The notes under the pieces were generated by a model. It had not been told where the DNA came from and did no database searches. It saw only the letters and a list, made by a program, of their open reading frames with translations. From the NCBI GenBank assembly GCA_965240325.2, contig OZ251222.1, forward strand, positions 558,001-622,000: DNA of 64,000 nt. Direction: 5' to 3'. Below are positions 1-64,000 of the stretch, piece by piece. The stretch comes from Rebecca billardiae RCC1528 (taxonomy: Eukaryota; Protista; Haptophyta). Both the position numbers and the translations under genes were made by a program. Each line of letters begins with the position of its first letter. The first letter of the stretch is position 1.

Positions 1-173
1 CGTGCGGCCCACGCCGAGGGCGGCGGCAGCGCCGCGAGCCGGCGCGGCAGCAGCCGTCGCGGCAGCGAGCGTCGGCCCTCCAGCCACCGCTCGATCAGCC
101 CGACGGCGTACCGATCGATCAGCCCGACCGGCTCGATCGCGCGCGCGCACACGCGCACGCCGGGCGATCGCAG

Positions 174-2451
174 CCCCGGCGAGACGCCCGTCTCGTTCGG
201 CGGCGTCTCCTTCGGCACCGACTCGCTCGCCGAGGACGGCGCGGCCGAGGCGCTCGCGGAGGGCGCGCCCGCGGCCGACGCGGACGCCGATCTCGAGCGC
301 GAGATCGAGCCTGCCGAGGACGCGCAGGTCGCGCAGGCGCTCGAGGCGCTGCGCGCGGCGGGCGACCACATGGCGCTGATCGTGCGTGACGCGGCGGGCA
401 TCCGCGCGCCGCTCTCCGCGACGGTGCGCTCGGGCAGCCCGTCGCGCGAGCCGAGGCCCGAGGGCGCGGTGAAGGTGGCCGGCGGCGGCGCGGAGTCGGA
501 CGCGGCGCGCGGGCCCCTGCGCGGCCCGGCGATCGAGCAGTTCTGGGACGAGTCGCTCGGCGTGGTGTCGGCGGTGCTGCTCGAGTCCTCCGCCTCGTCG
601 CTGCGCAAGCAGCAGCTCCTCGACAGCCTGCGCTACTGGACGGAGCGCGGCGAGGACGAGCTGCCGGACACCTCCAGAGAGGCCGCGCAGGCAGAACTCG
701 AGGCGCAGGACGCGATCCGCTCGGTGGCGGACTACGAGGCGCTGATGGCGCGGCGGTCGCAGCTGCTCGTGGACGCGGTGACCGACCTCTCCGCCGAGCA
801 CGCGCAGCTGCGCCAGCTCGAGGCGCACCGCCGCGTGCGCGCGCGCGAGGAGGCGGAGGAGCATGAGGCGAAGGGCATGATGTCTCGACTCAAGGCGTCT
901 GCGGCCGTCAAGGAGCGCTCGGCGCTGATCGAGGGGGCGAAGAAGGCGGAGGCGGCGCTGGCGGAGTGCAGGGCGCAGGTGGCGGAGCGCGACGCGCAGC
1001 TGCACAAGGCGCAGGAGGAGCTCCTCGAGATCTCGGCCAACGTCACCGCGCTCCGGCGCGTGCACGAGCAGGAGTTGGCAAGCGCGCGCGCGCAGGCGGA
1101 GTCAAAGGCGCTGGCGGCGATCGCGCGCGCCGAGGCGGAGACGGAGGTGCGCGTGAAGGCGGAGCTCGCGGCCGACCCGCAGCTGCTCGCCGCGACGGTC
1201 GCCGCGTTCCGCGCCGACTCGGGCGCGCCCGCCGAGCCGCCCGCCGACCCGAACGCGCCGTCGTGGCGCGAGCAGCTGCAGGCGACAGTCAAGGACTTGC
1301 ACACTGCGCAGGAGCGCGCGGCGCGCATCCGCTCCGAGCTTGAGGCGTACTGGGGGGCGAAGGTGGAGGAGGAGGTGGCGGCGGCGCGCGCGGCGGCGTT
1401 CTCGGAGGGCGAGGCGCACGCCGAGGCCGAGCTCAAGCGGCTCACCCGCCGGCTCGAGTCCGCCGAGGGCCGGCTGAGCCACACGCGCCTCGACGCTGAG
1501 AAGGCGCAAGACTTAGTCGGCTCGCGGGACGGCCAGCTGCGGGAGCTGCTCAACAACGCGGCGGAGGCGGACGTGCGGCGGGAGCAGGCGGAGTGGGCGC
1601 TGGCGAGGGCGGAGGCGGCGGCGGGCGAGGAGCGCAAGACCGCCCACGCCGCGCGCGCCGCGCTGCGCGTCGCGGAGGAGGCGGCGGGCGCTGCGGCGCT
1701 CGAGATGGCGCGCGCGGTCGCGCGCGAGCGACGCAGGGCGCAACTGCAGCTGGCCGCGCTCGCCGCCGCGCGCCCCAGGCCGGCGGCGGGGACGGCGCAG
1801 CCCGACGCCGCCGACGCCGCCGCCGCCGCCGACCCCGCCGACGACGACGAGGAGGCGAGCCGCGTCACCGCCGCCGCCGCGCGCGACACGTTCAGAGCCA
1901 TCCGCGCGGCGGCGGTCGAGGCGCGGAGCGCGCGCGCGTCCGCGCAGCTCGCGGCAAACGCGCGCGCGGCGGGTGCGGTGCTGCGCGCGGCGGACGTGCT
2001 CGGCGTCTCGCTCGACGCGATCGTCGACGTGGGCGACAAGGCCGCGTGGGCCGAGCTCGTCGCCGGCGCGCGCATCGAGGCGATGGCGCAGGGCGCGCAC
2101 GCCTCGGAGCGCACCTCGGCGATGAAGAGTGCGCTGGCGCAGCAGCTGGCGACGCGCGACGCGAGCGCGGCCGAGGCCGAGGCCGCGGCCGCCGCCGCCG
2201 CGGGCGCGGGCGCGGGCGCGCCCGCGAGCGCGCCGCCCGCGCTCGCGCCCGCCATCGCGGAGAAGCCTCCGGAGAAGCTCCCGCCGAAGGTTCGGAAGCA
2301 AGCCTCCTCCACCAAGGGTGGCGGCGGCAAGGGCGGCGGCGGCGGCGGCGGCGGCGGCAAGGGCGGCGGCGCGGCCGCGGCCGCGCCCAAAGCGGGGCGG
2401 CCTGCGGCGGTGGATGTGTCAGCGCCGCGCCCGGCGGCGGCGCGCGCGCCA

Positions 2452-2489
<38 letters not shown>

Positions 2490-3314
2490 GCCCGCCGAGG
2501 CCGCCGGCCCGCCGCCCGCGCTCGCGCCCGCGCCGCGCGACGGCCCGATGGCGACGGCGCTGCGCAGTCTGGCGACTTTCACGCCGGCGCTTGCGTCGCA
2601 CGATGAGCAGCAGGCGACGGCGGAGGCGCGGGAGGCGGTGGCGAGGGCGTTGGTGGCCGCGGACAGCGAGCGCGCGGCGCGGGAGAAGGTGGAGGAGGAC
2701 CGCGCCGCACTCGTCATGCAGGCGGCGGTGCGCGGCCGCACAGACCGCCGCCGTGCTCGCAAGGCCAAGGCGGTCAAGAGCAACACGGCGGCGGCGGCGG
2801 CGGCGGCGGCCGGCGGCGGCGCGCCGAGCGGCGGCACGGGAGGCGGCGGCGGTGGGCGTGCGGCGGGCGTCGACCCGATCGCCGCGGCGAAGAGCGTGGT
2901 AGACGAGGTGAACGCGAAGAACGCGCAGCGCGAGCGCGCCGCCGAGGCCGCGCGCGCCGAGGCCGCCGCCGCCGCCGCCGCCGCCGCGGCGGACGAGGCG
3001 GCGGCGGCGGCTGTCATGCAGCGGCATGTGCGGGGCACGCGCGCGCGCGCAGACGCACTGTCGCGCCGCCGCCGACGCGAAGAGGAGCGGGAGCTGACGG
3101 CGGCGATCGCCGCGGCGTCGCCGGCGGTTGTGCGGCCCAGCGCCGCCGAGGCCGCCGCCGAGGCCGCCGCCGCCGCCGCCGCCGCCGAGGCGGGGCGCGC
3201 CGACGCGGCGGCGGCGCACGAGGCCGCCGCGCGCTCGGTTCAAGCCGCGGCGCGCGGGCGGCGCGGCCGCGCGCTCGCGGGCACAAGACGGCGCGCCGCG
3301 CAGGCGGAGGAGGA

Positions 3315-3349
<35 letters not shown>

Positions 3350-6306
3350 GCGGGGAGCGCGAGGAGGAGCAGCGCCAGGCCGCCGCAGCCGCAGCCGCAG
3401 CCGCGCGCGCGGAGGCGGAGGCGGCGGAGGCGGAGGCGGCGGCCGCGCGGCGCGCGGCCGCGGTGGCGGCGGCGGAGGCGCGCGCGGAGGCGGAGGCGGC
3501 GTCGGCCGCGGAGGCGGCAGCGGAGGCGCGCGCGGCCGTCGCGCTGCAGGCGGTGGCGCGCGGCCACTTCTCGCGGCGCACGCTCGCCTCCGAGCGCGCC
3601 TCGCAGCGCACCGACGAGCGCCGCGCGGTTGACTCGGCCGCGCGCGCCGACGCGGCCGCGCGCACTATCCAGGCGGCAGCGCGCGGCCGGCGCGCGCGCG
3701 CGCGCGCCGCCGACGCGTCGCGCCGCGCGGCGGAGGCGAGGGCGGCGGCGGCGCTCGCGCGCGCGCGCGCCGAGGCGGCTGCGACGCCGCCGCCCGTCGC
3801 GCCCCGCCCCTTGGCGCCGCCGCCGCCGCCGCCGGGCCCGTCCGACGCCGAGGCCACGGCCGCCGCGGTTCGGATGCAAGCTTGGCTCCGCGGCCGGCGC
3901 GGCCGGCGCGACGCGGCGGGCGCGAGGCACGCGCGCGCGCAGGCGGCGGCGGAGGCGGCGGAGGCGGAGGCGGCGGCGGCGCGGGCGGCGCTCGACGCCG
4001 CGCGCGCGGCGGGCGAGGAGGCCGCCGCGCGCGCGCACCTCGACGCGCTCGAGGCGCGCGCCACGCAGCTCGCCGCCGCGGCCGAGTCCGCAGCGGCCGA
4101 GCTCGCGAGTTACTCATATGAGTATTTGGCCGAGGCGGCGGCGGTGTCGGCGCTGACGGAGGCGGCGCTCGCGCGCACGCCGACGCCGACGGAGGGCTCG
4201 GTGGCGGGGCCGGGCCTCCCCGCATCGCCGCCCTCATCCTCCGGCGGCCTCAGCCCCGCCGCCTCCGCGCGCGCCGAGATGGCGCGCGCCGCGGTACGGC
4301 TGCAGTCGCGCGAGCGCGCGCGTCGGGAGCGGCGCAAGGCGGAGGTCCTTCGCGCCGCCTCGCGCGCGTCCGGGTTCAGCTTCGGCTCGAGCCGGCGCGA
4401 GGTGCGCGGGCCGCTGCAGCTGCACGGCGCGCGGATCGCCGACGCGCACGAGGCGCTGGCGCACGCGCTGCAGGCGCAGCTGGCCGACTCCGAGGCCGAG
4501 CTCGCCGGCCTGCGCACGCAGCTGCAACACTTTGCTGCCGAGGCAAGCGTCCTGCGCGCGGCGGTGGCGGAGGCGGAGGCGGCGGCGGCGCGCGCGCGCG
4601 GGGACGTGGCGCAGGCGGGGAGTGCGGGCGCGGAGGCGGGCGCGCCGGGCGCGGAGGCCGCCGCGAGGCCGCCGCCCTCCGGGCCGAGGCCGCCGCCTGT
4701 CGGCCGCGGCCGGCTCAAGCGCACCACCTTTGCCGACGACGCGGCCGCGGGCGGCGGCGCGGGCGGCGCGGGCGGCGCGGGCGGCGCGGGCGGCGCGGGC
4801 GGCGCGGGTGCGCCGACCGCGGCGGCCGCGGCGGCGGAGCGGCGCGCGACGGGCGACGTGCAGAGCGGCGGCGCGGGCGGTGCGATCGACGCCGCGCTCG
4901 CGGGCGCGGAGCAGCACGCGCCGGACGCAGCCACGGCCGGTGCTGCGGACGCGGCGGCCGAGCCGGCAGCTGCCGCGGCCGCGGCCGGCGGCGGAGCGGC
5001 GCGCGCGCGCCGCGCCGCGGCCGGCGCCACTACCCAGCTTTCGAGCACGCCTGAGCTGGCCGTGGCGGCGCTGTCGCAGGCGGCGGAGGGGTACGCGCGG
5101 CTGCGCCCGGTGCTCGCGGCCATCATCGCCCCGCTGCCGCGCGGCGCGGAGCGCACCGGCTCCGCTTTCCCGCCGTGGCCGCCGCCGCCGCCGCTCGGCG
5201 CGGCACGTGACAGGGGCTCGGGCGGCGCGCGCGCCGGCGCGTCCGCGGCCGCGTCGGCGAGCGCGCACGCCGCGGAGCTTGCCGAGCGCATCGCGGCGGA
5301 CTTGGACCTGATCGAGTCGCTCTTCACGCGGGGCAGCACCCTCTCCGTCCCCGCCGAGGTCGCGCGAGCGATCGTCGAGATCGCACGCAGCGCGCGCGCC
5401 GCGGGCCGGCCGGCGCCGCCAGAGCCGGCCGCGCCGCGCGCCGTGCGGCCTGGGCGGCCAGCGCTGAGCACGGTGACTTTGGCGGAGGGCGTGGCGCACG
5501 CGACGGCGTGGGCGGCGGCGGGCGCTCGGGAGAAGGGGCGGCGCGAGCCGCCGCCGCCGGACAGCGCCGCCGCGCTCTACCCGCCGCTGCCGCCGCACAC
5601 GCGCTACCTCGACCGCGCCCCGATCGTGAGTGTGGTCGAGGGCGCGGCGGAGGATGATGCGCCGCCGCCGCCGCCGCCGCCGCTGCTGCTGCCACCGGGC
5701 GCGCACGCGCGGCTGAGCCCGCGCGCGCCCGCGCCGAAGGGCGGCGCGCCGCCGGGTGCCGCCGACGCCGACGCCGACGCCGCCCCGTCCTCCTCGCCCA
5801 CCAAGCAGCTGGGCGAGCTCCGTGAAAGGCACAGAGCAGCGGCCGCGCGCGCGCGCGCGCAGGGCTTGCACTGGCATGCAGCCACGGAGGAGGGCGGCGC
5901 GGCGGCGGCCATGCTGCTCGCGCCCAGGCAGCCGACGCCGGGCACGATGACCGCGGCGCACCAGCTGCAGGCGGCGCAGGCGACGGCGCGGCCGCGCGCG
6001 CTCCCGGTCACCGACTCGCTCGGCGGCGCCGGCGCCGGCGCCGATCCCATAGGCCCCAGCGCGCACGCGCTCGGCGCGAGCGGCGGCGTGGGGCCGGGCG
6101 GCGGCGCGCGCGCGCTGGGCGCGGGCGCGACACCGGCGCGCTCGCCGCGCGCGGTGCCGCCGCTGCGCGCCGCGCCGCCGCCGCCGCCGCCGCCGCAGTT
6201 CCAGCCTGGAGGCGGCAAGCTGATGGCTGTGGGCGGGGGGGTGCCCTTCGCGACGGCGGCGCCGCCGGGCGCGCCTCAGCCTGCGCCGGCGCCGCCACCG
6301 CCGTGA
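174..6306 (+). CDS. Large Ala-rich coiled-coil protein with multiple IQ calmodulin-binding motifs (5'-partial, last exon)
   Basis: The frame of ORF 370-6306 stays open back to an intron acceptor (CGCAG, ending at 173). IQ-like motifs include AARTIQAAARGRRAR, AAVRMQAWLRGRRGR, AAVALQAVARGHFSR and ALVMQAAVRGRTDR, plus long EA/RA-rich coiled coils. Confidence 0.7.
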
Positions 6307-7231
6307 CTGCTCAGTGTCCGACTGCGTACTGACGGTCCGACTCAGCCCGAGTCGGGCCGAGTGCCCGTCAGCTATACCGTCAGCTGTCTGAGCTGAGCCT
6401 GGGTCTGGCGGACTGCGTCAGCGAATAGCGATGCCATGCCCGTTACTGAACCGGAGTGCCCCGCGACTCGCGAGTAGTCTCACTCAGTAGACAGTCAGTA
6501 ATCGACTATCGAGTCGGCAGTGCCCGACAGCCGAGGGCGAGGGCGAGTGCGCTGCACACAGCCTGACTGTCTCAGCCACCTCGTCCTCGATCGGCTGAGT
6601 AACGGTGAGTCTGGCACTATACTCACTGTTAGGCCGCGTCGGCCACGGCCGGGCGACCGCGCATTCAAATATTAATAAGTTATAATATATTCAATTTTCA
6701 ATCGGGCATTCGCGTTAGCCCCCCGCGCAGCCGGCGAGCCGCACGGCCGGCCCGCAGGCGCAGGCAGTACGGCTCTTAGCGGCTAGTTAGCGAGGATACT
6801 AGTTACTAACAGGACAGCTAGTGCTAAGCGCATTGCGCTCAGCTATAGCTGATGCCGAAGTGAGAGGGATCCGATGATACGCCTGCTACGATACCATAGT
6901 CTAATGACGATATAGTCACTACTGAGACTACTAGCTCACTGACTAGCCCCTCCGGCCTCCCGCCTCCGTCTGGCGGTCTCTGTGACTACTTGACTGTTAG
7001 AATGGGTCCGGTTGCGACACCCGTCTGGTCACTGGTCAGCACCGCCCCGGACTCATCAGGAGCTTTTGAAAGCACCGTGCGGGTTGACCAGTGCACCCAA
7101 AACCGCTTCCCGGTGCACGAGCAAGGAAGGCACTTGGACAGGTGCACTGGCTGCTCGTTGGCCAGCCGCCCAGCCTGCGAGGTGCATCTCGGCGGTCGAG
7201 CAGGGCAAGGCCCTCGGCGTGGGCGGGCAGC

Positions 7232-10200
7232 ATGTCCTCGGAGCAGGCGACGAATGTCTCGGGCCGCGCCAAGCGGCAGGTGAAGCCACGCATCGTGATG
7301 GTCGACGGCCAGGCCGTGCTGCGCCTCAACAGCTACGACATCGACGAGGGCGAGCCGTCCGTCTTTGCGCGCGAGCTCGGCGGCGCATCCGGTGCGGAGC
7401 AGGCCGCGCGGAGCAGCCGTGCGCAGCAGGCCACGCCCGTGGCGCGCGCGCCGCGGGGTGCGCGCGCGCCGCCGAAGCGGCAGGCGCCGGCTGAGCAGAA
7501 GAAGAGGCCGCCGAAGGCGTCCGACGTCGAGCGCCGCCGCGCCGAGCTCAACGAGCGCATCCGCGCGGACGCGGCCGCGTCGGAGGCGCGGCGCGCGCAC
7601 TTCTTGCGCGAGCACGCGCAGCTCTTCGGCGAGTTTGGCGCGCGCATCCCCTCGCCCGCGGTCCCGTCCGCGCCGGCGGGCAGCGCCGCCCTCGCGCGCA
7701 AGATCGAGGCGGACGTCGCGCGCGCCTCGGCGCTGCGCCCGCGGCGCGAGCTCACGGTCGAGCTGCGCGACTACCAGCAGGCCGGGCTGCGCTGGCTCGC
7801 GACGGCGCACGCGCGCGGGCACTCGGCGATCCTGGGCGACGAGATGGGCCTGGGCAAGACGCTGCAGACCATCGCCTTCCTCGCGCACCTCAAGTTCGAC
7901 CTCGGTCTGCGCGGCGCGTCGCTCGTGATCGCGCCGCTCTCGTGTCTCTCGTCGTGGGTCTCCGAGTGCCGTCGCTTCTGCCCCGCGCTGCGCGTGGTGA
8001 AGCTGCACTCGTCCGAGCCGGCGGAGCGCGAGCGGCTGAAGCGCGAGGTGCTGGGCGAGCTCGAGCGCTTCGACGTGGTGATCACCACCTACGAGATGGC
8101 CAAGGCGGCGCACATGCACTCGCTCCTCGCGCAGCGCACGTGGTGGCGGTACGTGGTGGTGGATGAGGGCCACGTGCTCAAGAACGAGGGCTCGCTCATC
8201 TCGAGGGCGGTGCGCGGCTTGCACTGCCAGCACGCGCTGCTGCTCACGGGCACGCCGCTGCAGAACGACATGCACGAGCTCTGGGCGCTCCTCAACTTCC
8301 TCTTCCCGGACATCTTCCCGGACTCGGCCGCGTTTGACTGCGCGTTCAAGCTGCACGGCGGCCGGCGCGCGGACGAGGTGCGCGCGGCTGCGCGCGGCTG
8401 CGCGCGGCTGCGCGGCTGCGCGGCTGCGCGGCTGCGCGGCTGCGCGGCTTCGCGGCTGCGCGGCGCTGACGTGCGCGGCGCGCACGCCGCGCGCGACGCC
8501 CCCCGCACGCGCGGCGCAGGTGGACAAGGCCAAGCTGCTGCGCGCGCACGCGCTGCTGCGGCCGCTGATGCTGCGGCGCGTGAAGACCGACGTTGAGAAG
8601 CGACTGCCGCCCAAGCTCGAGACCACGATCGAGTGCCCGCTCTCCGACATGCAGCTGTTCTGGTACAAGCGGCTGCTGCTGCGCGACCACTCGCTGCTCG
8701 GCGCGCTCGAGGCGGAGGCGGCCGAGGCGGCGAGCGCGTCCGGCACCGACTGGCGGAAGCTGCAGAACCTTCTGATGCAACTGCGGAAGGTGTGCGACCA
8801 CCCGTACCTCATCGACGGCGCAGAGAACGTGGCGCACGCGCACGCGGGCTCGCGCGAGTACGCCACCGCGCTCGTGCAGGCGTCGGGCAAGCTCGCCGTC
8901 CTCGACCGGCTGCTGCGCGCGCTGCATGCGGGCGGCCACCGCGTCGTGCTCTTCTCGCAGTACTGCATGATGCTCGACCTGCTCGAGGAGTACTGCTTCG
9001 CCGCGGGGTGGGCGTACCGCCGGCTCGACGGCTCGACCAACCGCGTGCAGCGCACCGTCAACATCAACAGCTTCAACGCGCCCGGCTCGAAGATCTTCCT
9101 CTTCCTGATGAGCACGCGCGCGGGCGGGCTCGGGATCAACTGCCAGACGGCCGACACGTGCGTCCTCTTCGACTCGGATTGGAACCCTCAGGCGGACTTG
9201 CAGGCGGCGGCGCGCGTGCACCGCATCGGCCAGACCAAGCCCGTCCACGTGTACCGCCTCGTCTCGTCCGGCACCGTCGAGGTGCGCGCGCGCGCGCGAC
9301 GCCGCGCGCGCGGCCACGCGCGCCGGCGCCACCCGTGCTCGGCGCACCCGGCCGCCCCCCCCCCCGCGCGCGCGCGGGCGCGCGACGTCACCGCCGCGCC
9401 GCGCCCGCCCCGCGCGTGCGCGCACAGGCGCGCATCTTGCAGCACGCAGAGAAGAAGCTGTACCTCGACCGGATGGTGAACCAGGACTCGGCGGCCGCCG
9501 AGTCCGACGGCGCGGGCGGCGAGAGCGGCGCGCCGTCGGAGGGCGAGCTGCTCTCCGCGCTCAAGTTTGGCACGCAGGTGTGCTTCCGGAGCGAGCACGC
9601 GCGCGCGCCGACGGACGAGGAGATCGGAGCCATCATAGACCGCACGCGCACAGCGGACGCGTCAGTCGGCGCGCTGCGCGGCGGGCAGGCGCGCGCCGCG
9701 GCCGACTTCGACGCGTCCGCCCTCGCCCCGATCTCGGTGCGCGAGCTGCGCGGCGTGACGTACGGCAAGACGGACGGCAAGACCTTCCGCGAGTGCCGCT
9801 CCGTCGAGGAGATTGGCGAGCAGTGGCGCGAGCACGTCGCCTCACAGCGCGCGCGCACAAACACGACTGTGACCGAGTTCGTCAAGGGAGTCGGTCTCGT
9901 GGCCGTGAAGCGGTCGAACAACTACACGATGGGCGAGGGCATGCGGCTCGAGCGCGCGCTCGAGCACCGCGCCCCCGACGGCGCCGGGCGGCAGATCGCC
10001 GGGCGCGACTACGAGCACGAGGAGTTCTGCCTAAGCTGCTGGGACGGCGGCGAGCTCGTGTGCTGCGACCGCTGCCCGTGCGCGTACCACCCGGGGTGCC
10101 TCGGGCTCGAGGGCGCGTCGGAGGTGTCGAGCTTCAGCTGGTCGTGCCCGCACCACAGCTGCGCCACGTGCGCGCGCAAGGCGAGCTCCGCCGGCGGCCT

Positions 10201-12453
10201 CCTCTTCCGCTGCGCCGTCTGCCCCGGCGCGTGGTGCGAGGACCACCTCGAGGATGGCGCGCTGGTCACCGGCACGTGCGAGCGCTTCGACGCGCTCGGC
10301 TTCCGCCCGCCCAAGCAGGGGTGCTACGTGCTGTGCTCGGACGAGTGCAAGGCGTGGGCGCTCGAGCAGGGGCTGGTCGACGCGGAGAGCGCGGAGGCGC
10401 TCGTCTCGGCCGGCGCCATCATCGGCGCGACCGGCGTGGACACAACAGACGCGGCGGCGCGCGCGCAGGCCGCGGCGGAGCGGCGCAAGCAGTGGGTGAG
10501 CGAAGGCGACGGGCGCTCCGCTGCCGAGCGGCTCGAGCCGGAGGTGGCCGCCGCGCTGCGGCTCGCCGCGCAGCGCGAGCCGTGCGCGCTCGAGGCCGCG
10601 TCGCACGCGTGGGCCACGCGCGCGCCCGAGCTGCCCGAGCACATGGCGCTGATGCTGCACGACATCGTGTTCGAGACCGAACTGCTTGGCGCAGCGGATG
10701 CGCTCAACTCCAAGCAAGCGATGGCGGCGGAGGCGGCCAAGGCGCGCGCCGCGCTCGGCGCGTGGCGGGGCCCGCCGCCGCCGAGCGCGCCCACGCCGTC
10801 GGCCGGCGCCGCGCACGCGGACGGCCCCGCCTCCGCCGCCGAGTCGCCGCGCGAGGAGGAGGCGGAGGCGCTGCACGAGGAGCGAGCGCGCTTCTTCCTG
10901 CGCGTGACGCGCGAGCTCGAGTCTCAGCGGCCATTTGTCTGCAGGGTGCGCGCACGCGCGCGCGCGCGCACGCGCGCGGGGGCACGCACGCCGAGCGCGA
11001 GGAGCACGGCCCGTCGCGGGGGGCGCTCAGGCGCTGCGCTGCGCGCGCACGCCCCGCCGCCCGCCCGCCCGCCCCGCGGCGCGCGCCCCTCGGCGGCGTG
11101 CAGGCGCTCTGCCGCGCGCTCGGCATGGCGAGCGTGCACGCGACCACGCAAAACAAGGCGCTCACGTTTGTGGTGAGCGCGGAGCACGTGCAGAGCGGGC
11201 AGGGGCAGAGCGCCAGGCTGCTCCCGTCGCTGCTCGCGCTCTTCCTCGCGCGGCCGCTGCCCGAGCTGCTGTACCTCGCGCCGGAGGTGCGCGCCTCAGG
11301 CTGGCGCAAGTTCGAGTCGCTGCTCACGAGCAAGCTCTTCCCGTCCAAGCGGCTTCTGGTCGTGCGAGGCCAGGTGCGGCCGCGCTTCATGCCGGCCGCG
11401 CAGCCGCCGCGGCCGGCGTGGCTGCCGCCGGGCGCGCAGCCGCCGCAGCCCGCGTGGCCGCTGCTGCAGCCGGGCGCACAGCCCGCGTGGCTGCCGCCGC
11501 AGCCGGCCGCGCGCCCGCCCGTCCTCGGCGTGCCGATCCTCCAGCCGGCGCCGCCGCCCGCCCCGCTCACGCCGGCGGCCATGGCGGCCATCCCGCCCGG
11601 GTGCCACGCCGTGCAGCAGTTCGACGTCTCGGCCGTGCGCCCAATCTCGCACCTCGAGATCACGGTCGCGCTGCCGGTCGCGCTGCAGAGTAGCGCGAAC
11701 GGCTTCGTGATGCTCCGCTTCACCCGGCAGGAGGCGCCGCGGGGGCCGGAGACGGTGACAGTTGGGCAGCTCAAGGCAGAGCTGTGCGAGCGCACGCGTG
11801 TCCCCACTGGCGCGCAGCGGCTCCGCTGGCTGCACTTTGAGCTGTGCGACGACACGCTGCCGTTCGGCGCGCTGCAGCCCGGCCAGACGACCTTCTGCCT
11901 GCACCTCGTCCTGCAGAGCACGCCGGCGCCGGCGCCCAGCGCGCCCCAGAGCACCCCAGCGCCGCCGCCGCCCAGCGCGCCCGCTCCCGTCAGCGCCGCG
12001 CCGCCGAGCGTGGCTCACCAGCCGACCGCGTCGTCGGCGTCGCCCGTCGGCCGCGCGCAGCGGCCGCCGCTGGTGCCTCCGTCGCTCGAGCCGATCGCGC
12101 CGCCCGACAAGGCCGCCGCTCCGGCCCGCGCGGCGGCCGCTCCCCCCGCCGCGTGCAAAACGACTTCGGCCTGCCCGCCGAGTCGAGCAGCCTCGGCGGC
12201 GACGGGCGCGGCCAAGCGCGCCGCCCCGGCCGACGGCAAGTTGCCGCCCTCGAGCGAGCCACGCGGCTGGCGCAAGAGCCCGCGTCTCGCCGAGCCGCAG
12301 CCCAACGAACCGGCCGCTGCGGACGCGACCGCAGGCTGCGCCAAGTCCGGCGAGCGGACGCAGCGGCACACGCAAGCGCAGGCCACCAAGTCTCCCGTTG
12401 GCGCGGGCTCGGCTCGCCGTCCGAGCCCGGTGGCGATGCGACCGCTGAACTAG
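7232..12453 (+). CDS. ISWI/CHD-like SNF2 chromatin-remodelling ATPase with PHD/Cys-His zinc fingers and a probable C-terminal ubiquitin-like domain; exons ~7232-8377, 8520-9281, 9428-10945, 11104-12453
   Basis: SNF2 motifs ILGDEMGLGKTLQ, VVVDEGH, LLTGTPLQN, STRAGGLGIN, DSDWNPQADLQAAARVHRIGQ. PHD FCLSCWDGGELVCCDRCPCAYHPGC. Three GTGCG...CAG introns join the frames. Confidence 0.9.
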
Positions 12454-12649
12454 CCGACTGCGACGAAGCCGCCCGGCCTGGCGGGATCGTCGACATCAGC
12501 ACTGCTACTGTACTGTAGCTGTCTGACAGCACACGCGTCCGATTCGTTATTATAAAGTAGAGACCGGCAGGTAACACTGATGACTAGTACGTCCGCGGTT
12601 CAACTTCAAGTTCAAGGCGCGCTCGGAGTAGTCGCCAGTCGGACGATGA

Positions 12650-12926
12650 CGCGGACTGTGCAGTGTGCTGAAATCTGAGTAAGGGACGGCCGGGTAATTA
12701 CATAGTAATAATAATAAAATAGAGTCTGAACCTGTTGGGAGGTGGTCGGATGCGCCATTTATTCGTCTGTTCGATCTGCTCGTTGAAGTCATCAATCGGG
12801 GGTCGGTGAGGGACACTGCTGCATGGTCCGCTTGGTTGCCCTTCGCCGCTCGCCCTCGGGCCCGGCGCCGGCCAAGACGTCGTAACGGAGCCCGTGGGGG
12901 GGGGGTTGGACCGCGGAGCCGGAGCC
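12650..12926. repeat. Partial copy of a dispersed repeat (matches the right arm of the 41933-42670 foldback element)
   Basis: Shares collinear blocks GGGTAATTACATAGTAA, AAATAGAGTCTGAACCT, GACACTGCTGCATGGTCCGCTTGGTT and GGAGCCGGAGCC with 42230-42670. Confidence 0.75.
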
Positions 12927-13096
12927 AAGAGGCGGTCGTCGTCAGCACAGTCGGCGCGCCGCATCATGATGCGCTGCTGCCGGCATGCCGTATATGCATG
13001 ACCATATCGAATGCGACGACGCATGCCGCGGCACCCGCACGAGCACGGCTTCAGAGTTCAGATGCGCCTTGCATCATCAGCGCAATATTTCGGCAC

Positions 13097-14038
13097 CTAG
13101 CAGAAGGTTGAGAGAACAAGCATTTGCTCTTCAGGAGGCATCGCCTGCCACAGCTGGCGCAGAACGCCGACACGGTCCGCGTATAGCGGCTCCGAGGCCG
13201 CTGGGGCTCCCACCGCGGCGAAACTCGGCGCTGGTGCGCCCGGTGCTGGTCGCGGCTCGGTGGCCGGCGAGTGCGCCGTCAAGTCTGGCGGTGCTGGTGC
13301 GATCGAGAGACGGCCAAAGTGGTCCAGCCAGCCCGCCGGCAGTGGCTCCTCGGCGTAGATCAGTGGGTCCAGGTCACGGAAGAGCCCGCCGCCGCCCTTC
13401 ACCTTCTCTCCGCCGCGCGCCGCGCTGAGCCTCACCAGCTGCGCGACGCAGTCGCGCCGCTCGGAATCCGCCATCATGTTCCAAAAGCGGACGAGCGTGT
13501 GCATGCGCTGCGGCGTGGTCATCAGCTCGCGCCAGGCGTGCATCCAGCCGGTGCCGCCAAGCGCGGGCACCTCGAGCTCCGCGGCTGTTGCCCTCCCCTC
13601 AGGCGGCGGAGGCAGCGGTCGGGGCGCGCGTGGAGCGTTTGCTGTGTGAGGGCTGTCGCCATCGGCGCCATCGTCCGAGTCGTCGTCGGAATCGATCCAG
13701 CGCTCCCAGTCGGGCTGCAGCCAGGTGATGGATGCTTTCAGCGCAAGCAGACGCGGCCAGTAAGGCCCGGCCGATGCCTTTGCCAGCGTGATCTCCACCA
13801 GCCGCTCGCCCAGCTGCCGCCACGTCGACGTCTCAGTCGTGACGGTGGAAAAGAGTGGCATCGTGCACTCTGCCGTCCCCCATGTGACGCGGACGCACGG
13901 CTCGGTGATTTCGACGGATGGTGGGCTCGTTGCATCGACGGCGCCCGCCAGGCGCACGCTCACGAGCAGGCGCCGACGCCGCTGCGACCACGTCGCAGTG
14001 AGCCCCAGAGCGTTCGGCTCGACAGCCGCGTCCGCCAT
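13097..14038 (-). CDS. CS-domain (p23/Sba1-like) Hsp90 co-chaperone-like protein
   Basis: TWSQRRRRLLVSV ... VEITLAKA..GPYWPRLL ... WLQPDWERWIDSDDD is the p23-type signature; ATG at 14038. Confidence 0.75.
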   Translation of the reverse strand: MADAAVEPNALGLTATWSQRRRRLLVSVRLAGAVDATSPPSVEITEPCVRVTWGTAECTMPLFSTVTTETSTWRQLGERLVEITLAKASAGPYWPRLLALKASITWLQPDWERWIDSDDDSDDGADGDSPHTANAPRAPRPLPPPPEGRATAAELEVPALGGTGWMHAWRELMTTPQRMHTLVRFWNMMADSERRDCVAQLVRLSAARGGEKVKGGGGLFRDLDPLIYAEEPLPAGWLDHFGRLSIAPAPPDLTAHSPATEPRPAPGAPAPSFAAVGAPAASEPLYADRVGVLRQLWQAMPPEEQMLVLSTFC

Positions 14039-14156
14039 AAGCCCCTGCCACTTTGCTTGTCTCCCCAGCGGCGCGGCGAGCCGAGCGGAAGGGACGACCA
14101 AAAGCTACCGGAGGGACGACCAAAACCGAGGCAAACTTTTAAATGATTGGTCCGTA

Positions 14157-14789
14157 CAGGGGGGTCCAGATGGTGGGCCCCACTTTGGCGGTGGCTGGCC
14201 AGGTAGTGCGGCACGTCCGTGCCTCTGGACGGGCATTGAGCGGTGGCGAGGTCGCCAAATGGCGTGGCGTGGTCCCAGACAAGGTTGTTACTAGTCCTGA
14301 TCAGCTTGCTAGCCATGCCGGTCGTTGATCACCCTGCCGTTGACAGGCGCGCACACGCTAAACGTATTCGCACGGCAGCCGTGTCGGACGGCGGTCGCAC
14401 GACTACCGCGCAGCCAACCTTGCTCGTCCGATCCACGGCTTGTAGGGTCAGATGGACCATTGCCAGGCATGCACCGTCGCAATGCATGCTCCAGAGGGCA
14501 GTATGACCGTCAGAACGGTGATCCTGGCCGCTACCTGCCCATCCTTCTCATGCGCAACCTCACCGGCGCGCCGGTCGTACGGGGTCGTGGACGTGGACGT
14601 GAGAGTGGTCGAAAAGTCGGAAGGGAAGCTGTCACTCACGCACACGCGCTCGTACGGCGACGCCGACCTGCCTACGCCACGCCCCAGTGACCGGGCCGTG
14701 GCGCTGGGGCCTTAGATCGCGTTGGGACGGGCATTCACGCCCGCCATGGCTTCCCTTCCGAAGTGGGAAACTTCATCTGGCCCCCCCTG
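14157..14789. mobile_element. Non-autonomous Tc1/mariner-type element (MITE-like), 633 bp
   Basis: 16-bp TIRs CAGGGGGGTCCAGATG / CATCTGGCCCCCCCTG (15/16 match), each flanked by TA (14155-56, 14790-91). Confidence 0.65.
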
Positions 14790-15390
14790 TATATACGGGA
14801 ATCAGACCGGGACCTTCCACCTTCGCCGGATTCGGCCGCATTGCACGTCTGAACTGGTCGCTTTTAAGCGATGGGGTTTGGTTACCGCCCTTGGTTTGGT
14901 CGTCCCTTCGAGTGGCTCGCCATCAGGTGCACACCGCCCTCGCGCTGCCGAGGTTCACGCGCGCACAGCGGACGGACGGGGCTGGCGCGTGGCGGGGGGC
15001 AGGGCTACTCGACCGCGCCTACGCGTCTGACGCGTTCGCCGTGCGCCCGCCACTCACCTCCTCGCACCAAGCCGCCCAATTAGTATTTAGTAGGCTCAAA
15101 CAGGCGGGCTCAAAAAGTGGCAGGGGCTCGCCGAGTCGCCGTGGCTCCTGCTCGCCTCTTTTTTCTACGCGGCTCATCAAGCTCGAGCGGAGAGCGCGCT
15201 GGGCACGCTGCCTTCGTCGCGGAAACTCGGCGCACGTGCGTACGATAATTTCGCGTGATTCGTGATTCGTCGCGTCGCCGCGTGTACCATCTGTAGTCTG
15301 GGAATGTATCTCCCCCGCCGATGCTGCGGGCTGCGCGACCTCCCACCCGGACACCATACGGCTACGCAGTGGGTGGCCCTGCGTCCCTGC

Positions 15391-17113
15391 CTACCCGCCG
15401 CCGCCACCGCCGCATCCTCCTCCGCCACAGCCGCCGCCGCCGCCCCCACCGTCGCCCCCGCCGTCGCCGCCGCCGTCACCCCACCCGCCGTCACCGCCTC
15501 CGCCCCAGCCGCTGCCACCGCATCCGCCCCCAGTCGCGCAGCCTCCGCCGGAGCAGCCAGCTCCCGCGCACCCTGCGCCATACGCGCACGCAGCGCCGCA
15601 GGCAGCAGCCACGCCCGGGCTGCTCCAGTAGTAGTGGTCGTTGTCATGACGACGCAGCCCGCCCGCACGCGCGCCGCGCACTCCACCGCTGCCGCCCGCT
15701 CCACCGCTGCCGCCCGCTCCACCGCTGCCGCCGGATGCACCTGCCCCGAACGCGGGCTTCGGGTAGACCGCCGTCGCGAACAGCGCGCCACCGCACGCGC
15801 CAGCCAGCCCCAGCGCGACGACGACTGCGGCCGAGAGCAAACCGACCGAGGTTGGGTGCAGCGCGAACCTCAGGTACGCCTGGACGGTCACGACGAACAG
15901 CCCCCCCGCGAGCGTGCACACCAGCGTTGACCCCAGCACGAGTCTGTTGCGCAGGCCGGCGCGCTGGATCGTCAGCTCCACGCTCTTGCGCGCATCGACT
16001 GGCGCGACAAAGAGCGTCTCGCCATCGGCGGTCGGCGCGCTCTCGGGGAGGACGAAGGAGGCCTCGGGACTCTGCTGGTAGAACGTCCAGCCCACTGCAC
16101 AGCGCAGTGGTGAGTGGGAGCGCGCACACGCCGCGCACACGCCGCGCACACGCCGCGCACACGCCGCGCACACGCCGCGCACACGCCGCGCACACGCCGC
16201 GCACACGCCGCGCACACGCCGCGCACACGCCGCGCACACGCCGCGCACGCGTGAGCCACGCCGCATCCCGCCCCATCTTTGGTCGGTGGCGCGCGCAAAG
16301 CGCGCGAGCGCACGTGCGCCGACAGGGCACGCGCGCGCGCGCGCGCGCGTCGCTCGGCGCACCGCGCGTGAACGGCATCTTGTCGAAGGAGAAGAGGACG
16401 CGGTCGCCGGGCTTGGCGCCCGCAGGCGCCTTGACGATGAAGTAGGCGATGTGCGGCTGCAGGGGGCGGCCGAACGGCGGAGGCGTCTCCACGGCGAGGC
16501 CCTCCGCGCGGACGACCACTGGCTTGGCGTCCCCCCGCGCGCGCACGACGGGCGGCGCGTACCAGGCGAGGCCGAGACGAGTCTGGACGGTGAGAGCCAC
16601 GCCGACTGGGATGGCTTCGCCCGGCGCGGGCGTGTCCGCCGCACCAGTCGGCTGTGCGCTTGGCTGGCTGCTGCCAGTCAGCATGCGCGTGAGCGAAAAC
16701 GGCTCGCCTCGCTGCGCGCCGCTCGCCGCCTGCGCGGGTGGCTGACTGCCGCCAGGCGCGGCGCGCGTGAGCTGAAACGCCCCGCCTCCCTGCGCTCCCA
16801 CAGGCACGCCGATCGCCGCGACCGTGCCAGGGTAGGGCGGGGGATGATCACCGACCGTCTCGGTTGGAGCGGCAGGTTGATCTGCTGGCGGCACCTTGGG
16901 CTGTTTCGGACGCTTCAACCACATGACGAAAAACCCCATGAGCAGCGTGTAGAGGATCACGAACCCCGCGATCGCCGAGATAGCCCCCGACGTCTTGAAC
17001 GGCGCGCCCGGCTCGAACGCATTGCCCGGAGGAGGCGGCGATGGGGGCGGTGGAGGTGGGGATGGAGAAGGCGGCAGACGAGGAGGCGATGGGGATGGGG
17101 GCTCAAGAACCAT
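15391..17113 (-). CDS. Membrane protein with Pro-rich N-terminus, about 3 TM helices and Gly-rich tail; exons 17113-16363 and 16094-15391
   Basis: Splicing the GTGCG...TGCAG intron (16362-16095) joins DKMPFTR to VGWTFYQQ in frame. Hydrophobic segments AIAGFVILYTLLMGFFVMW and LVLGSTLVCTLAGGLFVV. Confidence 0.6.
16121..16248. repeat. 11-bp minisatellite (CGCGCACACGC) x ~11.5, intronic
   Basis: Direct tandem repeat visible in the sequence. Confidence 0.9.
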
Positions 17114-17300
17114 GGGCGAGAGACTGAGAGCGCGCTTGGTGATTGAACACGGCGGTCGCCCGCCCGGTCGACGATGGCGGCGGGCAGGAGTCCTTTTTTT
17201 TGCTCCGGAAAAAAGCAGGACTCCTTTCTCCAACGGAATCGCCGAGAATCTCCATGCAAATCTCAAATCCGGTGGCGCGCACGCGACTGTGATTGATTGA

Positions 17301-18325
17301 GGGTCGTTCTTCCGAGCCCCCCCACGCTTTTTCCCCAGCCCGAGCCCGAACATTGTTGTATGAGGACCTATTGCGAACGCGGGGGCGTGGAGGCCTCCCC
17401 AGGATGACGAAACTTGGCCGGGACCAAGTGTTGTTGGAAATCCAAACAACACTTGGTCCCGGCCAAATTTCGTCACATACTATCTCGTCCCGAAAGATCG
17501 CAGCCCCGACGCAGGACGGAAGCTTCTGTGCCTTCCAACGTCGGCCCACGAGAGGGTCAAGAGCATGCCGTGCGTGCTTGCGGCGGTCGGCGGGGACAAG
17601 TACGACCGGCGCGTTCGCGCGCGATCTCGTATGCTCGGCGGCGTTGGTGTTGCGGCTGGCCAGTCACATGTGACGCCTGGTTGCGCTCGCGTGCTTGAGC
17701 GCAGCTTGTGCGGCGCAAACCTCCGTTGTGCAGATCCGCCGACGTGCGCCGAACGCACTCCTCACGCCGTGCACCCGGAGCGTTTGAATTCGTAGAAGAT
17801 TTCGACCCAGCCACGATGTACACGGTCGTACGTGTCTCCAGAAGACACTTACGAGCAGGGCTCGATCGTGGCATGCCCTCCGTCTCCTCATATCATCTCG
17901 CTTAGCTGTGTGCGCACACACGACCAGCTCCACGGTCCACCGTGCGCGGCTCGGCGCCTTGCGCGGTCGGTGGGACACCTGGTTGCCTACATTGCACACA
18001 CGAGCTTCTCTGTGCCGCTCAAGGGTGCGTTGGCGCTCTGACTGCCGCCCCTCGCCGACATCGTGCGCACGAGAAGGGCCTGCACGTGCACGACAGGGAC
18101 GCTAAGGTCGCGGGCTGCCCTCGCTGCTTCTCCTAGACTCCCTTGTGCCGATCCTCCCGCAATCTCAATAGCTACCGGCGCAACTCCAAAACGGAAAGGA
18201 AATGCTCGCAAGAACGCCCGCGGCCCCTCGTTTTGAGCCCGAACATTTTTGTAAGCCACCCTAGACAAATGCTTCAGGACAGATACCCGTCTGGGCGAGC
18301 TTGCGGGGGCTCGGAAGAACGACCC
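17301..18325. mobile_element. Non-autonomous PIF/Harbinger-type (Tourist-like) element, 1025 bp
   Basis: Perfect 21-bp TIRs GGGTCGTTCTTCCGAGCCCCC / GGGGGCTCGGAAGAACGACCC, with a 3-bp TSD TGA on both sides. Confidence 0.75.
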
Positions 18326-18992
18326 TGAGCCGTCGTCGCAAGATCGTGATCTGATCTCGAATCTCAAATCGTCGGTGAATCGAATGTCGGGCACAGTCAT
18401 GAATAACGAATCTCGGAAGCTATCTCGTGACTTGTGCGGAACTTCGCGCGCAGCTGGGCAAATGTGCCGCAGCGGAGCACGCTACCCCCTGCACAGCGCA
18501 GCAGGAAGAGGCGAGCGAACGACACCTCCCCAGGCGTATTAGCCATCGCCACCACTTTGCTTGCTTCCTACAGCGGCCCACGCCCGGACTTGATGCCCGA
18601 TGTAGCACACATGTCTGACATGACCCCCTCTGCCTCCATAGCTGCACGAGTGAAATACAGGCGCCTCGCTGCCAGGGCCAGTGGCCCAGACCCCTGCCCA
18701 GCTACTGGGCTCGATGACAGTCCCCTCAGCTCCCTTCCCCGCGCAGGGATCGGCTAGTGGCTGGCCCTCTGCCCACACTGGGGCACCCTAGGGGGTGCCC
18801 CTGCTGCCGACTCGGCTCAAACTCGATGATCTTGAATTGCAAGGCCGTACACTGCTTGTACCTGGGACCACCCCACAGTGTTGGGCTCGTATGCTGTTGG
18901 CAATGGCATACCCCCGCCCCCTCTGGAGGCGGGCTGTCCACAGTGGAGTGGTGTCAAGACACTAGGTGTCTCGGTCAGTGGTTTGAGGTTGG

Positions 18993-19237
18993 GAGAGAGA
19001 GGGTATTACCTACTCACCAGGACAGTTTACCCCCGGCCGCCGCGTCGTCACAAAATGGCCGGCACTCGCAGGTCATTTTCGCGCATCCGCGCACACCCTC
19101 CATCCCTCCCGCCCCTCCGAAATCACCGGTGTTTGCCGCCCGAAACGAGACTGGCAAATGCCGGTGATTTTCGCGCTGAAAACCATGCTTTCACAAGCGA
19201 AAATTTAGACGCCACTTCGATACACTGCGCGCTACGA
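18993..19237 (+). repeat. Left terminal inverted repeat of PLV (245 bp)
   Basis: GAGAGAGAGGGTATTACCTACTCACCAGG...CTGCGCGCTACGA; reverse complement of 32468-32712 with about 4 mismatches. Confidence 0.95.
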
Positions 19238-19311
19238 GGCCAGCCACCACCCAACCGCCATAGTGGCGAGCGGGTGGTCGGTGGCTAAATAATTTCTGCG
19301 GTGTGTTAAGT

Positions 19312-19629
19312 ATGAAGACCACCTTCACGACCGTCGAGGATGGTCGCATGGGCCCGGAGAATCCAGCCGAGCTCAAGGGCCTGTACGCCCACTGTAAAGC
19401 ATGTGAGAAATACGTGCCCGCACTCGAGATGAACTATCGTCGCAAGAACAAGCGTGTTTACCGGGCCAAGATCTGCATCGCATGCAACCGGGAGCTGCTC
19501 AAGAAACGTCAGGCACTCTGGCGCGAGCGTCATCCTCGGCAAAACAAGGAAGATAGCAATTCAGATATGCAGCTGAGCACGCACTCGGCGCTGAAGACGG
19601 CCGATGGAGGCGGCCTATCGTCCATGTAG
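19312..19629 (+). CDS. PLV small basic Zn-ribbon protein (CxxC...CxxC)
   Basis: HCKACEK...KICIACNRELLKKRQ; ATG at 19312 after an AT-rich leader. Confidence 0.6.
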   Translation: MKTTFTTVEDGRMGPENPAELKGLYAHCKACEKYVPALEMNYRRKNKRVYRAKICIACNRELLKKRQALWRERHPRQNKEDSNSDMQLSTHSALKTADGGGLSSM

Positions 19630-19854
19630 TATCTCCAGGTTTTTCTGCAGGCTCGGTGTCGGGCCCCACAGCAAATGACGGCTGTAGTAAATCCCAGATT
19701 TGGGGTTGTTCCAGTTTTTATTCACGCGATGCCTAGCGATCCAGGCCTTTTTGATGGCATCATCACCATGGTCTATATACGTCTTACCGCCTTTAGCACC
19801 AAAATGCACACCCTTGTACTCGTATCGCTTACCCTTGCGGGTCGAAGCTTTCAT
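19615..19854 (-). CDS. PLV Tlr6F/DUF5754-like small conserved viral protein
   Basis: STRKGKRY..VHFGAKGGKTYIDHGD..KKAWIARH...PKSGIYYSRHLLWG resembles the small family found in PLVs, virophages and NCLDVs. Confidence 0.75.
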   Translation of the reverse strand: MKASTRKGKRYEYKGVHFGAKGGKTYIDHGDDAIKKAWIARHRVNKNWNNPKSGIYYSRHLLWGPTPSLQKNLEILHGR

Positions 19855-19875
19855 TTATATGACATGATTTTTAGT

Positions 19876-21996
19876 CTATGGCGGAGGCGTGAAGAGGTCA
19901 TAGTCGCGATCGACCTCGGCCTGCGTGATCGCACCTTCGGTGTAGAAGCGCACTGCAGCACACTTGAATGGACCGCCGCTTGGGGGCGTGCTCGCGTAAA
20001 TTTCGTTGACATCGCCCACGGCAGTGGCGCTCATGGCCTCAACGCCGAGCGATACCTTGTTCAACCAGGCCTCCATGTTGCCTCCCACTGTATAAGACCA
20101 AGCAATATGATACCAGGTGTTCAGCGGCAAAACATCGACTCGGTCGTATAAATTACCAGACTGCCCTGTGATATCGAACCCAAACGCGGTGTTCCCAACG
20201 CCGTTGCGGTAGATGTAAAAATGAACGACCTTCGAGCCTGTATTGCGCCACTCGAGTTTGAATGAGCCTGAGACGTTGTCGACATAAACCCACGCTGAGA
20301 ACCCAAACATCGTCATCGTCTGCGTCGGTACTGGCGCTGTCATCACAACCGAGCTGCTGAGATCAGCATAGCCATTGGTGTGCGTTGCAGTGCCGCTGGA
20401 TACAGTGAAAGCATAGCTGCCAACATCATCGGTCAAATTCGTCGTCATCGGCCAGCTGGCAAATGGATTTAAGCCTTGCATCGGCGAGTACAAATTCATC
20501 ACCGTCGGCACATCGATGATCCCGCGCGCGATTGTCATGGCATACAGTCGCACGCCTGCGGTCATAGGCGCGGTTCTGTGCCCGATGATGCTGAGCAGCG
20601 GGGTGAAGCTGGCTGGTAGCGTGGTAGTACTCACCAGCACACCATCGATGTACACTTTGGACGTGGTGCCATCCACTGTTTGCGCAATGTGGTGCCACTC
20701 TCCATGTGCCGGTCCTGCCAAGTCCTGAAACGCTGTCGCGCCCAGCTCAGAGCGCAGCTGGCCACCGATGATCTCGAAAGTGAAGTCGGTGACGCCATCC
20801 TCGAGGAGCCACATGCGAACGGCATCGGTGTTATTCGGGCGGTAGGTCCATGCCGCAAGCGAGAAGCGCTCGCTGCCCTGCATGTCGGGCATTTCATTCA
20901 GACCGAGATGCAATGTACTAGTATTTTGCATCTCTAGGTAACCGCTCGTCATCACATAATCGCCATTTGTGGGCTGCAGCGCGGCGGCGGCACCGTCCAC
21001 CTCGAGCAAGTCTCCATCGAGCAGCCATGTGTACCGCAGGACATACCCAGGCCACGACTGCGCGTGCGCCAGGCGGCCGGCCGCATCGAGAGCGTATGGA
21101 TATATGCTCAGCTGCGCGAGCGCAGCCTGGTCGTCAAGCGTGGCGACGAGTGGGTAGTAGAGCGAAATCCGCTTGAAATCCGGGTCCGTTTGTTGGCCAA
21201 TAGTGCGAGAGTGGAGGAGCGTTTGGTCCGCATAGATCTCGATATTCGCCTCAAAAGACGTGGTTTCCTGCGAGATGACAAAGTGTGTCCAGAGACCGCT
21301 TGGGACCATCTGGCTCACGTCGTCTACAAAGCCGACACTGCTACTAGCGATGATGTTCGAGTCCAGCTCAGCGCTCGCGTACGAGAGCCCACCGCCTAGT
21401 GAGAGCTTACTCAGGCCTGGGCAGCCCTTCAGGAAAAAAGCCGCACTAAAATCCCGCCAGTCGTGCCCCGGTGTCTGGAGCGTGAGCGTGCTCGCATTGG
21501 CCGTTGAGCGAGCGGAGTCTTCAGCAAAGGCAAACGTGCCAGCCGGCACGAGGCTCTGAGCGCGGGGAGTGGTATCAACCAGGTCTGCGGTCAGCGGGAA
21601 ATGAGCCACTGTGGGGCCAGTGAGAATGGACTGGGTAATCAGATTGCCAGACTCGATCGATCCATGATATAGCGTACCCGTGTGATCAAAGCTGGTCAGT
21701 AGAGTATCACCAGAATATACGCTGAAATAGGGCTTATACTCATGATCATATTGGCGATTCACGACCTTCTCATAATTGTCTGCTGTCCAGACTACAGTGG
21801 CGCTCGATGGAGTTATGCTCGCGCTCGTCACAGTGAATACATGCCTGGGATGGGAAACCCGTATTTTCAGGTCGGCATCGGGCAGTGGCGGAACGAAATT
21901 GATAGTTATAGACGAGCTTGCTGGGTACGTGAGCACCTCGCCACTCCAGCTGATTGATGATGATGATGATGAAACTAGGCCGAAGATGCTCGCCAT
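19876..21996 (-). CDS. PLV protein with three LamG/concanavalin-A-like lectin domains (putative fibre/receptor-binding protein)
   Basis: Three repeats ending GLWTHFVI..., GEWHHIAQTVDGTTSKVYIDGVLV and NTWYHIAWSY, each preceded by FS(A/L)xxW/F and an AxWP/FxL-type start; Laminin_G_3-like pattern. Confidence 0.75.
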   Translation of the reverse strand: MASIFGLVSSSSSSISWSGEVLTYPASSSITINFVPPLPDADLKIRVSHPRHVFTVTSASITPSSATVVWTADNYEKVVNRQYDHEYKPYFSVYSGDTLLTSFDHTGTLYHGSIESGNLITQSILTGPTVAHFPLTADLVDTTPRAQSLVPAGTFAFAEDSARSTANASTLTLQTPGHDWRDFSAAFFLKGCPGLSKLSLGGGLSYASAELDSNIIASSSVGFVDDVSQMVPSGLWTHFVISQETTSFEANIEIYADQTLLHSRTIGQQTDPDFKRISLYYPLVATLDDQAALAQLSIYPYALDAAGRLAHAQSWPGYVLRYTWLLDGDLLEVDGAAAALQPTNGDYVMTSGYLEMQNTSTLHLGLNEMPDMQGSERFSLAAWTYRPNNTDAVRMWLLEDGVTDFTFEIIGGQLRSELGATAFQDLAGPAHGEWHHIAQTVDGTTSKVYIDGVLVSTTTLPASFTPLLSIIGHRTAPMTAGVRLYAMTIARGIIDVPTVMNLYSPMQGLNPFASWPMTTNLTDDVGSYAFTVSSGTATHTNGYADLSSSVVMTAPVPTQTMTMFGFSAWVYVDNVSGSFKLEWRNTGSKVVHFYIYRNGVGNTAFGFDITGQSGNLYDRVDVLPLNTWYHIAWSYTVGGNMEAWLNKVSLGVEAMSATAVGDVNEIYASTPPSGGPFKCAAVRFYTEGAITQAEVDRDYDLFTPPP

Positions 21997-22018
21997 ATAT
22001 TATAAGCCATATAATAAT

Positions 22019-22651
22019 ATGCGTATCACTGACCCGCTAAAGAAGGAGTATACGCAGTTTAAGGCTGCGCTGCAAAATGCGGGCTTCGCTGACAAGGACA
22101 AAAAGATTGCCGGCGTGTATGTGATCCACCCAACATGGGCGGGCAAGAGACCCCTGTTTAAAATGGGAATGACCAAAAATATTCGGAGTAGGCTCTTCGC
22201 GGGATACAGGCACAGCATGCCATACGCAGCGGGCAGCTTCAAGCTACTGGCATTCCTGGTGACGAGCCCCAACCTGGCCAAAGATGTGGAGGATCGGCTT
22301 CTCGCTCGCACGAATCCAGGCTACAGTTTTGTCAAGCCTCTCCGGGATAAAGAGTGGCGACAAAGCGGGGCACCATGGCCTGAGATTCGGCCGCTCCTGG
22401 CTCTGCTCATGGCGGTGGTGCGGAGGCAAACAGAGGGGAACTGGTACGTCTTCAATGACAAGGGGTCGATCACTCACAGAGGCGGCAGTCAGCCGGCTGT
22501 GGAGCAAACCTCGGTCATCCCTACTGGAGCCATCCGTCGCACGCGTAGCCAGAGAGACAGGCGAGCGCAGGTCACAAACATTGTAGACGCCACGAGCGGG
22601 CACCCAGTCCGCTCGGCTCACGGTTTCAGGATGCTCAGGCCTCGCAAATAA
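22019..22651 (+). CDS. PLV GIY-YIG (T5orf172/MUG113-like) nuclease
   Basis: AGVYVI...LFKMGMTKNIRSRL...AKDVEDRLL...KEW; probable ATG at 22019. Confidence 0.75.
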   Translation: MRITDPLKKEYTQFKAALQNAGFADKDKKIAGVYVIHPTWAGKRPLFKMGMTKNIRSRLFAGYRHSMPYAAGSFKLLAFLVTSPNLAKDVEDRLLARTNPGYSFVKPLRDKEWRQSGAPWPEIRPLLALLMAVVRRQTEGNWYVFNDKGSITHRGGSQPAVEQTSVIPTGAIRRTRSQRDRRAQVTNIVDATSGHPVRSAHGFRMLRPRK

Positions 22652-22665
22652 AACTGTGCAGTAAT

Positions 22666-23283
22666 ATGAATATCACCACCATCTCAACCCAGGAAGGCGA
22701 GCGCATGCTATTCGATTCGGGGACGACCCTCCAAAAAGACAGGCGCATGTTGCTAGAAGCATCATACATGACGCTCGAGCAGGCGCGCGAGCACGTAAAG
22801 CCGCGGTACCGGCTCGACGTCAGACTCTCGTCTGACGAAGACAAGGTGTTGGTGCACATAGCATCAGGCCGGCCGCTAGTCCTATTTCGAGGCAGTGTCA
22901 GCTTTGCCGACTGGGCAGTGTCTGATGTGCTACTCGCGCTCGGCTTCTCTGTATATGATCCGCGCCACCAGCGAGCCCGAAAGCTGGTCGAGATTGTGCG
23001 GCGAAAATATGGCGTGACGTCAGCCATGGGCCACAGCTTGGGCGGGCACATAGCCGAAAACTCTGGCGCAGCTCAGGTGCATACATCCCAAAAAGGTGCT
23101 GGGTTGAAGGATATCGGAAAGGTCTTACCAAAGACACAATTCGATGTCCGCTCTCCAGGCGATATCGTGTCGGCACTCTCGCTCACTCAGCGAGGGGGCA
23201 GTCGGAAGACGGTCGGGCGCATCAGCGCAGACGCGTTCACGCGCCCAATCCGCTTTTTACGAGAGCAGCACCGCCTAGCGTAG
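22666..23283 (+). CDS. PLV lipase (class-3-like alpha/beta hydrolase)
   Basis: VLFRGS...ADW, nucleophile elbow GHSLGG, GDIVS (Asp) and C-terminal EQH (His). Confidence 0.85.
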   Translation: MNITTISTQEGERMLFDSGTTLQKDRRMLLEASYMTLEQAREHVKPRYRLDVRLSSDEDKVLVHIASGRPLVLFRGSVSFADWAVSDVLLALGFSVYDPRHQRARKLVEIVRRKYGVTSAMGHSLGGHIAENSGAAQVHTSQKGAGLKDIGKVLPKTQFDVRSPGDIVSALSLTQRGGSRKTVGRISADAFTRPIRFLREQHRLA

Positions 23284-23568
23284 AAACCGGTCGGCTCTGC
23301 GAGCCCCCTGGTCCAGACGGTTGGAGATCTGACGCCCACGCTGTATGGCCCGCCTTCCCGCGGCCGTATAAGGTGAGGCGATATCGCCGAGGCCTTCGGT
23401 GCGATCGACTTCGTTCAAGAATTGGGTGACGTCCCCACCCACCTTGTCTACACAGGGCTTTAGGTGATGGATTGCAGAGCTGATAGGTCTGCCGAGCCTT
23501 CGGGCGGTGTTAGCCAGCCCGCCGATCTTTCCGCGCGCATCTCTAACGAGTCTACCTAGAAAACTCAT
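23275..23568 (-). CDS. PLV small Arg-rich protein with amphipathic N-terminus, directly downstream of MCP (putative core/membrane-active virion protein)
   Basis: MSFLGRLVRDARGKIGGLANTARRLG...; co-oriented with MCP and preceded by an AT-rich leader. Confidence 0.65.
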   Translation of the reverse strand: MSFLGRLVRDARGKIGGLANTARRLGRPISSAIHHLKPCVDKVGGDVTQFLNEVDRTEGLGDIASPYTAAGRRAIQRGRQISNRLDQGARRADRFLR

Positions 23569-23585
23569 GTATATATAGAGCGAAA

Positions 23586-24899
23586 TTAAATGGCGAAATT
23601 AAGCTGGTTCTGTGAGACCTCCATCATCACATCGTGGAGCGCCCAGGCATGCCACTTGAAAGATGCCCCGCTGTTCGTGTCCGCCTCAAAGATGGCGTAC
23701 TCGGTATCGAGTCGGCGGCCGTCGAAGAGGATGTCGGACTGCGAGAAGGCGCTCGTGTTAAAGGCGATGCAGAAAGCCGCATCGTCAAAGGCCGTGCCGC
23801 TCACGCGAGAGGCATAATCGGCAATGCCGAGCGCGTTGAAGGCGCGAACGAGCTCAGCGCGCGTCTCTGCGCCGCCGTGGGTGGCAGAGACTGGCTGATC
23901 CGGCACGAGGGTAGAGCCGATGCGCAACTGCCACTTGGTGAGCGCCGCTCGCGTGCGAGTCGTGATGTCGCCACCAAAGGCGTTCTCACTGGTATTCGGC
24001 ACCGCAGCCAGGATGATCATGTTGACCGAGGCCAGGCGGAACGGCAACTGCCAGGCCGTCGACGTGTTTGCAGCCACCGAGTGGGAGGCATGGAGGTAGG
24101 ACATCGATGGGATGTAGATCCGATCGAGCGAGCGAACCATCTTGGTGTAGGCACTATCACTAAGCATGACCATGCCGAGCTGCATCTTGACCGTCTCAAG
24201 CGTGGGGGAGGTAGTGCCTGGGTCGGCATCATACACGCCAAAGTCGAGCATGTTTGCCACATGGATGTCAACACGAAGGCCTTGGTGCAGCTCAGAGAGC
24301 GGCACCGCCTTACCACACAGAGCGCCAAACACGTACGCGAGTGGGAGGGTAACCGTCTTCCGGGCATTGTTGGCAATTGTCTCACCGGTTGTCGGGTAAA
24401 GCGCGCTCTCAACATCGGCGGCTGCATATGCGGCAGGCATCTCGTAGTCGGCACAGCCCAGCATGCTGCCGGTGGAGAAGCCCGAAGATGCGCCCGACTG
24501 GAAGTCGAGCAAGACATTGTGCAGCAGGCCTGCCTTGCCCGTGCTTGCGATCATCTGGCTGCCGTGGTAGGCGTCAATGCGCTCGATGCACGAGTATGCA
24601 GACCTTGAGAGCGTGAGAGGCTGGCCAGAGGTGTTGTGGATTGTAAACTGCAGGACTGTCTGCGACGGGTCCATCATCGCGCCGGGCGTGCCAGTCGGGA
24701 TATCGAATTGCATCACCTGGCCACTTGTGAAGCTAGACGACGGGCCTGCATATATCGTCGACCTCTTGTAGGCAGCGCCAACGGCGACGGGCTTGGGGTT
24801 TGAGAAGTCATAGTAGCTCGGAGCCGTCTCCTCCTGCTCGAGCACCATCGCGTCATCACCGCGAATATCGTTCGTCACACGCTTGCCGGCGTAAGCCAT
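23586..24899 (-). CDS. PLV major capsid protein (double jelly-roll)
   Basis: 437 aa, beta-rich. SSFTSGQVMQFDIP...MMDPSQTVLQFTI and KWQLRIGSTLVPDQPV fit the PLV MCP pattern; adjacent to mCP and ATPase. Confidence 0.85.
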   Translation of the reverse strand: MAYAGKRVTNDIRGDDAMVLEQEETAPSYYDFSNPKPVAVGAAYKRSTIYAGPSSSFTSGQVMQFDIPTGTPGAMMDPSQTVLQFTIHNTSGQPLTLSRSAYSCIERIDAYHGSQMIASTGKAGLLHNVLLDFQSGASSGFSTGSMLGCADYEMPAAYAAADVESALYPTTGETIANNARKTVTLPLAYVFGALCGKAVPLSELHQGLRVDIHVANMLDFGVYDADPGTTSPTLETVKMQLGMVMLSDSAYTKMVRSLDRIYIPSMSYLHASHSVAANTSTAWQLPFRLASVNMIILAAVPNTSENAFGGDITTRTRAALTKWQLRIGSTLVPDQPVSATHGGAETRAELVRAFNALGIADYASRVSGTAFDDAAFCIAFNTSAFSQSDILFDGRRLDTEYAIFEADTNSGASFKWHAWALHDVMMEVSQNQLNFAI

Positions 24900-24924
24900 A
24901 AGTACTATGGCCAGGAAATATTTC

Positions 24925-25659
24925 TTAAGAAATTTGGAATTTCAGGTTGACAGACCACTCGGCTCCATTCAGCTCCACCGGCTGCATGGTCTCGAGATCG
25001 ATCAGCTGGAGCTCGATATTTTGTATACTCCGGCGGTTGCACTGCAAAATGTCATTGTTCGCATCAGTGTACAGCACAGTCTGGCCGAACGGCTTGTCGA
25101 TGTGCACCACACATAAAATGTTGCTCGATGAGCCAGAGTTGGTCGAGTCTCTGCTCTTGACATCCAGCCCTTCGCAGGTGAGCGCAAAGCCTCGGCTGAG
25201 CAGGTCCACCACGCCGGGTGCCTCTATACTGCCGCTGGCAGGTATCACCAAGTCTGTGCGACAGAGGCCGAGCACGCGCGAAGCGCTGCTCGTGCCTTTG
25301 ATGGTGGTGTCGAAACCATGTGTCGTCGAGAATGTGAGCTTGCCAGTGGCCGAGTCGAAAGCAGCAGTCACGTTGATGCTAGACAATGCCGAGTTGATCT
25401 CTGTGACAAGCGTGCTAGCGGTATAATTCTTCGGGGTGAGCGTGAGCGTTGTGTCGCCCCAGTCGGAGGCGGCACCCACGCTATTATTCGAGCTGTCTAC
25501 GGCATAGCGCGTATTAGGCACACACAGGCTATCGACAGATACAAATATGACCTCATCGCTTGCCGCCATGATTGGGTGGCTCAGTGTGAAATTCACGCAG
25601 CTCGTCTTGGCTCGGCCCAGTGGGAACACATCGCCCTGACTTGTGTGCAGGTGCAGCAT
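24925..25659 (-). CDS. PLV minor capsid (penton) protein
   Basis: YAVDSSNN...LTLTPKNYTASTLVTEINSAL...FDSATGKLTF...IELQLID...VELNGAEWSVNLKF is a typical PLV mCP pattern. Confidence 0.8.
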   Translation of the reverse strand: MLHLHTSQGDVFPLGRAKTSCVNFTLSHPIMAASDEVIFVSVDSLCVPNTRYAVDSSNNSVGAASDWGDTTLTLTPKNYTASTLVTEINSALSSINVTAAFDSATGKLTFSTTHGFDTTIKGTSSASRVLGLCRTDLVIPASGSIEAPGVVDLLSRGFALTCEGLDVKSRDSTNSGSSSNILCVVHIDKPFGQTVLYTDANNDILQCNRRSIQNIELQLIDLETMQPVELNGAEWSVNLKFQIS

Positions 25660-25772
25660 GAATTAGTGCCGATATTATTTCATCATCGCTCGTGCCGAGC
25701 TTCTTGGAGATGTACCATGCCAATGCATCCTCTCGGCTGAAATCCAAAATATTCTCTGCTTGCATATAGAAG

Positions 25773-26102
25773 ATGGAGAATAAAAAGACACGCAGCGAGG
25801 CGCAGCAGCTGGCGACGGAGCGCATGCGCCTGAAACGCCAGGTTGTGACATATGAGACACATGCGGCCACATACACCAAGCTGGCAGAGGATGCGAAAGC
25901 CAAGCTCGAAGAAATCGGCGGCGAGGTCGGGCCAAAAGCACCCACACCCAGGCGCCCACCAAGCAAGACGCCGCCGAGCATTGTCAGGCAGCCGGTCGAA
26001 TCGATCGAGCTGGCAGGCGAGGAAGAGGTGACCCCAGAGGCGGTGACCCCGGAGGTGACCCCTGTCAAGACATCCCAAAAAAGAATCATGCGGTTTATAT
26101 GA
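25773..26102 (+). CDS. PLV hypothetical protein (coiled coil plus Pro/Thr-rich tail)
   Basis: 109-aa ORF whose stop overlaps the ATPase start (ATGA). Confidence 0.6.
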   Translation: MENKKTRSEAQQLATERMRLKRQVVTYETHAATYTKLAEDAKAKLEEIGGEVGPKAPTPRRPPSKTPPSIVRQPVESIELAGEEEVTPEAVTPEVTPVKTSQKRIMRFI

Positions 26103-26795
26103 TCAACGAGATCGCGCATCACATAGAGCTCCCGCTGCCTAGAATCAGTGCGGACAAGCCTCTAAAGCCAGGCCTGCCAGAGCCTCTCCCAAACACGAGC
26201 TTTCATTGGGGCGTCTTTGGCCCACCCCGTAGCGGCAAATCCAGCCAGGTAGTGGGCTTGATCACTGGGCCCTATAAACGAGTCTTTGCCAACGTAATCT
26301 TCGTGGCTCCTCGCACCTCGGTGGACAGCTTCCAAAATTCCCCGCTAGCCACGCTCCAATATGTGTACCACGAGCTGACGGCAGAGACACTTCAGAATGT
26401 GCTCAGCATTGCCGAGTCGAATATGCCTTTGCCGACGCTCCTTATTATAGATGATTTTGCTGCGTCACTAAAAGACCCAAATTTACAACGCCTGTATTCG
26501 CGTATCGTTCAGAACAGGCGACACTACAAACTCAGTATCATTGTTATATCACAGGGTTACATATCGGTGCCACTGACTATACGAAAATTATTCTCGCATG
26601 TGACCGTGTTCAAGCCCAACAATACCAAGGAGCTAGAGGCTCTGCGCTCTGAATTGATCATGATGCCTCGCTCAGACTTTGCTACAGTGTATCAAGTACA
26701 TTTTTGGCGATGGCGATCCGCACACTTTTTTATTTCTTAATGCAGACCATGGTACGCTCCACAGAGAGTGGAATAAATTATCATTACTATTATAG
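26099..26795 (+). CDS. PLV A32-like DNA packaging ATPase, with an apparent +1 frameshift near 26690
   Basis: Walker A GPPRSGKS, Walker B LLIIDD, RRHYKLSIIVISQ. The C-terminus continues in another frame as IKYIFGDGDPHTFLFLNADHGTLHREWNKLSLLL, with its stop at 26793-95. Confidence 0.9.
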
Positions 26796-27716
26796 ATGCA
26801 GGCCATACATCGCGAGCGATTCCTGCCGACCAAGACCACGCATTTTCGGCTCGAGGGCAAACCGTATGGAGGCTCCTTTCACAGCCGAGGGAAAGAATAC
26901 TGGAGCGGATCCGTGCCTACGCCGTCTTCGAGACGATTGACGTATTCGGCCGAGCCGATTGTGATGAAGCCGCTGATCAAGCCCACGAGACCGCCGCCCA
27001 CAAACCAGACGGCTGCAGTGGGCAGGCGAGTGCCTTCCATCGATTCCTTGCTCCCCTTTAGCGATGGTGTCAACGAATTTCGTGCTCGGCAGATTCGCCT
27101 GCCTACACGCGATGCGTCTGGTCAGGCCATGAGCAGACTCATAGTAAACAAGCAGCCTCTGCCTGTCTCCACAAGCGCCGTGCCAGAGCGGCGATCGATT
27201 GGTGTTGAGACGGACAGAGTCGTTCGGAACCTGCGGCCAGAGCAGCACTCTACAGGTACTCAGGCGAGCACCAAGAGACGCTCCATGGGTACTCAGGAGA
27301 TGCCTCCTCCGGCTGAACGCCCGGCGATTGGCACGCAGGCTGGCGGTCCAAAGAGAAGGTCAACTGGCACTCAGGGGGTGCCAGAGCGCCCGGCGATTGG
27401 CACGCAGGCTGGCGGCCCAAAGAGGCGTTCCATGGGCACGCAGGAGCAGCCATCCCAGCAGACGGCTGGCACCCAGGCCTCAAAACCGCTCTTCGGAAAT
27501 GAAGCGAGAGACCACCTTGACGACAACATCGATGCCATCATACTCATGATGCAGGCCAACCCGAAAGAATCGCGCACAGCTCTGAGCAAGATGCTGGCCA
27601 GAGATTTTAATGTATCTGAAAACGCGGCGAAGGCATTCCTCAAGGTCATCCCGTACGATCCCACACCTCGGTTCTCGTCGCCGTCGTCATCGTTCAGCCC
27701 GTCAAGCAAGCTGTGA
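26796..27716 (+). CDS. PLV hypothetical, largely disordered basic protein with tandem xGTQx repeats
   Basis: Seven GTQ units (HSTGTQA, RRSMGTQE, PAIGTQA, RRSTGTQG, PAIGTQA, RRSMGTQE, QTAGTQA) plus RRSIGVET. Confidence 0.7.
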   Translation: MQAIHRERFLPTKTTHFRLEGKPYGGSFHSRGKEYWSGSVPTPSSRRLTYSAEPIVMKPLIKPTRPPPTNQTAAVGRRVPSIDSLLPFSDGVNEFRARQIRLPTRDASGQAMSRLIVNKQPLPVSTSAVPERRSIGVETDRVVRNLRPEQHSTGTQASTKRRSMGTQEMPPPAERPAIGTQAGGPKRRSTGTQGVPERPAIGTQAGGPKRRSMGTQEQPSQQTAGTQASKPLFGNEARDHLDDNIDAIILMMQANPKESRTALSKMLARDFNVSENAAKAFLKVIPYDPTPRFSSPSSSFSPSSKL

Positions 27717-30700
27717 CGAACTCGTTCATTATTCGGTTGGCCCACTTGAGGCTCACGTCGTAGCCAGACTCGTCGACCATGATTTGCGCTGCCTTCCTTG
27801 CTGTGAGCGTGTCCCAATCATGTGTCCGAATAATTCGCTCAAAGTGTCTCCTTGGATCGAGCTTGTAGTGGCCCAGCGATAGGATCTCCAGCCCGTCCGC
27901 AGCCACGACACCCTTGTTGTACGAGTTTCGGAGCGCCACCTTCTCACGGCGTTCCATCCTCACCACATTCGAGCGCGGCGCAATCTGGTAGTATTCTACG
28001 TGTGTCTCCTTCTCGCGGAGGACGATATCGCGATAGTGACCATGTTGCAGTGCTTTCGTCACCACTTTGTATGGCACGCCCTTGTTCTTGCGCAGTTCTT
28101 TCTTTGTCGATCTGACCGAGTAACATTTCGGCGCGTTGCACACCACCTCGCAAATGCGGTCGTTGGCGAACTCGTCCTTGAAGTAGCCGACCACTTTCTG
28201 GTTCGAGGCATCGTGCATCGGGTTGCGCTTGTGGTAGCCATGCATATCAAGCCAGCGCGGCGCGAGCTCTTTCATCTTGTGCTTGTAATTCTTGTCGTTC
28301 ACCGAGAAGATGAAGGAATCGGTATCGGTCATGCACAGCTGGATGTTTGGAAGCGCCGGCTTGAGGCCATCGTACCAAAAGGTCTGCATGAGCAGCTTCG
28401 AGCTCTCGAGGATGAGCGCGCCCAATTGAACAGGAGTAGTCTTGAGGTAGCGCTTCTTGTCACCAGAGACGAGAAAGAGCGAGCCGCCGATATGCCTCGA
28501 GTACCGGCTGCGCGGGTCGAGGAAGCGCTTCTCCATCACACTCCCAGAGACGATGCCGGCATCCTGGTGGTGCAGCGTGCGCTCCATGGTTTTTCCAAAG
28601 CACGAGTTCGGGCCTAGTTTGAAGAAATTCTTCTCAAAGTCGTTTCTCGCCTGGGCGCGCAGCGCAGCCATCTGGTCGACATAGCCGCGCATCCACGGTG
28701 CTAGATGCATCTCTAGCACGCGATGGACCTTTGTCACGACAAAGCCGAGCTCGACTGCCTTCTGCAGATTCAGCACACTGCACACATAGTTGACACGTGG
28801 GTCGAGGTGCGCGATGAGCTTGCCGTCACGGTGTTCGGGCAGCGGGACAAAATCGTTGAGGTGCTGGTGCGTGTGCTCCGGGAAGTAGCCATCGATCTCC
28901 ACATACGCTCCGATGTCTCCTTGGAAATCGAGGTCGCCGGGGTCACTCGGTAGCCGCCCATACCGGGGGTCGTGCAGGTCAAAGTCCTCGGGCTCAACAT
29001 CCCAGGGCGCGCCTACTGGCATCTTGAGCTTCATCGCCCAGCCGTACAAGTTGTTCGCGTCAAAGTAGCCGATGTGCACGCCTCCTCCTGCCGTCTGCAG
29101 CTTGTGGCGCACATCTGTGTAGCCGCCGCGAATGCACTTGGAAGCAAAGTCCACGTCTCTCGAGTCTTGCCAGAGCTCGATCTTTTGCCCCGTGGTCTTG
29201 AGCATCGTCTTGAAGAAGGATTGCGGCGCCGAGAGAAACCAGCTCGGGTCCAGGCCAAAGTTGGTGTGAAAGAGGTGCTGGAAGTTGGTGAAGACGTCTG
29301 CCTGCCCGTGAACGTCGATAGCGAGGTACCAGTCGAGGAGGTCTCTCATCGTCTCCAGCCCGACCGCCGACTTGAGTTGCACGAGCTTGACGATCGCCTC
29401 ATCCTCGCCCGCCTCAAAGTGTTGGTCCTGGCCTGCGATACCGAAGCTCGATTTAAGCTTGGACAAGAAGAGGTCGGGGTATTTTTCGATGAGCGTGTCG
29501 ATGGGCGTATCCAGCTCGAGGTGCCACGGAATCTCGTAGGGGAAAATGCCCTTGCGCCGCGCGGCCTCGAATACGATTTCTGGGTCGAGTCCTCGGGCCC
29601 GCGCCCAATCGCTGGCAAACGAGCGCAAGTTCCGCATGTCCGCGGGGTCCAGGTTGTCTAGGAGCGTCTCCAGCGATTCTTTCATAAAGGCCATCGTGTC
29701 CTTGAAACAAAAGCCGCCGATAGTCAGCTGCTTGAGTCGCTGCGTGTTCTGGAGAATGATGTCGGTTTTGAGCGCTTTGGTGAGGCGCGTGCTCGCGAGC
29801 TCGCGCTCGAGGCTGGTGATTTGCGCAGTGTCATAGTTGTCTCCTCTTATTGCGCACGAGACGAGAAGCGCCTCCTGCGCCTCGATCCTTTTCTTGAGGA
29901 TCTCCGTTTTGCGGTTCTGCTTTATCCTGGCCATCTCGTTCATCAGCCCTTGCACCCGCTCGGAGCCGAGGGCCTGGATCAGGAAATTGGCGTCAAAGCC
30001 GGTGAGGTTGTGAAAGAATACTGGTACGCTCGCCATGAGATTCGTCGTGGATGCATGCAGGTTGCACTTTGTGCAGGCGGCGCCGCGATATGCGCCAGTG
30101 TAGTGGTCATGATCGAAATTTTTGGTCTCGCCGAATTCGCCGTCGCAGAGGTAGCAGCAGGTGGCACTATCGAAAGCCTGCTGGGTCTCGTGTGTGAAGG
30201 AGCGCTTCTTGAGCGCAGAGTGCCTGCTTGCAGTATCCAGGTAGCTCGGGTATGTCTCCAGCAGGTAGACCACCAGATCAATATGGCACTCAGGCCCGGT
30301 GAAGGTCACGTACTTGATGGCTCCGTCGCTCCAGGTCTCAATGAGGCCGACGGCATATGGCCTCATCTCACCGTCGATGGTCACGGTCTCGAAATCGGCG
30401 TGGATCACCAGCGGCTTGACGATCTGCTCGATGCCTCCCGTGTACTCGATAGAGGTCTGGTAATCTTTGCCGGCCGCAGCCTCGCGAGGCGTCATGTAGC
30501 TGGCTAATTTCTGCTCCTCAGTCTGAGCATCGTAGTTAACTGTCCACGAGTCATGGCACGTCTCCTGATGCTCATCTCGCTTGGCGCGAGCGTTGAACGG
30601 GAACTTTTTGAGACACAGCTCGCAGTAGATATAGGTGGTATTTGCGCAAATGGCATCGGCGGAGCGGCAGAAGACCCAGTGCTCCTTGTAGAGCCCGAGG

Positions 30701-31971
30701 GTCACCCGAGGCAGGTTGTGGAAATCCTGCGGCGTCGGCAGTCGCATCACCTGCGCCTGCCCACCGTCCTCGGGGAGGCGATAGGCTGTGATGGCCAGGT
30801 TGTTGGCGACCTCCCATGCGCGGATCTCACCGATGTCCACAGGGTAGACAGCACCCTCGGGCTCGGTCACGAGGAACTTCCGGTGGACGCTCGGCCGCTC
30901 GGGGTGGGCAACGCCGCTCTCCACAGCCTTTGCCGCCTGCAGCGCGGCCATGAAGCACTTGAGGTCTTGGTTCTTGGGGTTGACGATGCCCATCTTGGCG
31001 TTCGCCCACCGCCCTTCGAGCTTCACGTAGCTGCTCCCGGATGTCGCTCCGCGAGGCGTCACCATGCCGCTGGTTATCCACATTCGGCTGAGGGCGATTG
31101 GCTTGTCTGCGTAGATTGACTGCCGCTGCTCGAAGGCGTCTGTGATCATCTCGTTGACGAGGTCGATGAGCGGCTGCGGCTCCTGCTGCCAAACTGCTTT
31201 GCCAGCGATGGAGCGACTTGACTTCGAGATGGTGGGGTGCCCTCGTTCGATCATGCGGCGGTAGGCGTCCTCGGGCAGGCTCGGCATCTCGACCGCAAAG
31301 ACACCCTTGGTGCTCTTCACATGCAGCGTCTCGATGATGACCCTCACCTTGAGCCGACTCGATGCTCCGCGCATCAGCTCCTTCTCGATCGTCTCAGCGA
31401 CAAAGTCGTGGATTGCGCTTGTCAGATGCGACGGCATCTGGTAGAGCGCTTGCTCTCGCATGAGCAGAGGCGCCGTCGCCTCCACCTGCATCGAGATTGG
31501 CATGGTGAAGGTCGTCTCCTTGGTGATCTCCGGCCCATGCACAGCCACCCTGGTCATGCCATCATTCAGCATCTTGGCGGTGAAGCCGATCTGCTTGCGC
31601 AGCTTCCTCATGCCCTCCGATGTGCGAGGTAGTCGCCTCTTGCGCCCTTGGAGCATGAACTGCCCGCCGTCTTGGAGCTCGATGCCCATCGCCTTCAGCT
31701 CTGTCTCCATAGGCTGGTGCTTCTCAAGCCTCTCGAGCGTGCGGCGTAGCTGGTCCCAGCTCTTGCGCGTTCTGGGCATGCGCTTTCGCTTGCCCTGCAG
31801 CACGAAGGTCTTGCCATCGACGTTTGGCGTCAGGTTGAACTCGGCAAAGAGCCTCTCGAGACGGTCTCGGTCGAGCTCGTGGCGCGCGACGGCATGCCGC
31901 CTCATGGGCAGCTCGGGGTCGAGGAGTACCTGCTCGAGTTGGTTGCGGCGGTCAAGGTCGAGGATGACCAT
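27694..31971 (-). CDS. polB: Protein-primed family B DNA polymerase (Polinton type) with OTU-like N-terminal region and endonuclease-VII-like Zn insertion
   Basis: Exo motifs VIHADFET, FFHNLTGFD, YLAIDV. Pol motifs IRGG, YFDANNLYGWAM, KLGPNSCFGK, TDTDS, KNKGV. Insertion CYLC...DHDHYTGAYRGAACTKCN. Confidence 0.95.
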   Translation of the reverse strand: MVILDLDRRNQLEQVLLDPELPMRRHAVARHELDRDRLERLFAEFNLTPNVDGKTFVLQGKRKRMPRTRKSWDQLRRTLERLEKHQPMETELKAMGIELQDGGQFMLQGRKRRLPRTSEGMRKLRKQIGFTAKMLNDGMTRVAVHGPEITKETTFTMPISMQVEATAPLLMREQALYQMPSHLTSAIHDFVAETIEKELMRGASSRLKVRVIIETLHVKSTKGVFAVEMPSLPEDAYRRMIERGHPTISKSSRSIAGKAVWQQEPQPLIDLVNEMITDAFEQRQSIYADKPIALSRMWITSGMVTPRGATSGSSYVKLEGRWANAKMGIVNPKNQDLKCFMAALQAAKAVESGVAHPERPSVHRKFLVTEPEGAVYPVDIGEIRAWEVANNLAITAYRLPEDGGQAQVMRLPTPQDFHNLPRVTLGLYKEHWVFCRSADAICANTTYIYCELCLKKFPFNARAKRDEHQETCHDSWTVNYDAQTEEQKLASYMTPREAAAGKDYQTSIEYTGGIEQIVKPLVIHADFETVTIDGEMRPYAVGLIETWSDGAIKYVTFTGPECHIDLVVYLLETYPSYLDTASRHSALKKRSFTHETQQAFDSATCCYLCDGEFGETKNFDHDHYTGAYRGAACTKCNLHASTTNLMASVPVFFHNLTGFDANFLIQALGSERVQGLMNEMARIKQNRKTEILKKRIEAQEALLVSCAIRGDNYDTAQITSLERELASTRLTKALKTDIILQNTQRLKQLTIGGFCFKDTMAFMKESLETLLDNLDPADMRNLRSFASDWARARGLDPEIVFEAARRKGIFPYEIPWHLELDTPIDTLIEKYPDLFLSKLKSSFGIAGQDQHFEAGEDEAIVKLVQLKSAVGLETMRDLLDWYLAIDVHGQADVFTNFQHLFHTNFGLDPSWFLSAPQSFFKTMLKTTGQKIELWQDSRDVDFASKCIRGGYTDVRHKLQTAGGGVHIGYFDANNLYGWAMKLKMPVGAPWDVEPEDFDLHDPRYGRLPSDPGDLDFQGDIGAYVEIDGYFPEHTHQHLNDFVPLPEHRDGKLIAHLDPRVNYVCSVLNLQKAVELGFVVTKVHRVLEMHLAPWMRGYVDQMAALRAQARNDFEKNFFKLGPNSCFGKTMERTLHHQDAGIVSGSVMEKRFLDPRSRYSRHIGGSLFLVSGDKKRYLKTTPVQLGALILESSKLLMQTFWYDGLKPALPNIQLCMTDTDSFIFSVNDKNYKHKMKELAPRWLDMHGYHKRNPMHDASNQKVVGYFKDEFANDRICEVVCNAPKCYSVRSTKKELRKNKGVPYKVVTKALQHGHYRDIVLREKETHVEYYQIAPRSNVVRMERREKVALRNSYNKGVVAADGLEILSLGHYKLDPRRHFERIIRTHDWDTLTARKAAQIMVDESGYDVSLKWANRIMNEFVTACLTG

Positions 31972-32172
31972 TCTTACTCTGGCGCAGAAAATTTTCGTCG
32001 AAAACTAACGCACTTTTGGTCCGCCGCTGGCTCGGCCCCCAAGTCCTAAGTTTTTTCCGCGGATGGCGGGTCGGCGGCTGAGGGTCGGCGGCGGCCGCCC
32101 GGGATGCCGACATCGTCGCGCGAGCTCGGCCCAAGTCTTAAGTGCGGATCGAAATATGTTTTGGGGATGGTC

Positions 32173-32372
32173 GGCCTCTCTAAAGTTGAGACCCCCGAAG
32201 CTTCGCCCGTATGGTCGCCTTTTTTTTACTGGTGGGGGCGCTGGTCTGTCCTGGTGGTAAAACCCTGGCGGAGTGCTCGAAGTGGCCTCTAAAGTTGAGA
32301 CCCGAAGCTTCACCAGTAAAATCATGGTCGCCTCGCGAGTTTTTACTGGCGGGGCGCTGGTCTGTCCTGGTG
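32173..32372. repeat. Imperfect ~85-bp direct repeat pair upstream of pPolB
   Basis: GGCCTCT(C)TAAAGTTGAGACCC..GAAGCTTC..ATGGTCGCCT..TTTTACTGG.GGGGCGCTGGTCTGTCCTGGTG at 32173-32256 and 32284-32372. Confidence 0.8.
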
Positions 32373-32467
32373 AAAAGCGAGATCCGGAAAGCTTCGGCCT
32401 TGGATCACTGGTAGTTCTTGGCCGGCTCGCAAGCTTCGGCGGCCGCCCTCGGTTTGTCTTGGCGGGA

Positions 32468-32712
32468 TCGTAGCGCGCAGTGTATCGAAGTGGCGTCTAA
32501 ATTTTCGCTTGTGAAAGCATGGTTTTCAGCGCGAAAATCACCGGCATTTGCCAGTCTCGTTTCGGGCGGCAAACACCGGTGATTTCGGAGGGGCGGGCGG
32601 GATGGAGGGTGTGCGCGGATGCGCGAAAATGGCCTGCGAGTGCCGGCCATTTTGTGACGGCGCGGCGGCCGGGGGTAAACTGTCCTGGTGAGTAGGTAAT
32701 ACCTTCTCTCTC
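32468..32712 (-). repeat. Right terminal inverted repeat of PLV (245 bp)
   Basis: Reverse complement of 18993-19237. Confidence 0.95.
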
Positions 32713-32840
32713 GTGAGGGTGGTGGTTGGTTGGGGGCTGGCCAGGGTAGGGCTGGAGGCTTCGGCCGCCAGCCTGATCACCCGGAGCCCGTTATAAAGGG
32801 GAATTTTAAAATAAAAAAATGGGACTTCACGCTGTACTGG

Positions 32841-35599
32841 ATGCTCCAGCGGCACGGCCGCTCTCCGCGCGGCGCCGGCGGCCCCTTCGCCGCCCTCGTC
32901 CTCCTCCTCGCGACGCGCCCCGCCTGCGCGCACCTCGTCGTCGAGACCGGTCCGCCACACCTGCGCGGCGCCGAGCTGCTCGCCGCGCCGTTCGCGTTCA
33001 CGCCCGCCACGTTTGACGTGCACGCACGGGTGGTGCTCACGCTCTCGGACGAGTGGAACGACGGGGCGTGCCCGCCCGTGTACGTCGGCCCTGAGTCGCT
33101 CGATGGCGCCATCGTCCTACGGCACAGACCGTCGATCTCCCACTGTTCGTACGAGTCGAACGCGCGCGGCGCGGGCGCTGCTGGCGCGGTCGGCTGGCTC
33201 ATCTACAGCGCGGCGGCGGAAACGAGCCTCGACCCGTTGCCGGGGTGGCGCTACTACCACTTTTGGCCCGGCGACTCGCGCAGTCTGCCCCACCCGCCCG
33301 CCGCCGACGTCACGCACCGCGGCGCGAGGCCGCTCGTCGATGCGCTCCTCGCTGGGCAGGAGGTGCGCGCTCGCTTCACGCGCTCGGAGACGGTGTGGAT
33401 GACGGTGCGCCTCTCGCCCGCGTGGGTCGCGCGCGACGTGCTGCTCGTCTTGCAGTCGCTCGTGCTCATCGAGCTCATCGCCAACCGGCTGTACGCGTTC
33501 TGGCGCGCGGACGGCCGGCTGTCGCCGGGCATCGCGCAGGCCGTGCTGCTGCTCGAGCTTGGCGCTCAGCTGGTGGCGCTCGTGCATCGGCTTGTGCAAT
33601 CGAGGAGGCTGCCGGTCCCGGTGTGGCAGCTCCTCATCTTCGCTTACCTCTCGATCAGCGTCGTCGCGGGCACGCTCTTCCTGCTCTACTGGGCGCAGGC
33701 CGCCTGGCCCTCCGCCGAAGTCGACGGCGTGCGCTTCGCGTCTCCCACGCTCGCGCACAGCCCGCGCGCGCGCCGCCGGCTGCTGGCGTTTGTGGTAGCC
33801 ATCGCGCTGTTCGACGTGGGCCTGGTCGCGTGCTTCTTCTTCCCGGCGCCGGATAGCTTTGTGGACCTGCAGCTCCTCACCGCTGCCGTGCTGCTGCCGC
33901 TCTTCGTCCTCGTGCTCTCGCTGCACACGCACTGGCGCGCGCGCACGGTGCTGCCGTCTCTGCCGCCTGGCGTCGCGCGCAGCCTGACGCGCTCGATGGC
34001 GTGCGCCAACGCAGCGTCTGCGGTCGCGCTGCTCGCGAGCGCGTGCATAGCCCCCGCGACGGGGCACCCATGGTTGTACATGGTTGCGACCTTCGTCCTT
34101 CCAAGCGCGCTCAGCGTGAGCTCCGCCGTGCACGCCACCACGTTTGCGCCCCTCGGCGTGCAGCTGGTGCCAGGGCCGCTCGAGCGCTGCGCGCGCGCTC
34201 TGCTCGCGGCCGCCGCTCGCCTGTGCTCGTTCGCGTGGCGCGCGGTGCGGTGGCTTGGGCGCTGCGACGCGAACGCAGCCATTTCGGCAGCGGCTCGCCT
34301 CTCCGCCTCCGGCGCGCCCTCCGCCGACCCCGCGCACGCCTCGGCCTCGGCCCACGGTGCGCTGCCCCGTTGGCTCTGCGTGACTCGGCCACACAAGGTG
34401 GTGCCGGCGGCCAGTGCTGCGGCCGTCCAGCAGCCGGAGGCGCCTGGGCTTGAGGAAGAGCGGCCGCACCTGCTCCTGGGCGTGCAGCTGGGCTACCTGC
34501 GCGAGCTGCGGGCCGAACTCCATGTCCCGCCCGGCGTCGCCTCCTACCAGGTCGGCATTCTCGCCAAGCGGCTCAGCATGTCGGCGCCCGCTCGGCACGT
34601 GCTCGGGTTCAACGGCCCATTCGGCCCGTGCTCAGTGGCGGAGCTGGTGAGGGATCGGCGCACGGCGGACGGCCGCCCGGCGGTGGCGCGCGCCAACCTG
34701 TTCGTCAGCCACGCGCAGGTCTGCCCTTTCGACGACATGCTCTCCGCCGTCGAGCTGTACGCACGCATCCACGACCTGAAGCCCACCGACACCTACCTCT
34801 GTGCGCGCTGCAGCGCGGGGGCGAGATTGCATCTCGCGCACCGCCGGCGCGCGGGCGAGATCGCTTCTCGCGCGCCGGCTGGCTCGCGCGTGGCGCGGCG
34901 TGGCCTCGCGCCACCCGGCCTGCTGCTGCTCTTGCCCAGCGTGTGCACGGGGCGCGCGCGGCGGGTCCGTCCTCACTCGGTGTGAAGACTCACAGACAGC
35001 GCGCCCCGCGTGTGCCGCGCGCCGCGCGCTCACGGCGCAGGGATCGATGTGCTGTGCATGCGGCAGGGCATGTCCCGGCAGGAGGTCCGGCACATCGGCG
35101 ACATTGTGCGCGCCACCGGTCGAATCGTGCTCGTGCTGCAGCCGTGGGCGGCGCCCGTGTGCCTCACGCGTTCGTGGTGTCTCTGTACGCGGCGCGCGCC
35201 CGTGCGCGCGGCCACTGCGGCGCATGGCGCGAACATGCGAACGCGAGTGCGCGCCTTGACAGCCCGACCACACACGCGCACTGCCCGCCGCCCGCCACCG
35301 CAGTCGAGGTGCTCATGGCTGCCTTGGGGGACCTGACCATGGGCATTGCGCTGCCCACGGCCGAGCTCCGCGCGGCCGCGGCGGCGCTCGCGACCGACCG
35401 CGCCAGCTTCGACTCTGCGCTCACCGGGTTCGATGTGCGCTCCTCCGTGTCCTCCGTGGAGGAGGACAGGCGGATCATCTTTGAGATGCTCGAGGACCTC
35501 TTCGGCGATGCGGAGGCGGGCGCCGACGAGTTCAACGCTAAGACGCACGCTGCGTTGCGCAAGGCGCTGGCCGGCTTCTCATGGTCAGCTGCCGTGTGA
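32841..35599 (+). CDS. Signal peptide-PA domain-7TM-HET/TIR-like receptor protein; exons 32841-34800, 35041-35184, 35304-35599
   Basis: PA-like LDGAIVL..C.YESNARGAGAAGAVGWLIY; seven hydrophobic helices; spliced C-terminus ANLFVSHAQ...YLWIDVLCMRQ...VLVLQPWAAPVCLTRSWCLFEV. Confidence 0.7.
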
Positions 35600-35937
35600 T
35601 CTCACCGCGGGAATCCGCCCGCTATGGCCGCTATACTCATCTGTAGTCATCACATCACACTGCGTATACTACTGCTGAGTGCTGTCTGACGCAGCAAAAG
35701 CCAGCATGCGACGGTCATGGTCATGGACTGCTGATCCGCGCCGCGGTTGGCATTCACACTGCCGCCATCACTACTACTACGACTATGAGTACTACTACTA
35801 CTAGACACCGGCATCACTCGGGTCTGGGACCGCAAGTCCGACTCGGGAGTGACCGCAACGACCGATACAGTCCGCGCCGGTCCTGTCGGCCGGGGCGGGC
35901 TGTAGCCTAGCTACCGCCGCTCTGCTAGTGCGGTAGT

Positions 35938-37625
35938 GACAGGTTGCACGGAAAAATGACCGCCCGCGACTGACAGATGTTACATTCCCAGTGGACGCGA
36001 CCTGTCCACCCGTCTTTCGGTACATGGCGCCGTCGCCGTGCGCCCGGAAGCGGCGCGCGCTCTCGCGCGCTGCACGATGCCCGCTGTTGCGGGTGCAGCG
36101 CGCCACTCCGCGCCTCGATCGGCCTCTTCCTGCTTGAGTAGCATGTACCGAAAGTCAACCACCCTTGAGCTCCAATCGCGACATCGCGCAGCCGCGCGGC
36201 ACGTTCGCGCGGCATCTGAGTCACAGAGGGCAGCAGAGCAGGCCGTCTCAGCCTGGAAGAGTCCCAGGCCCGGTGTGAAGAGACGTAGCAATGCAAGGTG
36301 GATACGTGCCGTGCACGTCGCAGTCTGGCCGCACACGACGTTCGCAGCCTACGACTCGCGCGTGCGTGCTTGCGCTCGGCCACGTCCATTCATCAGCCGT
36401 GCGTGTATTGGATGGAGCGCGCGCGCGACTGGTCTTGCACATCACGTTGCGCAGCAACAGTCGCGGGAAGAGACACGCGACACTCATAGTATGCGACAAC
36501 CTTGCAATGTTCATCCAGCGCGTGTTGGTGAGGGTCGAAAAGCTGGCGGCGGCTACCTCTCAACCGCTCGGTTGCACTTGATGGTGCATGCGCGCCGGCC
36601 GGAGCGCTGAAGTGTCAGAGTCGTGGCATGCTCGAGGCTCTTGGATGAGGAGACGGCCGCTACGCAGTCTATCTATGTCGTCAGCATGAAGAACGGCATC
36701 CACGCACGACGCCTCGCGAACGCACACCTGCTTCCGCGCTGTGACACGCATCGACAAGAACCGCTCAGCAGGCTGACGAGGCACCACGCCTCACTCACGC
36801 CCAAGAACAGCAGGGCGAGTGCTAAGAAGCGGGCGAAGGAAGCTGTCGCTCGCTGCGGCAAGGACGCTCTCACTGTATGAATGTCATTGAGCCCTACATA
36901 GCCTTCTTTGTCTCGCGTGAGCTCAGCATCAAGGGTGAGGCGCGAGGTGTTGCGCAGACGGTCGCACAGGCTCACGTAGACAGCTCGATGGTGATGATCG
37001 AGAGCTTCTATCAAGTGTTCAGATGCAGAGCGCGTGCGTACACCGAGCAGGAGCTGACGACCTACATGGTATCTATGCCACGCGTGGATCTCCCCGCCGG
37101 CCCACAAGTCGCTGACGACTTATTGTCGAACTCGAATGCTCGCGCGCGGCATTGCGGGCGAAGGCTGCACTCGGGCGACGAGCTCGGTCCGATCATGACG
37201 GTTTGCCATACTGCGCGTGGTGACGGGCGTTGGGCTCGAGACGGATGGCGCGGGCGGTGTGACGCAGATAGAGCTGGGCGTGTGCGCTCGCTCCGAGACG
37301 CGTCGAAGGGAGGACTGTCTCCAGCTGCCTGATGATCCTGGACGAGAGGGTGATGCTGCTGTGGCTGTTTGCCGTCTCACGCGACGTGTGATGGGATGAT
37401 GACAGTCACTGCCGACGGCGAGGGGGTCCCGGCTGTGCTAGCTCAAGGGATGTAGCGCACGCGGACAAGTCCTGACGACACGCGCATTCAGCTAGTCATG
37501 ATGCGGGGCTGCATCGACACGCGAGGCGCGCGCCACCCACGAGCGGCGAGTGGGCGGGCGCCATCCTTCAGAGGCGCCGTCTCTCAGAAATGTAACACCA
37601 AGGACAGTTTCCTGTGCAACCTGTC
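35938..37625. mobile_element. Non-autonomous/degenerate TIR DNA transposon, 1688 bp, 4-bp TSD
   Basis: TIRs GACAGGTTGCAC / GTGCAACCTGTC, subterminal TGTTACATT / AATGTAACA, TAGT on both sides; lower-GC interior with broken ORFs. Confidence 0.65.
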
Positions 37626-37804
37626 TAGTACTAACTATAGCAGTCGTGGCGCGTACTGTGATGCTTATACCCGGACCGTGTCACCGGTGACTCGGCAGTA
37701 CACTGTACAGTCCCGTCTGCCCGCTGCCGTTCATACTACTGCGGTCGTCACACGCGCGTAAACCGATGTCGCCGCGCGCGCCGGCCAGCGGCAGCTAGTG
37801 CAGC

Positions 37805-37935
<131 letters not shown>

Positions 37936-38065
37936 CAATCCATCCCAGCGTTGGCGGCGGCATGGTCCTCGTCGTCTCGGCCCCCGCGCGGCTCTCGTCA
38001 GCCTCTGGCGGGGAGCCCGTGGGGGCCACGCGTCGCTGCCGCAGGCCGCTGTGATACCGACAAGG

Positions 38066-38556
38066 ATGACGACGCGCATGCGCGCCCGCGCGGGCTCGAG
38101 TGCGCCTTCCCCTCCTGCAAGGACGGCGAGATGCTGGCACTCTCACACAAACTCTTGCTCATCTCGTCGCTCGTGCAGGCGGTGTTGGCGGATGCGGGCA
38201 CGCGGCAGACGCGCGGTGCTGACGATGGCGACGATCACTACTACGACGACGACGTGCATGTGCGCCCGCGCGGGCTCGCGTGCGCCTTCCCCTCCTGCAA
38301 GGACGGCGAGATGCTGGCACTCTCACACAAACTCTTGCTCATCTCGTCGCTCGTGCGGGCGGTGTTGGCGGATGCGGGCACGCGGCAGACGCGCGGTGCT
38401 GACGATGGCGACGATCACTACTACGACGACGACGTGCATGCGCGCCCGCGCGGGCTCGCGTGCGCCTTCCCCTCCTGCAGGGACGGCGAGATGCTGGCAC
38501 TCTCACACAAACCCTTGCTCATCTCGTCGCTCGGGCGGGCGGTGTTGGCGGATGCG
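38066..38556. repeat. 180-bp tandem repeat, ~2.7 near-identical copies
   Basis: Sequence at 38101, 38281 and 38461 is nearly identical. Confidence 0.95.
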
Positions 38557-39096
38557 AGCGCGCCTGAGCCGGTGACACGCGTTGCTGACGACGACGCTTT
38601 CTACATTTCCCTGCAGCAGCCCGCCGGCGGGCCGGGCTGCGACGTCGACTACACCCTCATCCGCTTCATCGACCTGAGCGCGCTAGGCGGCGCGCTCACT
38701 CTCCAAGCCCCTCTTCTGCAGCTGCGCGCCGCTAGGCCGGTACGCGGCGACGTGTACTACGACCTCATCTTCATCCAGGCGCCCACGCGGGCGCCCGGGG
38801 GCGACAGCCGCGGCTGTCGCTTCCCGCAGCTGCACGCCGCTAGGTCGGCAGGCGGCGACATCGACTACGACCTCAGCCTCATCCAAGTGCTTCACCGGAA
38901 GGCGCTCGGCCGCGGCGGCATCTGCCGTCGCCGCCGCGTGCCCCAGGCCGAGGCGGTGCTCCATCCCGCCCCCGCTCCCGTAGGGGGGCAGGGCTGCGGG
39001 TGGCGCACTGCCTGACCTGGTCGGAAGGCGCGGACGCATTCTATATGTGTCTGCTGCACTCTGAGCCTGACGCTTGCCCGTTGCATACCACGTCGT

Positions 39097-39225
<129 letters not shown>

Positions 39226-39591
39226 CTATAGTCGTGTCGCGTCGTCGTAGTCATCAGCAGAATGCACGCAGTCTGAGTCTGCATACTGTGATGCCATTAT
39301 GACTGCTATACGATGGCCGTCCGAAGGCCCGAGGCCGCTAGTGCCGCTTGGTCGCCGATGTCGGTCGCCGGAAGCAAGCAGTACGTAGTCATGCTCGGGC
39401 GGGTGGCATCACCATCGCGCGTTGTCGTGCTGTCCGGGGCAGCGCTTGGCACGGACCCATGCTGCGAAGTCGAAGTGTGAGCACTGGGTGCCAGCGAGTG
39501 CCTCGACTTTGGGTGCCAGCGCCGTCGCACCAAGAGGTGAGCACGGACCGCAACTTGGTCGAGTTGGGCCGAGCGCCCCCGGGCGGCGGGC

Positions 39592-40344
39592 CTAGCTCAG
39601 GTCCAGACGCGGCGGGGCGCTGTCTCGCATTCGGATCAGGTACGAGTTGGGGCACCAGCACACGTTCTCGCCGAAGAAGTCGCAGTACCGCGTGTCCACG
39701 GCGTACATCCCCGCCGGCTGCGCGTTGAGGAAGGCGGCCACCGCGTCCATCTTGTCCGCGTCGACCGTGTCCTCCACAACCACGTAGTCGCCCGCTTGTA
39801 GTATTGGGTCGAAGAAGCGCAGCACGCCCTCAACGTTGACGTGCGCATCCTCGAGGACGACGAGCGGGTGCTCGAGGCCGTCGAGGAAGGCCGGCGTGAG
39901 CACCTCGTGCAGCGCATTCGCGTCCGCCTGCATGAAGGTCAGTGCGCCGGCGTCCTGCGCCGCGAGCGCAGCGTCATCAATGTAGTCGAGGGTGATGTCG
40001 AGCGAATACACGTGGCAGTCGTCCATGCCGAGCGCGCTGGACTGGTCAGCGAGGAAGAGCGCGCTCCCGCCGGACAGCGCGCCAAGCTCGATGATCGTCC
40101 TCGGCCGCACCTCGCGCAGCAGCTCGAGTAGGATGCACGTGTCGAACGGGCTCTTCCACATCGGCACGCCGCGCCAGTTGGCATTTTGCCGCTTGTTGGC
40201 GTTGATGACGTCGAGCACGCCGTCCGGGAGCGCAGACGAGCGTGCTCGCTCGCCGAATGGCACGAAGCGGCGCTGCGGCGCCGACATCGGGCCAGCGACA
40301 GAGGAGGTGATGGCCACGATGACGGCGACGGGAACGGCCGCCAT
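39592..40344 (-). CDS. cmcI: CmcI (cephalosporin hydroxylase / rhamnosyl O-methyltransferase-like) SAM-dependent methyltransferase
   Basis: WRGVPMWKSPFD...VRPRTIIELGALSGGSALFLAD...VLEDAH...GDYVVVED. Confidence 0.85.
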   Translation of the reverse strand: MAAVPVAVIVAITSSVAGPMSAPQRRFVPFGERARSSALPDGVLDVINANKRQNANWRGVPMWKSPFDTCILLELLREVRPRTIIELGALSGGSALFLADQSSALGMDDCHVYSLDITLDYIDDAALAAQDAGALTFMQADANALHEVLTPAFLDGLEHPLVVLEDAHVNVEGVLRFFDPILQAGDYVVVEDTVDADKMDAVAAFLNAQPAGMYAVDTRYCDFFGENVCWCPNSYLIRMRDSAPPRLDLS

Positions 40345-40452
40345 CGTGGCTGCGGACGTGAGACGGCCGGTTGCTGGCTTGCTCACACAGCCGGCACCTG
40401 CATCTTGTCATCGGCGGGCGCCGCCGCCATCGCCTCGACGCCTCCGCCCGCA

Positions 40453-41345
40453 ATGCCTCTGGAGGTGATGGGTTTCTGTGGCGCGGACGACTCTGTCGAC
40501 CCGCGCCTTCTGATTGCGCTCTCGAATGCGTACAGCTTCGTCGAGTGGGGTGTCCTCTTTCGGCCCGACAAGGAGGGCCAGCCTCGCTATGCCTCGGCCG
40601 AATGGGTTGAGAGGCTCAGCGCGGCGCGACGCGCGGCGGGCGGCACCGCGCGGCTCGCGGCGCACCTGTGCTCGTCGCGCGTGGACGAGATCTTGCGAGC
40701 GGACGCGTCGTTTGTCAAACGTCTACGCGACCTCGGCTTCGGACGAGTCCAGGTGAACGCGACTGCGGTGAACGGTGTCAACATGTCGCTCGTAAATGAC
40801 AGCGCGCACGCGAGGCTGCTCGAGGTGTGCAGCGCGTGCCCCGAGCTCGAGTTCATCGTGCAGCACAACGCAGAGACGATGCCTCTGTGGAAGCCCATAC
40901 TCGCCAACGGGCCGCCACCCAACATGAGCATCCTCTTCGACGAGTCGAAGGGCACCGGCCAGCTCTCCGGCACATTTGCTCAGCCGCCGCACGGCGTGCG
41001 CTGCGGATACGCGGGTGCGCGCGGGCGCGTTGGCGGGCGACGAGCCGAGCGGCTCGCATGTCGCGGCGGCTCGCCATGCCGCCGTGCCCACATGCCCACA
41101 TGCCTCAGCCAGCCTCCGCACCCGCGTGCGCGGCGCGCCCCGCAGGCGGCCTTGGACCGGCCAACATCGCGGCGAGCCTGGAGGCTGTCCTTGCGAGCGC
41201 GGGCGCGAGCAAAGGCCTGTGGGTGGACATGGAGAGCTCCCTGCGCACGCGGACAGCAGAGGGTGAGGACGTTTTCGACGTGAGCAAGTGCTTCGCGTGC
41301 GCCATGGCTGCCGTCGATGGTGGCATCCTGGCCGCCTCGAAGTGA
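40453..41345 (+). CDS. TrpF/PRAI-like TIM-barrel protein of unknown function; intron 41015-41145
   Basis: GFCGADDSV...VEWGVL...PRY...LAAHLC...VQVN...ILFDESKGTG...GYAGGLGPANI...WVDMESSLR. Confidence 0.75.
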
Positions 41346-41932
41346 CGCGTAGTCTGGCTGGCCCAGGCACGAGATGACGGTGTGACTGCGGACGGGCGCA
41401 ACCACGCAAGCTTCCCCTGGAGGCCCATGGCGTTCCCGCTTCTACGCAGGCGATGCCAGCGGAGGGGCTCCCAAGGCCTCGAGCGGAGCAGGCGGTGCAC
41501 GAGCCGGCGGTCGCGCCTGGGGAGCTTTCGGCCACTTGCTGTCGTCCGAGCTGGCCAGCTGCCGCGCTGTGTGCATTTCACACTACTAATTAGTACTTGT
41601 CTCTGTACAGCCTTCTGGGCTTCTGGCGGACGCGGTCCGCAGGCTCAGGACTGACGAGGGAGGACGACGACGCAGCAGCCTGCGGAGTACGGAGCTACGT
41701 CTCAACTCTCTCGCGCGATGACTCTAACTCGATAGCGATCTCTCTGCTCATCGTCACTGTCATCTGATCATCTCTGACTCACAAACATATACTACAATAA
41801 TAATAAGTGAGTTATATTCATCTAGTAACTAGAGTCTCAGCTCTCTCTCTCTCCGTGCTTCTCTCTCTCTCATCATCTCTCTTTTATCGCGTCTCGTCTC
41901 TGCTGATGGAGAAATCGAATGAAATACCGCTG

Positions 41933-42670
41933 GGCTCGCTCCGGCTTCGGTCCCCCCCCCCCCCCCAGTCCGGACTCCGGTTACCACTGGAGCGTCACAT
42001 CTTATTGACACTGCAATCGGCGGGATCGCCGCCTCTGATGATCTACAATAGCTCAGACTAGACCATCCCAGGGCCAGGCGGTCCCTTGGACGACATTACG
42101 GCCACGCGGATGGATCACGAGCCACACCTCCAATAGGTAGTTCAGACTCTATTTCCTAAAACGTAATACCGCCCCTTCCGGGTATCATCATGTTCGCATA
42201 TGTATATAGGTGTCCGGAACGCTCCCGGACTGTGCTGAAATATGAATAAGGGACGGGTAATTACATAGTAAAATAGAGTCTGAACCTATTGGGAGGTGGA
42301 GTCGGTCGGATGCGACATTTCTTTCTCGTTGAACTTGACTCCGACTAGTGACTACCTCACCCGCGGCTGTGCCCAACGCGCTCACACGGCCTCTGTACCT
42401 CCAATCAGTACTTCGACAGACGAATCAGGATCGAGCTGCGCCCTCGTGCCTGTGTCTTTAAATCATAGAATTAGTTGAAGTCATCCGAATCATCGGTGAT
42501 CGGGGGTCGGAAGGGACTCTGACACTGCTGCATGGTCCGCTTGGTTAATGGTTGTCGTTGATGCCGGCTTGAACTCCTTCGTCTTCGGGCTTCGGCTCCG
42601 CGCGGGGGCCGGGCGGCCAAGAGGCACTAGACGTAACGGAGCTGGGGGGTGGTGGACCGGAGCCGGAGCC
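41933..42670. repeat. Degenerate foldback (long inverted-repeat) element
   Basis: 41933-41984 is inverted relative to 42630-42670, and CCAATAGG..TTCAGACTCTATTT (~42130-42155) is inverted relative to AAATAGAGTCTGAACCTATTGG (~42270-42292). Confidence 0.6.
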
Positions 42671-42994
42671 ACTGGCCACTGACTGGCGCTGACTACGTAC
42701 TACTTATACTAGTTGCGTAGTAGACTGCGCGCCGCGCGGGGCCTGACAGCATTCTGCATTGACCGACAGTCTGTGACCGTGACGTCAGTCCGTGTGCGCG
42801 GTGTGGCCCGCGCGTGTTCGCCGGGCCGTGTTGCCAAGCGCGTTGGCTGTTGCTATATCAGTATAATACGGAATTATTTGCTCGTTCTGAAGCGCATGCA
42901 GGCCCCCACAGGTTGCGAAGACGAACTCCTAAGAGCCAGGCCCACGCGAGGGTCACGACGTGCCGCTGGGGCCTAACACCGCAGGGCGCGCACC

Positions 42995-43573
42995 CTACTC
43001 GTACATCCAGGGGAGGGTGTGCGACTCCCAGCTGAGGAGCTCGTCGGCCGTGAACCAGAGGCCAATCTCGCGCTGCGCGTTCTCCACAGAGTCGGAGCCG
43101 TGGCAGATGTTCTTGCCCACGTCGATGCAATAGTCGCCACGGATTGTGCCCGGCGCCGACTCCTGCGGGTTCGTGGCCCCGAGCATCGAGCGGCCGACGG
43201 CGACGACGCCCTTGCCCTCCCAGACCATTGCGCACACGGGCCCCGAGAGCATGTACTCGAGCAGGCGCGGGAAGAAGGGCTTCTCCACGAGCTGGTCGTA
43301 GTGCTGGCGGAGGAGCTCCTCGGTCGGACTCATGAGCTTGAGCCCGCGCAGCGTGTAGCCGCGCTGCTCGAACCGCCCGATGATCGTCCCAATCAGCCCG
43401 CGCTGCACGCCGTCCGGCTTCACCATGATGTACGTGCGCTCGCCCGCGTCAGCCATGCGCACGGCGCTCGCCGAGACAGCTGGGCGCGCGCGCGTGGCGA
43501 ACGCAGATGGGCGCGTGGCGAACGCCGCGGCCGACGCCACCGCCGACGCCAGCACTACGAGCCGGAGCTGCAT
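42995..43573 (-). CDS. ndk: Nucleoside diphosphate kinase with bipartite (signal plus transit) plastid-type leader
   Basis: [18 protein letters not shown]...PGTIRGD...KNICHGSDS; leader [18 protein letters not shown]. Confidence 0.95.
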
Positions 43574-43807
43574 TGCGGGCATGACCTTGCGCGTGCTGAT
43601 TACGTCGAACGTCGTCGCCGGCGTAAGTTCGGCCGAGCGGTGCTGCTTCTCGCACCGTCTCGAGTGACAGATTATTGCGAGTGAACCCCGGGCGGCCGGA
43701 CATCCTTCACACACCTTCAACCTAGATGGCGGTTTGATCATCCTGATCCGGATGGTTAGAATGAGCTGCGGCGGAAAAATGCGCGCACGACGATGTCAAG
43801 GGAGGTG

Positions 43808-45019
43808 ATGCCGACGTCCACGTCCAGTCTCCTACCGCGGCTCTTGCTGGTGATCATCGGAGCAAGCCATGCCTCCTCCCGGCCCACTCCATTTGCCGTG
43901 GTCGCGTACCTACCAGAGTGGCGGTACGAGGGCTGCAACTTCGACTGGCTGGCCTCGCGCACGTCGCACGTGATCCTGTTCAGCTTGGAGCCAATGGCCA
44001 ACGGCTCGATCGCAGCGCTCGACCGCCTCCCTCGTCGGGCTTTGCTCGACGAGGCCCGCGAGGCTGCGTCGCGCCACGACACGCAGCTCATGGTGTGCTT
44101 CGGCGGCAACGGCAGATCCAGCGGCTTCTCGCGCATGACCCGCGATCCAGCCTCGCGCGCGCGCTTTGTTTCTGAGGTCGAGAGCTTGCTCACAGCCCAC
44201 GGGCTCGACGGGGTGGACATCAACTGGGAGTACCCGGGTTACAGCTTCGGCAGAGGCTACGCTGCCCCGGCGGAGGTCTCGCGCGAGTACGACGGGCTGC
44301 TCGCCCTCCTGCGCGACTTGCGCGCCGTCCTTGCGCCAGCCGGCCGACAGCTCACCGCTGCCTACTACCCCGATGGCAGGCAGGAGCGCCTGTTCGCGAC
44401 GCACGGCGCGGGCGGCGCGGGTATCTTGCAGTACGTGGACCTGCTTCACGCCATGGCGTACGACGCGTCCGAGCCCGATGGCCAGCACTCCAGCCTCCGC
44501 CTCGCGCGCGCGGTGCTCGAGCAGGCGCGGCGCGAGCGCGTGCTGCACAAGCTCACGCTCGGGGTGCCCTTCTACGCGCGGCACGTGCGCACGGGCGCGT
44601 GGACGTCGTACGAGGACCTGCTGCTGCGGGGGCTGGTCGCGAGCCCGGAGGAGGACACCGCGAGCGAGCCGCGCGGGGATGGCGGCGGCGGCGGCGGCAT
44701 GGTGGCGTTCAACGGCGTGCGAACCATCGAGACCAAGGTCGAGCTCGCGCTGCAGGCGGGCGCGCGCGGCGTGATGATTTGGGAAGGCGGTCAAGACTGC
44801 CGGGTGCGCGCCGTGGGGCCGCGCGATGACGGGAGGGTGCATGTGCGCACGTGCCCTGGCAGCGGCGACGAGTGGTCTCTGCTCGCGGCGATCAACCGCA
44901 CCATCGAGCGGACCAAGCCAGAGCACAGGGTTGGGGCTGGCAACGGTCAGCTCCCGGGGGACGATTCAGACGATCACCATGCCGACGGCGACACTGGCGA
45001 ATCATGTGCCAGCGAGTAG
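43808..45019 (+). CDS. Secreted glycoside hydrolase family 18 (chitinase-like) protein
   Basis: Signal peptide, VVAYLPEW, LMVCFGG, GLDGVDINWEYP, MAYD, KLTLGVPFYAR, GVMIWE. Confidence 0.9.
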   Translation: MPTSTSSLLPRLLLVIIGASHASSRPTPFAVVAYLPEWRYEGCNFDWLASRTSHVILFSLEPMANGSIAALDRLPRRALLDEAREAASRHDTQLMVCFGGNGRSSGFSRMTRDPASRARFVSEVESLLTAHGLDGVDINWEYPGYSFGRGYAAPAEVSREYDGLLALLRDLRAVLAPAGRQLTAAYYPDGRQERLFATHGAGGAGILQYVDLLHAMAYDASEPDGQHSSLRLARAVLEQARRERVLHKLTLGVPFYARHVRTGAWTSYEDLLLRGLVASPEEDTASEPRGDGGGGGGMVAFNGVRTIETKVELALQAGARGVMIWEGGQDCRVRAVGPRDDGRVHVRTCPGSGDEWSLLAAINRTIERTKPEHRVGAGNGQLPGDDSDDHHADGDTGESCASE

Positions 45020-45925
45020 CGTCGACAATGGAGGAGTCCCATGATGCCCATCAGGATGGCTGACTCCGAATATCCGACACGGACATTTATACGCCGCCTC
45101 CATCAGTCCGCGCCACCCAGGCCCGGCCGACCGGCGGATTATATTTATATATATGGGTGACAGTCCCTGGGTGTGACCGCCTGCATGTTTAAAACTGCAG
45201 ACTCGCGGAGACTACCGGGGCGACGCCCGCCGGGCGCCGCCGCCGGGCGGCCGCCCGCATCATGATCATGCCGCCGATCCGAGCGCCTCATTGATGGGAC
45301 CATTGCCGCGATTCACACGGATCATCACCCGGGACCGGCGTCACCGACTGTCACGACACAGATGGCACCGCCGTCCGCGGCACGGACTGGCCCGCTGCCG
45401 TAACGGACTAACGGCCGCCGAAGACTCGCAGAGACGCCGTCAGCAATGAGTGACAAGCGCGCGCGCAGTCACCGGCGCGGCGGCTTGTAACACTTTACAG
45501 AAAATCCGGGGCTGGCGGCCGGCTTCAGATAATGATCAGTGCCAATGCTGCTGTCAGCGGCTCGTACACTCTGTAGGCGGTCGATCGTCAGTATAAGAGT
45601 ATTCGTAACCGCGTATTCTGTCTACTACGACGTACTCTTCGGGGAGGGGTCGACTGTCGTCAGTCGTGTGCTTTGCTCCGTGATCGGTGACATGACTGTA
45701 GTATATACCCACTCGGTCGGGGCGTCTGAGAGCCGTCTGACTAGCTTGGCGTAGTCAGGCCGTGGGCGTCCGGGGCCGTACTGGTTACAGTATGCGTCCG
45801 GCTTGGTCCGGCTCCCGCCAGGTGACGACGGCATCGAATTCGTCATCATCGGGCCGACAGAAAGAAAGCGCCGCCTACTTCGGGGGTGCTCAAGGACTGG
45901 GCGGGCGCCAGGCTGCCCCAGGACA

Positions 45926-48144
45926 ATGACCTCTAACACGGGGTCCTTTCGCGGGATCGTGGAGCAGGCGAAGGCGAGGCGCAGGAGGCCATTCTTCGGC
46001 CTCTTCGCCCGCACGAGCTCGCCCGATTCGGCTGCACCGGGCAAGCGGCGGCGGACCCTCGGCCTGGGCCGAAGGAAGTCGAGGAAAGGGGACCAGAACG
46101 GCCGTGCCACCACGACGATCATCGACTTCCTCTGGGACGAGGAGTCGGACGACGAGCCCTACCACCCGACGTGGGACCAGCACGTCCAGCCCGTGCGCGA
46201 CTTCCAGAAGGCGTTCTCGCAGATGCGCGACCTGTCGGCACGGGTCGACCCGGAGTTGATACGCGGCGTCGAGCTCGGCGAGGTGATGGTGGGCCTCGGG
46301 CGGCACTTCTCGAGGCGGCGGCAGCACGCAAACGACCAGGAGTCCGACTCGTTCGCCGTGCCCCGCGTCGACACCTTTATCTCGCACGCGTGGTCCGCCT
46401 CGCGCCAGGTGAAGTACATCGGCCTCTTTGTCGAGTTCTGCTCGGTCCCGGCCGCCGTCGCGTCGGTCGTCGCCGCGGTGGCGGTGGCGATGCTGCAGAT
46501 GTCGGACGTGTGGACCGGGGAGAAGCCGGTGCTCGGCGCGTACAGCTGCTACCGCTCGGTCGACGCCCTCGGCTGCCCCAACAACTGCTGCGACGTCGCG
46601 TCGTGGTCGAGCGTGGTCGGCGCGGGCACGTTTGTGCTGGTCGGCGTCGCGTGGCCGAGCGTCACGTCCTTGCTGCACTGGCTGCGGCTGAGCAACTACT
46701 CGTACTTCCTCGACAAGCTGTGCATCGACCAGAGCACCGACGAGGGAAAGCAGGCGGGCATCCGCGCGCTCGGCCAGATCCTCGCGCACACCAACAAGAT
46801 GCACATCATGTGGAGCCCAGGCTACTTCCAGCGGTGCGCGCGCGCGGCTAATCGCTGGCGCGCGCGCGCGCGCGCGCGAGCGGTGGTCCGAGCGCGCACC
46901 TCCGGGCGGGCGGGCGGGCGGGCGGGCAGGCGCCGCAGGGCTGAGCTCAGCCCAGCCGCCCCGCCCACGCGCACCGCGCGCGCGCGTGCAGGCTCTGGTG
47001 CATCTTCGAGATCTCGGCCTTCCTGCAGATCCGCGCCACGCGCGAGGCACAGCTGGTGCGCGAGGAGGCGGAGCAGCTGCGGGCGGAGCCCGGCTCTGCG
47101 CGCGCGCGCTGGCGCCGGCTCTTCGGGCGGCGCAAGTCGCAGCACGTCGAGCTCACGGCGCTGCCGCTGGGGCAGGGCGTGGTGATGATGATGCTCGTGC
47201 TGTGGCTCGTGCAGCTCCTCTCCATCGCCTACTCCGCCGCCATCTCGAAGCGCGCAGAGAAGCACGGCGTGGGCGGCGTCACACGCGACTCGGTGTTCGC
47301 CATCTTCAGAGAGGACATCGTCGAGCTGTTCACGCAGAAGACGCACGTGGGCACGTTCGAGCGGGTCGCGCTCACGGCGGGGTGCGGCGCGCTCATCCTC
47401 ACCGGCGTGTCCGTCGGCGGGCGCTGGCTGCGCCGCTGCGTCGACTGCCACATCACGATCCGCGAGCAGTTGCGCGTCTTCTCGGTCGAAGACGCAAAGT
47501 GCTTCATGCAGTCTGACAAGGTGCTCATCCACCACATCATCGGGCGGTGGTACTCCAAGGGCGGCGACGTGCGCGAGGGGCTGCGCAAGTTCGAGCAGAT
47601 GGTGCGCACGCGCACGCTCGAGGACGTCGACGCCTCGATCGGCAAGCGCGGCGCGCTCCCGCCCGAGTACCTCCTGCTGCCGTGCCTCGCCGCGTCGTGG
47701 GGCGCGCTCGACTGGATGGCCTCGCTCGCGCGCACGCGCGCCGGGCCGGATAAGTTCTCGCGGCTCATCTTCGTGTTCGCCGTGCCGGTGGCGATCCTGC
47801 CGCTCGCGATGCAGCTCAGCCTGCTGCTGCTGTACGCGCTGCGCCACCGCTTCGCCGACACGCTGCTGTACGGCAAGCACGCCAAGCTGCTCTCAGACGC
47901 GCTCGCGTCCGCGCTGCTGCTCGCGTCCATGGTGCTGCTCACGTGGCCGGCCTTCTACAGCGCGCACCACCAGCGGCCGGTGCTCGAGGCGGTGCTCGTC
48001 GGGGTGTACCTGGTGGCGCGGTATGCGGTGACATTGTCCGGCGAGCTGCTGCACTCGCTCGACCGCAACGAGCAGGAGTCTCTGCACAAGAAGGGCCGCT
48101 CGATCGATGACGTGAAGGACTGGATCAGCACGGCTCTCCTCTGA
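45926..48144 (+). CDS. Multi-pass membrane protein with a TIR/HET-like domain split by TM helices; intron 46834-46991
   Basis: DTFISHAW...(2 TM)...YFLDKLCIDQSTDEGKQAGIRALGQILAHTNKMHIMWSPGYFQRLWCIFE, followed by further TM helices. Confidence 0.75.
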
Positions 48145-48438
48145 CTCTGAGGACTGATGACCTACGGAGTGCCAATGGCGACGATGCCCCACCGGTCAGA
48201 TCAGCAGAGCGGCCATCGCGCGCCGGCGTGACAGTGGCAGCAGCGCCGCGCGCGCACTCTGCCCGTGCCTGCTCCTGAGATGTGTCGCGGACGACGACAC
48301 TCGGTTGCGTAGTGCATGTCAGCGAAGAAGAATGAATAAACGACGATGGGAAAATGGAAAACAATAATAAAACATGCGACCGCGCCGAACCATCGCGATA
48401 TCGTAGTGCGACTCGGGCGCTCGGGCATCCCGGCAACC

Positions 48439-50145
48439 ATGCTGCTCCGCAGGGCCGCGCGGCCATGGGCCGCGCGAGCGGTGCGGGCATTCAGCACGGC
48501 CCCGAGCGCCGCGCCCGCTGCCGCCGTGCCGAGCACCGAGCTCCTTCCCAACATCCCGATCAACGCCCAGGACGAGTCGGAGATCAAGAACTTCACGATG
48601 AACTTTGGGCCGCAGCACCCGGCCGCGCACGGCGTGCTCCGGCTCGTGCTCGAGATGGACGGCGAGGTGATCACGCGCGCGGACCCGCACATCGGCCTCC
48701 TGCACCGCGGCACGGAGAAGCTCATCGAGTACAAGACGTACCAGCAGGCGCTCCCCTACTTCGACCGGCTCGACTACGTGTCGATGATGGCGTCGGAGCA
48801 CTGCTACTCGATGGCGGTCGAGCGGCTGCTCAAGTGCGAGGTGCCGCGCCGCGCGCAGGTGATCCGCGTGATGTTCCTCGAGATCACGCGCATCCTCAAC
48901 CACCTCCTCGCCGTGTGCTGCCACGCGCTCGACGTCGGCGCGCTCACGCCGCTGCTCTGGGGCTTTGAGGAGCGCGAGAAGCTGATGGAGTTCTACGAGC
49001 GCGTCTCGGGCGCGCGCATGCACGCGGCGTACGTGCGGCCGGGCGGCGTGGCGATGGACGTGCCGATGGGGCTGTGCGACGACATCTTCGCCTTCTGCGA
49101 GCAGTTCTCCGGCCGCCTCGACGAGATCGAGGAGCTGCTCACCGGCAACCGCATCTGGAAGCAGCGGCTTGTCGACATCGGCGTCGTCAGCGCCTCGGAC
49201 GCGCTCAACTTCGGCTTCACCGGTGCGCGGCGGCGCGCGCATGGCGCGCGCGCGAACGCGCGGCGCGCACCCACGCCACCCTCCCCCGCAACCCCCCCCC
49301 CTCCCCCCCCGCGCGCAGGCGTGATGCTCCGCGGCTCGGGCGTCTCATGGGACCTGCGGCGCGATGAGCCGTACGAGATTTACGACGAGCTCGACTTTGG
49401 CGTGCCGGTGGGGAAGAGCGGCGACTGCTACGACCGGTATCTGATCCGGTGCGAGGAGATGCGCCAGTCGCTGCGCATCATCCAGCAGTGCCTCAACAAG
49501 ATGGAGCCGGGCCTCATCAAGGCGGACGACCGCAAGATCACGCCGCCGCCTCGCGCTGAGATGAAGGTGCGCCGCCGTGCGCCGCCGCCGCGCCGCGCTT
49601 GCCGCGGCGCGCCGCGGGCTGCACGCCGCCGCGCGCGACGGCGCACCCCTCCCCCGGTGTTGTGGCGCCCCGCCACCAACCGCCCCCCGTCCTCGCCAAC
49701 CGCCCCCCGTCCCCGCCGCCCCGGCAGAACTCGATGGAGGCGCTGATCCACCACTTCAAGCTGTACACGGAGGGCATGAGCGTGCCGCCGGGGGAGACTT
49801 ACGCCTGCGTCGAGGCGCCCAAGGGCGAGTTCGGCGTCTTCCTCGTGTCCGGTGCGCGGCGTGCGCGCGCGCGCGGCGGGGGGCGCGCGGGGGGTGGCGG
49901 GCGCGCGGCGCGGGGCCGGGCGCGCGCGCGAGCCGAGCCGCCGCTGCGTGGACGACACCCCCGCGCGCGCCTCGGCCGCGCCGCGCCGCGCAGACGGCTC
50001 CTCGCGGCCGTGGAGGTGTCGCATCCGCGCGCCTGGCTTCCTGCACCTGGGCGGTCTGGACTACATGGCGCGTGGGCACATGCTCGCGGACGTGGTCACC
50101 ATCATCGGCACGCAGGACATCGTCTTCGGCGAGGTCGACCGCTGA
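48439..50145 (+). CDS. NDUFS2: NADH:ubiquinone oxidoreductase 49-kDa subunit (NDUFS2/Nad7), nucleus-encoded; introns 49223-49318, 49567-49727, 49852-49993
   Basis: [45 protein letters not shown]; Arg/Ala-rich mitochondrial presequence. Confidence 0.97.
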
Positions 50146-50688
50146 GGTCGGCCGTGAGTGCTTTCTGCTGCGGCACGGTTGGCAGGCGGGGGGCCGCCTC
50201 TCTGACAAGTTGGCAGCCAGCCTCTCCCGCGGGGCCGGGTGGCGGCCTACCGGCTACGCGACTCAGGACTCAGGACTCGGTCTCGCCGCCGGGGCCCCGC
50301 ATGGTCCCACTGAGGTGCGATCCGTGGGCCAGCGGCGACCATAGGAAACGTTGCGCAGTGTGCTGCTGCTGCAGCCTGCATGAGTGCGCGCTTCAGCAGC
50401 GGACAGGGCTGGGATACATACCGCTACCGTACCCTATTTTACATAAGTACTACAGTTTACTAAGAATAAGAGACGCACACAGCTCCGGCAGGCGACAGTA
50501 CGGCAGTACCTGAAGTACAGGACCAGGTAAAGGCGACCCGAAACCGGAAACCGCCCTTTCCAGGAAAAGTTGACGACGCCGCAAGGCGTGATGCAGAATT
50601 GTGAGGCCGAAGGCCGATATCTATTGGAGAGGAACAGCGGCCAGGGCGCCAGGCGCGCATCAGTGGCTGCTGGCCGTAGACGAGGCCC

Positions 50689-51888
50689 ATGAAGACGCCG
50701 ACGGTCCTCGGCAGTGTCCTCTTCTTGCTAGCAGCCAGCGGGGCCGACGGGCAGGCACCACCATCTCCACCGCCATCACCGCCGCCCTCCCCCCCCCCGT
50801 CGCCTGCACCGCCACCCTCGCCCCCACCGCCAGTTCCACCACCGTCACCGCCGCCACTGCCACCGCCTCTTGCGCTGCTGCCCTCGCCACCGCCCTCGCC
50901 ACCGCCGCCACTGCCACCTCCTCTTGCGCTCCTGCCCTCGCCGCCGCCCTCGCCGCCGCCAGATGTGGGCCCTCGTCCGCCGCCCTCGCCGCCGCCCTCG
51001 CCTCCGCCCTCACCTCCGCCAAAGCCGCCCACACCGCCGCCCTCGCCGCCACCCGTGCCACCGCCTTCACCATCTCCACTGCCCCCTCCCCCGTCCCCGC
51101 CGATGCCGCCATCCCCGCCATCGCCGCCGCCATCTCCACCGCCCCCGTCGCCACCGCCGTCGCCACCGCCGTCACCGCCTCCACCATCGCCACCGCCATC
51201 GCCACCATCCCCACCACCATCGCCGCCATCGCCCCCTTCGCCGCCCACACCTCCACCGTCGCCTCCGCCACCGCCCTACGCGCCACCAAGCCCGCCCCCG
51301 TCGCCTCCTCCCGTGCCGCCCCCGTCACCTCCTCCGGCGAGCGGTGGTGGTGGTGGAGGCGGTGACAGCGGGGGCGACACCGGGGGTGGCGGTGGAGACG
51401 ACGACGATGACGACGACGACGACGACGACGGCGGCGGTCGCCGCCGCCCCGCCGACGATGACGGCTCGGACGACGACGCGGTGTTCGCTGTGATAGGCGT
51501 GCTGCTCGGCATCGCGTTCTGCGCGTGCATTGGCTGCTTCTTCTACCGCAAGCGGCGCGCCGCCTCCGGCGCGGACATCAGGCGCGGGCCCGCCGCCGGT
51601 CGCGGTGGCGCCGGCTCGGAAGATTTCCGCAACGACCCTGGCGAGGGCGTCGAGCTCGCCGCCGCACAGTTCCAGGCAGAGCGCGACGCGCGCGAGGGGC
51701 CGCCGCAGCAGTCGTCGTGGGACCCGTTCGGAGGCGGCGGGCAGCAGCAGCAGCCGCCGCCGCCGCAGCAGCAGCCGCCACCGCAGCAGCAGCAGCAGCC
51801 GCAACAGTGGGACCCCTTTGGCCAAGCGCGGCAGCAGCAGCAGCAACGGCCGCAGGAGGGGCGCGAAAACGCCACGTACTACATCTGA
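50689..51888 (+). CDS. Extensin-like (SPPP)n type-I membrane glycoprotein
   Basis: Signal peptide, ~200 aa of PPSPPP repeats, poly-Asp, one TM (AVFAVIGVLLGIAFCACIGCFFY), Gln-rich tail. Confidence 0.8.
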   Translation: MKTPTVLGSVLFLLAASGADGQAPPSPPPSPPPSPPPSPAPPPSPPPPVPPPSPPPLPPPLALLPSPPPSPPPPLPPPLALLPSPPPSPPPDVGPRPPPSPPPSPPPSPPPKPPTPPPSPPPVPPPSPSPLPPPPSPPMPPSPPSPPPSPPPPSPPPSPPPSPPPPSPPPSPPSPPPSPPSPPSPPTPPPSPPPPPYAPPSPPPSPPPVPPPSPPPASGGGGGGGDSGGDTGGGGGDDDDDDDDDDDGGGRRRPADDDGSDDDAVFAVIGVLLGIAFCACIGCFFYRKRRAASGADIRRGPAAGRGGAGSEDFRNDPGEGVELAAAQFQAERDAREGPPQQSSWDPFGGGGQQQQPPPPQQQPPPQQQQQPQQWDPFGQARQQQQQRPQEGRENATYYI

Positions 51889-52718
51889 TCAGCAGCGGTG
51901 AGTGAGTAGCGGGCATGGCAACGCAATGCACAGAGATCCGAGCCCGAGAGGTCGCGTGGCTTCGCACCGGTCAGTCTGGCTGTCCGGCCGCGACCGTGGC
52001 CATGGCCACGGGCCGCGCCGGGCGCGGCCGCGGCGGCGGCCGCACTGCCACTCGGCCGGTCCGGGCCCGCAGGCCGGCTGGCCTGCTGGCCGCAGGCTCG
52101 TCCCGCCGTCCCGGCATCCGAGCCGATATCAGGGCCCTGGAGGCTGCAATTCACAGGCTTCACACTACCACTGACCAGTACCACTACTAGCAGCGATATA
52201 TGATTGATCATTTGATGACTACGCAGACCACGATGCCACGCGCCGACCGCAAGCGATGACGCATGACGTCTGCAGGCGCAAGGAGCAGATTCAGATGAGC
52301 GAGATCGCACGTGCTTGCACCGCACCGCCACCGGCCGGGACACAGCCGAAGAACGGGCTCGCTCTGCTGCCAGTCTCAGGCCAGGGGCGCACACCAGGCT
52401 GGTGCCAGCCCTCCTCAGCCCGGCGTGCACCGGCGAGCCCACCCGCCGGCCGCCAGGGCGAGAGCTGTGGCCAAACGCCCCAAGGTGAGCACGCGTCGTC
52501 GGCGGGGTGGTCAGCACGGCACCGGCGGGCGCCGTCAAGCGCGCCGTGTGTCGAGGGCCACGGCGTGCGTGCCTTACGCTGGCGAGGGCGTCGGCTTGGC
52601 CGAGTCCGCCGGTGCGCCCTGCGGGGCAGGCGGGCGCACGGGGCGGGCGACGCGCGGCGGTGAGTGCGAGCGCGCATCTGGGAAGCACCAAGCGCACCTG
52701 GAGGGCAGCCACCCGCGC

Positions 52719-52871
52719 TCACGTGCCACCGCGTCGTGGCGCGTGTTGGGCACAGGTGCAGAATACCTTTGCCGCGCCGCCGCTGCTCCCTGCCTCCGCG
52801 CCGGCCGCGGCCTCGCCGGCAGCCGGCACCGCGCCGTTGGGCGCATCCCCCGCTGCTGCGCCGCCGCCGTC

Positions 52872-52909
<38 letters not shown>

Positions 52910-55592
52910 CCTTGCCACGGCTGCGCACGCGGCCGATGCGGTTCGGCGTCGCGCCGTTGGGCGTCTCGCCCCGGGCCGCCGCGTCGGGCGCAGCGCCGCC
53001 GCCCTCCGCGCCGCCACTCGCCTGCTCTTCTTGCTTGGGCGCGCTGCCCCCCTTCTGACCACCCTTAGCAGAGCGAGGGCGGCCCACAACTGGCGAGCCG
53101 TCGGCGGTGGCGTTCGCATCGGCCGTCGCCGCCGCCCCCGCCCCCGCCGCCGCTGCGCCCTTGCCGCGACCGCCGCCGTTTCCGCTCCGGGGCCGAGCCT
53201 GGCCCTGCTGAGTGGCCGCGTCCGCCACGCCCGCATCGGGCGGCGCAGCAGAAGCGCTCCCGACGGAGGCGGCAGCAGCAGCCGCCGCGTTGATGGCGGC
53301 CGCGGCCGCGCCGCCCCTCGGCGCAGAGGGCGCCTTGGTGCGGCCACCTCGAGACGCCGCGCTGCCCGCGGCGCCGGCGGCCTGCTGCTGCGGCTGCGGC
53401 TGCGGCTGTGGCTGCTTGGACTTCTGCTGCTGAGCCGTCGCGGCGACCTGCGCCTTCGGCTGCCCCTGCGCGGCCTTGGGCTCAGCCGCCGGCTGCGCGC
53501 CCGCGCCTCGGGACTTGCCCACCTTCTGCTGCTGCTGCTGCTGGTGTGGCTGCTGGGCGGCGGCGGGCGGCGGCGGCGCCGGGCTGCCGCCGCCCTTGGC
53601 GCCGCCCTGTCCGGGGCCGAGGGTGACGGTGAAGTTGGGGTTGGCGCCGGCCGCCGCCTCGCCGCCGCTCGCGCGCGAGCCACGCCCGGCCTTCGCGCCT
53701 GACGCCGGCCGGGCTTGAGACGGCGAGGCGGCGTTGTCAGCCGCACTGCCCCTGGGCGGCGGCGCGCCGCCCCTGGGCGGCGGCGGGGTGTTGCCCGCGC
53801 GGCCCTGAGCGCCGCCCGCCCCGGCGAGCGCCGCGGCGGCCGCAGGTGTGATGTTGGCGCCGCGGCCACCCGCGCCACGGCCGCGGCCCCGGCCGCCCCT
53901 GCCCAGCCCGAGGGAGCCGGGCATGGCCGCAGTGCCGCCGCCGCGCGCCGTCCCGATGCCGAGCGCGCGCGTCTGGCGCGAGAGCCGCTGCAGCTCGGCG
54001 CTCTCCTCCGAGCGCGTCTGCATGTACGAGAGCTCGAGCTCGACGAGCAGCCGCGCCTGCTCGAGCGCGAGCCGCGTCCCCACCAGCCGAAGCTTGCGGT
54101 TGTTCTTCACGAGCACGGCGCGCACGACGCCCGCCCGCTCCTGCAGCTCGAGGAGCGACCGGCTGCCCTGAGCGAGGAGGTAGCCGACGGCGGTGGGCGG
54201 CACCTCCACCTCCTCCTCCGCGAACTCGATCATCTCGCGCGCCTTGGCGACCGCCTCGCGGCTTGGGCCGACGATCACCACCTGCGCACCGCGCGGCGCG
54301 GCGCGGCGCGGGCGCGGCGCGGGCGCGCGGGCGCGCGGGCGCGCGGGCGCGCGGGCGCGCAGGGCAGGGCACGGGGCTTGAGCGCGCGGCGCTGCAGTCG
54401 GCCCGGCGCGGCCGCGCGCGCGGCGCACCTTGCCCTTCTCCCCGTCCTTCTCCTTCGCGCCCGCCGACGTCGCGGGCGTGTCGATCTGGTACACTCCCGT
54501 CGCCGCCTTGACGTGGAGCACGTGCCGGCCGTTCTTGCCAATCACGAGCCCGATCAGCTCGCGCGCGATCTCGAACTCGTCGCGCACGCCGGTCTCGGCG
54601 CGCTCCTTCTCGAGCAGCAGCGAGTCGCGCTGCTCGTGCAGCCGCTGCAGGTCGCGCTGGTGCTTCACGTGCACGTCGAGCATCAGCCGCGCCTTGTGTG
54701 CGGGCCGCTCGCCGCCGAGCAGCACGACGACCGGCCGGCCCGCGTCGATGCGCGCGGTGAAGAGCTCTGCGGCGCGGCGGGCGGCGCGGGCGGGGAGAGG
54801 GTGGCACGGCGGCGGGGCGTGAGGCCGAGCACGCGCGGGCGCCCGCTGCCACGCCGCAGCCGGCGGCGGCGCGTGCGGGCACGCCGCTCGCGCGGCAGGC
54901 GCCGCCGCACACGCCCACGGCCGCCCGCCCGCCATGCCCGGCCCTGCGCGCTCGGGCGCACGCACCGGAGCGCTTGAGGATGTCGGCGAGGAGGGCCTGC
55001 CCGCCCTGCTTGAGCAGCCACTTGTGCGTCTTCTCCGTGAGCGCGTACTCGTGCTTGAAGAGCGGGAGCGCGTTCTCAGCGGCGGGCAGGCCCGCGGCAG
55101 GCCGCACGCTCTCGAGCTCGACGATGTCGTCCGTGGCCTGCTCCCAGCCGTGGTACCGCACCTTGAGGAACTCGCCGCGCACCTGCACCACCTGCGCCTC
55201 CCACCAGGAGAAGGGCTCGTCCGGCTGCGCCTGCACGCGCACCTCCACAGTCGCGCCCTGCGCCAAGCGCACGGCGCGATCGCCAGCACACGCGCGCGGC
55301 AGCAGGCTCCACGTCGGCGCGGGCGTGGCGGGGGTGGCGCCGCGAACGCCTGCACGCGCGGCGGGGGCGGGCGCCGCGCGCGCACCTCGTGCACCGCAAA
55401 AGGGGCAGCTGCGCGCCCAGGGTCCTTTCGGATGTGCTCCCACGAGAGCCACTCGAGCAGGGAATCGTCGAATGATTCGACGAGCGACTCGAAGCGCACG
55501 AGGCACTGGCCGTCCTTGATGTCGACCAGCTTCGCGCGGTAGAAGCACTTCTGGTCGGCGAGGTACACCTCGAGCCAGTCCGAGGCCTCCAT
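52719..55592 (-). CDS. FMR1: Fragile X protein family homologue (Agenet-Agenet-KH0-KH1-KH2-RGG); introns 55385-55258, 54965-54767, 54428-54282
   Basis: Spliced protein is collinear with FMRP: EVRVQAQPDEPFSWWEAQVVQVRGEF, HKARLMLDVH, LIGLVIGKNG, AVAKAREMIEFAEEEVEVP, VGTRLALEQARLLVELELSYM, then GRGGRGRGRG. Confidence 0.85.
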
Positions 55593-55886
55593 CTCGCGGC
55601 GCGCGAGCAAGGGCCGTTGGGGAGCGCCCGCTCTTCCGGCTCGGCGCCGACTGCGCAGTATGGGGAGCCTTTGGTGTCGAGCTCGGAGGAGGGCAGCTTG
55701 GCAGTTTCAAGACAGCTCGTTGGGCTACAAACCCACCCTTGCCGCTATGCATTCCTCACTGAGCGGGTGCGTGCCGGCGCAAGGTTGAACGGGTGCGCGA
55801 GGCATCAAGAATCCACGGGTGGCCTTCACACGGCCCATCTACCATTACGGGACTTGACGGAACACAGGGCGGATCGCGACAGGCCC

Positions 55887-58007
55887 ATGAAACCGATGGG
55901 GCGCGCCTCCGCCCTCGGCGGCGCTGGCCCCAGAGGCTTGGACCTTTTCGAGCCGCGTGGCGGTGCAGCTGCGTCTTCGAGCGCCAGGTCCAACGACCCA
56001 AAAGCGAGGCGAGGCTCGCGTCGCTGGGCTGCGGGGCCGGGTGCTCGGCGGTCAGGCGTGTTGCCAGACGTGCACATGTCCGCGGAGCTCTCCGAGCTCT
56101 CCGAGCTCACGGCTGCAAGCACCATCGTGAGGGGGCGCGAGGGCCTGCACACACTCAGCAACGACTCGTTGCTCCCCGCGGCCAGCCTCGGCGGCAGGCG
56201 CTCGCGCTCGCACGAGGGCTCGAGGCAAGACGACGCCACGCCCGCCGCGCCGCAGCTCCCGCGGCTAGCCCCCGTCGCGCGGAGGACGAAATCGCTGGCC
56301 CACGCCAGCGGCGAGAGCATGGCGTACACCCTGCGGCGCCACCCCGAGCTCGCCTACCTCCGGCGCGTCGCCAACGCGCCGCTGCCCGTGCTGCCGGTCT
56401 CGGCGCTGCTGAGCGGGCAGCCGACGCAGAGCGAGGTGGACGCTGTGCTGGCGGCCGGCGCCTCGCCGCCGGTGCCGTCGTCGACGTCGGGCCCGGCGGT
56501 GACGATCTTCGACCACTCGTCGCTCCGCCCGTCCGTGGACCACAGCGCCGCGCCCGCGCGCACCGACGCGCCGCAGCGCGGCAGCTCGGCGCAGCGCGGC
56601 GGCTCCGGCGGCGGCGACGAGCCCAAGACGGCCGAGGCGGCGGCGCTGCTCGCCGCCGACGCCAAGGAGGACCTAGAGGCGCTTGCGACGCAGGGCAAGG
56701 CGGTGCAGATGTGGGCGGGGCAGGACCGGGGGTGGGCCGTGATCCGCCGCGCCGTCGCGAGCGGCGCGTACACGCAGCTCAAGTTCGACGCGCTCACGCC
56801 CGCCGAGCGGCGCGTCGACGTCGCGTGGCACGTGCGCAAGTGCCCGCTCTTTGCGACGTGCTCGAAGCGGCAGGTGGCCGCGATCACAAAGGAGTGCACC
56901 GTGCAGACGGTGCCGCGGTACACCGTGCTGTACCGCGAGGGCACCGTCGCGCAGGGGGCGCCGCTCGTCCTCGTCGCCACCGGCGCGATCAAGCTGCGCG
57001 GCTTCGACGACGCGGAGCGCTTCGTCCGGCCGCCCACGCTCATGATCGAGCCCAGCGGCAAGGCGCACGTTTCTTACTGCGGCGTCGAGGCGGCGGCGGC
57101 GGACTGCGGCTCCAACGAGCGGCGGCGCGCGGAGACGGCGGTGGTCGACACGCGCTCGATCATCATCTGCGTGCCCACCGAGGCGATGCCGCTGCCCGCG
57201 CGCGAGCAGGCGCGCGTGCGCGCCAACATCCGGCTGCTGCAGCCCACCGACGAGAAGTCGCTCTCCATCTTCCGAGACATGCCGCCCTCGCAGATGCGCT
57301 CGATCGCCAAGCTCTTCAACTATGTGTTTGTTCCGGTCGGCGCGTACGTGATGCGGCAGGGCGAGATGAAGGACAACTGGTACACGCTGGTGTGGGGCGA
57401 GGTGAGCGTGGTCGTCGAGAAGATGGGCATCGCGCCGATACACTCGGGCGAGGGCGCCATGGTGCGCACGGTCGACGTCGTCGTGGACGTGGTCAACTAC
57501 AAGAGCGACTACAAGCACTTTGGGGAGGGCTCGTTCATGCAGTGGACGGAGAATGCAAAGCTGGGGATGCACAAGCGCACGGCGAGCATCATCGCCACGC
57601 AGCCCTCGTGGTGCGCGTCCCGCGCGGGCGCGTGCTCACGCCCGTCGCGCCGCGGCCCGCCCGCCGCGCCCGCCGCGCGCGAGCCTGAGCCCAGTCGGCG
57701 CGCGCGCCGCGCGTGCGCACGCAGGCTGCTCGAGATGAAGCCGACGCACTTCACGGCCGTGACCGACCTGGTGCCGGGCATCATTGACCGCTTCAAGATC
57801 TCGCGAAAGGTGCAGGAGCGTAACCACCAGATGAAGCAGGAGCAGCTCTCGGAGGAGGCGCTGCGCAAGATGCTTGCGCGCCACAGCACCAAGTTCGAGG
57901 AGCGGATGAAGCTGATGAAGTCGAGCAGGAGGCACCGGCTCGAGCTCGCCGCAAAGCACAACGGGGCAGGGACGGCGGCGCTCGCGGCGCTGATGACGAA
58001 TCCGTGA
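55887..58007 (+). CDS. Protein with two cyclic-nucleotide-binding (cNMP)-like domains; probable in-frame intron 57611-57724
   Basis: VRKCPLF...VLYREG...VATGAIKL and IFRDMP...YVMRQGE...YTLVWGEVSV...HFGEGS...KRTASIIA. Confidence 0.8.
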   Translation: MKPMGRASALGGAGPRGLDLFEPRGGAAASSSARSNDPKARRGSRRWAAGPGARRSGVLPDVHMSAELSELSELTAASTIVRGREGLHTLSNDSLLPAASLGGRRSRSHEGSRQDDATPAAPQLPRLAPVARRTKSLAHASGESMAYTLRRHPELAYLRRVANAPLPVLPVSALLSGQPTQSEVDAVLAAGASPPVPSSTSGPAVTIFDHSSLRPSVDHSAAPARTDAPQRGSSAQRGGSGGGDEPKTAEAAALLAADAKEDLEALATQGKAVQMWAGQDRGWAVIRRAVASGAYTQLKFDALTPAERRVDVAWHVRKCPLFATCSKRQVAAITKECTVQTVPRYTVLYREGTVAQGAPLVLVATGAIKLRGFDDAERFVRPPTLMIEPSGKAHVSYCGVEAAAADCGSNERRRAETAVVDTRSIIICVPTEAMPLPAREQARVRANIRLLQPTDEKSLSIFRDMPPSQMRSIAKLFNYVFVPVGAYVMRQGEMKDNWYTLVWGEVSVVVEKMGIAPIHSGEGAMVRTVDVVVDVVNYKSDYKHFGEGSFMQWTENAKLGMHKRTASIIATQPSWCASRAGACSRPSRRGPPAAPAAREPEPSRRARRACARRLLEMKPTHFTAVTDLVPGIIDRFKISRKVQERNHQMKQEQLSEEALRKMLARHSTKFEERMKLMKSSRRHRLELAAKHNGAGTAALAALMTNP

Positions 58008-58232
58008 ATATCTGCCACCGCAGGCGCAGCTGCGGCGTGCGGTAGGTCCTAGGCCGTCGTAGACAGCGCCTGTTAGTAGCAGAAGTTAGTTCATCAGGGT
58101 CCAGCAAACTCAGTACTGTACTACGTACTTACCCCCATACCATGATACTACTACTAGTACTACTAAGACTGTATTCTCGCACACAGCTCAGGCATCACCT
58201 GATGAGCTGCGACTCACTCGGCCGTCGTCAGC

Positions 58233-59312
58233 ATGGCGTCGTTGACGCCGGTGGCCTCGCGCAAAGTCACACCGGCTGCTCAACGCGCCCGCGTGCCGCC
58301 ACTTGTCGCCCTCGCCTCGGACACCCTAGCTCGCCGCTTTCGGGCGGAGAGCGACGACCTGAGCGCCCTCGTGCAGCGGCAGCTGGACGAGACCGTCCTC
58401 GTTTTGCGCGAGCGCGCTGAGGCGCAGATCAAGCTCATCATGGAGGAGACGGAGGAGCGGGTCCGGAGTGCGCAAGCCGCGGCGTCGGCGGAACTCTCCA
58501 CTCGGCAAGAGGAGCTCGCCGCAGAGCAGGAAAACGCGCTCCCCGAGCACGTGCGGGAACAGGTGCGCGCGCGCCTGGAGGGTTGGGAAATGTGTCATCG
58601 GTGGCGCAGCCCCGACGAGTGCTACTCGAGTGTCTCGGGGCGCGGTCTGGTGCGCGAGTGCCAGGGATGGTTCCGCCCAGAGGACGACCGGAGCGAGTGC
58701 CATCAGGACGGGTGTACCGAGTACTTACGCACGTGCCCGAGCTGCCTCGAGCCGACCAGCTGCCGGCTGTGCGACGGCAGCTTCCAGCGCTGCTTCACCT
58801 GCCACGACGGGCACAAGGAGGAGTGTGCGCGCGCACACCACTCGTACTGCGGCCTCACGATCGACGAGGACGGCGAGTACTGCAGCGTCGACGGGCACTG
58901 CCTGCAGCCGGTACCAGCGGAGCGCGCGTGTCGCTGCGATCACACCGGGTGCGACATGACACGCATGTGTCGCGAGTGTGCGTGGGAGTGCCCCGGCGTG
59001 CACGCGCTGACCATGCACGAGATGGAGGACTGCGGCCGGCGCTTTTGCCAGCTGCACGCGCCGCCAGTGCCGGAGGAGACTGCTTTCAGAGATCTCAACG
59101 ATCTCCGCGGCGGTATCACGTGCGGAGAGTGCTCCGGCCCCGAGGATCGTGTGGCAGCACAGCTCGAGAAGGAGCGGAATGAGTACTATGCGCTTCGCGA
59201 CGCGGCCGCGGCGTTGGGGCCGCGGTGGTCGCAGATGCAGCAGGAGCTCTTAAACGACGACTCGGACTACCACGACGAGGAGACTTTCCCCGCAAGCATA
59301 GCTGAAGATTAG
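58233..59312 (+). CDS. Hypothetical coiled-coil plus Cys/His-rich (zinc-binding) protein
   Basis: Intronless 359-aa ORF with many CxxC and CxxH pairs. Confidence 0.65.
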   Translation: MASLTPVASRKVTPAAQRARVPPLVALASDTLARRFRAESDDLSALVQRQLDETVLVLRERAEAQIKLIMEETEERVRSAQAAASAELSTRQEELAAEQENALPEHVREQVRARLEGWEMCHRWRSPDECYSSVSGRGLVRECQGWFRPEDDRSECHQDGCTEYLRTCPSCLEPTSCRLCDGSFQRCFTCHDGHKEECARAHHSYCGLTIDEDGEYCSVDGHCLQPVPAERACRCDHTGCDMTRMCRECAWECPGVHALTMHEMEDCGRRFCQLHAPPVPEETAFRDLNDLRGGITCGECSGPEDRVAAQLEKERNEYYALRDAAAALGPRWSQMQQELLNDDSDYHDEETFPASIAED

Positions 59313-59675
59313 CAGGGTCCATCTATATCCGGCCGATGATCTTCACGCAGCGCCGCGGACTGATGCCAGCTCGGATAACGCGGCGTACGACGACTGCTAA
59401 CTTATTCATTAATTGCCGCGCCCATCATGCACGACTATATGGCCGCCTATATATATATGCTGCTATACTGTTTATTATTATTACTACTACTTATTTATTC
59501 TAGACTCACAGTGATGACAGTGATGTACGGATCATGTACGTATAAATAACGTATAGACTGATATGAGCAGTATTGCTCGTCACTACTGCTTAGTAATAGT
59601 ACGTTATAGGTAGTACAAATTCTATCGCATATGACCGCGTTCCGCGGTCCTTCCATAGAACCAACGTAGTTAGGG

Positions 59676-61612
59676 TAGCCTGGTCCATCCCGATTTTCGC
59701 CAGTGAAAAAGCCTTTTCGGATTTTGGGCGCCTGATTTCTCCCGATTTTTCTCGTCGCTCGTCGCGCTCGTCAAAAATCGCCACCGGCCGTCCGACGGCT
59801 CGCCGCGACGAAGGTCGGAAGGGGCTCGAGAGCCTCGACTGGACGACTGCGCCGCCTCATGTCAGGTGTAGTGCTGGACACATCGTTCGGGTGCCCCGGT
59901 GGTGTGCGTGCACACCTTGAGCGACATGTCTGCGTTGCTTCCGCCGCCCGCGGTCCGTCGCCAGGTCGACTTCTCGCCTGACGGCGCGCGTCGAACGCTC
60001 ACCTGCTGGGTTGCGCGGCGCCTTCGAGACGGGCCACCTCGGGTAATATGCGGGCCACGCGACGGCTCGTGTGGGCCACCGCCTACCCCTAGCATGGACT
60101 CGATGCCACCACCAGCGTTGGGCGCGCTGCGCATCGCCAACGCTTCATCCGGCCAGTCCCGTCACGTTTGCGCATGGGTCGTCCTGAGCGGCGGCTGTCG
60201 ATTTGTGCTCCTCGTGGAGCTGTATGACGGGCTGGTGGCGAGCAGGATGGCTCGCCTTGCGGGGCTGGGTGTGTACAGTCGCAGTGTAGTGGCTGCCGGC
60301 TGACTCCCATCGCCTGGGTGCTGCTTTACCGTCATGGCCTTTGCTGCGAGCACAAGGTCGAGGATCGTACCGCGGTCTGCGAGGCAGAGTCGACGGAGTC
60401 GTCGCTTGAAGATGGTTGAGAGCGCTCATACGTCTTCCTTGGTGTCGTGCGGCTACTCCAGCACGCAAGGCTCGCGCTCTGGCACGTGTTTGGTGTCCAT
60501 GGGTGGCACATTGTGCCATTCGGGTGGCTCGGAAGCACGTGCTCGGGTGTCTTTCCCGTTTACGCGCGGTGGGCCAAGTCACCACGCACGGCCAGAGCAT
60601 GTCATGGCACGCAGAGGGTGCCCATGAACGATCCCCACCCCGGTGGTGGCCGTAGGCGCACTCGAAGCGGTCGCATCGTCACCCGCGGATCACATCAGTC
60701 CGCCGTTGAGGCTGTCGGGCGAGCAAAGACGTGCGATCTGACCCTTGGACGGGCAGCTAGAATCGCGATTATGCCTCATCTAAGGACGCACATGTCGTCG
60801 TTGTAGGCAGTACTGATGCCCCAAGTGAAAGGGCGGGCGTGGCACGCGACTTGACAGCTTGAATGACTCGATGCACGCCGCCATGGACACGCGATCCGGA
60901 TCCATTGCGAACCTGCCGTGTGGCTCACGGCGGCGCGCGTTGTGCCGCAGATCGGCCAGTTGCCACGCAGGAGATGGTCTCCAGACCAGGTCCAGCACCT
61001 GGCCGACTGCCGCACGCCTGGCCGGGTGGGAGTCCGGCCCTCTTCTTGTCTGCAGGAGTGCGCGGAAGGCCAGGCGGAGCCTCGTCCGACCACTGCACCC
61101 CGAGCGTCGCACTAATCGTGCAGCCTGGGACAGCTACCCACCTATGGCGAATATGTAACGACATAGTGGCATTTTAATTATACAGGTCCAGAACTCATAA
61201 TTATGCGGGTACATTGCCCATAATATGCGGTTATAAATGGGTAATATAGTCGATCTTGCAGTAGTTGAGTACGGCCACTTGCGCACAGACCACAGCCCAT
61301 CCTAATGGCCTGTACCAGGGTTCATGCTCGCCTCGACGTACGCCAATAAGTAAGTTCGTGCGTTTGGGCTCATTTCGGCTAAGTACTTACCCACATTCGG
61401 ACTGACGATTCTCTATGTGTCCGTAGTTGTCCGCGGCGCGCGCGCGCACGCTCACGACGGGCCACGGATGCGATTTTTAGGCCGAAACTTTTGCTGCGCC
61501 CGGGCTGGGCCCATTTGTTACGCTGTTTCCGGGTGTGAGCGCGTGCCTAGGGGCCCGCGTTCATTTGGCGATAAAATCCCCGAAAGTGCTCCAGTGCGTT
61601 TGGACCAGGCTA
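59676..61612. mobile_element. Non-autonomous/degenerate TIR DNA transposon, 1937 bp, 7-bp TSD
   Basis: TIRs TAGCCTGGTCCA / TGGACCAGGCTA with GTTAGGG on both sides (59669-75, 61613-19); lower-GC interior. Confidence 0.65.
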
Positions 61613-61613
61613 G

Positions 61614-62836
61614 TTAGGGGCCCGCGGTGCACCCTCCGTCGGCATATGCTGTCCGTCCAACGCGCGGCCGTAGCGGCAGCAGCAGCGCGGAGCGCCGTCG
61701 AGCACGCGCGGCAAACGAATAATGGAATATTATGCAGCGCGGGCGAGTCGACGGTCTGGAAAATGCGCGATCACGCCACAGCAGGCTGGCAGAGCCCGCC
61801 CGAGCTGCAGCATGCGCCGTAGGTGCTGCCCCAAGCTCTCGACTGCCCGTAAGCGGCGGCATGTGCGGCGGCGCCGGCGGCGGCCATGCTGCCCCGCCGT
61901 TGCGCGCCGCGGGGCGCTGCCGGCACCTCCGTGGTGAAGCGCACAGCGCTCGAGCCCACAGGGGCTGGCGACCGTCAAACCGACACCCCATGACGCGGGG
62001 CTGCGTGTGCCAGCTGCGCGCACCCCCTGGGCCCACCTGGCCCGCTCGAGCAGCTCGCGCCTTGGGTGCGCACAGCGGCTCGAGCATACCGTGGTATGGG
62101 ACGCCTGCTGCGGTGCCGCCGAGCACGTGCGGCCGAGGGTCACGCAGCACGGGCGACTCGACGGCGGCGAGCAGGCGCGACGGCCTCGCCGCGCCGCGGT
62201 AGAGCCTGCCCGGGCTGCAGCACGCCGTAGGAGCAGCCCAGCGCCCTCCTCCGCCCTCCAGCTTCGGCGCGCGTAGCAGGCCCGGCGGCGGCCATGCTGG
62301 CGTGCCCAAGCAAGCAGGCAGATGGGCGCGGCCGGCCGCGCCGTCGCAAAGCGCGCAGAACTCGAGCTCGGGGGGGCGGACGGCCGCCAAACTGGCGCCG
62401 CAGGACGTGCCAGCTGCGCGCACCCGCTGCGCCCGCGTAGCCCGTGCGAGCGCCGCGCCTCGAGCACACGCCGCAGCAGCTCGACACAGCCACTGCAGCG
62501 CGCACGCAGCCTGCACGCCGTGGCCCGTCGGCATCTTGGAAGCCGCCGAGAGCGTGTGCTTTCCCCGCACGACGGCGGTAGCTGCCGCGATGTATACGAG
62601 CGTGCTGCCGCGCCGGCCGCCGCTGCCCGGCCGCCGCGCCGGCCTCCACTCCGCGCCCGCTGCGTGTCCGCAGCTGGCAGCTGCGCTGCTGCGCCCGCCG
62701 TCAGCCGCCTCAGCCGGCGGCGGTGGCTGCCCGCGCTCGCTGGGCGACCACTCGATGATGCGCGCAGCGTAAAGTGCGCGCTGGGCACCTCCTCGTCGCG
62801 TGCAATTTCGAGGTAGTCCTGCATCTGCTCCTGCAT
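61614..62836 (-). pseudogene. Possible spliced or degraded gene of unknown product
   Basis: Protein-like segments (MQEQMQDYLEIARDEEVP; CCSPGRLY...DPRPHVLGG...GVPYHGMLEPL) lie in different frames; exon structure not resolved. Confidence 0.3.
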
Positions 62837-63132
62837 CAGCCCCTCCCACCCTGCGCGCGGGCGCGGACGGAGTCGCACGCACGCGGTCCGATCGACGATC
62901 GATCGAGGGCGCGGGCCGCGGCAGGACGGGCGTCGACGCGCAGGTTAGTTAGGTATGGTGCCGGCGCTTCCCGCAGGCGTTGCGCGCTTGGGGCGAGTGG
63001 GGCGCGTGGGCGAGACCAGCAGCCAGCCAGCCCACGCCACCGGCGCGAGGGCACCGGCGCGGCGCGCACGCCTTTGCACGGCATCCTCGCCCGCTGCCTC
63101 GGGCGTGTCGCGCCTCCCGCAAACGCTGGCGG

Positions 63133-63410
63133 GCGGGTAACCTGTTTTCACAAGCGCCTCTCTTTCATTATGGGCTTATGGCACAGGACGAGGTTCATCC
63201 ATCGAGGCAAGCGCGGGTAACTGGCTTTAAATAGCGCTATTCAAAAGAATCTCTTTCAATATTATGATGAGGAGGTTCATCCATCGAGGCAGGCGGGTAA
63301 CTTGGTTGGACAAGCGCTATTGAAAAGAATCTCTTTTAATATGACGAGGCGGTTCATCCATCGAGACAGACGGGTAACGTATTTGAACAAGCACCATTCA
63401 AAAGAATCTG
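63133..63410. repeat. AT-richer ~80-bp imperfect tandem repeat, ~3.5 copies
   Basis: Recurring GGTTCATCCATCGAG, CGGGTAAC and TTCAAAAGAATCT blocks. Confidence 0.85.
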
Positions 63411-64000
63411 GTTTCATAGCTGTTTTCGACCCAAAACAATCAAACGTCGCTCGGCAAACTCGTACTTCAGCATACAAGAGGGATAGGAATACTCACGCTT
63501 GTTTCACCCCCGGGGTATCTGATCCCACGTCCGTCCATAGTAGATACAAGAATTGCAGCGGGCGCGGCCTTTTAAGCTGTGATGGACAGCATACCCCCCC
63601 TCAAAAAGTCGAAAACTCACCCTCCAACAGCCCTCAAAATCGTCCCCCATCCCCTTTTCTTTGATCAAAAGATCTTTTTGACAACGTAGTGAGGGCCCCC
63701 GGCGGGGCTCCACGCTACGCGCTCCGCCCTGCACCGCGGGCCATGATTTAAATACAGACACAGGGCCACCGGGCACGAGCCTGACGAGGTCGAGCGGGCG
63801 CAGCTCCGACTCAGAGCTCCGGTCTCCAGTCTCCTGATTTGTCTGTCGTACGTGGTACTCGGGTCGAAGCTTATATTGAGGCAGTGCGGTGGTTAGGTGG
63901 TACGTGTGAGCACGTTGACGGTAACGGTTGGTCGCCAGGGTCACTGATATCATGATGTCGTCGTTGTTGTCGTCGTCGACGTCGTCACGGGCCGCCCGGC

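Follow-up and report, generated by a model that had tools for sequence, protein, structure and literature searches.

How integrase-less Polinton-like viruses (PLVs) enter the chromosomes of protists has been a matter of conjecture since 2015, when such PLVs and their mobilisation in trans were proposed, and many catalogued proviruses have no annotated integrase. In particular, Yutin et al. 2015 stated that an enzyme for integration is missing from some integrated PLVs, which may rely on resident integrases acting in trans (PMC4642659, in part). In PgVV-like PLVs, the commonest integration gene is that of a tyrosine recombinase (bioRxiv 2022.07.28.501842). The available parts of a cryptophyte PLV catalogue (PMC12220804) give 232 YREC and 2 RVE genes for the 298 members of cluster C1, 94 RVE and 6 YREC for the 183 of cluster C4, and, in Table S6, four recombinases and no rve for nine haptophyte elements; according to section 10, the recombinase type comes without target site duplications (TSDs) and the RVE type with them. 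Here we analyse a PLV provirus of the haptophyte Rebecca billardiae that is complete, young and small, and that has a definable empty site.

Results

A complete Polinton-like provirus

Within the window (the whole 64-kb stretch of DNA that was analysed), the element occupies positions 18993..32712 (13,720 bp) and is flanked by intact terminal inverted repeats (TIRs), the left at 18993..19237 (+ strand; 245 nt, with a (GA)n terminus and the 11-mer CACCAGGACAG at 19015) and the right at 32468..32712 (− strand), its ends reading GAGAGAG...CTCTCTC. The right TIR carries exactly 4 mismatches to the left in 245 nt, at TIR positions 9, 53, 81 and 115. The 12 ORFs make up 90% of the 13,720 bp, and GC content is 57% vs 67–75% in the flanks. 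On the left, 319 nt are non-coding; on the right the figure is 741 nt, or 496 nt without the TIR; this last stretch (31972..32467, − strand) adjoins the right TIR and contains two direct repeats of ~90 nt, 80% identical, each with a copy of the TIR 11-mer (at 32256 and 32372; expected 0.0004 per strand). The gene set includes pPolB, a major capsid protein (MCP) with a double jelly roll, a penton protein, a packaging ATPase, a lipase and Tlr6F, and the element is a complete Polinton-like provirus. These measurements bear out what the initial annotation had said of a complete PLV with 245-bp TIRs and 12 ORFs and of ~0.5 kb of non-coding DNA upstream of pPolB; its claim that the provirus is young agrees with the 4/245 TIR differences and with 11 of 12 ORFs being unbroken. 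A 33-nt TIR pattern had no matches among metagenome contigs.

Capsid module and accessory genes

The MCP (23586..24899, − strand; 437 aa) has 328 homologs, and its identity to the nearest relatives is 28–37%. Its structure model (pLDDT 91.8) matches double jelly rolls, with TM 0.62–0.66 against the PBCV-1 MCP, and its clustering with IMG/VR PLV and Pavlovales MCPs places the protein in the PgVV-like type. It forms a clade with endogenous MCPs of Diacronema lutheri and Pavlovales CCMP2436 (FastTree support 0.97–1.0), and D. lutheri PLVs appear in the legend of the published PgVV-like tree. MCPs of the element's clade filled 43 of 49 rows for Pavlovales genomes, with a query biased to that clade. 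A word-based search with the MCP returned the self-match only, scans of viral and metagenome data with the MCP, a pPolB segment, ORF4 and three MCP relatives returned no loci, and MCP alignments yielded no motif usable for searching. The adjacent minor capsid (penton) protein (24925..25659, − strand) matches DUF5901 (E 8e-6) and a cluster profile (E 1e-34). The A32-like packaging ATPase (26099..26795, + strand) has a frame break near 26694, its first frame stopping at 26740; since a contig of sequencing run X1 differs there by one base in length, the break reflects either a faulty assembly or damage to the present copy. We found no Peptidase_C5/C48 match in the element with a library that recovered a weak protease match in a related locus, L006. 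Thus the absence of an adenain protease noted initially holds, but not as a peculiarity, PLVs normally having no capsid maturation protease (PMC4642659, in part).

Most of the remaining ORFs have recognisable features. ORF1 (19312..19629, + strand; 105 aa) has a CxxC..CxxC zinc ribbon (phrog_2340, E 5e-4) that resembles a phage endonuclease N-terminus, and is too short to hold a nuclease or integrase domain. ORF2 (19615..19854, − strand) matches DUF5754 (E 1e-8), which is Tlr6F in Table S6 of PMC12220804 (in part), a core gene of PgVV-like PLVs. LamG domains make ORF3 (19876..21996, − strand; 706 aa) a likely fibre or attachment protein. ORF5 (22666..23283, + strand) is an alpha/beta-hydrolase (lipase) with a GHSLGG motif that shares a cluster with 12 proteins of PLVs (profile E 4e-28), members of which match Lipase_3/Abhydrolase. 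ORF6 (23275..23568, − strand; 97 aa), basic, amphipathic and adjoining the MCP, weakly matches the MCP-adjacent ORF of locus L007 (E 0.006) and is likely a virion protein. ORF9 (25773..26102, + strand; 109 aa) combines a coiled coil with a low-complexity tail; comparison with the PLV protein clusters assigned neither it nor ORF6. ORF11 (26796..27716, + strand; 306 aa) is mostly low-complexity, had no family match and no Atlas match, and contains eight [ST]xG[TV][QE]-type repeats, which we take to resemble motifs for the dynein light chain LC8.

Polymerase and candidate nucleases

pPolB (27694..31971, − strand; 1425 aa) comprises N-terminal repeats, a terminal-protein region (probably at about residues 150–310), a vOTU domain with the Cys/His pair C339/H431, a C2H2-like finger, an exonuclease and a polymerase, a domain order that matches PMC11071308. 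It is 23–31% identical to proteins of eukaryote assemblies and viral contigs, and its branch is long, without a close relative; in an Atlas search with its N-terminus, all matches were below 0.9. The exonuclease holds an EndoVII insert (603–639) whose motif, D-H-D-H..C..C-N, is intact (Pfam E 8.5e-6). ORF4 (21986..22651, + strand; 221 aa, with an upstream ATG at 21815) is a weak GIY-YIG/T5orf172 candidate.

These two domains raise the possibility of self-insertion, in which ORF4 or the EndoVII domain of pPolB would cut the target and pPolB or a host ligase would join the ends. We consider this improbable. The EndoVII insert is conserved across the pPolB family, including members whose genomes carry RVE (an RVE gene is present in 12 of 18 loci of pPolB relatives), and the self-cleavage by EndoVII suggested initially loses its force with a domain that is a standard insert. 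The initial GIY-YIG call for ORF4 fared little better: a GIY-YIG-like motif is present, but the T5orf172 match (E 0.038) is below the cut-off, and GIY-YIG profiles built from related viruses found no match in ORF4, for which viral and metagenome scans and cluster profiles gave no close homolog. Moreover, GIY-YIG genes are frequent among integrase-bearing relatives, and the integrase-less L019 has no GIY-YIG match.

The element encodes no detectable integrase or recombinase

A profile of 11 relatives' RVE proteins, which recovered 11/11 left-out RVEs, reached a best E of 2.1 over 307 six-frame segments, and a 39-sequence tyrosine-recombinase profile, which recovered 39/39 held-out members, reached a best E of 5.1 in six frames. 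We found no integrase families in 101 further six-frame segments, no match to RVE, tyrosine recombinase or adenain with Pfam, PHROGs, NCBIfam and clade-specific profiles, and no recombinase or RVE match anywhere in the 64-kb window. The absence of an integrase or recombinase claimed initially is therefore upheld.

That the provirus used a recombinase of its own, the gene being lost later by clean deletion, would fit the presence of such a gene in most capsid relatives and the 496 nt of non-coding DNA beside the right TIR. However, the six-frame search found no remnant, and the copy is both young, by its TIRs and unbroken ORFs, and tightly packed with genes; such a loss seems very unlikely.

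An integrase is not universal among the relatives. Among 20 IMG/VR loci of at least 12 kb with the element's capsid family, 13 encode a tyrosine recombinase, 1 an RVE and 6 neither; L064 and L094 are the only ones with a true pPolB. L064 (96% complete) is integrase-less, as is L065, whose protein is a Tlr1-like helicase fusion with a homolog in L059. L019 has the same pPolB family as the element, 15,128 bp, 123-bp ITRs of 100% identity and no integrase. The proposal of an integrase-less linear virus thus stands in part, in that free integrase-less relatives exist, L019 being ITR-bounded.

A base-exact insertion into a host repeat

The element interrupts a multi-copy host repeat, the left part of which lies at 18457..18992 (X1 contig depth ~17–46 vs ~1–5 on flanking host DNA) and the right remainder at 32713..32751; its right end at 32751 is suggested by a loose end at 32752. 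Searches of the repeat against Rfam (above threshold) and Pfam gave no family. In an X1 contig (record 6) the repeat is uninterrupted: 32713 follows 18992 directly, 26 nt being seen beyond the joint (joints of fewer than 30 letters per side can come from repeats), and exactly 13,720 bp are skipped, with a 1-base ambiguity. The insertion caused neither target duplication nor deletion (0–1 bp), measured on a paralogous empty site, a collapsed repeat at depth 25.6 with 7 differences in 140 nt, rather than on the orthologous allele. A second X1 junction (record 7) has the same terminal base and another flank. By eye, an 8-mer and, in inverted form, a 7-mer of this sister flank look similar to the TIR. 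Coverage by runs X2 and X3 was limited to a microsatellite.

In agreement with the initial annotation, there is no exact TSD of at least 4 nt within −3..+5 nt of the ends. The one-mismatch 9-mer TGAGG(T/G)TGG near the ends was considered as a TSD and rejected, both copies being present in the empty repeat.

Since the two flanks join exactly into the repeat that X1 shows uninterrupted, we regard the insertion as real, as had been supposed. An assembly chimera, in which a free viral contig was joined to host sequence, is scarcely credible: neither window junction is bridged among the X1 contigs listed, and in X1 other sequence lies upstream of the host gene on the right, as a loose end at 32752 shows, but the flanks put together restore exactly a repeat that also occurs elsewhere, and both TIR arms differ privately from the X1 sister end, at two positions each, as expected after chromosomal residence.

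The junctions also bear on a further possibility, namely that the (AG)n ends were acted on in trans by an RVE integrase of Polinton type already resident in the host. Polinton ends follow an AG...CT rule, and the element's TIRs are Polinton-like in this respect; RVE is carried by 12 of 18 loci of its pPolB relatives, and some TSDs of RVE-bearing EMALEs are only 1 bp (PMC8547959). Nevertheless, at most one base is duplicated here vs the 3–6 bp typical of RVE (PMC12220804, in part; PMC8547959), and we think this route quite unlikely.

Discussion

We favour, at somewhat short of even confidence, a reading in which a co-resident virus of the PgVV type supplied the tyrosine recombinase that integrated the provirus in trans. 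The ancestor's capsid module would have been that of PLVs with a recombinase, and a Polinton-type pPolB, arriving without its usual companion, the RVE gene, would have replaced the ancestor's replication/integration end. Its free form would be a linear, protein-primed genome; the helper recombinase would act on the joined element ends, perhaps via the repeated CACCAGGACAG sites, and would ligate these to the target with no staggered cut involved. Helpers are plausible should the host be a relative of Pavlovales, since MCPs of the element's clade are numerous in Pavlovales genomes. Against this reading, no helper was seen in the window, and one that recognises the element's TIRs is an assumption, given that MCP identity to the nearest relatives is only 28–37%; for a recombinase the donor must be circular, while a protein-primed genome is linear. 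Furthermore, the free relatives L019, L064 and L065 fit accidental capture equally well.

Such a capture, possible though clearly less probable, would consist of host end-joining at a chromosome break, with uptake of a blunt linear genome whose ends the terminal protein had shielded until its removal; integration would then be accidental and the element an autonomous linear replicon. The lack of a detectable integrase and the free integrase-less relatives are in line with this. However, host repair usually leaves scars, and here the terminal base is kept at all three junctions seen and the target lost nothing. The plasmid pAL2-1, with TIRs, a terminal protein and no integrase, does integrate entire by non-homologous recombination, but its integrations gave de novo flanking repeats and some truncations (PMC1864894, in part). 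Of the two routes that the initial annotation had left side by side, host repair and mobilisation in trans, we favour the latter and give less weight to the former, given a junction exact to the base and the tyrosine recombinases found among capsid relatives.

A bolder idea, and a long shot, is that a linear, protein-primed PLV lineage integrates precisely and repeatedly without RVE or tyrosine recombinase, by means of its own terminal protein, EndoVII or ORF4 and blunt ligation. If true, this would be a third integration route for Preplasmiviricota and would account for many integrase-less protist proviruses. If a helper is found, the element is a fully equipped virus that is non-autonomous for integration only; if no helper exists, precise integrase-free integration is a new route.

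Compared with known systems, the element is at the low edge of the TIR-bounded PLVs of Yutin et al. 2015 (about 14–40 kb) at 13,720 bp, and has both their mCP and their A32-like ATPase, the latter frame-broken (PMC4642659, in part). With the PgVV group (Gezel-14T/PgVV and integrated haptophyte PLVs; PMC4642659, in part; bioRxiv 2022.07.28.501842) it shares MCP, mCP, A32 ATPase, Tlr6F, lipase, TIRs and the lack of a maturation protease, but it has a full pPolB in place of their TVpol/SF3 helicase, is 13.7 kb (57% GC) against ~20 kb for PgVV, and lacks the widespread though not universal OLV11-like tyrosine recombinase of the PgVV type (best E 5.1). Polintons/Mavericks share with it pPolB with a terminal-protein region (by motif and alignment), vOTU, the EndoVII insert and (AG)n ends, whereas their RVE, protease and 5–6-bp TSD are absent from the element and its capsid is of the PLV type. 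The fungal linear plasmids pAL2-1 and kalilo likewise have TIRs, a protein-primed polymerase, no integrase and whole-copy integration, but they are mitochondrial, have no capsid and acquire flanking repeats on integration, unlike the element with its unchanged target (PMC1864894, in part). Published integrase-less PLVs are also integrated and TIR-bounded with no annotated integration gene and, in the available parts of PMC4642659 and PMC12220804, come without the empty-site comparison and clade-specific integrase profiles applied here. What the element adds is a clean, duplication-free junction that backs the published idea of integration in trans, in what is clearly a chimera of a PgVV-type capsid module, with 37% identity to the nearest known MCP, and a Polinton-type polymerase.

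The element and its genes

The initial annotation had placed a complete Polinton-like virus (PLV) at positions 18993–32712, and this element proved to be real. Terminal inverted repeats (TIRs) of 245 nt with 4 mismatches (18993–19237 and 32468–32712) bound it, 12 ORFs occupy 90% of the 13,720 bp within the TIR span, and its GC content is 57%, as against 67–75% in the flanks; the junction evidence described below adds strength. The element is a PLV of the PgVV-like capsid type and not a Polinton, because neither a DDE integrase (RVE) nor a target site duplication (TSD) was found.

The MCP (437 aa, 328 homologs) has a predicted fold (pLDDT 91.8) that resembles, in structure comparison, PBCV-1 and other double-jelly-roll capsids. 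The penton, A32 ATPase, Tlr6F/DUF5754 and lipase each group with PLV proteins from IMG/VR. The ATPase reading frame is broken near 26694, where a contig (depth 9) of X1, the sequencing run whose contigs match the window, is 1 base different in length. ORF1 (19312–19629), ORF4 (21986–22651), ORF6 (23275–23568), ORF9 (25773–26102) and ORF11 (26796–27716) had no match to the 30 largest clusters of relatives' proteins: ORF1, ORF6 and ORF9 are each ~100 aa, ORF4 has a weak T5orf172 match and ORF11 consists mostly of low-complexity repeats. Eight repeats of the type [ST]xG[TV][QE] lie within ORF11; these presumably resemble multivalent dynein light chain LC8 motifs, and the putative LC8-like repeats could have a role in transport of the incoming genome.

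The protein-primed polymerase (pPolB, 1425 aa) can be aligned, from about residue 150 on, with a polymerase family that has both eukaryotic and viral members. It comprises, in order, a terminal-protein region, a vOTU pair (C339/H431), a zinc finger, an exonuclease with an EndoVII insert and the polymerase; we infer the terminal-protein region by comparison with PMC11071308. Within residues ~45–125 (31522–31971), at the polymerase N-terminus, two alike basic segments (QGKRKRMPRT and QGRKRRLPRT) were noted by eye in this one sequence, and are possible nuclear-localisation or DNA-binding repeats.

Integrase profiles find no match in the element

A Pfam search of the 12 ORFs and 101 further six-frame segments of at least 70 aa found no integrase family, nor did searches with PHROGs (13 ORFs or pieces) or NCBIfam (10 ORFs or pieces). 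Because PLV integrases are divergent, profiles were also built from the relatives' own integrases. The RVE profile, made from 11 RVEs of polymerase relatives (each left-out member being recovered at E 4e-43 or better), gave a best E of 2.1 over 307 six-frame segments. The tyrosine-recombinase profile, made from 39 sequences of Tlr6F-bearing loci, two of which match Pfam Phage_integrase, recovered 39/39 members held out by similarity group, and gave a best E of 5.1 in the element. Together these searches bear out the earlier claim that the element has no integrase or recombinase of its own: judged from sequence, it appears to be without an integrase of recognised RVE or tyrosine-recombinase type, an integrase of another fold being possible in ORF4 or ORF11.

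Relatives point to a chimeric make-up

The element's MCP falls in a group with MCPs endogenous to Diacronema lutheri and Pavlovales CCMP2436 (FastTree support 0.97–1.0). These capsid relationships and the high GC content of the flanks suggest that the host is a microbial eukaryote, probably a haptophyte close to Pavlovales. From IMG/VR, the best 80 of 134 loci fetched with Tlr6F were taken; most were partial, and among the 20 of at least 12 kb with the element's capsid family (a tally that excludes shorter loci), 13 have a tyrosine recombinase, 1 an RVE and 6 neither. The polymerase profile retrieved 18 loci, none with a close relative of the element's polymerase; 12 of them have an RVE. Since capsid relatives mostly have a tyrosine recombinase and polymerase relatives mostly an RVE, the element is a chimera that joins the capsid module of recombinase users to the polymerase of RVE users, with neither enzyme kept.

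Three free records are without RVE or tyrosine recombinase as far as seen. L019 (G001, 15,128 nt; 1–15128) has identical 123-bp ITRs, a pPolB of the element's family and an MCP distantly related to that of the element (hhalign 98.5%); L064 is pPolB-type and 96% complete, one of the checks on it having run without a positive control; and L065 (14,028 of 14,118 nt) is helicase type. Such free integrase-less relatives are compatible with capture of the element by host end-joining. The ITR-bounded 15.1-kb genome of L019 encodes pPolB, MCP, penton, ATPase, fibre and phospholipase, and RVE, tyrosine recombinase and protease were all undetected in it. At another locus (L015, 4475–15302), a single contig combines a virophage-type (Sputnik-like) MCP with a pPolB of 1842 aa that belongs to the EndoVII-insert family.

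The insertion left its target intact

X1, a single sample seen as contigs, is the one of three listed runs with this stretch. There, the left flank (18457–18992) is a multi-copy host repeat (depth about 17–46), and a 161-nt contig (depth 25.6) passes directly from the left flank to the 26 bases that follow the element on its right, with exactly 13,720 bp absent and a 1-base ambiguity; at 26 nt, the short side of this joint is under the 30-letter caution limit. The uninterrupted repeat, which shows 7 differences, is a paralogous copy and not the true empty allele. Because this contig joins both flanks exactly, the target was neither duplicated nor deleted, and because both copies of the near-TSD (a 9-mer, one mismatch) occur in the uninterrupted repeat, the near-TSD belongs to the target; the absence of an exact TSD, noted at the outset, thus holds (0 bases gained or lost, 1 ambiguous). 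In another X1 contig (194 nt, depth 5.4), the TIR starts at its own first base next to a different 46-nt flank; this is probably a sister insertion whose end is intact. Of the four diagnostic TIR positions in it (three listed, one inferred), two are apparently left-type and two right-type, which fits two changes per TIR arm since insertion. Among the listed X1 contigs, none crosses either junction of the window itself, and the loose end seen at 32752 points to a different sequence in X1 at this locus.

The host repeat (18457–18992 and 32713–32751; about 575 bp) has a 22-nt palindrome near 18781 and matches nothing in Pfam or Rfam. At the insertion point the sequence is G|GTGAG, a splice-donor likeness that is probably due to chance. 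In the sister flank (X1 record 7, before the equivalent of 18993), an 8-mer and, in inverted form, a 7-mer match parts of the TIR's first 35 nt, a likeness that may be fortuitous. Left of the target repeat, a 71-nt near-perfect hairpin (17405–17475; DNA MFE -37.2 kcal/mol, z -11.3), for which Rfam miRNA matches were sub-threshold only, opens a lower-GC stretch (17350–18456) that may be one end of a further mobile element. Two (AT)n arrays of ~130 nt (37806–37935 and 39097–39230) flank a GC-rich stretch of ~1.15 kb.

Tyrosine recombinases of PLVs are reported (PMC12220804) to yield base-exact, duplication-free junctions with intact ends. Because the junction matches this product and most capsid relatives have the enzyme, we favour a tyrosine recombinase acting in trans (mobilisation in trans was one of the routes offered in the initial annotation), and consider it to be a little short of evenly probable: the enzyme of another resident PLV would integrate the element, whose linear protein-primed genome would first join its own ends. 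No such helper was seen. Host repair, also offered there, ranks lower and is unlikely; pAL2-1 provides a precedent for end-joining (PMC1864894), but scars would be predicted. Cutting by the element's own EndoVII domain or putative GIY-YIG nuclease is weakened further, to the improbable, because relatives carry the same EndoVII insert, and GIY-YIG genes, alongside integrases. An 11-mer lies 22 nt from each end, and its only other occurrences in the window are two in the non-coding region on the right; it may be a binding site for a recombinase or origin factor.

Comparison with known elements

PLVs are defined as lacking a protease, some integrated PLVs are reported to be without any integration enzyme and resident integrases have been proposed to act in trans (Yutin et al. 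2015, PMC4642659); a cryptophyte catalogue has many TIR-bounded elements with neither RVE nor tyrosine recombinase (PMC12220804); and most protist EVEs are reported to encode integrases (Bellas 2023, PMC10120064). An integrase-less PLV set against its empty site was not found in the partly accessible literature searched, which has few subscription papers and included bioRxiv 2026.06.19.733378, PMC12721341, bioRxiv 2022.07.28.501842, bioRxiv 2026.07.28.741278, PMC7805220 and PMC8547959. The concept of an integrase-less PLV is therefore already in print; what the present element adds is a clean junction, a profile-based exclusion of integrases and a chimeric make-up.

Follow-up and report, generated by a model that had tools for sequence, protein, structure and literature searches.

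A predicted haptophyte receptor joins a PA-like ectodomain and a GPCR-fold membrane core to a TIR/HET-like cytosolic domain

In a 64,000-nucleotide stretch of the Rebecca billardiae RCC1528 genome (the window), we identified a gene that very probably encodes a PA-like ectodomain, a seven-helix membrane core of GPCR fold and a cytosolic TIR/HET-like domain in a single protein. This combination, first suggested by a sequence-only reading of the window, was recovered by structure prediction and recurs in about 60 paralogues. Our best explanation, to which we assign an even chance, is a single-chain receptor whose TIR-superfamily, HET-like cytosolic effector acts on NAD+ or a related nucleotide. 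Bacteria, plants and animals all use TIR domains in immunity, and HET is their poorly understood fungal cousin; to our knowledge, almost nothing is known about the immune receptors of the marine algae whose blooms viruses bring to an end. If our explanation is true, a GPCR-type sensor coupled directly to a TIR/HET-type effector would connect two much-used signalling modules in a new way, and some 60 copies per genome would make a candidate recognition repertoire.

The gene is read as three exons separated by two introns:

32841-35599, + strand: whole gene from ATG to TGA, 3 exons, 799 codons plus stop (reading and translation; nucleotide homology to paralogues L027 and L028)
32841-34800, + strand: exon 1, whose final base T opens a Trp codon
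34801-35040, + strand: intron 1, GT..AG (GTGCGC...GCAG), donor and acceptor kept in the close paralogues L027, L028 and L029
35041-35184, + strand: exon 2, the conserved core, with W-IDVLCMRQ (strand B), strand C (IVLVLQPW) and TRSWCL; its final base T opens a Phe codon
35185-35303, + strand: intron 2, GT..AG (GTACGC...GCAG), GT and AG kept in the same close paralogues
35304-35599, + strand: exon 3, with the end of the Phe codon, the conserved Glu (GAG, 35306-35308), strand D, the last helices and the stop TGA at 35597-35599

This three-exon model is supported by homology to paralogues, four of which (L023, L024, L025 and L026) carry the full C-terminal domain in a single uninterrupted frame. 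Translation across the introns rejoins the split codons T/GG (W) at junction 1 and T/TC (F) at junction 2, and the spliced product reads YL-W-IDVLCMRQ and SWCL-F-E downstream of FVSHA; all three motifs (FVSHA, YLWIDVLCMRQ and SWCLFE) agree with the sequence-only reading, and the gene lies where that reading had placed it. In the domain alignment (A2), exon 1 stops at column 94 and exon 2 begins at column 96, leaving a hole of exactly one column at the invariant Trp. Exon 2 stops at column 142 (WCL), after which, by reading, the split Phe takes column 143, a conserved aromatic column, and the conserved Glu takes column 144. MAFFT put the first seven residues of exon 3 (EVLMAAL) in the wrong place; by reading they follow the split Phe, and from its eighth residue on exon 3 aligns to domain columns 152-240, the exon 1 part covering columns 1-94. 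We regard the splice model as fixed at this level because the intronless paralogues have an uninterrupted domain and because the junction codons W and F sit on the invariant Trp and the conserved aromatic column. Homology thus bears out the proposed splicing of the 7TM exon to the C-terminal domain across two introns. Among close paralogues, gap columns number 0 in exon 2 and 158-191 in intron 1, and nucleotide homology to L027/L028 begins at 32841/32840 and stops just past the stop codon.

Were the splice model wrong, exon 1 would end at the stop at 34983-34985, the downstream pieces would be separate or dead, and there would be no fusion. The unspliced frame, with intron 1 retained, does yield a 714-residue product, but it would lose all of the domain beyond the first strand and helix, and the intronless paralogues, the conserved splice sites and the fit of both junctions all argue against it, so we consider this reading highly improbable. 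A database look-up of the 714-residue product returned no record. A word-index protein search with residues 540-653 returned one distant protein only, the gene's own product being absent, and the same search with the whole of exon 1 gave no matches, Ala-rich words probably having swamped the query. A Logan contig carrying paralogue L024 lacks poly(A) and is compatible with either RNA or DNA. Intron 1 also holds a tandem 34-nt hairpin unit at 34813-34877.

The N-terminal half was modelled with AlphaFold2 on exon 1 alone, using the N-terminal 546 residues (pLDDT 81.5, pTM 0.77). The model comprises a PA-like ectodomain and a seven-helix bundle, and the following parts were assigned:

32841-32930, + strand: signal-peptide-like N-terminus, residues 1-30, with a basic start, the hydrophobic stretch FAALVLLLA and ACA before HLVV (judged by eye)
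32931-33410, + strand: PA-like ectodomain, residues 31-190 (Pfam, Foldseek, AlphaFold2)
33417-34142, + strand: seven-helix membrane core of GPCR fold, residues 193-434 (AlphaFold2, VIA-align)
34176-34307, + strand: long cytosolic helix after helix 7, residues 446-489 (AlphaFold2)
34308-34478, + strand: low-complexity disordered linker, residues 490-546 (pLDDT <50 from residue 494)

Within the putative signal peptide, AlphaFold2 places a low-confidence helix at residues 14-24, a layout that the paralogues share. The ectodomain is predicted as a beta/alpha unit at residues 32-189, and the reading of it as PA-like holds in the model: Foldseek matched it to the PA domain of aminopeptidase 2ek8 (E 1.8e-4, probability 1.00) and to the PA domains of ZNRF3/RNF43 and VSR1 (E 5e-4 to 5e-3, TM-score to target 0.5-0.64, probability 1.00), although the Pfam PA score (PF02225, E 5e-4, 20.5 bits) lies under the cut-off of 23.9. 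Residues Cys77, Cys102, Ser103, Gly135 and Asp145 of the ectodomain are conserved in an alignment of paralogues (A3), as is the GPLER motif at the start of the long cytosolic helix; the length of the linker differs between paralogues.

The seven membrane helices claimed from sequence were likewise predicted by AlphaFold2 (residues 193-224, 231-256, 259-288, 308-333, 338-373, 376-406 and 410-434). VIA-align matched this core to class A, Frizzled/SMO and class C GPCRs with Z 17-21 and rmsd 3.4-4.0 A over 230-255 residues, a result obtained in two runs (a second look and a Foldseek-independent wide search); in the Foldseek-independent search, the best 50 rows were all GPCR-fold proteins. No 7tm Pfam family matched the window pieces. 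We rejected membership of class A, since the DRY, NPxxY and CWxP motifs are missing from the window protein; in the helix regions of other family members, the only match to any of them is one NPxxY (L046). The predicted GPCR fold does not imply G-protein coupling.

Downstream of the linker lies the first part of the C-terminal domain, which exons 2 and 3 complete:

34479-34800, + strand: exon 1 part of the C-terminal domain, with a helical extension, strand A carrying FVSHA (34701-34715) and helix A (secondary structure from the paralogue model)

We modelled this domain on the intronless paralogue L024 as a stand-in for the window copy, and AlphaFold2 returned a confident structure (pLDDT 96.2, pTM 0.92) with a three-helix N-terminal extension and additional C-terminal helices beyond the TIR core. 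The best Foldseek rows were nearly all TIR domains (E 0.05-0.3). In VIA-align, the domain matched SARM1 with Z 7.1-7.5 and 3.1-3.2 A over 114 residues and RPP1 with Z 7.4 over 135 residues; further neighbours were MyD88, RUN1, AbTir, SpbK, ThsB, nucleoside deoxyribosyltransferases and SEFIR folds. No fold from outside the TIR superfamily stood among the best 25-50 rows of the VIA-align wide and second-look searches. The match is moderate (Z 7-7.5, with about 115-135 of roughly 180 core residues aligned) and the ranking is consistent, and the order of elements in the model fits TIR strands A to D, the conserved Glu falling in the helix after strand C. From these comparisons, the C-terminal domain is likely to have a TIR-superfamily fold, and the AlphaFold2, Foldseek and VIA-align results did not refute the proposal of a TIR/flavodoxin-like fold.

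Profile searches gave a different picture. No Pfam TIR family (TIR PF01582, TIR_2 PF13676 and relatives) matched the window exon pieces, four full-length paralogues or 22 family members at E<=10, and Pfam HET (PF06985, cut-off 22.5 bits) likewise gave no match at E<=10 on the three exon pieces, the four paralogues or the 22 members. The highest HET score on any relative was 13.7 bits (environmental relative P0021), and across the whole genome in six frames HET scores were <=17.6 bits (18.2 bits, E 0.0033, for that frame alone), in other genes. A family profile run against PDB sequences did not find TIR, and an hhalign comparison with nine canonical TIR_2 domains from this genome gave a probability of 0.3%. 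What the family does keep, nearly invariant, is the three HET blocks in order, including W-I-D-x-x-C-I-x-Q and R-x-W-x-x-x-E, a resemblance at the level of motifs with which the UniRef name of the Diacronema lutheri homologues (HET) agrees. The HET/TIR identity first proposed for this domain therefore stands for the fold, all of the best structural neighbours belonging to the TIR superfamily, and reaches no significance at the sequence and profile level; we call the domain TIR/HET-like by predicted fold and motif.

Across 212 domain instances, near-invariant positions (residues present) are S64 (184/192), H65 (173/192), W95 (185/191), D97 (186/192), Q103 (172/191), P129 (185/194), R138 (190/194), W140 (192/194), C141 (185/195), E144 (191/195) and D198 (173/183), and the window copy retains every one of them. 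E144 stands four residues after a near-invariant Trp, in the helix following strand C. TIR NADases have their catalytic Glu in the helix after strand C. Judging by the WxxxE motif and by the sequence in which strands and helices follow one another, we infer that the conserved Glu corresponds to the TIR catalytic Glu (SARM1 E642). That the domain is an enzyme using this Glu is possible, in our estimate a little short of an even chance, and the extra conserved polar residues (S, H, D, Q, R and D), which are atypical of catalytic TIRs, may indicate a different chemistry.

Two alternatives bear on this point. The domain could be a non-catalytic assembly or adaptor module that oligomerises homotypically, as in TLR, MyD88 and MAL, for example with the soluble and TPR-fused members of the family. 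The TIR domains of MyD88, MAL, TRIF, TRAM and the IL-1R family score close to the enzymes (Z 5-6.8), the many soluble or TPR-fused copies of the domain are possible partners, and Dyrka et al. suggested an adaptor role for HET (PMC4986451). However, a near-invariant polar set (S, H, D, Q, R, E and D) across 212 divergent copies fits an active site better than an interaction surface, and the best single matches are the catalytic TIRs SARM1 and RPP1, leaving an adaptor unlikely. Alternatively, the domain could be a TIR-, nucleoside 2-deoxyribosyltransferase- or SLOG-type enzyme with another substrate or chemistry, serving a general environmental or developmental receptor that has no role in immunity or cell death. 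Nucleoside 2-deoxyribosyltransferases reach Z 5.2-6.2, level with many TIRs; the additional conserved positions (S-H, D, Q-H and D) fall outside the hallmarks of TIR; the ectodomain is conserved; and the roughly 10,000 clusters in green algae, diatoms and haptophytes suggest a broad cellular role. We nevertheless consider this quite unlikely, given that TIR proper supplies the top-ranked structural rows and the majority of them, that the R-x-W-x-x-x-E and W-x-D blocks form the HET/TIR pattern (PMC4986451) and that genes for non-self recognition typically expand in this way into many diverging paralogues.

The family is large. At E<1e-3, exon 2 matches 46 paralogous sites in the genome, and our survey of paralogues found about 60 dispersed PA-7TM modules. 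The PA-7TM-domain architecture also occurs in Diacronema lutheri and in environmental records, and many soluble or TPR-fused copies of the C-terminal domain are found in this genome and in other eukaryotes. Worldwide, the domain family comprises 9,936 clusters from green algae, diatoms and haptophytes, mostly TPR-repeat fusions; an ESM Atlas search returned unnamed eukaryotic clusters only. With a family this large and no Pfam model for it, the activity of one domain would supply an annotation for thousands of proteins and would inform the question of whether HET-type domains are enzymes, none having an established enzymatic activity (PMC10197012).

Selection differs along the gene. Exon 2 has dN/dS of 0.11-0.27 and the ectodomain about 0.5 against close paralogues, and by this measure the exon 2 core is under purifying selection. 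Against the closest paralogues, values are about 0.85-1.0 for the 7TM core, about 1.0 for the linker and 1.2-1.4 for the exon 1 part of the C-terminal domain. Conservation is higher in the ectodomain than in the 7TM core, which is not the pattern expected had the ectodomain tracked variable ligands.

The high values raise the possibility that, whatever the family does, the window copy is a recently duplicated, decaying or silenced member. Along with these dN/dS values, substitutions are spread evenly over codon positions, homology to paralogues ends exactly at the ATG, an out-of-frame ATG lies upstream at 32819 and an integrated virus-like element begins about 130 bp upstream; moreover, an open frame is weak evidence at about 70% G+C, where a 493-codon antisense frame is present too. 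Yet the frame, both pairs of splice sites and all near-invariant family residues are intact, exon 2 (dN/dS 0.24-0.27) and the ectodomain are constrained, and diversifying selection also predicts fast evolution in parts of recognition genes. We judge decay of this copy to be improbable. Separately, we rejected an assignment of the gene to the neighbouring virus-like element, given a G+C content of 67-70% against 55-60% and the dispersal of about 60 paralogues over the genome.

Returning to the single-chain receptor, its parts would run from a signal peptide through a PA-like binding domain, extracellular or lumenal, and a GPCR-fold core to a long cytosolic helix, a disordered linker and a cytosolic domain of about 240 residues of the TIR superfamily, HET-like in its series FVSHA ... 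W-x-D ... RQ ... PW ... R-x-W-C-x-x-E. Our analysis provides the gene model, the three predicted folds, the family size and the conservation pattern; the mode of action is a proposal. A ligand or partner at the PA/7TM module would alter receptor state or clustering, and the TIR-like domains, drawn together in the cytosol, would become active as in SARM1, plant TIR receptors and bacterial TIR systems. Most likely, the conserved Glu would then serve to cleave NAD+ or a related nucleotide, leading to a signal or to cell death. An immune or cell-death role is a tentative assignment. Our best guess, by analogy, is sensing of non-self or viruses, because the family counts about 60 genes, diverges rapidly and contains a domain whose TIR and HET counterparts have such roles elsewhere. 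The fullest version of this idea, which we regard as doubtful, has a GPCR-fold receptor gating its own TIR-superfamily enzyme independently of G proteins, within a haptophyte repertoire of about 60 receptors for viruses or non-self; its effector would come from an unnamed eukaryotic family of about 10,000 clusters that has an active site of its own, made up of S-H / W-x-D / R-x-W-x-x-x-E, and that forms a bridge between fungal HET and canonical TIR.

The sequence-only reading took the design as not known to be described in algae. For the complete PA-7TM-TIR/HET arrangement this holds within the literature we searched, as we found it in no paper on 7TM-TIR proteins in protists, HET in Diacronema or GPCR-TIR fusions in algae. 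Related findings qualify this: the cell-death effector HET is a distant relative of TIR and has kin in Haptophyceae (PMC4986451, PMC10197012), the HET-TIR link and the haptophyte relatives having been published in 2014 (PMC4986451); membrane TIR proteins have been reported from Gephyrocapsa (PMC12489294); and Diacronema lutheri proteins with this very architecture are public.

At the level of motifs, fungal HET domains (PF06985) resemble the window family in three blocks that follow one order: a hydrophobic strand leading to S-H/Y, W-I/L-D-x-x-C/S-x-x-Q and R-x-W-x-x-x-E. The spacing from block 2 to block 3 is shorter in the window family than in HET. The window family, which is not fungal, also scores below the Pfam cut-off throughout, and its domain is joined to either a PA-7TM receptor or TPR repeats, whereas fungal HET is fused to NACHT-WD/TPR. 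With catalytic TIRs (human SARM1; plant RPP1, RUN1 and RPS4; bacterial AbTir, ThsB and SPARTA), the domain shares the order of strands and helices, at Z up to 7.5, and a Trp-x-x-x-Glu in the helix after strand C at a putatively equivalent position; it differs in having no significant sequence or profile similarity to them, extra helices and the conserved S, H, D, Q and R.

Among receptors, Toll-like and IL-1 receptors follow a common logic of an outer binding domain, a membrane span and an inner TIR that acts on clustering, but they are single-pass proteins with LRR or Ig ectodomains, whereas the window protein is predicted to carry a PA-like domain on a seven-helix core of GPCR fold. ZNRF3/RNF43 and the plant vacuolar sorting receptor VSR1 share the fold of the PA ectodomain but cross the membrane once and carry RING or EGF modules. 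The Gephyrocapsa huxleyi TIR proteins described in 2025, which have extracellular or multi-helix membrane N-termini and are virus-induced, share the haptophyte origin, but they were found through Pfam TIR families by HHsuite and are reported with neither a PA domain nor a GPCR fold (PMC12489294). Members fused to TPR_10/TPR_12 match the C-terminal domain with E values of 1e-50 to 1e-150, but are soluble and place it N-terminal to repeats of the kinesin-light-chain/NPHP3 type. The PA-7TM-domain architecture itself recurs in two Diacronema lutheri proteins, KAG8471001.1 and KAG8471002.1, whose identity in the domain is only about 50%, as fits a different species; the homologues from this species are automatically named HET proteins in UniRef.

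The sequence-only reading had joined a PA-like ectodomain, seven transmembrane helices and a TIR/HET-like domain by splicing two introns.

Segments of the receptor gene in the window
32841-34800, + strand, exon 1 (653 full codons and one base)
34801-35040, + strand, intron 1 (starts GTGCGC, ends GCAG)
35041-35184, + strand, exon 2
35185-35303, + strand, intron 2 (starts GTACGC, ends GCAG)
35304-35599, + strand, exon 3 (TGA at 35597-35599)

By reading of the sequence, the exons total 2,400 bases (799 codons plus stop), with codons split as T/GG (Trp) at junction 1 and T/TC (Phe) at junction 2. All the motifs reported earlier are present: FVSHA at 34701-34715, YL-W-IDVLCMRQ over junction 1 and TRSWCL-F-E over junction 2. 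Homology backs this splice model closely. Several paralogues (L023, L024, L025, L026 and others) carry the C-terminal domain in a single unbroken frame; against these intronless copies, exon 1 stops at domain alignment column 94 and exon 2 opens at column 96, the gap column being the invariant Trp. The last residues of exon 2 (WCL) reach column 142. At junction 2, where the MAFFT row of exon 3 has its first seven residues in the wrong place, direct reading puts the split Phe at column 143, with the conserved Glu opening exon 3. The closest paralogues by nucleotide identity, L027 (88%), L028 (87%) and L029 (78%), are similar from the ATG to just past the stop codon and retain GT and AG at both introns; gap columns against them number 158-191 in intron 1 and none in exon 2. 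A search for a transcript of the gene found none, and retention of intron 1 would bring a stop at 34983-34985, truncating the domain past its first strand and helix. Given the intronless paralogues, the junction columns and the kept GT/AG, an erroneous splice model seems unlikely. The locus is a real gene with a real three-module architecture, for which biochemistry and biology are predictions. The analyses below used separate exon pieces, exon 1 alone or intronless paralogues, not the joined spliced protein.

Structural modelling recovered the proposed PA-like ectodomain and seven transmembrane helices. An AlphaFold2 model of window:32841-34478, built on an alignment of 23 paralogues (pLDDT 81.5, pTM 0.77), places a beta/alpha ectodomain at residues 32-189, seven long helices at 193-434 and an additional long helix at 446-489, followed by a disordered tail. 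Foldseek aligns the ectodomain with the PA domain of a bacterial aminopeptidase (E 1.8e-4) and with those of ZNRF3/RNF43 and plant VSR1; Pfam PA scores 20.5 bits, slightly under its 23.9-bit cut-off. The helix bundle matched GPCRs at Z 19-21 when Foldseek matches were re-examined and, in a scan of 48,161 chains made independently of Foldseek, at Z 17-20; these values lie far above the score at which the tool urges caution with helical bundles. All 50 best rows of that scan were GPCR-fold (classes A, C and F, LYCHOS or designed GPCR-like folds). DRY, NPxxY and CWxP were not found in the window protein or family, save for NPxxY once in paralogue L046, and the helix core has no match among the 7tm Pfam families. 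On these models the protein has a GPCR fold, yet is no recognisable GPCR family member. A signal peptide (by eye) followed by seven spans would place the C-terminal domain in the cytosol.

Since introns interrupt the domain in the window copy, we modelled that of intronless L024 (51% identity over the exon 2 core; alignment of 74 rows including the window exon pieces). The resulting model has very high confidence (pLDDT 96.2, pTM 0.92) and runs from a three-helix extension through strand, helix, strand, helices, strand, helix and strand to more helices. Foldseek returned no match below E 1e-3, and its leading rows were nearly all TIR domains (RPV1, RUN1, SNC1, RPP1, SPARTA, AbTir). VIA-align gave SARM1 at Z 7.1-7.5 (3.1-3.2 A, 114 residues) and RPP1 at Z 7.4 (135 residues), then MyD88, RUN1, AbTir, SpbK, ThsB, SEFIR and nucleoside deoxyribosyltransferases. 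Because these Z values are only moderate, we place weight on the uniform ranking and on no single score: other folds were absent from the top ranks in both the wide search and a second look, every top-ranked neighbour being TIR-type or a deoxyribosyltransferase, which supports the TIR-like fold claimed earlier.

Sequence methods show no such link. Among 22 family members neither Pfam TIR nor HET matched even at E<=10, the family profile found nothing among PDB sequences, hhalign against nine canonical TIR_2 domains of the same genome gave a probability of 0.3%, and the best Pfam HET score on a relative was 13.7 bits. The proposed TIR/HET likeness thus holds for fold and motif, and the domain is a demonstrated member of neither Pfam family.

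The same genome (G000) holds other genes of these types. In L022 (G000:C18:1865650-1868709, - strand frame 385-2004) a sub-threshold HET-type block, WIDRACIDQ … LWCVFE (Pfam HET 14.9 bits), stands beside a C-type lectin domain (E 2.6e-6), and L021, on contig C8, shows a comparable block that scores 18.2 bits with HET; together they make up another subfamily, closer to HET. Some ten canonical TIR_2 (PF13676) domains score above cut-off (L051-L060; C13:293189, C5:1949398 and 1949878, C13:1545244 and 1545865, C34:1015527, C10:3069773 and others), two genes carrying two in a single long frame; none has profile similarity to the receptor's C-terminal domain.

Across 212 domain instances from 50%-identity representatives (denominators are residues present), eleven positions are nearly fixed: S64 (184/192), H65 (173/192), W95 (185/191), D97 (186/192), Q103 (172/191), P129 (185/194), R138 (190/194), W140 (192/194), C141 (185/195), E144 (191/195) and D198 (173/183). 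The window copy retains all eleven; the position after the Gln, commonly His, is Gly in it and its closest paralogues. The helix following the third strand contains the Trp-x-x-x-Glu pair, and it is there that catalytic TIRs (SARM1, plant TIRs, AbTir) have their Glu; from element order rather than superposition, we infer that the two glutamates match. The domain could instead be a non-catalytic adaptor, but so many nearly fixed polar residues speak more for an active site than for docking alone. It could also perform other nucleotide chemistry with no immune role: these polar residues exceed the TIR norm and leave room for different chemistry.

The paralogue survey proposed earlier gave 46 exon 2 matches in the 72-Mb genome (E<1e-3) and 77 PA-7TM profile pieces, about 60 separate modules. 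One module (G000:C24:1480767-1482143) is interrupted by an in-frame TGA, and in paralogue L047 (G000:C33) the N- and C-terminal halves do not share a frame; both cases may be pseudogenes or reflect extra introns in the family. Run in full with HMMER against 1.84 billion representatives, the domain profile matched 9,936 clusters at E<=1e-3, 5,783 at 1e-10 and 1,970 at 1e-30, the top matches being mostly the domain followed by TPR_10/TPR_12 repeats. In the ESM Atlas the domain falls among unnamed clusters of green algae, diatoms and haptophytes. The full architecture is shared by Diacronema lutheri KAG8471001.1 and KAG8471002.1, which UniRef names 'Heterokaryon incompatibility domain-containing protein'; several environmental or SRA-derived records have it too. 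With domain identity of only about 50%, the D. lutheri proteins belong to another species than the genome analysed here. The environmental protein P0006 and its cluster (ENA/JGI/Logan) reverse the module order, with the C-terminal-type domain at the N-terminus before a multi-helix membrane region.

Against L027, L028 and L029, dN/dS (from small counts) was 0.11-0.27 for exon 2 (the core), about 0.5 for the ectodomain, 0.7-1.0 for the 7TM core, about 1.0 for the linker and 0.56-1.37 for the exon 1 part of the domain. The pattern fits a putative catalytic core held constrained amid fast-evolving surroundings; the window copy, a young one, may also be under relaxed constraint, or even decaying.

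The gene starts about 130 bp downstream of an integrated virus-like element described in the sequence-only reading (end ~32712). Between them, by eye, lie ~110-nt repeat units at 32140-32520 (…CTCTAAAGTTGAGACCC…GAAGCTTC…TTTTTACTGG…GCTGGTCTGTCCTGGTG…), which may be the element's terminal repeats. At 32804-32841 an 18-nt A/T run (TTTTAAAATAAAAAAATG), unique in the window, is closed by an ATG at 32819. This ATG starts a 65-codon frame, lies 22 nt ahead of the receptor ATG and is out of frame with it; as paralogue homology begins only at the receptor ATG, this leader is peculiar to the window copy. Within intron 1, 34813-34877 holds two tandem 34-nt units, each with a short hairpin (GGCGAGAT-NGCN-TCTCGCGC). 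The hairpin 20-mer has 21 genomic copies (reversed control, 0), in intron 1 of close paralogues (C24, C29), beside another paralogue (C15) and in unrelated places, and may mark a small dispersed hairpin element. An antisense 493-codon open frame (33117-34598, - strand) and several of 150-236 codons are by-products of about 70% G+C, not genes; open frames by themselves are weak evidence in this genome.

From the demonstrated gene model, three folds, family and conserved residue set, a mechanism can be proposed. Binding at the PA/7TM module would alter receptor state or clustering, whereupon the cytosolic TIR-like domains would associate and become active, most likely using the conserved Glu to cleave NAD+ or a related nucleotide and so yield a signal or cell death, plausibly in non-self recognition, for example of viruses. 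No paper found in our literature search describes a PA domain and GPCR-fold core with a TIR/HET-like tail. A 2014 paper (PMC4986451) described relatives of HET in Haptophyceae and the link between HET and TIR, subjects reviewed in 2023 (PMC10197012). In 2025, virus infection was reported to induce Gephyrocapsa huxleyi TIR proteins that combine a conserved Glu with extracellular regions or several membrane helices (PMC12489294). The window protein is a variant of the TIR/HET-type receptor.
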